Origin: Candidatus Altiarchaeales archaeon
GTDB taxonomy: Archaea > Altiarchaeota > Altiarchaeia > IMC4 > QMZM01
NCBI GenBank assembly: GCA_003663115.1
Contig: QMZJ01000001.1
Span: forward strand, 1 to 24,892
Length of the DNA stretch: 24,892 bases
Direction: 5' to 3'
Part shown: positions 1 to 24,892 of the stretch, piece by piece
Layout: the number at the start of each line of letters is the position of its first letter
Numbering within the stretch: the stretch's first letter is position 1
Notes under the pieces: generated by a model
Told to the model about the DNA's origin: nothing
Seen by the model: the letters and a program-made list of their open reading frames with translations, nothing else
Database searches by the model: none
Translations under genes and position numbers: made by a program

Positions 1-12
1 TATTAATGTAGA

Positions 13-435
13 ATGACAGGAAAAGGGAGGAGATCTTCTATAGATAATATAGAAATCAACAAAGATGAAAATTATCTTATCGTTTCTGTTAACCCAAAGA
101 TCTATAACCTGGATATAGTTTACTATGCCGCCTACGTTCTGATGGACAGGGCATATGCCATACTCGGTGGGGACCCGGAGAGGGAGATCCTGGTGGAGTT
201 AAGACCAAAGGATAATACGGATTTAGAGACCCTGGGCAGGGAATTTAATAATGAATTGTTAAATTATGCGGTATACATGAAGCAATCCGCAAAAAATCAG
301 AGGCTGAGGGAAGCGATCCTGCAGAGGGTGTTGATGACCAATCTCGCTCCCGTTGAGGGCGAAGAAGCAAAGGATCCCGAGGGGATCGCCAGGCCCTGGA
401 GGGAAAAACATGGTAAAGGAAGGAAAAAAAGTTAG
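13..435 (+). CDS. hxsD: His-Xaa-Ser system protein HxsD
   Basis: VSVNPKIYNLDIVYYAAYVLMDRAY...EFNNELLNYA...LREAILQRVL matches the HxsD pattern. The C-tail DPEGIARPW resembles the 'DPxGIAxPW' end of CPR/DPANN-type HxsD. Lies upstream of HxsB. Confidence 0.85.
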   Translation: MTGKGRRSSIDNIEINKDENYLIVSVNPKIYNLDIVYYAAYVLMDRAYAILGGDPEREILVELRPKDNTDLETLGREFNNELLNYAVYMKQSAKNQRLREAILQRVLMTNLAPVEGEEAKDPEGIARPWREKHGKGRKKS

Positions 436-676
436 AATAGACGAGAAAAAAAATCGGGTAACGGTTACCTTTGACACACGGTTCTATGAACCAGAGAGCA
501 TAAGATTATCGGTTAATGACTTCAGGGATTGTTGTTCTGCTAAATTGAAATCAGAAGATGGTAAAATCACGGTGGTATTATCCCCAAAGAGTAAAGAGAT
601 CGACATAAACACTCTTGGCTATGAATTCTATAATTATGTTCTTGGTAGGATGAGATCAAGTGAATCTAGGTTTTAA
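410..676 (+). CDS. Second HxsD-like small protein (88 aa)
   Basis: ATG at 410 preceded by GGAGGGA, overlapping the hxsD 3' end (the ORF-track start at 353 is probably too early). TFDTRFYEPESI...VVLSPK...TLGYEFYNYVLG parallels HxsD (NPKIY...VELRPK...TLGREFNNELL). Confidence 0.75.
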   Translation: MVKEGKKVRIDEKKNRVTVTFDTRFYEPESIRLSVNDFRDCCSAKLKSEDGKITVVLSPKSKEIDINTLGYEFYNYVLGRMRSSESRF

Positions 677-682
677 TTTAAA

Positions 683-2104
683 ATGCCCATCACCTACTTT
701 GATGCAAATACATGTATAGATTACACGGAGAACCAATACTTCGTAAAGAGATTAGAACCGGATTCCTTTCTAATAACCACAGAACACGGAGCCTGGGTTG
801 TTCTGAATAAAAGGGAATATGACCTTCTGAGATTAAATCAATTGCATAAAGACCCAAATCTGTTTAATACGTTAGAGTATAAGGGGATAATAGTCACGGA
901 GAGGAACATAGGCCATATAGTGAACATATACAGGTTAAGAAAAGATTACCTCTTTAAAGGGGTGAGCCTCCATATAGTCGCCGTGACATCAAAATGCAAT
1001 CATAGATGTCCATATTGTTATACGGGATTACAAAAAAACGGGAAGGATATGGACGAAGATACGGCAAAGGCCGTTGTGGATTTCATATTCCAGAGCCCCA
1101 GTCCAGTGATAACAATAGAGATCTCCGGGGGGGAACCGTTAATGAATTTCCCAGTTGTTGAATTCATTATAGAATATTCCAAGAAACTAAATAAAAAATT
1201 CGGGAGGGATTTGATATATATACTGGTGACAAACCTCACCCCGATGGATGAAGACATCTTAAAGTATCTGATTAAGAACAATGTATCGATATCTACATCA
1301 TTAGATGGACCAAAAGAGGTACATGACAAAAATAGGAAATATCTGAATGGCAGGAGTAGTTATGAAAAAACGGTTTACTGGATCGATGTGATAAAAAAAC
1401 AATACAAATATCCTGCACTGGGTGCTTTACCTGTAGTTACCAGACATTCATTGCCCTATGGAAAAGAGATAGTTGATGAATACATCAAACACGATCTCAA
1501 TTTTTTAAGGCTCAAATACATTTCACCAACGGGAAATGCACAAAAACGCTGGGATAAACTTGGTTATACGCCTGAGGAATACCTGGTTCTATGGAAAAAG
1601 GTTCTGGATTATATCCTCAAACTAAATGGTAAGGGCTTAGAATTCAGTGAGGGATTAACGACACTCATGCTGAAGAAGATCCTCCTAACTGTAGATCCAC
1701 TCTATGTAGATCTGAATATGCCCTGTGGTGCCGGGATAGGTCAGATCACATATGATGAAAAGGGTAACATTTATACATGTGATGAAGCGAGACCGTATGA
1801 TATCTTTAAGCTGGGCGTTGCAGATAAAAACAGGTACAAGGAGATCATAGCATCGAGGACTGTTACGAGCATGGTCGACATATCATCCGGCTATCCACTG
1901 ATGTGCGATTTCTGTGTGTGGAAACCATATTGTGGCGTATGTGGTGTCATATCATACGCACAGCAGGGGAATATAATACCAAAGCTACCACTCGATTTCA
2001 GATGCGCTATTCATAGGGGGATGTTTGAGCATATATTCAGAAAATTGCTCTTCTCAAAGGAAAAGACGATATTGATGAAATGGGCTAATATATCCATGTT
2101 CTAG
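683..2104 (+). CDS. hxsB: His-Xaa-Ser system radical SAM/SPASM maturase HxsB
   Basis: SLHIVAVTSKCNHRCPYC (CxxxCxxC), SGGEP, VTNL, STSLDGPKEVHDKNR, SPASM PCGAGIGQITYDEKGNIYTCDEAR and CDFCVWKPYCGVC...C. The CGAGIGQ...TCDE signature is typical of HxsB. Confidence 0.9.
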   Translation: MPITYFDANTCIDYTENQYFVKRLEPDSFLITTEHGAWVVLNKREYDLLRLNQLHKDPNLFNTLEYKGIIVTERNIGHIVNIYRLRKDYLFKGVSLHIVAVTSKCNHRCPYCYTGLQKNGKDMDEDTAKAVVDFIFQSPSPVITIEISGGEPLMNFPVVEFIIEYSKKLNKKFGRDLIYILVTNLTPMDEDILKYLIKNNVSISTSLDGPKEVHDKNRKYLNGRSSYEKTVYWIDVIKKQYKYPALGALPVVTRHSLPYGKEIVDEYIKHDLNFLRLKYISPTGNAQKRWDKLGYTPEEYLVLWKKVLDYILKLNGKGLEFSEGLTTLMLKKILLTVDPLYVDLNMPCGAGIGQITYDEKGNIYTCDEARPYDIFKLGVADKNRYKEIIASRTVTSMVDISSGYPLMCDFCVWKPYCGVCGVISYAQQGNIIPKLPLDFRCAIHRGMFEHIFRKLLFSKEKTILMKWANISMF

Positions 2105-2118
2105 AGTTTCTAGAGTTA

Positions 2119-2138
2119 CACATATATTTTTATACCAG
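2119..2138 (+). promoter_or_regulatory. Putative archaeal TATA-box promoter of the precursor gene
   Basis: CACATATATTTTTATACCAG. TTTTTATA at 2127-2134 is centred about 26 nt upstream of ATG 2157, compatible with a leaderless transcript. A similar motif occurs at 12612-12627. Confidence 0.45.
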
Positions 2139-2156
2139 AAACCCAATAATTTATAT

Positions 2157-2507
2157 ATGAAAAAGAAACTTCCGAAGATAAAGAAGGAGGTATGCTGTTT
2201 CTTGTCCGATGAGAGCGGGAGAATATCAAAGAAATCATTGATTGCAATAAGCTCTGTGATTGGGGGTATAGCAATATCCGGGCTATTTTCTGGCGCCATA
2301 CGATCCGTTAAGGCAGATGGGCCCTATGGTATCCGGGCTACCTGTAATCACACCAATAATATTGGTGCAGATTATGATCCAACGAGTTGTACAATTAAAG
2401 TCACCCATAATCTTAGTTTAAATAAACATTACAATTCTGGTGTACATATGATATCAGGTTGTACACACACCAATAATTGTGATGCTACAGATCCATGCAA
2501 TCCTTGA
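2157..2507 (+). CDS. Putative RiPP precursor (HxsA-like position), His/Asn/Cys-rich core
   Basis: 116 aa directly after hxsB. Basic leader MKKKLPKIKKEV..FLSDESGRISKKSL, hydrophobic stretch, VKA|D cleavage-like site. The 63-aa core has 5 His and 5 Cys, with CxHTNN twice. Confidence 0.75.
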   Translation: MKKKLPKIKKEVCCFLSDESGRISKKSLIAISSVIGGIAISGLFSGAIRSVKADGPYGIRATCNHTNNIGADYDPTSCTIKVTHNLSLNKHYNSGVHMISGCTHTNNCDATDPCNP

Positions 2508-2574
2508 CAGTTTCCTTATCCATCGTTAATGTGTCCATCCCCTCTGCTAAATTTTGCACGTCCTTCAGGATAAA

Positions 2575-3393
2575 ATGGCTAAGATCACTTTCATTGTCAA
2601 ATACATCACGATTTTGTTTTTACTTTCTGCACTGCTGCCAATAATAACTACATCATATCCTGTTGTGCAAGAGAGAAAATATGAGGGATACTGTCTCACT
2701 GCTCTGTCATATATACTAAGTGAGGAACAATCTAAAAAACTCCCATTCAAGAATTTCGAGGAATTCATTAACAGTAGTATTGAGGTGGATACTTGGGACC
2801 CAGTGGGGTTTCTTAAATTCGCTCACGATCAAGGAGATGGCAGGGTGCATGCCCGAATAGGTAGAGTATATGAACATTTAGATGTCGCTTTCTATTACAC
2901 TATAGATAAAGGTGGCCAGAAGAGTGAGTTCTTCGGATGTGCTCTATTACCCTCCGATTCTCCAAAGGGACTAAGATGGTCAGATATTGTAGTAATTGAA
3001 AGTAGGCAAAAAATTGGAAGGATAATGGTAGACAACATTACATTTAATCGCGTGGATTATATAGTTAAATATTCAAACTCAAATGGCTCCTTTAATTGGG
3101 GTACAAATACAACAATTTTAATATTGTATGATAGTAACTCCTTGATTGCAAAGGGGTGGGATGCGTATATATCCTGGATAGGTACGAATCCTTATGGGGA
3201 GAGGGAATTGGTTAAGGATATCATAGAGGATAGAACTATACGAATAGAGACGCCAGCTAGGTTAGAAGAACGACAGGCGAGGCTGGATGAAATTATCCAC
3301 AGCAGCCAGATAATTATTGCTGTTTTAGTTGGGATAATGATCATGATTCTCTTAGTAGAAAGAAAAAGAGAGATCGACAAATGGAGGGTTTAA
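2575..3393 (+). CDS. Hypothetical surface protein with N-terminal signal/TM and C-terminal TM anchor
   Basis: ATG 2575; hydrophobic ITFIVKYITILFLLSALLPII; C-terminal IIIAVLVGIMIMILLV followed by basic ERKREIDKWRV. No family recognised. Confidence 0.75.
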   Translation: MAKITFIVKYITILFLLSALLPIITTSYPVVQERKYEGYCLTALSYILSEEQSKKLPFKNFEEFINSSIEVDTWDPVGFLKFAHDQGDGRVHARIGRVYEHLDVAFYYTIDKGGQKSEFFGCALLPSDSPKGLRWSDIVVIESRQKIGRIMVDNITFNRVDYIVKYSNSNGSFNWGTNTTILILYDSNSLIAKGWDAYISWIGTNPYGERELVKDIIEDRTIRIETPARLEERQARLDEIIHSSQIIIAVLVGIMIMILLVERKREIDKWRV

Positions 3394-3394
3394 T

Positions 3395-4489
3395 ATGGTA
3401 AGGAAAAGGACCATAATAGTATTTATCTTTCTGGGAATCGCATATATTGGGATAACATCGGTGGTGGACTTACCGAAGATTATAATGCCAGAGTTCAGGT
3501 TGGCTGAAAATACTACAGAGCCCGTTTTTTTGGGAGTTGACTCTAAGCAGATAAGCGATTATTATATTTATATGTACGATATATCAACGAAAAAGATTAC
3601 AACCTTGGTGTCGAATAAGGCGGGTTTGTTCAGCCCGTCAATAGATGACAATAGAGTGGCTTATATCAGCTATAGTGATAATGGCCCAGACATTCATGTA
3701 TTTGACATAGCCACTGGAGAGGTTAAACAGATAACCTCCGATCCCTATGAACAAGATCGTCCGCAGATCTACAAAAACAGGGTGGTATGGGAGGATGACA
3801 GAAGTAAATATGCAAAAGGAAGTAGAGTAACAAATATTTTGGATATATATATGTACGACCTAATCACTGATGAGGAAATACCGCTCATAACGACACAGCT
3901 TAAAGAAATGTTCCCAGAAATTTATGGCGATATAGTGGTCTGTGAGATATATAGTGATATAGCACATGAGAGGATCTATTTCTACAACATATCATCAAAA
4001 GAATTAAAAGAGATAACCTCAAGTTCACAGATGATGGGGTCACCTAAGATATATATGAACACCGTGGCATGGACTACACTGCTCGCGGGAGGAGACATCT
4101 TCATATACGATCTTGCAACGGGTAAAAAAATGCAGATTACCGATTCGGTAGAAAATGAATTTGATATAGATATATACAGAAACAGAATTGTCTACGCAAA
4201 AGGATTTTTTGACAGTGGTTTAGACATCTATATGTACGATATAGGTTCTGGTGTTGAGACGAGAATTACCAACACACCAAATAACCTGGAAAGGATGCCA
4301 AAGATCTACAAGGATATAATCGTCTACGTGAGACGGGAGGGGGAATACTCAAATATCTATTTATATGATCTAAAAACTGGAGAAGAGGTCAGGATAGAAT
4401 CTCCATCAAAATTCAATTACTTGCCAGATATCTGGGAGGATAAAATAGTGTGGATGGCGTTCGATATTTCTAAAAAGGGGTTTTGGTGA
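3395..4489 (+). CDS. Membrane-anchored beta-propeller protein (TolB-like / Methanosarcina surface-protein repeat type)
   Basis: N-terminal TM. Seven repeats of DIY(M/L)YD(L/I)xTG-E-xIT...P-I-xx-xVVW, the archaeal TIGR04275-type blade. Confidence 0.85.
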   Translation: MVRKRTIIVFIFLGIAYIGITSVVDLPKIIMPEFRLAENTTEPVFLGVDSKQISDYYIYMYDISTKKITTLVSNKAGLFSPSIDDNRVAYISYSDNGPDIHVFDIATGEVKQITSDPYEQDRPQIYKNRVVWEDDRSKYAKGSRVTNILDIYMYDLITDEEIPLITTQLKEMFPEIYGDIVVCEIYSDIAHERIYFYNISSKELKEITSSSQMMGSPKIYMNTVAWTTLLAGGDIFIYDLATGKKMQITDSVENEFDIDIYRNRIVYAKGFFDSGLDIYMYDIGSGVETRITNTPNNLERMPKIYKDIIVYVRREGEYSNIYLYDLKTGEEVRIESPSKFNYLPDIWEDKIVWMAFDISKKGFW

Positions 4490-5418
4490 GATGGTTTTTA
4501 TCCTCTACAGGTAAGTTACCCTATAGAATGAAAGCGAGAAAAGAATTCTTTGATGAATTAAAAAAGTTACAGTTGCATAATGATGTAATGAAGGAAATTA
4601 TTTTAGTACATGAAGGGGTTAAACCCTTAACGAGGATAATGCTTCCTCAGTCCCAACTCAAGTCATTTCAAGAGTTTTTAAGAGAGTATGGGTTCTATAT
4701 TGCAGAATCGGGTTATAAGGTCATATCGAAAAGAGACAGGGGTAAGGGGGGCTGGAGGAACAAAATCCTAAGGATAGTTAGTGCAGATTCTAGGGAGGGA
4801 GATCCTTTCTATTATATTGCCAAATCAGAGGAGATTGCTGAGGAAGCAAAAGCTGCAGAATTTCTAAGTTCAGATAAATCCGGTCAATTATTGGGTTACC
4901 CAGAATGTTGTCAGAAGTTCTTTAAAAAATACTTTACACTGGCAGACGAAAAACAGTGCGATTTCGTTCTTTATACGCTCTCAGAGACAAGGGAGGACTA
5001 TCCATATGATTTCTATAATAACAATGCCTCCCGATACTTTGGTTATTCTCTACTGAGCCATTTTCCGTGTTCTTTTAACTGCAAGGAATCATCGAGTCTG
5101 GCAAAGAGTTATTACGATGTGCTAAAAAAATACTCAAAGGAATGGGCGGACATGTTCCTTTATTGGCAGAGATCGGCGATCATCTACACCGAATACAGGG
5201 GCGTGTTCTTACTTAAGAATTTCGAATTGGATGGAAATGTTTTAAGATATGGCGATTCATATTGGCCGTATTCCACAATAATAAACGAGAATCTGCACAT
5301 ACTAAATAGGGCGGACAACATTCTGATCAATTCAAAGAACAATTTCTCGGCCCGTAAGGGAGAAAGGGTTTTAAAGAACTTTAAGGGCGAGAATGTGGGA
5401 TTGATGATTTTTGGATAA
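4486..5418 (+). CDS. DUF483-like Cys-motif protein
   Basis: GQLLGYPECCQKFF and HFPCSFNC motifs. GTG at 4486 overlaps the upstream TGA (GTGA coupling); alternative ATG at 4528. Confidence 0.65.
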   Translation: MRWFLSSTGKLPYRMKARKEFFDELKKLQLHNDVMKEIILVHEGVKPLTRIMLPQSQLKSFQEFLREYGFYIAESGYKVISKRDRGKGGWRNKILRIVSADSREGDPFYYIAKSEEIAEEAKAAEFLSSDKSGQLLGYPECCQKFFKKYFTLADEKQCDFVLYTLSETREDYPYDFYNNNASRYFGYSLLSHFPCSFNCKESSSLAKSYYDVLKKYSKEWADMFLYWQRSAIIYTEYRGVFLLKNFELDGNVLRYGDSYWPYSTIINENLHILNRADNILINSKNNFSARKGERVLKNFKGENVGLMIFG

Positions 5419-5421
5419 TTC

Positions 5422-5469
5422 AAAAGAAATAGTTTTTAAAGCCTTATCATATATATAATTATTGGAGGG
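5422..5469 (+). promoter_or_regulatory. Putative BRE/TATA promoter and Shine-Dalgarno for the ABC operon
   Basis: Purine run AAAAGAAA (5422-5429), TTTTTAAA (5433-5440), GGAGGG (5464-5469), then ATG 5477. Confidence 0.5.
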
Positions 5470-5476
5470 ACAAAGA

Positions 5477-6508
5477 ATGAGGATTAACAGATTACCGATT
5501 TTGGCTTTATTTCTAACGACCATAGCTCTGATGAACGGTTGTCTCGAATCCAAAGAAAAGGCTAATGAGGTAGTCATCTATGTCGCTCACGATCAGGATT
5601 ACTCGGAACCTATCTTAAAGGAATTTGAGGAAGAAACGGGCATTAAGGTAAGAGCGCTTTATGATACAGAAACCACGAAAACGGTTGGTTTGGTAAACAA
5701 ATTGATAGCTGAGAAAAATAGACCCCGGGCGGATGTATTCTGGAATAACGAGGTAAGTAGAACGATCGTGTTGAAAAAAGAGGGCATTCTCGAGCCTTAC
5801 TGCTCACCCAATGCTGCCGAGGTCCCGGATATATACAAGGATCCGAACTGCTACTGGACGGGCTTTGGGGCGAGGGCAAGGGTTATAATCTATAATACAG
5901 AGCTTGTAGATAAAGGGGATGCCCCGACATCTATAATGGATCTAAGGGATCCAAAATGGAGGGGGAAGATATGCGTGGCAAATCCATTGTTCGGATCGAC
6001 AGGATCTCACGTGGCCTCTCTCTTCGCATACTGGGGGGATGAAAAAGCCATGCAGTACCTCAATGATCTGAAGGAAAATGACATCGGGATCGTGGAGAGC
6101 AATGGCATGGTTAGAGACTTGGTCGTTAGTGGCGAATTTTACATAGGTCTAACAGACACGGATGATGCGAATGATGCCTTGGTTGAGAATAAGCCCATAG
6201 CGATGGTATTTCCGGATCAGGGGGATGGGGAGATGGGCACATTAGTGTTTCCAAATTCGGTAATGCTGATCAAGAACGGGCCAAACCCGGAGAATGGGAA
6301 GAAGCTTATTGACTATCTTTTAAGCAAGAGGGTGGAGAAAGCCCTGTCCTATTCTAAGGCAATGCAGATACCCCTAAAGCCGGGAGTAGAGCATCCGGAG
6401 AATGTTCCGGATATAGGTAAATTGAAAAACATCCCTGTAACACAGGAGGAGATCTATAATAAGTTAAAGGTATCCCAGAGATTTGTTCAGGAGCTTTTTA
6501 TCAGATAA
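5477..6508 (+). CDS. ABC transporter substrate-binding lipoprotein (Fe3+/thiamine, FbpA/AfuA-like class)
   Basis: Lipobox-like LMNGC; VVIYVAHDQDYSEPILKEFEEETGIKV, PRADVFW, WTGFGARARVIIYNTELV, DLRDPKWRGKICVANP, NGPNPENGKKLIDYLLS. Confidence 0.88.
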   Translation: MRINRLPILALFLTTIALMNGCLESKEKANEVVIYVAHDQDYSEPILKEFEEETGIKVRALYDTETTKTVGLVNKLIAEKNRPRADVFWNNEVSRTIVLKKEGILEPYCSPNAAEVPDIYKDPNCYWTGFGARARVIIYNTELVDKGDAPTSIMDLRDPKWRGKICVANPLFGSTGSHVASLFAYWGDEKAMQYLNDLKENDIGIVESNGMVRDLVVSGEFYIGLTDTDDANDALVENKPIAMVFPDQGDGEMGTLVFPNSVMLIKNGPNPENGKKLIDYLLSKRVEKALSYSKAMQIPLKPGVEHPENVPDIGKLKNIPVTQEEIYNKLKVSQRFVQELFIR

Positions 6509-6526
6509 TCCCAATTCTTACGGAAG

Positions 6527-8068
6527 ATGCTCCAAAGATTTCGGATAGATCTGAGATTATTATTAAAAATTTTAGCATTTTTACTGTTTCTCATTCTCGC
6601 TATACTCCCCGTTCTCTGCATCTTTTTATCAAATCTTTCACCCGAACTTTTCTCTGTTTTTGATGAGAGGCTCTCATCGATTTTCCTCAGAACCCTTCTA
6701 CTGTGTCTCGGCACCGTAGCGTTAAGTCTTGCTATGGGAATCCCGTTCGCCTTTCTTTTAGAGTATACCGATCTGCCTTTCAGGCAATTTTTCAGGATTG
6801 CCTACCTCCTACCTTTGCTGATACCACCGTATATAAGTGCAATAGCCTGGCTGGAATTTATGGGAAAGAAAGGGGATCTCGTAAGTTTAGATTTACCCAT
6901 TTATGTATACAATCTGCCCTCTGTCATAATTATTCTGGCACTTTCATTCTTCCCAATCGTAACATTGATAACGTCCTTTGCCCTCAGAAACATCGATTCC
7001 AGACTGGAGGATGCTGCGAGACTTTTATATCCGCAGAGAGAGGTTATAAGAAGGATAACCCTTCCCCTGATAATGCCCCACATTCTCATCAGTTCGATCT
7101 TCGTTTTCGTGTTTTCTATCTCCGAGCTCGGTGTTCCAGCGCTGCTGATGGTAAATGTCTTTACCCCGGAGATATTTGCGCAATTTAGCGCCTTTTTCGA
7201 TACATCCAGGGCAATTGCGCTATCCATCCCTATGGTTGTATTAATATTTATTATCATTTTATTAAACCACAGGTGCCTCGGAAGGAGATCCTTCATAACG
7301 ATATCATCCTTCTGGAGGAAGGGGAGATTGGTTAGGCTATCAAAAACTCATAGATTAATCGCACTGACATTCATCTCCATTATCCTGATCTCCTCCACCT
7401 TGATACCCATATTCATCCTGTTACTTGAGTCCAGACTTCAGTTTCTAAGAGCCTTTTATGAGGGATTTGAACCTATTATAAATAGCCTACACTCTGCCAT
7501 TCTCGGTGCCACATTAATGACCCTTCTTGGTTTTTTTCTGGCGTATTTTTATAAGAGGTCGTTCGATCCAATAATCCTGTTTCCGATATCAATTCCAAGT
7601 ATGACGGTGGGGATAGCAATTATCAATTTTTTTAACACTGATATGACTTCTCTCATCTATAACAGCTTTTTGATCATTATCATCGGGTACACGGCGAGAT
7701 TCCTCCCGTTTGTCACAAAGACACTCTCCCCGTTCTTCGAACAGATACACCCATCAATAGAGGAATCGGCACTATTATCCGGGTCATCCTTTCCGAGAAT
7801 TCTTCACAGAATCCTCCTGCCACTGATGAAACCGGGGATTATCTCCTCCTGGGTAGTTGGTTTTGTCCTTTCTGTCAGAGAATTATCCGTAACTCTTCTG
7901 GTCTCCCCGGCGGGATTCCAGACACTACCTGTGAGAATCTATACACTAATGCATTACGGGGCCCCGGAGATGGTCTCATCCCTCTCCCTGATACTTATTT
8001 TTTTGATCATAACACCCGTAATTTTACTTCTCGTATCTAAGAGATTAATAGGGCTGGTGATAAAGTGA
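6527..8068 (+). CDS. ABC transporter permease (FbpB/ThiP-like, two modules)
   Basis: Polytopic. Two EAA loops (LEDAARLL...RRITLPL; IEESALLSG...RILLPLMKP); PLLIPPYISAIAW. Confidence 0.9.
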   Translation: MLQRFRIDLRLLLKILAFLLFLILAILPVLCIFLSNLSPELFSVFDERLSSIFLRTLLLCLGTVALSLAMGIPFAFLLEYTDLPFRQFFRIAYLLPLLIPPYISAIAWLEFMGKKGDLVSLDLPIYVYNLPSVIIILALSFFPIVTLITSFALRNIDSRLEDAARLLYPQREVIRRITLPLIMPHILISSIFVFVFSISELGVPALLMVNVFTPEIFAQFSAFFDTSRAIALSIPMVVLIFIIILLNHRCLGRRSFITISSFWRKGRLVRLSKTHRLIALTFISIILISSTLIPIFILLLESRLQFLRAFYEGFEPIINSLHSAILGATLMTLLGFFLAYFYKRSFDPIILFPISIPSMTVGIAIINFFNTDMTSLIYNSFLIIIIGYTARFLPFVTKTLSPFFEQIHPSIEESALLSGSSFPRILHRILLPLMKPGIISSWVVGFVLSVRELSVTLLVSPAGFQTLPVRIYTLMHYGAPEMVSSLSLILIFLIITPVILLLVSKRLIGLVIK

Positions 8069-8784
8069 GCTTTATTGAAATTCATAAAGTTGATAAGTCC
8101 TTCGGCAAGAAGAGGGTGATCTCCAATCTATCCCTATGGGTAGAGAAGAACGAGCTTTTGGGCATTCTGGGTCCCTCGGGCTGTGGAAAAACAACCCTCC
8201 TGAGACTTATTGCCGGATTTGAAGTGCCGGACAGGGGTGAGATCAGGATAGATGGTGACTGTGTATACAGCTCGAGTAATGGGATATTTGTACCACCCGA
8301 AAAAAGGAATATCGGCATGGTATTTCAGGACCTGGCACTGTGGCCCCATATGACGGTAAGGGAGCATATCGATTTTGTGCTTGGATCGAGGAATATCAAG
8401 AGTAAAGAAAAAATCGAGGAGATTCTGGAGTTGGTAGATCTAAAATCGCTGTCAGAGTCTTATCCGGAACAGCTCTCGGGTGGGGAAAAACAGAGGGTCG
8501 CCATAGCCCGGGCCCTGGCTCAGGAGCCAAGGGTTCTACTACTGGATGAACCACTCTCGAACCTGGATCAGATCCTGAGGAAAGATTTTAAAGGTGAGAT
8601 CACAAAGCTAAGGAAAAAATTTGGAATCACCACCATCTACGTAACCCATAATTATCTTGAATTGATAGATATAGCGGATAAAATTGCCATAATGCGAAAA
8701 GGCAGAATAATCCAATTCGGAAGAAGTAAAGAGGTTTATCAAAGCCCAAAAAATAATTTTGTGAGGAATATTCTGGGTAAATAG
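8065..8784 (+). CDS. ABC transporter ATP-binding protein (FbpC/PotA-like, no C-terminal TOBE domain)
   Basis: Walker A GPSGCGKT, GMVFQDLALWPHMTV, signature LSGGEKQRVAIARALA, Walker B LLLDEP, YVTH. GTG overlaps the permease stop. Confidence 0.92.
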   Translation: MSFIEIHKVDKSFGKKRVISNLSLWVEKNELLGILGPSGCGKTTLLRLIAGFEVPDRGEIRIDGDCVYSSSNGIFVPPEKRNIGMVFQDLALWPHMTVREHIDFVLGSRNIKSKEKIEEILELVDLKSLSESYPEQLSGGEKQRVAIARALAQEPRVLLLDEPLSNLDQILRKDFKGEITKLRKKFGITTIYVTHNYLELIDIADKIAIMRKGRIIQFGRSKEVYQSPKNNFVRNILGK

Positions 8785-8786
8785 AG

Positions 8787-9067
8787 GATGAGAAAAAACT
8801 TGGCGATAGAGCTACGGAAGAGATAAAAACGATCTCTTTTTATACAGAGAACAGGGGGTGACAGATGTCGCCTTCGGCGGAGGCGAACCCGCCATCAGGA
8901 GTGATATCTTTGAATTAGTTTCCCATGCAAGACATCTTGGATATGACCTCGTCTGTGATGGCCCATGGAAGGAATATACAGATATATTTGGCTGGGATGA
9001 ATTTAAGCCTGTCCCCGGAAAGAAGGTAAAAACTGTGGGGGTGATTATCAGAACACAAATTTATTAA
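8787..9067 (+). pseudogene. Remnant of an HxsC-like radical SAM gene (5'-truncated, frameshifted, internally deleted)
   Basis: The frame from 8787 reads DEKKLGDRATEEI. Adding one A to the A5 run at 8825-8829 joins it to KNDLFLYREQGVTDVAFGGGEPAIRSDIFELVSHARHLGYD, which runs straight into the family C-terminus LVCDGPWKEYTDIFGWDEFKPV. No CxxxCxxC and no TIM-barrel core. Confidence 0.75.
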
Positions 9068-9092
9068 GCAGAAAAATTAATTGATAACAGGT

Positions 9093-12000
9093 ATGAAAAA
9101 ATACATTAAATCGTTGGTTCTATTTGTTGCCCTGTTTTTGATTCTCCTCAGTTTAGGTAATGTCCATGCGCAGTGTGTAAGCCCAAGTGTCAATCCACCC
9201 TGTGATTGTGATGGTGATGGAAACAATAAGACCACTGGCGGTTGTACCTTCACTGTTCCGGACTGCGACGATGATGCTGATGGATTCGACACAGATGCTG
9301 ATCCCGTCAACTGTCCGGGCGGTACCGACTGCAATGACGCCGATGATGGCGTACATTCAACAATAACCTGTTACGATGACTGTGATGGCGATGGCTTTGG
9401 AGACCCTGCTACTGGATCGCCTGAATGTGTAATTGCATGTGGAGATGCGACAGCCTGTGGAAAACCCAGGGTAGCCGATAACACTGACTGCGACGATAGT
9501 GATGCTTCAGTTAATCCCGGGGCCGTCGAAGTTTATTGTAACTGCAAGGATGACGATTGTAATGCGGGAACCCCGGATGGACATGATGGCGATGGAGACG
9601 GGTATGACATCTGTGGCCCCGCCGACATTTGTAATCCAGATGGCAAGTTAGCAGACTGCAACGATAGTGATGCTTCAGTTAATCCCGGGGCAGCCGAGGT
9701 TCCGTGTAACTGCAAGGATGACGATTGTAATGCGGGAACCTTAGATACACCTCCCGATGCCGACGGTGACGGTTATGACATCTGTGATCCTTCAGATCCC
9801 TGTGATGGGGATGCCAATGTATCGGATTGCGACGACACCAATGGAAATATCTATCCCAATGCTATAGAGCAATGCGATGGTATAGACAACAACTGCCCAG
9901 GGGATCCCGGGTTTGGACAATGCGATGAGGGCTGCGATGACGATGACGACGATTATTGTGATTGGACAATGGCTTATATCGCTCACGCTCTAAACACCTG
10001 TTTAGCCAACTACGGGCCAGGCTTCTGCGGGGCAAACCCTGACAGCCAATGCGAATGCGATAAACCAAACGACTGCAGAGATAATGATGCAAATGTACAC
10101 CCACCGGACATGGGACTTGAGAATGACACGAGTGCCTGGCCTAATCCTAATATCTGTGGTGGAGACAATACCGGTGACGGTATCCCAGATTGTTGTGATG
10201 GGATAGACAATGACTGCGATCTTACTGCGGATGAGGGTTGTCCCATGCCGTATCCGAATATTAGAGTGTGGGAGCGAGATACTGGTGTGGTTGTTATTCC
10301 CTCACAACCAATGGATATCTGTATTCCTGTGGGTGGGGCAAAGACAGAGTGCTATTATAATATTCGTGGAGACCCCAACTTTAAGAAAGAGGGTAACTTT
10401 ACAATAAATGTAACGTGGATGGCACCGGTTAATAAGAGCGTAGAAAAAAATTTTACGGTAAATCACGATGATGATCAGATGTCTTGCGAGTGTTTTTATG
10501 CCGCTGATTGTAGGGGTATGTCGTGTTGGCTCGGGGGCAGTTTGGGCAGTGATTGGGATAAGGGCAATCCCAATATAGAAAAATGGTGCTGTGGCGATGA
10601 TCCCGATGAGCACTATGTTGGGGGTACTGATGGGACATTCGCGTGCTGTGACAACAAGAATACAACATCTATGGTTGATCTTGGGGGAGATGAGTGCGTA
10701 ATTGGTGGTGTATGTCAGGATCGATTGGTTGGTCCGGATGAGGATGGTACTCCCGCACTTTGTGATGGAATAGATAATGACTGCGATGGAAAGGTGGATG
10801 AGAACTGTGGGTGCGATTCCTCCAAGCACTCGTGCGACACAAATACAAGCTGTCCAAACTTTCGCTGTAACGACAGTTATGGGCATTCAAAATCCTGCTG
10901 GAGGGTCGGTGGAGATTCCCACCCGATCGGAGCAACGGCGTGTTGTGGAGAGAATGCTACATTTCCAAATACGCCGGGGGAGTATTATATCTGGAATCCG
11001 TGTGATGGAACCGATGCGTGCTGTGATCAAGCAGGTGAGTGCGTTCTCAGGGGTGTATGTATGAATTACGTACCACAACCAGAGACGAATTTTCCGTGCG
11101 ATTTCATCGATAATGACTGCGACTGCCTGATAGATGAGGATTATGACCAGGACCATGACAGCGTTTCGACATGTGCTGGAGACTGTAACGATACCAATCC
11201 AGGTATTTATCCCGGGGCCCCAGAGATATGCGGCGATGGGATAGATCAGGATTGCGATGGAGAGGACATAGAATGTGGAAAACCCGAGGAGATAACCCTT
11301 GGGAATCTATGCAGGCTGGTTTATGATACATTATATCTACTTATTTATGCCGCGGTGGCGATAACAGTGCTATTGATGGTTATAGGGGGGATCAAGCTCA
11401 TGGGTGCAGAAGATCCGGAGGGGGCATCTAATGCCAAAGGTATGATAAAGAATGCGGTAATTGGTTTAATTCTTGTCTTTGCCCTGGCCGGGATTGGTCA
11501 CATGTTCGTTCCGGAATGCGCCCCATTGCCCGGAACTGGCTATCATCCACCCTTCCGTTTTGGTGAGCCCCCACCACTGTCAGTAAGGATTTTGAAACCA
11601 CAGGATGGAGAATTTTTTGAAGCAGGCGAGAATGTACTTTATGATTCCCTGATACTCGGAGGTTCACCACCGTATATGTACGTCTGGGACTTCGGCGATG
11701 GAACGCCCACGATTTATGGGACATGTGCCGCCGCGGCCTGTCCATGCCCAACGATACATAATTATACCAAGGGAGTATACACAGTAAGTGTGGTAGTTAC
11801 AGACAGCGCCGGTAGAAAGGCATGGGATGAGGTGGAAATTCTGGTTGACATGATAATTGCGGAAATAGATTCACCAGAGGAGGGATTCATAGGTATATTT
11901 GGGGATCCGATAGACTTCAACGGAACGGTTAAGGGCGGAAAACCACCATATACCTATGAATGGACATCGGACAAAGATTCTCCACCGCCGATGGGGGTCA

Positions 12001-12587
12001 CAGAAGACTTACTGGGTTATGCTGGATTATCTATAAATGAACACGTAATCACATTCACGGTTACAGATAGCAAAGGTAGAACGGCTTCTGATAGTGTCTT
12101 TGTAGAGATCCTAACAAATGTTCCAACGATATCCTCATCCTTTGGGATTGATACTGCTCAGAGTTGCTGGGAGGATAGCTGGTGGGAGGAGGATCAAACC
12201 TCTTTCATGTTCAATGTAACCCCCGCAAAATTGATTCCAGCGGGAGACAATTTAGTGATAGATGTGAGGGTTGTAGAAATGGGCGATTGCACGGGAGATT
12301 GGATCCCAATGGTAGACTGCTGTACCGGGGATGTGAATAGCAAATCCATGTCTTTTGCTGGGCCCATACCCGCTGGTACACCCGTGGAATGGGCATTTAT
12401 CGACTTCTGCAAAAAGGCCAAGAAATTGGAGATAAGAATCAGTACCAGTACAGATAAGTGGACATTCTGCGCTTGCTGTGATGTCGAAAATCCATCGGGA
12501 AGTTGTCCAGGCAGGGGTGATCCACCACACGATTTCCATGAGTGTAGTGTAGAACTTGGACCTTGTTCTGTACTATCCTGCGATTAA
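9093..12587 (+). CDS. Large secreted Cys/Asp-rich surface protein: MopE-type repeats + VirB2/T4SS-pilin-like TM hairpin + 2 PKD + Cys-rich C-terminal domain (1164 aa)
   Basis: Signal peptide ...GNVHA|QC. About 7 DC(D/N)DxxxxxxPGAxExCDGxDN(D/N)CDG-type repeats and two CCG(D/E)..CC..CVxxGVC repeats. Hairpin LLIYAAVAITVLLMVIGGIKLMGAEDPEGASNAKGMIKNAVIGLILVFAL (about 11305-11500). PKD motifs GGSPPYMYVWDFGDG/VTDSAG and GGKPPYTYEW/VTDSKG. Confidence 0.85.
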   Translation: MKKYIKSLVLFVALFLILLSLGNVHAQCVSPSVNPPCDCDGDGNNKTTGGCTFTVPDCDDDADGFDTDADPVNCPGGTDCNDADDGVHSTITCYDDCDGDGFGDPATGSPECVIACGDATACGKPRVADNTDCDDSDASVNPGAVEVYCNCKDDDCNAGTPDGHDGDGDGYDICGPADICNPDGKLADCNDSDASVNPGAAEVPCNCKDDDCNAGTLDTPPDADGDGYDICDPSDPCDGDANVSDCDDTNGNIYPNAIEQCDGIDNNCPGDPGFGQCDEGCDDDDDDYCDWTMAYIAHALNTCLANYGPGFCGANPDSQCECDKPNDCRDNDANVHPPDMGLENDTSAWPNPNICGGDNTGDGIPDCCDGIDNDCDLTADEGCPMPYPNIRVWERDTGVVVIPSQPMDICIPVGGAKTECYYNIRGDPNFKKEGNFTINVTWMAPVNKSVEKNFTVNHDDDQMSCECFYAADCRGMSCWLGGSLGSDWDKGNPNIEKWCCGDDPDEHYVGGTDGTFACCDNKNTTSMVDLGGDECVIGGVCQDRLVGPDEDGTPALCDGIDNDCDGKVDENCGCDSSKHSCDTNTSCPNFRCNDSYGHSKSCWRVGGDSHPIGATACCGENATFPNTPGEYYIWNPCDGTDACCDQAGECVLRGVCMNYVPQPETNFPCDFIDNDCDCLIDEDYDQDHDSVSTCAGDCNDTNPGIYPGAPEICGDGIDQDCDGEDIECGKPEEITLGNLCRLVYDTLYLLIYAAVAITVLLMVIGGIKLMGAEDPEGASNAKGMIKNAVIGLILVFALAGIGHMFVPECAPLPGTGYHPPFRFGEPPPLSVRILKPQDGEFFEAGENVLYDSLILGGSPPYMYVWDFGDGTPTIYGTCAAAACPCPTIHNYTKGVYTVSVVVTDSAGRKAWDEVEILVDMIIAEIDSPEEGFIGIFGDPIDFNGTVKGGKPPYTYEWTSDKDSPPPMGVTEDLLGYAGLSINEHVITFTVTDSKGRTASDSVFVEILTNVPTISSSFGIDTAQSCWEDSWWEEDQTSFMFNVTPAKLIPAGDNLVIDVRVVEMGDCTGDWIPMVDCCTGDVNSKSMSFAGPIPAGTPVEWAFIDFCKKAKKLEIRISTSTDKWTFCACCDVENPSGSCPGRGDPPHDFHECSVELGPCSVLSCD
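9486..9740 (+). repeat. Recent intragenic duplication, 168-bp period
   Basis: 9486-9572 vs 9654-9740 are 80/87 identical by manual alignment, including exact 31-bp (9493/9661) and 36-bp (9537/9705) blocks. Confidence 0.9.
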
Positions 12588-12611
12588 TCTAAGAGTCATT
12601 TTTAGAGAGGC

Positions 12612-12638
12612 CACATATTTATACCAGTATTTTAAATA
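12612..12638 (+). promoter_or_regulatory. Putative TATA promoter of the membrane-protein array
   Basis: CACATATTTATACCAG (12612-12627) plus TTTAAATA (12631-12638) in the only sizeable gap before the five-gene array. Confidence 0.45.
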
Positions 12639-12654
12639 ACCTTTATGAAGAGAG

Positions 12655-13890
12655 ATGAGGCTCAATAAAGCAGAAATTCTCGCAATAGCATTAATCGTGT
12701 TGATCCTGAGCGGAACCGCATCCTCCGAGGCTCCCTGGGAATGGGTGTATAGTCATACCGTGGGCTGGGTGATAGATCAGATCAAGAGCATACCCGTGCG
12801 TTTCAGAGATTGGTTCATGAATGCCGTGATAGTTAATATCCAGAAGATACTGGGTTTATTAAAGGATATAATTATGTGGAACCCAGATCCAGACGATATT
12901 AAGCCCATGGTAGATGATTTTATGGAGATCCTGATACCGGTTTATGCGATGATAATAATCATTCTGGGGATTTATATAATATTTATATCGACCACCCCGG
13001 CTGGGAGGGCGAGGGCAAAGTCCATATTCTGGAAGATATTGTTGAGTATGGTTCTGGTTTCATTATCACTTGAGATATTTAAGATACTTTTAGGTATTTC
13101 CGAGGCACTGGCACTGAGGATGCTGGCTGGTACCATAACCACGGATTTCCCACAATTTGAGGGATTGCGCCTGATGAATCCAGCAACAGTTTTCTTCCTC
13201 CTTATAGGTCTTTGCATTATACTCATCATCACGGCTATTGTCACGGCAATTAGGTGTCTCATCGTGTTACTGGCCTGTGCAATATTCCCGTTCACGCTGT
13301 TCCTGTACTTCTTTGAGTTCACGAAGGATATAGGCTCCAAGCTTCTCAGATATTCCATAGCTGCAATATTTACTCAACCCGTTCAGGCATTGATGCTGGC
13401 AATAACCATAATTTCGATGGATTCGGTCGGTATGCAAAATGCATCCTTTAGCGTGACTATCGCCCATATATTCCTAGTTAGTGGGGGCACCATCATGATC
13501 GCTCTGGCTCCGTTGATAATGCTGGGACTTATGAAGTGGATAGGTGGCGCCCTTGCGGGTATCGGGATAGTAGTTTCATTCGTACATCCTGTACTGGGTA
13601 GTGCAATGGTTGCTGCTGGGTCCATAGCTGCTGGCATGGGTCCGGGAGGATTGATTGCTGGCGGAACCGCCTACGGGCTCAGTAAAACTTATATGCAGGC
13701 AGCTGGAATCAGAACCAGAGGAATGGAGCGCAGGGCGAGAAAACGCATGGAAAAGAGGGAGAAAAAGGAAGAGAAGAGAAGGAAAAAGGTGATGAAGCAA
13801 CACAGACCATTCAGTGATTTTGATAGGTCTTGGAAACCACCAGAAGCTACCCAATCATCAGACGAATCAACAGAGAATAATCAACGATAA
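12655..13890 (+). CDS. VirB6/TrbL/CedA-like polytopic membrane protein, paralogue 1
   Basis: Signal peptide, WNPDPDDIKP, pilin-like hairpin (LGIYIIFISTTPAGRARAKSIFWKILLSMVLV), CAIFPFTLFLYFFEFTK, QPVQALMLAI, APL..LMKWIGG, Gly/Ala-rich helices, 60-aa R/K/E tail. Confidence 0.7.
   Translation: MRLNKAEILAIALIVLILSGTASSEAPWEWVYSHTVGWVIDQIKSIPVRFRDWFMNAVIVNIQKILGLLKDIIMWNPDPDDIKPMVDDFMEILIPVYAMIIIILGIYIIFISTTPAGRARAKSIFWKILLSMVLVSLSLEIFKILLGISEALALRMLAGTITTDFPQFEGLRLMNPATVFFLLIGLCIILIITAIVTAIRCLIVLLACAIFPFTLFLYFFEFTKDIGSKLLRYSIAAIFTQPVQALMLAITIISMDSVGMQNASFSVTIAHIFLVSGGTIMIALAPLIMLGLMKWIGGALAGIGIVVSFVHPVLGSAMVAAGSIAAGMGPGGLIAGGTAYGLSKTYMQAAGIRTRGMERRARKRMEKREKKEEKRRKKVMKQHRPFSDFDRSWKPPEATQSSDESTENNQR
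13042..13088 (+). repeat. 47-bp exact repeat shared with 14257-14303
   Basis: TTGAGTATGGTTCTGGTTTCATTATCACTTGAGATATTTAAGATACT in paralogues 1 and 2 (offset 1215). Confidence 0.9.
13275..13353 (+). repeat. 79-bp exact repeat shared with 14490-14568
   Basis: CTGTGCAATATTCCCGTTCACG...CTTCTCAGATAT is identical in paralogues 1 and 2 (offset 1215). The sub-block TTCCTGTACTTCTTTGAGTTCACGA is also in paralogue 3 (about 16000-16024). Confidence 0.9.
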
Positions 13891-13908
13891 GTCGGAAAAA
13901 TGCAAAAA
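13857..13908 (+). repeat. 52-bp exact direct repeat, copy 1 (gene end + spacer + next gene start)
   Basis: ATCAGACGAATCAACAGAGAATAATCAACGATAAGTCGGAAAAATGCAAAAA, identical to 15294-15345. Confidence 0.95.
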
Positions 13909-15327
13909 TTTAGAATGACGCGGATAATTATTGGAATAACATTGACTGTGTTAGCCCTGAGTGGAATTGCATCCTCCGGCTGGGTAGAAGATCAGATCAT
14001 AAAGATACCCGAGCATTTCGCAAGGTTTATTTTGGATATGATGATCCACCATATCAAGGGGATGCTGGTCTGGGTAAAAGATATGCTTATGTGGAACCCA
14101 GATCCAGACGATATTAAGCCCATAGTAGATGATTCTATAGAGATCCTGATACCGATTTATGTGATGATAATAACCCTCACCGGCATATATGTATTATTCC
14201 TATCGATCTCCCCGGCTGGGAGGGCGAGAGCAAAGTCCATGCTCTGGAACTTAATATTGAGTATGGTTCTGGTTTCATTATCACTTGAGATATTTAAGAT
14301 ACTCCTCAATATTTCAGGTGTATTAACTCGAAGAATAATAGCAGGCATCGTAACCACTAACCTCTCACAACTTATAGGATTGAGTGAGATGAATCCATGG
14401 ATGCTTTTCTTCCTGTATATATTTATTATTCCCGTACTCTTCTGTGCAGTTCTTGCCGTAGCGCTTAGATACATTATTGTATTGATACTCTGTGCAATAT
14501 TCCCGTTCACGCTGTTCCTGTACTTCTTTGAGTTCACGAAGGATATAGGCTCCAAGCTTCTCAGATATACCATGGCTGCCATATATACCCAGGTTGTTCA
14601 GGCATTGATGCTGGCAATAACCGTGATCTCGATCAATTCGGTTGTTGTAACAGGTTTATCTACCAACGCAAATATTATCTACGGATTATTAATCGTTGCG
14701 GGGAGTCTTATGATCGCTCTGGCGCCGTTAATGATGATGGGTATCCTGAAATGGGTGGGTGGTGCCGTTGCAGGTATTGGAATGATCCTTTCCTTTAGAT
14801 ATCCGATGATCGGCGGTGCAATGGTAACCGCAGGTGGAGTAGCTGCTGGTATGGGTCCAGGGGGGCTGATTGCCGGCGGAACTGCATATGGGCTCGGCAA
14901 GGCTTACATGAGGGCATCACCGGTTAGGCAACAGAAAATAGAACGTAGGAGAGAGTGGCGCGAGGAAAATAAAGGAAGGGGCAGGGGGATCAAAGACTAT
15001 TTCAGGAGGAGAGGTAGAGCAGCTAAGGAGTATTTCACTGGTGGGAAAGCCAGGGGTGCAGGCAGATCCATGGAAGCGCAAAGATCCGATATCGATGCCA
15101 TGCTCAGAGCTAAGGATGAGGAGGGCTACATTCTGACGAAAAAATATGGAGTAAGAAGGCACGGATTAATAGAGCCAGGTGAAGAATCCTCTGGATGGGG
15201 TTTATTCAGACGAAGAAGTGGCAGTCAGGTGGGCAGCAAAGGAGAGACGGGTACTGGAAAGGGCAGCTCAATAGGTAACAAAGGCACTACAAAATCAGAC
15301 GAATCAACAGAGAATAATCAACGATAA
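13900..15327 (+). CDS. VirB6/TrbL/CedA-like membrane protein, paralogue 2
   Basis: Same core motifs as paralogue 1. R/G-rich tail of about 140 aa ending in the same SDESTENNQR. Confidence 0.7.
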   Translation: MQKFRMTRIIIGITLTVLALSGIASSGWVEDQIIKIPEHFARFILDMMIHHIKGMLVWVKDMLMWNPDPDDIKPIVDDSIEILIPIYVMIITLTGIYVLFLSISPAGRARAKSMLWNLILSMVLVSLSLEIFKILLNISGVLTRRIIAGIVTTNLSQLIGLSEMNPWMLFFLYIFIIPVLFCAVLAVALRYIIVLILCAIFPFTLFLYFFEFTKDIGSKLLRYTMAAIYTQVVQALMLAITVISINSVVVTGLSTNANIIYGLLIVAGSLMIALAPLMMMGILKWVGGAVAGIGMILSFRYPMIGGAMVTAGGVAAGMGPGGLIAGGTAYGLGKAYMRASPVRQQKIERRREWREENKGRGRGIKDYFRRRGRAAKEYFTGGKARGAGRSMEAQRSDIDAMLRAKDEEGYILTKKYGVRRHGLIEPGEESSGWGLFRRRSGSQVGSKGETGTGKGSSIGNKGTTKSDESTENNQR

Positions 15328-15345
15328 GTCGGAAAAATGCAAAAA
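15294..15345 (+). repeat. 52-bp exact direct repeat, copy 2
   Basis: Identical to 13857-13908 (period 1437 bp). Confidence 0.95.
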
Positions 15346-18300
15346 CTTAGGATAACACGAAGGGGAAAGATCCTCATTGCTGTAATCGCGTTATTGCTCA
15401 TTAGCGGTAGTGTAACAGCTTGGCAGGTATGCAAATATGGCAGTGAGGAACACGGATGCTCATTGGATCCCAGATCATGGCCGGGGTGTATATTCGGGGT
15501 ATTTATTGATATCGGTAACTGTGTCATGATGTTCTTTATCTCTCTGATGACCGAGTTTATCCTGATGAATCCGGATATAAACGAATTCAAACCCTTTGTT
15601 AATGATATCGTCTCGATTCTATTTCCGATATACGTCATAGCGATAATCATTACCGGTATCTATATAATCTTTCTGTCCACCAGCCCCGAGTCCAGGGCGC
15701 GGGCAAAGTTGATGCTCATCAGGTTGATAATGGGTATGGCTATGGTAACAACCTCATTGAGTATTTACGAGTTACTTCTCAATCTATCCGAAGCTATAGC
15801 GGGAAGAATCCTGTCCGGATGGATCCTTGGCGGTGGCGGTGGCGGTCTTGCTATATTGGCTACTCTCGTGGTTGTTTCAGTTATACTTTTTTTCATATCC
15901 GCATGGATCTTGCCAATGCTTGCTGTAATAGCCCTGATATCTATCGCCGCCAGGTTCTTTTTGGTCTCACTTATGGCCGTTCTCTTTCCCCTGACCCTAT
16001 TCCTGTACTTCTTTGAGTTCACGAGGAGTATTGGACAAAATATGATGAGATATACCCTGATGGCAATATTCACACAACCCGTTCAGGCATTGATGCTGGT
16101 TATAATGATTATCGGGCTTAATAATATAAGCACTACGGGCGACATTCTAGGGAAAATAGTCAGTCTGGTGATGGGGATTGCCGGTTTCTTGATGGTTATC
16201 TTCGCGCCATTATTAATGCTGAAGCTAATGAGCTGGGTGGGTGGCGCCGTGGCCGGCGCGGGAATGATACTGGCATACAAAAGACCGTGGGTGGGTGCAT
16301 TATTGGTGTCTGCTGGGGGTATAGGCGCTGGCATGGGCCCGGAGGCAATGGCGGCTGGAGGCGCCGTCTATACGCTGGGTCTTGCATATCAGAGGAAGTT
16401 TCCATCGAGGAGAAGACTTGACAGGACGAGAAGGTTGGTGAGAAAGGGCTGGGAAAGGGTAACTGGGAAGGTACGTGAAGAGGCCCCGGTTGTGGGCGCA
16501 TGGTTGGGTAGAAGACGTTATATCGGGAGACCCCTTACGATCGCCCATAAGCTCGGCAAAGAGCATGTCGGTCGATCGATCGGTAAAACATACGGGATAC
16601 TTAAAAACGTTAAGAGACGTGCGGGACATACAGTCCGCGTGGTTAGAAAGCACTGGAAGTTCATTGGGAAATCTCTGTTCATACCCGGATACTGGATATA
16701 TGGAGGCAGTAAATTCATGGTGAGACGGATGGGTATTTCCATAGGGAGCAGGTTGAAAGCGCACAGGCTTAACAGACATATAGAGAACATAAGAAGAGCC
16801 AGTACGAGGTCAGAGGTATGGAATGAATTAAGGAAAAGTGGTGTGGATGAGAGAGGGGTCAGACAGAGATGGAGCGATTGGTGGAAGAGACGCGAAAAGT
16901 TCAGGGAGAGATTTGAAAAAGCGAAGAGGGGGCGTATCACAGCGAAGCGCTATATAAAAGATCATAAGAAAAAAATCAGAGAGATTGACAGAAAGATCAA
17001 GAACCTAGAGAAGACGGGCTCTATAATTAAAGAGGAGGGAGGCTATGGATGGAGGGGCAGGTATAATAAGATCAGAGATCAGATCGACAAACTGAAAGAT
17101 AGGCGTGATAGATTAGTTGGTAATCTAGAAAGACATGAAAAGAATTATAGGAAATATAAGGATGAGATCAAGAAACTGAGAGTCAAAATAAAGAAGAGTG
17201 AAGGCATGGAGGGGCGGGAGATCCGAAGGCTCAAGGAGAAATATCCCATCAAGAAAGAGGATGCGGATAAACTACAGGATGAACTGTACAGAGAGTTTAA
17301 GAAACTGCGCGGTGAAAAGTATATGGACACAGCCACGGCAAAGAATCGGGCGCGGGACCTCGTTAATAGGTACATTGCGGAGAATGACTTCAGGGTTGTT
17401 GAGGAGGGGTTACGGGAGGCAGGCATAGATGAAAAGAGGATAACCGAGTTAGGGGATAGATACGACAGGCGTGGTCTGGATAGATTGAAAAGGGAGGCAG
17501 AGGAGAGTATCAAATTTAAGAGGGCCATCGAACATGATCTTGATTCCGCAACTACCTTTGAGGAGGTGGAAGAGATTAACGAGAGACTCGGCGACCGAGG
17601 TCTCTCAAAGGAAGAATTTGAAAGGTTGAAAGAGAGGGAGATGGAAAGAAGAGAGAAGGAAGTCGAAAAAATCGAAAAAGAGGAAGCGAAGGATTGGGCG
17701 AGACGGAAAGTAGCGCGAGAGGGCATATCCAGCGAAGATGAGGCTTGGGCGATTGAAGAGATGAGAGAAGATGGGATAAACCCAGAAAAACTCAGCTCGA
17801 AAGAACTTAATGAAGAGATCAGGGCAAGGGTAATTGAGAGAGAGGCCCATCATGAAGCCGAGAGGATAATAAACGAAGAGATGGTAGTAAGTGATAGATT
17901 CACGGAAGATGTGAAGAATTCGCTCAGGGCAAATGACGCTATGGAAAGGCTCAAATACGCCAGAAACCCCGAGGAGGTAAAGGCGATCGCGAGGGAATTT
18001 GGCGTTTCGGAAAGAGATATACATAGGATAGGTGCAGAGTATATGGCCCCCGAGGAGGGAATAGAGCGCAAACCGAGTGCGACCGGGAGGGATCTGGATA
18101 CGTTCAAGGAGAGCGCAAAAAAGGCCATCGAAGAGAAAAAGCATCAAATAGAAAATAAACTTGGAACCCTCGATAAGATCAAGAGATATGGTCCTCATGT
18201 AGGTTTGGCTCTTACCATTCCAGGTTATGTACCCTACATGGCAGGCCGTAGCCTGTATGGTGCAATGACAACGGCAAGATCTCTTATTGCTCTACAGACG

Positions 18301-19380
18301 ATTAATAGATTAAATTACCAGGACGCCGAGAGATATAAGAAATTGATAAAAGCAATGAAGAGGGGTGGAGCTACTGAGAGGGAAGCCAGAATGTTAATTG
18401 GTGATGAACGGGTTGTTAGCAAGGACGATTTTGAGAACCTTAAAAAGAGGGCATCAGACTTCATAATCGCAAAGAAATTTGCTGATAGACACTATCCCGG
18501 GTTTACAAGGGAATTCTTCAAGCCCTTTAAGCCGAGCAGTACCATAAAAAAGGCAATAAAAAGGGGCAAGAAATACGGCGTGTCTGAGAGCAAGTTGGCG
18601 AGAATAGAAAAGTACTACGAGAGAGAAATGGCGAGAATAGAGAAAAAGTACGCTGTACCCAAGGGCGCAAAGTTGTCCAGGGAGAGATTGAGGGATCTCA
18701 GGAAAGAAAAGAAACTACTCATCGATAGGATAAATAAACAGATCAATAATGAGATAATAGAGAGTGGTGGCTTTTCCAGGCACCTGAGGAGAGTGGGCAA
18801 CAAATATCTGTTACTCGATAGTGAAATAAGGGACATAGATGATCACTTTAAAGCCACCAGGGCCAGAGAGATAAGTAGATTAGAGAGAGCTGAGGAGGGA
18901 GCTATGTTTAAACTCAGACCAGAGGAGAGGATCGAAAGAATGAATGAGATAAATGCAAAATCCCTTGTAAATACACACAGATCGATGGCCGAGATAGTTG
19001 GGGTCGAGGGCTATAATGAGATGACCGCGGAGGAGCATGCAGATTACGCCAAGCTCGGTTTGGCCCCTGAAGGGGGTGAAAAGGGAGAATTGCTATCTGA
19101 AGAAGAGATTAAAGAAGAGTCATTGAAGCATAGTGTTGATTTGGGTGGCAATCTTCATGCAAGAATGCTGCTCGAGGATTACATGGGTATTGGCCCCAGA
19201 CCGAGTGAGTTCTATCACGGAATAGGACCCGAAACTAAAGAAGAAAGAGAGAAAGAAAGAGAAAGAAAGGAGATGTCGCCTCTATATACAGCTGCGACAA
19301 CGGAGACGGAGACGCTTGCAGAGGCAGTGATTGAGGGCCTGGATGAACTGAAAAAATCAAAAAAGGAAAAATCAGAATGA
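15337..19380 (+). CDS. VirB6/CedA-like membrane protein, paralogue 3, with a highly charged helical C-terminal extension of about 1000 aa
   Basis: Core (MNPDINEFKP, STSPESRARAK, FPLTLFLYFFEFT, QPVQALML, APL..LMSWVGG) ends near 16395. The rest is R/K/E-rich coiled-coil/helical sequence. Confidence 0.72.
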   Translation: MQKLRITRRGKILIAVIALLLISGSVTAWQVCKYGSEEHGCSLDPRSWPGCIFGVFIDIGNCVMMFFISLMTEFILMNPDINEFKPFVNDIVSILFPIYVIAIIITGIYIIFLSTSPESRARAKLMLIRLIMGMAMVTTSLSIYELLLNLSEAIAGRILSGWILGGGGGGLAILATLVVVSVILFFISAWILPMLAVIALISIAARFFLVSLMAVLFPLTLFLYFFEFTRSIGQNMMRYTLMAIFTQPVQALMLVIMIIGLNNISTTGDILGKIVSLVMGIAGFLMVIFAPLLMLKLMSWVGGAVAGAGMILAYKRPWVGALLVSAGGIGAGMGPEAMAAGGAVYTLGLAYQRKFPSRRRLDRTRRLVRKGWERVTGKVREEAPVVGAWLGRRRYIGRPLTIAHKLGKEHVGRSIGKTYGILKNVKRRAGHTVRVVRKHWKFIGKSLFIPGYWIYGGSKFMVRRMGISIGSRLKAHRLNRHIENIRRASTRSEVWNELRKSGVDERGVRQRWSDWWKRREKFRERFEKAKRGRITAKRYIKDHKKKIREIDRKIKNLEKTGSIIKEEGGYGWRGRYNKIRDQIDKLKDRRDRLVGNLERHEKNYRKYKDEIKKLRVKIKKSEGMEGREIRRLKEKYPIKKEDADKLQDELYREFKKLRGEKYMDTATAKNRARDLVNRYIAENDFRVVEEGLREAGIDEKRITELGDRYDRRGLDRLKREAEESIKFKRAIEHDLDSATTFEEVEEINERLGDRGLSKEEFERLKEREMERREKEVEKIEKEEAKDWARRKVAREGISSEDEAWAIEEMREDGINPEKLSSKELNEEIRARVIEREAHHEAERIINEEMVVSDRFTEDVKNSLRANDAMERLKYARNPEEVKAIAREFGVSERDIHRIGAEYMAPEEGIERKPSATGRDLDTFKESAKKAIEEKKHQIENKLGTLDKIKRYGPHVGLALTIPGYVPYMAGRSLYGAMTTARSLIALQTINRLNYQDAERYKKLIKAMKRGGATEREARMLIGDERVVSKDDFENLKKRASDFIIAKKFADRHYPGFTREFFKPFKPSSTIKKAIKRGKKYGVSESKLARIEKYYEREMARIEKKYAVPKGAKLSRERLRDLRKEKKLLIDRINKQINNEIIESGGFSRHLRRVGNKYLLLDSEIRDIDDHFKATRAREISRLERAEEGAMFKLRPEERIERMNEINAKSLVNTHRSMAEIVGVEGYNEMTAEEHADYAKLGLAPEGGEKGELLSEEEIKEESLKHSVDLGGNLHARMLLEDYMGIGPRPSEFYHGIGPETKEEREKERERKEMSPLYTAATTETETLAEAVIEGLDELKKSKKEKSE

Positions 19381-20474
19381 AAAATAGATTAACAATAATC
19401 GGGATAATTGCAATAATGCTCCTGTCGGGAACTGGAGAGGTGTTTGCAGACTGCTGGAGTGACCCGGGACCTTGCATACTGCAAGCAATCATAGATTTTC
19501 TTCTTCCGGACCCCGGCGATGTCGCAAACGCTCTGAAGCCAATGATTCTCACAAATCCCGATCCGTCAGATGTTGCCCCCCTCATGAATTCTTACCTCGA
19601 CCTGTTGCACCCCATTTTTGTCCTGTCGATAATAATACTCGGTTTCTACCTTATCTTCATGTCCGGTTCCCCCGGCGGAAGGGCAGCAGCCAAGAACAGG
19701 TTCTGGAAACTTATATTGACTATGATCCTGGTTTCATTATCATTGGAAATATTCAAGATACTTCTTGGTATATCTGAGGGTATTACTGCAAAGGTACTTG
19801 GTGGCGTTACAGACGGTTCAATCGAGTTCAGTGCGATAGAGACCATTACGTTTGTACTCGTACAGTTGTTTCTTTGGTTTATATATATATGGATTCTGAT
19901 ATCTATCGGCCTGCGGTATATCCTGGTATTGATATGTGCCGCATTGTTTCCGATAACGATATTCCTCTACCTCTTTGAAATGCCGATCATAGGGGCCATG
20001 GGTAGGGAAATGGGTGCAAAGATGTGGAGATGGACACTCGCGGTGATATTTGCGCAGGTTATTCAGGGGGTTATGTTGGCTATAACTGTCATCTCCTTCG
20101 GCAATATAAACGAGGCGGCGGGCTGGGGCAAACTCGGAGCGGCTTTCATTGGCATTGCGGGCTTTGTATTGATCGCACTCGCGCCCCTGATGATGGTCGG
20201 GATTCTAAAATGGATCGGTGGTGCAATGATGGGGATAGGAATGGCTGTATCCCTTGCTAATCCTGCGCTGGGCTTTGCCATGACTGCTATGGGTGGGCTG
20301 ATGATGGGTCAGGGTCCCGCATCGGCATTGATGGCGGCCGGAGGGGCCGCCGGGATGGGTTTTGCTCTGAGGAAGGGCCAAGAAGCTGCTGGCTTGAGGA
20401 TGAAAGAAAAAATGAAAGAGATGGAGAGAAAACGACGACAAATGAGACTTGGTGATGATTTTAAAGATGAATAA
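19377..20474 (+). CDS. VirB6/CedA-like membrane protein, paralogue 4
   Basis: ATGA overlap with paralogue 3. TNPDPSDVAP, SGSPGGRAAAK, LVSLSLEIFKILLGISE, FPITIFLYLFE, APLMMVGILKWIGG. Short basic tail. Confidence 0.7.
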   Translation: MKNRLTIIGIIAIMLLSGTGEVFADCWSDPGPCILQAIIDFLLPDPGDVANALKPMILTNPDPSDVAPLMNSYLDLLHPIFVLSIIILGFYLIFMSGSPGGRAAAKNRFWKLILTMILVSLSLEIFKILLGISEGITAKVLGGVTDGSIEFSAIETITFVLVQLFLWFIYIWILISIGLRYILVLICAALFPITIFLYLFEMPIIGAMGREMGAKMWRWTLAVIFAQVIQGVMLAITVISFGNINEAAGWGKLGAAFIGIAGFVLIALAPLMMVGILKWIGGAMMGIGMAVSLANPALGFAMTAMGGLMMGQGPASALMAAGGAAGMGFALRKGQEAAGLRMKEKMKEMERKRRQMRLGDDFKDE

Positions 20475-21948
20475 GAAACTAAAAATTATATCAATAGTGG
20501 GTGTGTTACTCATCGGATCGATACCCGTATCGGCAGTTGGTTTAGAGGAGTTGATAGGTTGGGCATTGAGCTGGATTGAAGGTGTTATAAATAACTTCTT
20601 TAACGAGTTGCTTGGAAAGGTAATTGATCTACTTACATGGAACCCCGATATCACCATAGTCAAACCACTTATGGATGACTTTATTGAATTGGCCACCCCG
20701 CTCTATATAATCGCGTTTATACTTATCGGGATCTACTTCTTCTTCCTCTCCGAATCGCCCAAGGGGAGGGCGAGAGCGAGATCGGCACTGTTAAAATTAC
20801 TGCTCAGTCTGGCATTTGTGATAACTGCAACCACAATATATCAGTTTCTTCTGGACCTCTCCGAGTTATTGGTTAACTTCGTTATGAGTCTCGTGGAGAT
20901 AGACCTGAGCATAATCGGTATTTTAGCTCTGTATTCTGTTGCTCCCCTCTTTGCAATGGCAATAGGTTTTGTTCTCTTAACCCTATTGGCTTTTTTTACC
21001 TTGAGATACTTACTACTTCTGATTATGGCGGCAATATTCCCGTTAACGATATTCTTCTTTTTCTTTGAGTTTACTAAAGACTATGGTAGACAGATAATGA
21101 GATACACGCTCATGCTCATCTTCGTTCCGGTTCTTCAGGCGATCATCTTGGTATTTATAATAAGCACCATGAATACCATAGGAAGTGTAAGGGGCTGGGG
21201 TAATCTTGCAGGAATTGCGATAACGATAGGTGGATTTTTAATGATGATAGCAGCTCCATGGATGACCTTGGGGCTTTTAAAGTGGATCGGTGGTGTGCTT
21301 TCTTTTGCCGCTTTCACACAACTGGCGGCCGGCAGAATGAATCTTGCGGTTTTATTGTTCTTTAGCAGCGGTCTTATGATGGGTGAAGGTGCGGGAGCTG
21401 TCCCATTAGCCGCAACCTTCTGGTTTATCGGTCAATTGGAGCACAAAAGTGAGGAGGTAGGAGAGAGGTTATACAGAGCACGAAAGGAACGTATTAGACC
21501 CCGAGGACATGGTGGGGAGGAGGGACATGGAGAAGGTGGCAGGGGAGGAGTACGTGGAGAACCACATATAAGACCAAGAAAGCCGGGTGCCGTCGAGGCT
21601 GGAGGAATGACGCGAAGAGGCAAAACGAGGTTAGAAGATATAATACTGGCGGGCGATAGATTTATGGAGGAGGGTTATAGACTGAAGAATGAGGGGCGCC
21701 CGGGATACAAAGAGAAATTTAAAATAGCCAGAGATAGATATGAAAAAGCCATGGAACTCTCTGAGAGGGCTACAGAGGTGTTATCGGATCGCAAAAAGGC
21801 AGAGCTCTATGCCAAGATGGGTGAGGCATACGAGCAATTAGACCGTACAGATATAGCGAGGGATAGATATAAAGAAGCCATGAGATTGGATCCGAAAAAT
21901 CCCAAATACGCCGAAAGATTAGCGGATATACTCTCCAAGAGGGGATAA
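20467..21948 (+). CDS. VirB6/CedA-like membrane protein, paralogue 5, with C-terminal TPR
   Basis: ATG 20467 overlaps the previous stop. WNPDITIVKP, SESPKGRARAR, FPLTIFFFFFEFTK, AAPW..LLKWIGG. TPR AELYAKMGEAYEQLDRTDIARDRYKEAMRLDPKNP. Confidence 0.72.
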   Translation: MNKKLKIISIVGVLLIGSIPVSAVGLEELIGWALSWIEGVINNFFNELLGKVIDLLTWNPDITIVKPLMDDFIELATPLYIIAFILIGIYFFFLSESPKGRARARSALLKLLLSLAFVITATTIYQFLLDLSELLVNFVMSLVEIDLSIIGILALYSVAPLFAMAIGFVLLTLLAFFTLRYLLLLIMAAIFPLTIFFFFFEFTKDYGRQIMRYTLMLIFVPVLQAIILVFIISTMNTIGSVRGWGNLAGIAITIGGFLMMIAAPWMTLGLLKWIGGVLSFAAFTQLAAGRMNLAVLLFFSSGLMMGEGAGAVPLAATFWFIGQLEHKSEEVGERLYRARKERIRPRGHGGEEGHGEGGRGGVRGEPHIRPRKPGAVEAGGMTRRGKTRLEDIILAGDRFMEEGYRLKNEGRPGYKEKFKIARDRYEKAMELSERATEVLSDRKKAELYAKMGEAYEQLDRTDIARDRYKEAMRLDPKNPKYAERLADILSKRG

Positions 21949-22018
21949 CTTACCCAACTCTGACAACTCTCTTTAGGCCTGAAACTGCAAAATCGACATC
22001 TTGCACAGCTAAGGTATT

Positions 22019-22310
22019 CTAAGACCCCCCCTGAACTCTGTAGGCATAACCTCTTTCACCGCAGCCCGGCGCCTTGATCTTCAGGGCTTTGAATATCTCC
22101 TCAAGATCCCCGAGCTTGATCGGTCTCCAGATATAAAGCCCGCTCTTTTTATGGGGAGAAGTCGGTCTCTTCTTCCTTGTAGATCTTAATCCGGGTTCCA
22201 TCTATTATCAACTCTGGATTCAGATCGGTGGAGTCCTTCAGATGGAGTAATTCAATCGATTTACATTTTATTCTAAAAAGTGAGCATTTATCTACAGTGA
22301 AAACAGCCAT
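22019..22310 (-). pseudogene. Possible frameshifted small hypothetical gene
   Basis: A 53-aa ORF at 22310-22149 (MAVFTVDK...IKIYKEEETDFSP, preceded by GCAGG) overlaps the 60-aa ORF at 22201-22019. Removing one C from the C4 run near 22153-22156 fuses them into one ORF of about 96 aa. No family recognised. Confidence 0.3.
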
Positions 22311-22446
22311 CCTGCGAGAATGCCTAATTTTTTAGTATGTCGGCTTAGCAGGGGATAAGGGAGAAAATAGGCTCCCAGATACCAGTTAACAGAAATCCCA
22401 GAGAAATCAAGGGATGTGATTAAAAAACTAGAAATCGATATACCCA

Positions 22447-24489
22447 TTACGAAAAATGGTTAAAGTTACGGGTTAATTTCGCTATCCCCAGTTCAATTTC
22501 AATTAATCTTTCTTGATAGTCTTTCATTATAGCTTTATATATGTCTTCCCTTACTTTTCCCTGCCGATACCTCTCTTCAAGGATCTCAATCTTGTGTTCA
22601 AGTTCATCTTTCTCGTGTTGTAATTCCACTATATCCTTCTCTTCTTTGGCCGTTTTCCCTTCCTCAGTATCCTCTTCCCATTCGCCGGATACGATTCTCT
22701 TCACGGTTATATAATCTTGACCCTCTTCTTCATCTCTCTGTTTATCTTCAGGTTCTCTTTGCCCGAATTTCCTATTGAGTCTTGTTACTGTGTCAAAGAG
22801 ATCCTTATACAGTTCCTTTTCCCCACTTTCTTTGAGAAGTTTCTCAGCGGATATTGACCATGGAATCAATGTAGATTCCTGTTCCTCAATTGCCTTTAGA
22901 AAATCATCCATGGTGATACTTCTTTCAGATGACCCCGATACCGCTTTTTTCCAGGGGATACTGGCTGCATTATTGCAGATTTCATCGATATCCGCAGCGG
23001 AGTAACCCTCTGTTAATTCAGCCAGTTTCCTGAAGTCTACATCGGTAGATAATGGTCTTCCTCGTGTACAAATTTTTAGGATCTCAATTCTAGAGTCTAA
23101 ATCTGGTGGGGGGATAAAGATTTGTTTACTGAACCTTCCAGACCTTCGCAATGAAGGATCTAGGTCCCATGGTGTGTCTGTTGCTGCAATAACCAATACA
23201 TCCTCACTCAGTCTCTCCACCCCACTCATATCCATCAGAAATTGATTCAATATCCTCTTCTTAGAACCCTCAAGTAAACCCTTGCGACTGCAAAGAGCAT
23301 CGATCTCATCAAAGAATATTATTGCCGGTGCATTTTTGCTGGCGCGTTCAAAAACGCTATGAATTCTCTCCGCTCCATCACCCTTTCCGTTCATAATGTC
23401 GCTGATATTCACATTGAAAAAAGACACACCACACTCGGTGACAGTAGCTCTTGCGATGTGCGTCTTTCCACATCCAGGAGGACCATACAGTAATATCCCC
23501 CCTCCCGCTTTCCTCTTGAATTTCTTAGATAGATCGGGGTGTAGGAATGGATATATTATTGCCTCTGTGATCTCCTTTTTTGCATTTTCTAATCCACCCA
23601 CATCCGAAAATGATATTGTTGACTTTTCAATGGGGATCGAATCCCCAGTATCAAATTCGGTGCCCAATGATATCGGTTTTAATTTAACTTCGGTTTCGTA
23701 GTTTCTCTTTACCTTCGGACTATTTTTGGGACATAGTGGAAAATATGAAACGGTCTCGGCATCCTTCCTTCCAACATGTTCGCATACCAGATAAGGCATA
23801 TACGTTATCTCTTCAAGCAGCACATCACAGTTAAATAGATACCTAATCACCCTCCCAATCTTCTCCAGAGAATATTCAATGCTATCTCTATCATATGAAT
23901 CATCGATCGTATCTACCACCTCTAAAAAAGAGGACAGATCGTATCGTTTATCTTCAAACTTTGGCAGATAACATGGGGATCTAACCCAATATCTTTCAAT
24001 CTCCCGTTCATCCATCGCAATTCTCAGTATGTTAAGTATCTTGTTATCCCTCGGTTCATAAACCGTAACAACACCACGTCTCACAAGCTCAAGTACGGTA
24101 TCTTGATCCAGTTCGTCATACTGTACACTGCCCCTATCCAGTATATAACTCAGGGTATTTAGCATCTGGGGCGTAAAGTCAATTACTCTCCTCAAAAGAT
24201 CTATTTTCTCTACCCGCGGTTTCGCGTGAAGAATTCCCACACAATGCGCGTAATACAGGTTTCCATGAGAGAGGTCAACATAAAGATGATTCCTTTTTAT
24301 ACGAGCCGTTGCCCTCTTGAACAAGATACCTTTATCAAAACCCTCTGTCTTTATGATTTCTAGTCTACCCAATGGCATGTATCTCTTATACAATTTCACA
24401 TTTGGATTATCCGAAGAGAATTTTATGATATTCTTCTCAAATTCTGCTGAAATTGCAAATGACGATGTATTTACCTTACTGATCTTCAT
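22447..24489 (-). CDS. Single-domain AAA+ ATPase (Vps4/CdvC/CDC48-related) with long N-terminal region and C-terminal coiled coil
   Basis: SFSDVGGLENAKKEITEAIIYP, Walker A GPPGCGKT, Walker B IIFFDEID, AATDTPWDLDPSLRRSGRFSKQIFIPPPD, lid TEGYSAADI, ITMDDFLKAI. ATG at 24489 (alternative GTG at 24498). Confidence 0.9.
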   Translation of the reverse strand: MKISKVNTSSFAISAEFEKNIIKFSSDNPNVKLYKRYMPLGRLEIIKTEGFDKGILFKRATARIKRNHLYVDLSHGNLYYAHCVGILHAKPRVEKIDLLRRVIDFTPQMLNTLSYILDRGSVQYDELDQDTVLELVRRGVVTVYEPRDNKILNILRIAMDEREIERYWVRSPCYLPKFEDKRYDLSSFLEVVDTIDDSYDRDSIEYSLEKIGRVIRYLFNCDVLLEEITYMPYLVCEHVGRKDAETVSYFPLCPKNSPKVKRNYETEVKLKPISLGTEFDTGDSIPIEKSTISFSDVGGLENAKKEITEAIIYPFLHPDLSKKFKRKAGGGILLYGPPGCGKTHIARATVTECGVSFFNVNISDIMNGKGDGAERIHSVFERASKNAPAIIFFDEIDALCSRKGLLEGSKKRILNQFLMDMSGVERLSEDVLVIAATDTPWDLDPSLRRSGRFSKQIFIPPPDLDSRIEILKICTRGRPLSTDVDFRKLAELTEGYSAADIDEICNNAASIPWKKAVSGSSERSITMDDFLKAIEEQESTLIPWSISAEKLLKESGEKELYKDLFDTVTRLNRKFGQREPEDKQRDEEEGQDYITVKRIVSGEWEEDTEEGKTAKEEKDIVELQHEKDELEHKIEILEERYRQGKVREDIYKAIMKDYQERLIEIELGIAKLTRNFNHFS

Positions 24490-24509
24490 TACAAACACGC
24501 AAGGATACG

Positions 24510-24789
24510 GTAAATTGCTTTGTAATTTACGTACAGCGAACGAGGCTCGCTTGTACGGTAACCCTTAGGTCGCAGAGGAATTCCAGTATTTTCCCACCTT
24601 GCGTTTGCACCTCCTTTTTTTGTTTTTTAGACATATAGTTTTGGGTTCAATTCCACCTTTGTGGAGTTGTTGCTTTTTTGTTTGATTATTTCTCGATGTT
24701 ATCTATTCTGTGATACAGGGTGTGCAAAATCCCCGCACACCGAAAAGCATGAAGTGGCGGATAGATAACAACTCATATGACACCGCTAC
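24510..24789. other. Hairpin-rich intergenic region
   Basis: Inverted repeats GTAAATT/AATTTAC (24510/24524), CGTACAGCGA/TCGC(T)TGTACG (24530/24547), GTTATCTAT/ATAGATAAC (24698/24761), GGTGTGC/GCACACC (24719/24735), GTGGCGG/CCGCTAC (24754/24783). Confidence 0.5.
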
Positions 24790-24892
24790 AAGAGATAATA
24801 CGATTGATAATAAATAAATCCATCGTTCCGGGACAGGGGCGAAGGAAAGGGAGAGAGGCCACGGCTTTGTTAATAGTCAGGATAACAGAAGA

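What the first reader, a model, noticed from the sequence alone, without database searches (positions are those of the whole stretch)
2157..2507. Hxs-type RiPP precursor with no His-Xaa-Ser: HxN / HxxS / CxHTNN core
Seen: the core DGPYGIRATCNHTNNIGADYDPTSCTIKVTHNLSLNKHYNSGVHMISGCTHTNNCDATDPCNP has five His and none is H-x-S. Three are H-x-N (HTN, HYN, HTN), three are H-x-x-S (HNLS, HYNS, HMIS), and CxHTNN occurs twice with an identical 12-bp codon block (2349-2360, 2466-2477). It also has five Cys. Established: Hxs loci are named for HxS-repeat precursors and belong with radical-SAM peptide-crosslinking systems (three-residue cyclophane-type chemistry). Inference: an archaeal variant forming His-Asn crosslinks and/or Cys thioethers or disulfides, possibly a new metal-binding or surface RiPP class.
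Basis: partly seen in the sequence, partly recalled or inferred. Interest (0 to 1): 0.7.

Follow-up and report, generated by a model that had tools for sequence, protein, structure and literature searches.

The report
Archaeal Hxs-type peptide lacking His-x-Ser
A small exported histidine-rich peptide gene of an uncultured Altiarchaeota archaeon is a real but divergent substrate of a radical-SAM "His-Xaa-Ser" maturation cassette: Asn replaces Ser beside the conserved histidines and the second enzyme (HxsC) has decayed, so it is a useful natural variant, not a new class.

Summary
ORF 2157-2507 (+) encodes the 116-aa protein as quoted: five core His, no H-x-S, three H-x-N, three H-x-x-S, CxHTNN twice on an identical 12-mer, and five core Cys.

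It is a genuine HxsA-class precursor:
- It directly follows HxsD, an HxsD-like gene and HxsB (387 bits, cut-off 370).
- Its leader matches the HxsA3 model.
- Among 61 Altiarchaeota genomes it occurs only in the five that carry HxsB.

It is not a new class. It belongs to a large, unannotated, mostly archaeal family (at least 427 clusters at 50% identity) with one shared leader. In that family H-x-N is the best-conserved first core motif, and N is the second commonest residue after S at His+2. About 18% of members lack H-x-S.

New findings here:
- A prepilin-type A24 peptidase belongs to the cassette.
- HxsC is only a fossil in this window, and H-x-S-poor precursors tend to go with HxsC-less loci.
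- A 4-kb tract (HxsB catalytic part, precursor, three downstream genes) has been swapped between near-identical genomes.

The chemistry (a His-Asn cross-link) and the function remain inferred. The scan has noted other Hxs variants on other DNA, but not this sequence.

The parts
13..435 (+). HxsD (140 aa)
   Evidence: TIGR03976 scores 44.8 bits, just under the cut-off of 50. Orthologues carry Pfam PF27806 HxsD. The gene is 98% identical in L033.
353..676 (+). Second, HxsD-like small protein (likely start near 410)
   Evidence: NF038315 HxsD_rel scores 56.9 bits, above the cut-off of 41. It holds this position in all related loci.
683..2104 (+). HxsB radical SAM/SPASM maturase (473 aa); residues 1-76 form an N-terminal domain outside the swapped tract
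   Evidence: TIGR03978 scores 387.2 bits, above the cut-off of 370. The CxxxCxxC and SPASM cysteines are invariant in alignment A3. The closest solved structure is CteB, 5wgg, E = 2e-45.
2127..2134 (+). TATA-like box TTTTTATA about 26 nt before the ATG; suggests the precursor has its own promoter and a leaderless transcript (inference)
   Evidence: Read directly from the sequence. Not tested.
2157..2507 (+). Precursor/effector gene (116 aa), HxsA class
   Evidence: Homologues follow HxsB in G002, G004 and G031 and in metagenomic loci.
2157..2315 (+). Leader, residues 1-53: conserved charged part (P6, K9, K10, F15, L16, E19, G21, I23, K25), hydrophobic segment 28-50, then V-K-A
   Evidence: The HxsA3 profile matches residues 5-35. 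In the 196-sequence alignment G21 is present in 196/196, E19 in 195/196 and P6 in 193/196, and Ala at -1 before the core in 132/169. Hydropathy peaks over residues 28-48.
2316..2504 (+). Core, residues 54-116, carrying the five family-conserved His positions
   Evidence: H65 column: His in 176/186. Its +2 column: N 142, S 23, Q 10. H84 column: 189 His, no other residue. H91, H97 and H104 align with the H-x-S repeat histidines of relatives, where +2 is S more often than N.
2343..2368 (+). First C-x-H-T-N-N block (family-wide motif H-x-N-x-I-x3-Y)
2460..2485 (+). Second C-x-H-T-N-N block (clade-specific G-C-x-H-x-N-x-C), an 81% DNA copy of the first
   Evidence: The block is kept in P0002, P0003 and P0089.
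2554..3393 (+). 279-aa protein with hydrophobic segments at both ends (read from its sequence), no known family; travels with the precursor
   Evidence: No Pfam or NCBIfam hit. It is syntenic in L006, L020 and L033 and lies inside the swapped tract.
3395..4489 (+). Beta-propeller protein (364 aa); travels with the precursor
   Evidence: TIGR04275 repeats, 144 bits. Syntenic and inside the swapped tract.
4483..5418 (+). DUF483-like protein (311 aa); the distal recombination breakpoint lies inside it
   Evidence: PF04467 scores 22.3 bits, below the cut-off of 25. Identity to L033 returns to 90-99% from about 4944.
900..4940 (.). About 4-kb allelic replacement tract relative to the near-identical relative L033
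   Evidence: DNA identity is 96-99% over 1-900, 27-85% over about 900-4940, and 90-99% over 4944-5540. HxsB residues 1-76 match at 75/76, then identity falls (71% over the whole protein). The precursors are 37% identical.
8858..9067 (+). Fossil of an HxsC4-like second radical SAM gene: GGE motif joined to the extreme C-terminus, no CxxxCxxC
   Evidence: NF038332 positions 312-335 of 335 match 8942-9013. No intact HxsC was found in the 84%-complete genome.

Best explanation
ORF 2157-2507 is the substrate/effector peptide (HxsA class) of a compact archaeal Hxs cassette. The gene order is A24 prepilin-type peptidase, HxsD, an HxsD-like gene, HxsB, then the precursor.

Shown:
- The gene, its leader homology to HxsA3, the cassette and its conservation.
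- Co-occurrence of the precursor with HxsB.
- All five of its His fall on family-conserved columns.
- H-x-N is the family's first core motif and a regular alternative to H-x-S.

Inferred mechanism:
1. The conserved N-terminal part of the leader (about residues 4-26) is held by the HxsB N-terminal domain and/or the two HxsD proteins.
2. The HxsB radical SAM/SPASM core modifies the cytoplasmic precursor at His-centred sites. The prime candidates are the near-invariant H65-x-N67 and its duplicate H104-x-N106. The likely product is a side-chain cross-link of the His-to-C-beta type known from His triceptides.
3. The membrane A24 peptidase clips the leader after the invariant Gly21, as in class III signal peptides. 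The hydrophobic segment 28-50 drives export. A V-K-A site (A53) could then release a 63-aa mature peptide.
4. Outside the membrane, the five clade-conserved Cys form disulfides or bind metal together with the His residues.

This lineage lost HxsC (a fossil remains at 8858-9067) and, with it, the H-x-S tandem tail that HxsC-type enzymes probably act on. It is therefore an HxsB-only minimal version.

The most likely role is a diversifying envelope-level defence or competition factor. This rests on analogy with bacterial HXS, on the patchy distribution and on the swapped allele. It is the weakest step.
For: Locus and family membership:
- HxsB is over its curated cut-off, the HxsD-like gene is over its cut-off, and residues 5-35 of the leader match HxsA3.
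- Homologous precursors sit directly after HxsB orthologues in G002, G004 and G031, and in Micrarchaeia and other metagenomic loci.
- Among 61 Altiarchaeota genomes, the precursor profile hits exactly the five genomes that have HxsB over cut-off.
- The family holds 427 representatives at E <= 1e-3.

Conserved residues:
- In the leader, G21, E19, P6 and K25 are conserved.
- In the core, H65 and H84 are near-invariant, and the position two after H65 is N in 142 sequences against S in 23.
- Across all core His, the +2 residue is S 749 times and N 320 times.

A24 peptidase:
- A24 genes lie next to the cassette in every related locus with upstream DNA and in 13 of 18 window-like metagenomic loci.
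- Both catalytic Asp are invariant.
- The genome's own copy sits at the end of contig C6, and L033 bridges that contig end to base 1 of the window.
- Prepilin peptidases cut after G/A/S, before the hydrophobic domain (PMC4371748).

Chemistry precedent: His C2-to-C-beta cross-links on H-x-X motifs are known for HaaB, YhhB and HtkB (PMC11499958).

HxsC and H-x-S:
- The HxsC4-like fossil is at 8858-9067.
- Loci with an HxsC-like gene have 3-17 H-x-S per precursor (n = 26). Loci without one have 0-3 (n = 4).

Allele swap: the catalytic part of HxsB and the precursor were exchanged together.
Against: - No mass-spectrometry or expression data exist for any member of this family.
- The window protein has Ser, not a charged residue, at -2 of the proposed A24 site. 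The hydrophobic segment starts 6-7 residues after Gly21 rather than directly after it, so the site is not canonical.
- The HxsA3 and HxsA4 models are not reached (20.6 bits against 65).
- HxsB's nearest characterised relatives make Cys thioethers, not His cross-links.
- The mature part is acidic (3 K/R against 5 D/E). The DNA-trapping model of bacterial HxsA therefore does not transfer.
- The link between H-x-S and HxsC rests on few, related loci. G004 is a counter-example: five H-x-S and no nearby HxsC.
Confidence: 0.65

Rival explanations
1. In this clade the chemistry has shifted to cysteine. HxsB makes Cys-to-carbon thioether bridges (sacti- or ranthipeptide-like) using the five conserved core Cys, and the His/Asn residues only help recognition.
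For: - After HxsB itself, the best family hits are thioether enzymes: PapB at 140 bits, then CcpM, QhpD and the SCIFF maturase.
- The nearest solved structure is CteB.
- The five Cys are kept in P0001, P0002, P0003 and P0089.
- The HxsB catalytic domain diverged together with the core in the swapped tract.
Against: - The enzyme passes the HxsB equivalog cut-off and is orthologous to HxsBs whose precursors often have no core Cys. The family median is 2 and the lower quartile is 0.
- An odd number of Cys fits disulfides or metal binding equally well.
Confidence: 0.12
2. It is an ordinary exported or membrane-anchored His/Cys-rich (metal-binding or pilin-like) protein. It is processed by the A24 peptidase but is not modified by HxsB.
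For: - It has a signal-peptide-like hydrophobic segment and an A-x-A-like site.
- An A24 peptidase is its neighbour.
- Two family members lie away from HxsB: P0006 is 293 kb from HxsB in G026, and P0024 lies beside other radical SAM genes.
Against: - In most contexts examined the gene directly follows HxsB.
- It co-occurs perfectly with HxsB in 61 genomes.
- Its long conserved N-terminal leader is shared with bacterial HxsA3/A4-type precursors.
- It was exchanged together with the HxsB catalytic domain.
Confidence: 0.1
3. The system is decaying. With HxsC reduced to a fossil, the precursor is a drifting relic that has lost its H-x-S repeats and its function.
For: - The HxsC4-like remnant lies at 8858-9067.
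- The protein has no H-x-S.
- The other genome of the same genus (G001) lacks the whole system.
Against: - The ORF and all cassette genes are intact.
- The leader invariants and all five conserved His positions are kept.
- The same HxS-poor, HxsC-less layout persists in four diverged relatives: L020, L018, L033 and P0089.
- Most window-like loci (10 of 12) have no HxsC next to HxsB.
Confidence: 0.05

Closest known systems
HxsA3 / HxsA4 precursors of variant His-Xaa-Ser systems (NCBIfam NF038309, NF038313; uncharacterised)
   Same: - Same leader architecture: P-x-I-K-K, then F-L-x-E-E-x-G-x-I, then a hydrophobic segment.
- Same neighbours: two HxsD-type genes, HxsB and an A24 peptidase.
   Different: - The window protein scores 20.6 bits against 65, and only on the leader.
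- It has no H-x-S repeats.
- The archaeal family adds an H-x-N-x-[IL]-x3-Y ... A-T-H block that the gut-metagenome type lacks.
- HxsC is not adjacent.
Canonical HXS antiphage system HxsD-HxsB-HxsC-HxsA of Pseudomonadota (Li et al., Nat Commun 2026, PMC13128918)
   Same: - It has HxsB and HxsD homologues.
- Its effector is small, exported, N-terminally processed and His-rich, and is matured in the cytoplasm.
   Different: - The window locus has no HxsC, no peptidoglycan-binding domain and no basic H-x-S repeats; its core is acidic.
- It adds an A24 peptidase and a second HxsD.
- It is archaeal, whereas the paper found 99.7% of systems in Pseudomonadota.
- Antiviral activity has not been tested.
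His-type triceptides (HaaB on HAA, YhhB on HNR, HtkB on HTK; PMC11499958)
   Same: A His at position 1 of a three-residue motif, cross-linked by a radical SAM/SPASM enzyme. H-x-N fits the pattern of an aromatic residue (Omega1) followed by two further residues (X2, X3).
   Different: HxsB is not in those enzyme families (52-76 bits against cut-offs of 310-450). No cross-link has been shown for any Hxs system.
Class III (type IV prepilin-like) signal peptides cut by archaeal PibD/FlaK/EppA
   Same: - An invariant Gly precedes a hydrophobic segment.
- A dedicated A24 aspartyl peptidase with both catalytic Asp lies next door.
   Different: - The region before the cut site is long (21 aa).
- Six or seven polar residues separate the Gly from the hydrophobic segment.
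- An A-x-A-like site follows the hydrophobic segment.
- No pilus assembly genes belong to the cassette.
SCIFF/CteB and other SPASM thioether maturases
   Same: Closest solved fold relative of HxsB by sequence (5wgg). The substrates are Cys-containing small peptides.
   Different: The precursors have a different leader, and family-wide cores often lack Cys.

Membership tests
HxsA (TIGR03979, canonical His-Xaa-Ser repeat protein) | Profile score of at least 121.65 bits | tested here: not met
   No hit at E <= 0.01.
HxsA (TIGR03979, canonical His-Xaa-Ser repeat protein) | Tandem His-Xaa-Ser repeats | tested here: not met
   Zero H-x-S in the protein.
HxsA3 (NF038309) | Profile score of at least 65 bits over the 81-position model | tested here: not met
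   20.6 bits, covering only profile positions 2-32, the leader. Relatives score 22-46 bits.
HxsA4 (NF038313) | Profile score of at least 55 bits | tested here: not met
   No hit for the window protein. H-x-S-rich relatives reach 23-49 bits.
Hxs system (any type) | HxsB radical SAM/SPASM maturase (TIGR03978, at least 370 bits) next to the precursor | tested here: met
   387.2 bits. The gene ends 52 nt before the precursor start.
Hxs system (any type) | HxsD-type small protein | tested here: met
   NF038315 scores 56.9 against a cut-off of 41. The first copy scores 44.8 against 50 on TIGR03976. PF27806 hits the orthologues.
Hxs system (canonical four-gene HXS) | Paired second radical SAM enzyme HxsC (TIGR03977, at least 267.9 bits) adjacent to HxsB | tested here: not met
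   The best hit in the genome is 30.4 bits and is HxsB itself. Only a fossil matching the HxsC4 tail remains, at 8942-9013. The genome is 84% complete.
Hxs system (canonical four-gene HXS) | Antiphage activity by blocking DNA entry; basic, peptidoglycan-anchored effector | not testable with these tools
   Sequence only: no peptidoglycan-binding domain and an acidic core.
Triceptide (three-residue cyclophane) RiPPs | Maturase belonging to a cyclophane synthase family (YhhB, GrrM/OscB, XyeB, FxsB) | tested here: not met
   52-76 bits against cut-offs of 310-450. ChlB scores only E = 6.5e-15, against CteB at 2e-45.
Triceptide (three-residue cyclophane) RiPPs | C-C cross-link from residue 1 (aromatic or His) to C-beta of residue 3 | not testable with these tools
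   Needs MS/NMR. The H-x-N pattern is present and conserved.
Class III signal peptide (prepilin-peptidase substrate) | G/A/S at -1 and a charged residue at -2, directly before the hydrophobic domain | tested here: inconclusive
   Gly21 is present in 196/196. Position -2 is charged in 183/196 but is Ser in the window protein. The hydrophobic segment begins 6-7 residues later.
Class III signal peptide (prepilin-peptidase substrate) | A cognate A24 peptidase with two catalytic Asp | tested here: met
   PF01478 hits. D21 and D88 (in the GDAKL motif) are invariant in 8 cassette-linked copies. The genome's own copy lies on contig C6, which joins the window start.

The most novel reading that the evidence does not exclude
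Archaea with small genomes (Altiarchaeota, DPANN) use an HxsB-only branch of the Hxs system. A radical SAM enzyme forges a so far unknown His-x-Asn side-chain cross-link on a peptide. A dedicated prepilin-type peptidase then releases the peptide into the envelope. There it acts as a rapidly diversifying antiviral or competition factor.

In this reading the window is a natural 'HxsC knockout'. It assigns the H-x-N block to HxsB and the H-x-S repeats to HxsC.
Probability: 0.2. Interest if true: 0.75.

Novelty: new variant of a known kind. Interest (0 to 1): 0.48.

Why it matters
The chemistry of Hxs systems is unresolved. The one experimental study could not say which enzyme does what, nor what the +8 Da change is.

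This locus, and the unannotated, mostly archaeal family behind it, offer a stripped-down version:
- one radical SAM enzyme;
- two HxsD proteins;
- one peptidase;
- one short precursor whose only family-conserved core elements are H-x-N-x-I-x3-Y and A/V-T-H.

That makes the HxsB reaction directly testable in co-expression. It also suggests a division of labour, with HxsB acting on the first motif and HxsC on the H-x-S repeats. It extends a recently recognised defence-type system to archaea that have an outer membrane; the double membrane of Altiarchaeota is from my own knowledge and was not tested here.

The swapped 4-kb allele shows that the enzyme core and the peptide evolve as a unit.

Tried and rejected
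- Complex prediction of HxsB (alignment A3) with the precursor (alignment A4) gave no verdict (score 0.00). It is not evidence either way.
- The AlphaFold2 model of HxsD (pLDDT 79.6; two hairpins, a short helix and a long helix) found no PDB match at E <= 1e-3. The weak top rows are RNA polymerase Rpb11/L-like subunits and type III secretion chaperones. I assign no fold, and it is not an evident PqqD-type recognition domain.
- PADLOC has no Hxs model. Only generic viperin-like radical SAM hits came back.
- The ESM Atlas feature search returned only unnamed archaeal and Omnitrophota clusters below 0.9.
- The 415-aa radical SAM gene next to the closest relative's locus (L020) has no counterpart in this genome and does not match the fossil.
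- P0092, a 2131-aa protein with 12 profile matches, has no leader motif. I set it aside as probably a match to its composition only.
- I considered N-glycosylation sequons (NHT at 64, NLS at 85) as an alternative meaning of the Asn residues. I did not pursue this, because the family motif H-x-N-x-[IL] is not a sequon.
- The paper search found no paper in the held library that treats archaeal Hxs loci.

Full report
**1. The observation**

- His lie at 65, 84, 91, 97 and 104. None is H-x-S. Three are H-x-N and three are H-x-x-S.
- The core has five Cys. C-x-H-T-N-N occurs twice.
- The 12-mer at 2349-2360 recurs exactly at 2466-2477. It is the centre of a 26-nt copy pair at 81% identity, 39 codons apart.

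Shuffling the core composition gives p = 0.017 for three H-x-N, p = 0.0009 for three H-x-x-S and p = 0.003 for two H-x-N-N. Zero H-x-S is expected for this composition (p = 0.72). The absence is unusual only when compared with relatives.

**2. The locus**

Upstream, on the same strand, lie three genes:
- HxsD (13-435; TIGR03976 scores 44.8 against a cut-off of 50).
- An HxsD-like gene (353-676; NF038315 scores 56.9 against 41).
- HxsB (683-2104; TIGR03978 scores 387.2 against 370).

Residues 5-35 of the precursor match positions 2-32 of the HxsA3 model (20.6 bits, far below the cut-off of 65). Pfam finds nothing in it.

The genome is a 1.19-Mb, 84%-complete assembly, and the window is contig C1 from its first base. 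Related contigs are titled Candidatus Altiarchaeota.

**3. Relatives of the precursor**

Homologues follow HxsB orthologues directly in three other Altiarchaeota genera and in a JGI metagenome contig (67% identity).

A profile of six sequences finds 88 proteins in the 90%-identity collection, all named 'hypothetical' or unnamed. They come from Altiarchaeota, Woesearchaeota, Micrarchaeia, Aenigmarchaeota and unclassified sources. In the exhaustive 50%-identity library it finds 427 representatives at E <= 1e-3.

In an alignment of 196 members:
- The leader is highly conserved: P6 in 193/196, F/Y15 in all, E19 in 195/196, G21 in 196/196 and K25 in 189/196.
- A hydrophobic stretch follows, then Ala at -1 before the core in 132/169.
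- The core opens with H65 (176/186). Two residues on comes N in 142, S in 23 and Q in 10. Then come [ILVM] and Tyr73.
- Next is H84 (189 His, no other residue in that column).
- Last come the histidines of the H-x-S tandem repeats. H91, H97 and H104 of the window protein align with these.

Over all core histidines of the family, the residue at +2 is S 749 times and N 320 times. H-x-N is therefore not an invention of this gene. It is the family's first core motif and the regular alternative to H-x-S.

Of 210 members, 37 have no H-x-S, 172 have at least one H-x-N, and 122 have three or more H-x-S. Members rich in H-x-S still fall below the HxsA3 and HxsA4 cut-offs. The family is an uncurated sister group of those models.

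**4. Linkage to HxsB**

Among the 61 Altiarchaeota genomes held, HxsB passes its cut-off in five. The precursor profile hits exactly those five and no other. These genomes are kin, so this is not a statistical test.

The window genome has one copy of the precursor.

Two family members lie away from HxsB:
- The ISALHDHCDPGH subgroup in G026 lies 293 kb from its HxsB.
- One Woesearchaeota gene lies next to other radical SAM genes.

**5. A fifth component**

An A24 (prepilin-type) aspartyl peptidase gene lies next to HxsD in every related locus that has upstream DNA. It is also present in 13 of 18 window-like metagenomic loci. Both catalytic Asp are invariant.

The window genome's own copy (80% identical to that of L020) sits at the very end of contig C6. 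The metagenomic contig L033 bridges that contig end to base 1 of the window.

More distant HxsB loci, many of them from gut metagenomes, have the order HxsD, HxsD', A24, HxsC, HxsB, then a gap, then the precursor. Their leader has the same design, and their H-x-S repeats begin directly after an A-x-A-like site.

Prepilin peptidases cut after G/A/S, usually with a charged residue at -2, ahead of the hydrophobic domain (PMC4371748). The invariant Gly21 fits this. However, the window protein has Ser at -2, and the hydrophobic stretch starts 6-7 residues later.

I therefore propose, as inference, a two-step leader:
- The recognition part is removed at Gly21 by the A24 enzyme.
- The export part may be removed after V-K-A53.

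**6. HxsC**

No HxsC is found in the genome. A 69-aa frame at 8858-9067 carries a GGE motif joined to the last 24 positions of the HxsC4 model. This agrees with an earlier first-reader note on this window.

- In window-like loci an HxsC-like gene is adjacent to HxsB in 2 of 12, and present somewhere in the locus in 7 of 12.
- In the distant type it is adjacent in 30 of 36.
- In loci with at least 2.5 kb on both sides, precursors have 3-17 H-x-S when an HxsC-like gene is present (n = 26) and 0-3 when it is not (n = 4).

This suggests that H-x-S repeats are the HxsC substrate, as modelled for E. coli (PMC13128918), and that the H-x-N block is the HxsB substrate. The sample is small and its members are related. 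G004 is a counter-example.

**7. An exchanged allele**

L033 comes from a near-identical organism. Its DNA identity to the window runs as follows:
- 96-99% over 1-900.
- It collapses inside HxsB after residue 76.
- It stays at 27-85% through the rest of HxsB, the precursor (37% aa identity), the 279-aa membrane protein, the beta-propeller and half of the DUF483-like gene.
- It returns to 90-99% at 4944-5540.

Searches give the gene-by-gene comparison. The HxsB catalytic domain, the precursor and three downstream genes therefore move as one unit. The peptidase, both HxsD genes and the HxsB N-terminal domain stay fixed.

This fits an enzyme core matched to its peptide core. It also fits diversifying selection of the kind seen in defence or competition loci.

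**8. Comparison with what is known**

The canonical HXS system is an antiphage system of Pseudomonadota (PMC13128918). Its exported, basic, peptidoglycan-anchored HxsA carries an undefined +8 Da change on SHRSS.

Here there is no HxsC and no peptidoglycan-binding domain. The core is acidic, with 3 K/R against 5 D/E. Family cores are net negative in 151 of 196. The DNA-trap mechanism should therefore not be carried over.

Three-residue cyclophane chemistry has not been shown for Hxs:
- HxsB's best non-Hxs family hits are thioether enzymes.
- Its nearest solved relative is CteB. ChlB is much weaker.

His C2-to-C-beta cross-links on H-x-X motifs do exist (HaaB, YhhB, HtkB; PMC11499958). A His-Asn link is therefore chemically reasonable, but it is a hypothesis.

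The Cys residues are conserved only within this clade, so they cannot carry the family's common reaction.

**9. Verdict**

- The reading 'Hxs-type archaeal precursor with functionally important H-x-N' is supported.
- The readings 'new class' and 'established cyclophane chemistry' are not supported.

It is a new variant of a known kind. Its value is as a minimal, HxsC-less system with a clear experimental path.

The scan has recorded many other Hxs variants on other DNA, some with a prepilin-peptidase-like gene or with two HxsD genes. It has not recorded this sequence.

Noticed in passing
window 8858-9067: Remnant of an HxsC4-like radical SAM gene. A GGE motif is fused to the last 24 model positions, there is no CxxxCxxC, and it sits between the ABC ATPase gene and the giant surface protein gene.
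   Followed up: partly
window about 900-4940 versus L033 3720-7750: Sharp-edged 4-kb allelic replacement between near-identical genomes. The breakpoints lie inside HxsB (after residue 76) and inside the DUF483-like gene. The flanks are 96-99% identical.
   Followed up: yes
G000 contig C6 17343-18371 (L031) and window base 1: The assembly break falls in the A24-HxsD intergenic region. L033 shows that the end of contig C6 and the start of the window are contiguous.
   Followed up: yes
L040 4471-5142, L045 1855-2697, L055 4443-5504: These family precursors carry a C-terminal extension that starts with C-F-x-A-G-T. It looks like a Hint/intein-type self-cleaving domain fused after the His-rich core.
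   Followed up: no
L035 25-552: A leader-bearing protein whose core repeats C-x-V-H-[TS]-N-C-[TS]-H-[SA]-S. This mixes H-T-N-C and H-x-S-C units and resembles the window's G-C-T-H-T-N-N-C. The locus has an HxsC-like gene next to HxsB.
   Followed up: no
P0080, P0083, P0085, P0087, P0088: These proteins have the same leader, but their cores are made almost only of Gly and Cys (or Gly and Ala), with no His. The leader family therefore serves more than one kind of core.
   Followed up: no
L022 6355-6915 and L023 6406-6987: In Micrarchaeia loci the precursor is followed by a small membrane protein with an H-E-x-G-H motif (a faint Peptidase_M50 hit). It may be a further processing protease. It is unrelated to the 279-aa protein of the window.
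   Followed up: partly
L023 7634-12330 and L029 6907-12288: Runs of four or five further radical SAM genes (HxsC4-like, 110-195 bits, below cut-off) lie just downstream of the compact cassette in DPANN-type loci.
   Followed up: partly
P0006, P0019, P0025, P0034 and similar; L009/L030: A subgroup has the core ISALHDHCDPGH ... H-[KQN]-N-x-[VI]-x-L-N-Y-G at the very C-terminus. In G026 it is encoded 293 kb from HxsB.
   Followed up: partly
window 2275-2285 and 2330-2340: Exact 11-nt direct repeat TATCCGGGCTA inside the precursor gene, 55 nt apart and out of frame. Probably chance.
   Followed up: no

Follow-up and report, generated by a model that had tools for sequence, protein, structure and literature searches.

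VirB6 forms a pentamer that serves as the presumed assembly base of VirB2 (PMC9259494), and the N-terminus of both VirB6 and CedA is homologous to pilin (PMC9905601). Among the described systems that resemble the locus reported here, those machines of Crenarchaeota that are like a type IV secretion system (T4SS) import DNA: Ced in Sulfolobales and Ted in Thermoproteales each have a VirB2-like pilin, a VirB6-like protein with a pilin-resembling N-terminus and a VirB4-like ATPase (PMC9905601). The Rvh system of Rickettsiales contains five tandem VirB6 paralogues, RvhB6a-e, with divergent flanking extensions (PMC2653234). A T4SS-like system of Patescibacteria (CPR) comprises VirB4, PrgI, VirB6 and arrays of VirB2 pilins and no relaxase, and its parts are essential for epibiotic growth (PMC12102498).

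The window, that is, the whole stretch of DNA analysed here (24,892 nucleotides), covers positions 1 to 24,892 of contig QMZJ01000001.1 in assembly GCA_003663115.1 of a Candidatus Altiarchaeales archaeon (GTDB lineage Archaea; Altiarchaeota; Altiarchaeia; IMC4; QMZM01). The archaeon is uncultured and comes from vent/sediment, and its genome assembly has 1.19 Mb and is 84% complete. Altiarchaeota are abundant carbon fixers of the subsurface and of vents. No description of a T4SS in Altiarchaeota was found in the open papers searched, and within that literature the apparatus is undescribed, as the original prediction for this DNA had proposed.

Layout of the array and its adhesin-pilin neighbour

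Six intact ORFs, all on the + strand, occupy 9081/9093-21948: an adhesin followed by five paralogues (Table 1). The five genes had been described as co-directional and tightly coupled, and this was confirmed. Gaps of 9 nt separate paralogue 1 from 2 and paralogue 2 from 3, paralogues 3 and 4 overlap by 4 nt, and paralogues 4 and 5 by 8 to 26 nt, depending on the start chosen for the latter (TTG 20449, ATG 20455 or ATG 20467).

Table 1 Positions of the array genes, repeats and neighbouring features in the window
Feature	Position	Strand	Basis
Adhesin-pilin fusion, 1168 aa, likely start ATG 9093	9081..12587	+	Pfam matches, hydrophobic segments, orthologues upstream of arrays
Pilin hairpin within adhesin, aa 752-805	11331..11495	+	PF18895 (T4SS_pilin)
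VirB6-like paralogue 1, type A, 411 aa, short basic tail	12655..13890	+	Core alignment, AlphaFold2 model, structural matches, orthogroup A in tree
Junction repeat copy 1: paralogue 1 end, 9-nt spacer, paralogue 2 start	13857..13922	+	Family D5, 66 nt
VirB6-like paralogue 2, type A', 475 aa	13900..15327	+	Core alignment, tree, DNA repeat comparison
Junction repeat copy 2: paralogue 2 end, 9-nt spacer, paralogue 3 start	15294..15359	+	Family D5, 66 nt
VirB6-like paralogue 3, type B, 1347 aa, ~990-aa tail	15337..19380	+	Pfam, tree, tail composition
VirB6-like paralogue 4, type C, 365 aa, almost tailless	19377..20474	+	Core alignment, tree
VirB6-like paralogue 5, type D, 499 aa, C-terminal TPR tail	20449..21948	+	TPR matches, TrbL match, orthogroup D
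Convergent AAA+ ATPase, CDC48/PAN-like, single AAA domain, order-specific N-terminal domain	22447..24498	-	

The five cores are alignable over ~350 residues with 33-60% identity and 39 invariant columns, which include every motif named in the original prediction: N76-P77-D78; G105/Y107/F110/S112/P115/R118/A119/A121; F211-P212-x-T214-x-F216...F220-E221; Q244...L248; and A285-P286...W295-x-G297-G298. A core HMM searched against all ORFs of the assembly found these five genes only. Each paralogue contains a pilin-like N-terminal TM hairpin, as reported for VirB6 and CedA, that aligns with the genome's own pilins. All of these hairpins stay below the T4SS_pilin (PF18895) cut-off; two matched in the protein scan (E 0.005-0.013) and all five in the whole-genome scan (E 2e-4 to 0.13).

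The C-terminal tails measure 66, 135, 992, 30 and 164 residues in paralogues 1-5. That of paralogue 5 contains TPR repeats (TPR_14 at 5.9e-6 and several further TPR families in Pfam), while that of paralogue 3 is strongly charged (239 K/R, 185 D/E), appears to be cytoplasmic and gave no family or Atlas match; the orthologues of this type B protein range from 893 to 2015 aa. The tails had been called unrelated, which holds for their lengths and content but not for the ends of paralogues 1 and 2. Both terminate in SDESTENNQR because the junction repeat, with copies that are 94% identical, spans both gene ends. These two proteins are 60% identical, and their DNA is 71-81% identical over blocks of 208-300 nt. 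Overall, the differences between the paralogues sit mainly in basic C-terminal tails that are probably cytoplasmic.

The upstream adhesin consists of a signal peptide, ~700 aa of Cys/Asp-rich MopE-type repeats (Cu-binding_MopE, 1.5e-22), a VirB2-type pilin hairpin and PKD/Ig-like domains (PKD, 6e-7), with hydrophobic segments at aa 4-34 and 743-814. The hairpin exceeds the Pfam T4SS_pilin cut-off of 26.6 bits, with 29.1 bits in the protein scan and 35.4 bits in the whole-genome scan. It can be aligned with the small pilins of the genome and with the paralogue hairpins, in agreement with the earlier proposal that adhesin and paralogues share one hairpin type. Orthologues of the adhesin lie directly upstream of the array in the genomes G021, G022 and G027.

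On the other side of the array, relatives of the N-terminal domain of the AAA+ ATPase adjoin a small pilin gene on contig C121, and VirB4 in several related genomes. It is uncertain whether this ATPase is part of the secretion system.

VirB6-like fold, sequence signals and partner genes

An AlphaFold2 model of the core (paralogue 1; 89 homologues) reached a pLDDT of 92 and a pTM of 0.82. An exhaustive VIA-align search of 48,161 PDB clusters yielded two matches with Z>=8, to R388 TrwI/VirB6 at Z 9.4 (214 aa) and to Legionella DotA at Z 9.3 (218 aa), and the next match scored 6.6. According to the tool's note, Z 9-10 is in the range of chance matches among helical bundles, and for helical proteins this holds up to ~13. 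In the re-alignment of the Foldseek candidates, TrwI reached Z 10.7 over 227/260 residues. A structural comparison of the core with VirB6 had been proposed, and TrwI/VirB6 and DotA are its top matches. Among AlphaFold DB clusters, the 30 matches listed all had E <= 4.3e-4, and 11 of these carry a TrbL/VirB6 or type IV secretion system protein name (best 1.6e-12). When one core of each type, A to D, was modelled jointly as a complex without alignments, the chains themselves folded poorly (pLDDT ~55).

Three of the window paralogues match positions 94-211 of the TrbL profile (E 0.002-0.16), with paralogue 5 the best TrbL match in its own genome (E 0.0019 at 20872-21252). The relatives were matched by T4SS_pilin in 27/89 cases (best 1.8e-7) and by TrbL at E<=0.01 in 11/89 (best 5e-5), and 8 of 27 close relatives have weak precomputed TrbL_3 matches. 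The paralogues stay below the curated VirB6/TrbL cut-offs (Pfam PF04610, TrbL_3 PF19590 and TrbL_4 PF19597); for TrbL, with a cut-off of 25.9 bits, window paralogues scored 17.2, 11.4 and 10.9 and the best relatives 22.8-23.4. An hhalign comparison of the core family with a 41-sequence TrwI-family alignment gave a probability of 2% (P 0.022, 55 columns), the TrwI profile being narrow (51-92% identity). It paired the FP.T.F motif with the GP.F motif of TrwI, by our estimate roughly in the register of the structural match. Neither the core HMM nor the TrbL searches found a further VirB6 candidate in the assembly.

A genome search for VirB4/HerA-like ATPases and small pilins had been suggested, and contig C6 was found to encode a VirB4-like ATPase. 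The same contig carries PrgI/VirB3 (PF12666, 35.5 bits against a cut-off of 27) as well as five or more pilin genes of the VirB2 type (T4SS_pilin/TrbC); many different pilin fusions are encoded in the genome. VirB4 is split in this genome, with its N-domain fused to PrgI. It scored 319.1 bits against the CD1110 family, just under the cut-off of 325, and 264 bits against Mycoplasma-ICE VirB4, and it matched the TraG P-loop at 1e-24. We take the CD1110 and Mycoplasma-ICE VirB4 families to represent monoderm MPF-FATA-type systems; the genome pairs a VirB4 of monoderm conjugation families with PrgI/VirB3. The contig of a relative is colinear with C6 (10493 to its end) and then runs directly into this window. 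Because of this colinearity, C6 should abut the window, with VirB4/PrgI ~25 kb upstream of the array. A RiPP-like cluster and an ABC transporter separate the VirB4 operon from the array, which thus lies outside that operon.

Linkage to these partners recurs in the phylum. The core family was detected in 48/61 Altiarchaeota genomes and VirB4 in 45/61, both only in families f1-f6 of one order. At least 15 genomes carry the core family and VirB4 3-10 kb apart on one contig, the distance often being 3-5 kb, and the core is co-encoded with VirB4, VirB3 and VirB2. VirB4 was not found in the relatives G021 and G022; the G021 case looks like a contig break.

The five paralogues are supported as diverged VirB6/TrbL-like platform proteins because the fold, the weak but consistent sequence signals and the gene neighbourhood across the order agree. 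The outcome named as fatal to the original prediction, a core belonging to another membrane family in a genome devoid of a VirB4/HerA-type partner, did not occur: no transporter or permease family matched the core, and VirB4 is present on C6. Could the family share only a helical arrangement with VirB6 and work apart from VirB4, for example as a pilin-derived envelope scaffold or an adhesin anchor? The moderate Z values, the sub-threshold position of all TrbL sequence matches and the identity of the array's immediate conserved partner, which is the adhesin and not VirB4, would suit such a role. We nevertheless regard it as improbable, since the top two of the 48,161 clusters are both T4SS platform/protochannel subunits, 2.7 Z units above the rest, since only a few kb separate the family from PrgI, VirB4 and pilins in many members of the order, and since no further VirB6 candidate turned up in the assembly.

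The earlier label VirB6/CedA-like survived in its first half. Specific kinship with CedA gained no support: the paralogues have no NCBIfam match at E<=1 (CedB and CedD models included; a CedA model may be absent), and VirB4 is not of the CedB type. This bears on a Ced/Ted-type DNA importer, in which the VirB6-like proteins would form an import pore for the chromosomal DNA of neighbours, used for repair. The locus, which is chromosomal and in which the relaxase search was negative, does contain the minimal Ced/Ted parts (VirB2-like pilin, VirB6-like protein and VirB4-like ATPase) (PMC9905601). Although VirB4 gave weak matches to CedB (60.9 bits; cut-off 700) and CedD (47.1 bits), it is far closer to CD1110 and Mycoplasma-ICE VirB4. 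In addition, the locus contains no HerA, Rad50 or ParA, the two HerA genes being on other contigs, and the large adhesin domains on pilins point first to attachment. An importer of this kind is in our opinion unlikely.

Chromosomal setting, four ordered types and a proposed machine

The locus was predicted to be chromosomal and non-conjugative. In agreement with this, other genera keep the same gene order, with the ABC transporter and radical-SAM genes on its flanks, the T4CP models match only the P-loops of HerA-type ATPases, and no PF03432 relaxase or PF00589 tyrosine integrase was found in the 84% complete assembly (14/14 control genomes were positive for the integrase family), nor any tRNA gene on the window contig or C6. 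Two features would suit an integrated conjugative element, or its remnant, in place of a host machine: the array is richer in G+C (0.44-0.485) than its flanks (0.37-0.43), and VirB4 resembles the VirB4s of monoderm conjugative elements. We regard this reading as very unlikely. The raised G+C fits the Gly/Ala/Cys-rich proteins encoded, and, besides the conserved synteny and the negative searches for PF03432, PF00589 and flanking tRNA genes, the core family is present in 13/13 high-quality genomes searched.

The phylogenomic survey that had been suggested resolved the array into four orthogroups (100/99-100 support) with identical gene order in five genomes, all within one order of Altiarchaeota. 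The array is composed of four ancient types in the fixed order A-B-C-D, an arrangement new here. Types B, C and D are single-copy, and none of the complete arrays examined departs from their order. Type A forms a lineage-specific pair in three lineages, and this pair is the reason for five genes. Five is the usual size (11/13 complete arrays examined; the other 2/13 have four), and the total is still five in genomes with split arrays. Individual genomes have between 3 and 18 copies, and some have two arrays. With regard to the earlier proposal of a hetero-oligomeric or interchangeable channel, the tree favours types that are fixed and non-redundant over shuffled ones.

We consider it likely that the five genes encode platform subunits of the VirB6 family and that the machine they serve is a chromosomal pilus apparatus, type-IV-secretion-like but relaxase-less. 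Each paralogue consists of a signal peptide, an outward long helix ending in NPD, a VirB2-pilin-like hairpin with a basic, presumably cytoplasmic loop (GRARAK), and a helical domain resembling VirB6/DotA. The results above establish the paralogy, the fold, the distribution of the family, its linkage to VirB4, PrgI and pilins and the four orthogroups; the way the subunits assemble, their numbers, the side on which the tails lie, the formation of a pilus and its cargo are inferred, with nothing in the locus to point to the latter. If R388 is a guide, the subunits would assemble at the membrane above a PrgI(VirB3)/VirB4 motor, extract VirB2-type pilins from the membrane, both small ones and adhesin-fused ones such as the upstream 1168-aa protein, and build from them a decorated pilus by which the cell makes contact with other cells or surfaces, possibly also a conduit. 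Types A-D would be non-redundant, with tails that are absent, short and basic, ~1000 aa and charged, or TPR-containing. In our view they co-assemble in one mixed platform, on which the tails could serve as docking sites for the motor, regulators or cargo.

A tentative extension, which we doubt more than we trust, is a VirB6 platform that is obligately hetero-pentameric, made of A, B, C and D with A used twice or present in two copies. It would be the asymmetric counterpart of the T4SS stalk base, a homopentamer. It is suggested by the predominance of five-gene arrays, the pairing of A in three lineages and the total of five in split arrays. A different cytoplasmic tail at each position would then dock motor, regulators and cargo at defined positions. 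Alternatively, the paralogues could be interchangeable, each forming its own homo-oligomeric platform or substituting for another, and provide alternative machines for different pilins/adhesins or surface variation. We find this rather doubtful. The type A pair, the DNA blocks shared by paralogues 1 and 2 with a junction repeat able to delete or add a copy, the variable copy number with second arrays and the variety of pilin fusions speak for it, but the single-copy, ancient and order-fixed B, C and D show the pattern of non-redundant parts and not of shuffling, and the differences are concentrated in the basic, probably cytoplasmic tails and not in exposed loops.

Comparison with known systems

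The platform proteins TrwI (R388, PDB 7O3V, 8RT9) and DotA (PDB 9NGY) share with the paralogues a helical membrane-platform fold over ~215-227 residues, and TrwI also a weakly aligned, proline-centred conserved motif (GP.F, here FP.T.F). Like VirB6/TrbL in general, the paralogues have a pilin-like N-terminal hairpin and are encoded with VirB4, VirB3 and VirB2-type genes. They differ in their sub-threshold Pfam scores and ~9% identity to TrwI, in a hairpin recognised by the T4SS_pilin model itself, in an extra signal peptide and long helix ending in the NPD motif, and in number, with a fixed set of four or five paralogues where VirB6/TrbL has a single gene. Their host is archaeal, and no VirB5 or VirB7-11 was recognised among the scanned locus genes.

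Ced and Ted resemble the locus in being archaeal and chromosomal and in their VirB2-like, VirB6-like and VirB4-like parts (PMC9905601). However, no sequence link to CedA is detectable here with NCBIfam, in which a CedA model may be absent, and VirB4, at 61 bits, falls far short of the CedB equivalog cut-off of 700. Ced/Ted, which are DNA importers, have one CedA/TedA where this locus has four or five tailed paralogues and adhesin-fused pilins.

The Patescibacteria system has the same monoderm-type VirB4 with PrgI and several VirB2/T4SS_pilin genes, and it is likewise relaxase-less and chromosomal in small-genome, uncultured hosts (PMC12102498); the pilin matches here are also Mycoplasma-ICE-like. 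In contrast, the locus here multiplies VirB6, in fixed arrays, in addition to the pilins. Large adhesin domains of the Cys-rich or Ig-like kind are attached to many pilins, the N-domain of the split VirB4 is joined to PrgI, and the host is archaeal. Relaxase-less T4SS-like machines are emerging as likely contact organs of small-genome uncultured microbes, and the locus extends this picture to Altiarchaeota.

Rvh shares four or five tandem VirB6 paralogues with a conserved core and unrelated large extensions, in a chromosomal setting that is no plasmid-transfer system (PMC2653234). The expansion here is an independent one in an archaeon, with extensions that are only C-terminal and probably cytoplasmic and with partner genes of the monoderm kind (PrgI and CD1110-type VirB4); the Rickettsia proteins pass the Pfam TrbL model, whereas the paralogues here fail it. 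No paper linking RvhB6 to a pentamer was found in the open-access literature searched. The locus is a natural experiment on VirB6, with the platform split into four ordered types and pilins fused to adhesins. If the types co-assemble, this would be the first asymmetric T4SS platform known to us, and it would hint at why Rickettsiales have four or five VirB6 paralogues, for which an explanation has long been lacking.

Gene content of the adhesin and the paralogue array

The window, which is the entire 24.9-kb contig C1 of an assembly of 1.19 Mb (165 contigs, 84% complete), carries the adhesin and the array as six intact ORFs on one strand. In the adhesin, a signal peptide is followed by Cys/Asp-rich MopE-type repeats spanning ~700 aa (1.5e-22), a pilin hairpin and C-terminal PKD/Ig-like domains. 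The hairpin consists of two hydrophobic helices (aa 743-814) and scores 29.1 bits against Pfam T4SS_pilin, above the cut-off of 26.6, which bears out the original prediction of a hairpin in this protein. The five paralogues downstream are co-directional and tightly coupled, as had been noticed, with two gaps of 9 nt and then two overlaps. Their common N-terminal core spans ~350 aa (33-60% identity), and every shared-core motif named earlier is present among the 39 invariant columns of its alignment. Searched against the assembly, the core HMM returned these five genes and no others, and the TrbL profile found no other VirB6 candidate.

The tails behind the core are short and basic, highly charged over ~990 aa, almost absent, or built of TPR repeats. 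They had been described as unrelated, and they do differ in length and content, but the C-termini of paralogues 1 and 2 are the same, owing to a 66-nt repeat that spans each of the two gene junctions. No usable match to the charged tail of paralogue 3 was obtained in the Atlas search; over this tail the skews of GC and AT are both strongly positive, peaking at 0.42 and 0.38 (17001-18000 bin). The G+C content of the adhesin and array (9001-22000) is 0.44-0.485, against 0.37-0.43 in the flanking genes.

Features of the window, of contig C6 of the same assembly and of related loci
Feature	Contig or locus	Position (strand)	Length	Remarks
Upstream cluster	window	13-2507		small proteins, radical-SAM, Cys/His-rich precursor
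Upstream cluster	L026	5313-7258
Upstream cluster	L033	8254-10762
Adhesin and array	window	9081-21948 (+)		six ORFs
Adhesin	window	(+)	1168 aa	first of the six
Paralogue 1	window	(+)	411 aa	type A
Paralogue 2	window	(+)	475 aa	type A
Paralogue 3	window	(+)	1347 aa	type B, long tail
Paralogue 4	window	(+)	365 aa	type C, tail-less
Paralogue 5	window	(+)	499 aa	type D, TPR tail
AAA+ ATPase	window	22447-24498 (-)
AAA+ N-domain copy	L018	3227-3935
AAA+ N-domain copy	L037	5227-6990
VirB4, apparently split	C6 (L017)	94-3250		two ORFs
PrgI/VirB3-like gene	C6		290 aa	also contains VirB4 N-terminal domain
VirB4-like ATPase	C6		~760-800 aa	319 bits CD1110 family, 264 bits Mycoplasma-ICE VirB4, 61 bits CedB
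Pilin fusion	C6		898 aa
VirB2-type pilin	C6		100 aa
Three further pilin fusions	C6
A24-type (prepilin/preflagellin) peptidase	C6 (L017)	17337-18371 (-)
HerA/FtsK-type ATPase	C77 (L025)	2238-4289	683 aa
HerA/FtsK-type ATPase	C136 (L024)	113-2164	683 aa
Short VirB6-like array	G026 C38 (L035)	8032-19082	320-419 aa	five genes
Giant gene call	JGI contig, 1.56 Mb (L026)	20108 to end	26,652 residues

Family assignment of the core

None of the five paralogues reached a family at threshold in Pfam or NCBIfam. The core family is large (620 representatives at 50% clustering, E<1e-3), and the core is always N-terminal or nearly so, followed by a tail of 0 to ~2,200 aa. Among 89 diverse members, 27 matched T4SS_pilin at the hairpin and 11 matched TrbL/VirB6, the best at 5e-5. 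Precomputed TrbL_3 matches are present in close relatives, and one common stretch of the TrbL model is hit by three window paralogues (E 0.002-0.16). No family member passed the Pfam TrbL cut-off in the source genome or five further genomes, so a transitive chain linking them to the curated family could not be built. A weak hhalign match to the TrwI-family profile, TrwI being the VirB6 of R388 (P 0.022, 55 columns only), pairs the family motif FP.T.F with GP.F of TrwI in a register that we estimate to be about that of the structural match. Nothing informative came from hhalign of the core-family query A2 against the single TrwI sequence, and HMMER profile searches of PDB sequences with the queries A1 and A2 gave nothing relevant. 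CedA and VirB6 have been reported to possess a pilin-like N-terminus (PMC9905601).

The AlphaFold2 model of the core, built on an 89-sequence alignment, is all-helical and confident (pLDDT 92). TrwI/VirB6 chains were the best PDB candidates in Foldseek, and re-alignment of the model to TrwI gave Z 10.7 over 227 of 260 residues. In an exhaustive structural search of 48,161 PDB clusters, independent of Foldseek, only two chains reached Z>=8, namely TrwI/VirB6 (9.4) and Legionella DotA (9.3), with the third-best at 6.6. Of the 30 AlphaFold DB cluster matches listed, 11 bear the names TrbL/VirB6 or type IV secretion system protein. From the predicted fold and the weak TrbL and T4SS_pilin signals we conclude, in agreement with the original prediction, that the five paralogues are probably remote members of the VirB6 superfamily; by the sequence searches they lie outside the curated Pfam family. 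A transporter or permease identity was dropped, as no such match appeared in Pfam, NCBIfam or the fold searches. The assembly does encode a VirB4-like ATPase, on C6.

Putative motor, pilins and genomic setting

Over their first ~250 positions the VirB4 models also match the 290-aa ORF on C6 (Mycoplasma-ICE VirB4 2.2e-16, CD1110 2.7e-5), and the ORF after it matches them from position 166 onward only. A 30-kb contig of a relative is colinear with C6 (10493 to end) and then continues directly into C1 from its first gene. By this colinearity C6 and the window are almost certainly adjacent in the genome, which would place VirB4 ~25 kb upstream of the adhesin. The A24-type peptidase is encoded between the pilin cluster and the first gene of the window; it belongs with the processing of type IV pili or archaella rather than of VirB2-type pilins. 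An integrated conjugative element was dropped as an explanation, since searches of the 84% complete assembly gave neither a PF03432 relaxase nor a tyrosine integrase (the integrase search control was positive in 14/14 genomes) and no tRNA gene lies on C1 or C6. The two HerA/FtsK-type P-loop ATPases are paralogous, and both begin with a signal or anchor sequence and have a putative extracellular domain. T4CP models match them at the P-loop only, and one adjoins a KaiC/RadA-like gene.

Of 61 genomes searched in the phylum, 48 have the core family and 45 have the C6-type VirB4, both restricted to six families (f1-f6) of one order. As kinship alone could yield such a shared distribution, genomic position weighs more: one contig carries both VirB4 and a family member, 3-10 kb apart, in at least 15 genomes. 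Five short paralogues stand beside pilin, PrgI and VirB4 in G024 and in G026, a genome of the same genus, and in the latter they are directly upstream of them. The corresponding region of the source genome would lie beyond the start of C6. A search of G026 for the syntenic site found neither the window-type array nor its flanking ABC permease. The nearest public loci, in two MAGs labelled Candidatus Altiarchaeota, keep the order ABC transporter, adhesin and then three to four paralogues. Metagenomes from hydrothermal vents and sediments contain near-identical DNA, and the search for RNA runs with the array listed none.

The upstream cluster is syntenic in three genomes, which indicates that it travels with the locus across genera; in a relative it gives an HxsD-like match. 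On the JGI contig, the giant gene call directly follows the orthologous five-gene array and has no counterpart in the window. The N-terminal ~280 aa of the window AAA+ ATPase form an unnamed domain family found in the same order only (48/61 genomes), with five copies in the source genome, one of them, on contig C121, beside a small VirB2-type pilin. Several relatives have a distant version immediately past VirB4, and the single scanned copy (G024) is fused to Mrr_cat and PAP2. This AAA+ N-domain protein may be an accessory of the system.

Array composition, proposed mechanism and known systems

In the maximum-likelihood tree, built on 32 cores of seven genomes, VirB4-proximal short arrays separate from window-type arrays, which form four orthogroups (100/99-100 support) in one conserved gene order. 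Type A occupies positions 1 and 2; in three lineages its two copies are each other's closest relatives, and it is a single copy in G021 and G022, which belong to the window's own lineage. The type D tail has TPR repeats in both cases scanned (window and JGI contig). Every complete array contains all four types. The best assemblies have arrays of 5+4(+1), 5+5 and 5+5 genes, and in family-f6 genomes the genes are split 2+2+1, five in total. VirB6 of R388 forms a pentamer, thought to be the site of VirB2 assembly (PMC9259494), and five RvhB6 paralogues are present in Rickettsia (PMC2653234), so a candidate mixed pentamer, in which the array proteins would co-assemble, is an attractive reading. 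When the four core types were modelled as one complex (A+B+C+D, 974 residues), without alignments and controls, the score was 0.00 and the chains reached about pLDDT 55, which speaks neither for nor against this reading.

Once the signal peptide is cleaved, the N-terminal helix would face outward, and the positive-inside rule would put the hairpin loop, with its basic GRARAK, and the strongly basic tail starts in the cytoplasm. The paralogue subunits may form a membrane platform above PrgI/VirB4 which feeds VirB2-type pilins, adhesin-fused ones included, into a decorated pilus, with the tails as putative cytoplasmic docking sites. The gene content supports attachment at most, whether or not DNA or proteins are exchanged as well.

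We found no description of a T4SS-like system in Altiarchaeota in the open literature searched. The closest analogues are the RvhB6a-e arrays of Rickettsiales, the relaxase-less T4SS of Patescibacteria (PMC12102498) and the Ced/Ted systems (PMC9905601). From Ced the C6 system differs in its VirB4, which scores 61 bits to CedB against 319 bits to the CD1110 family.
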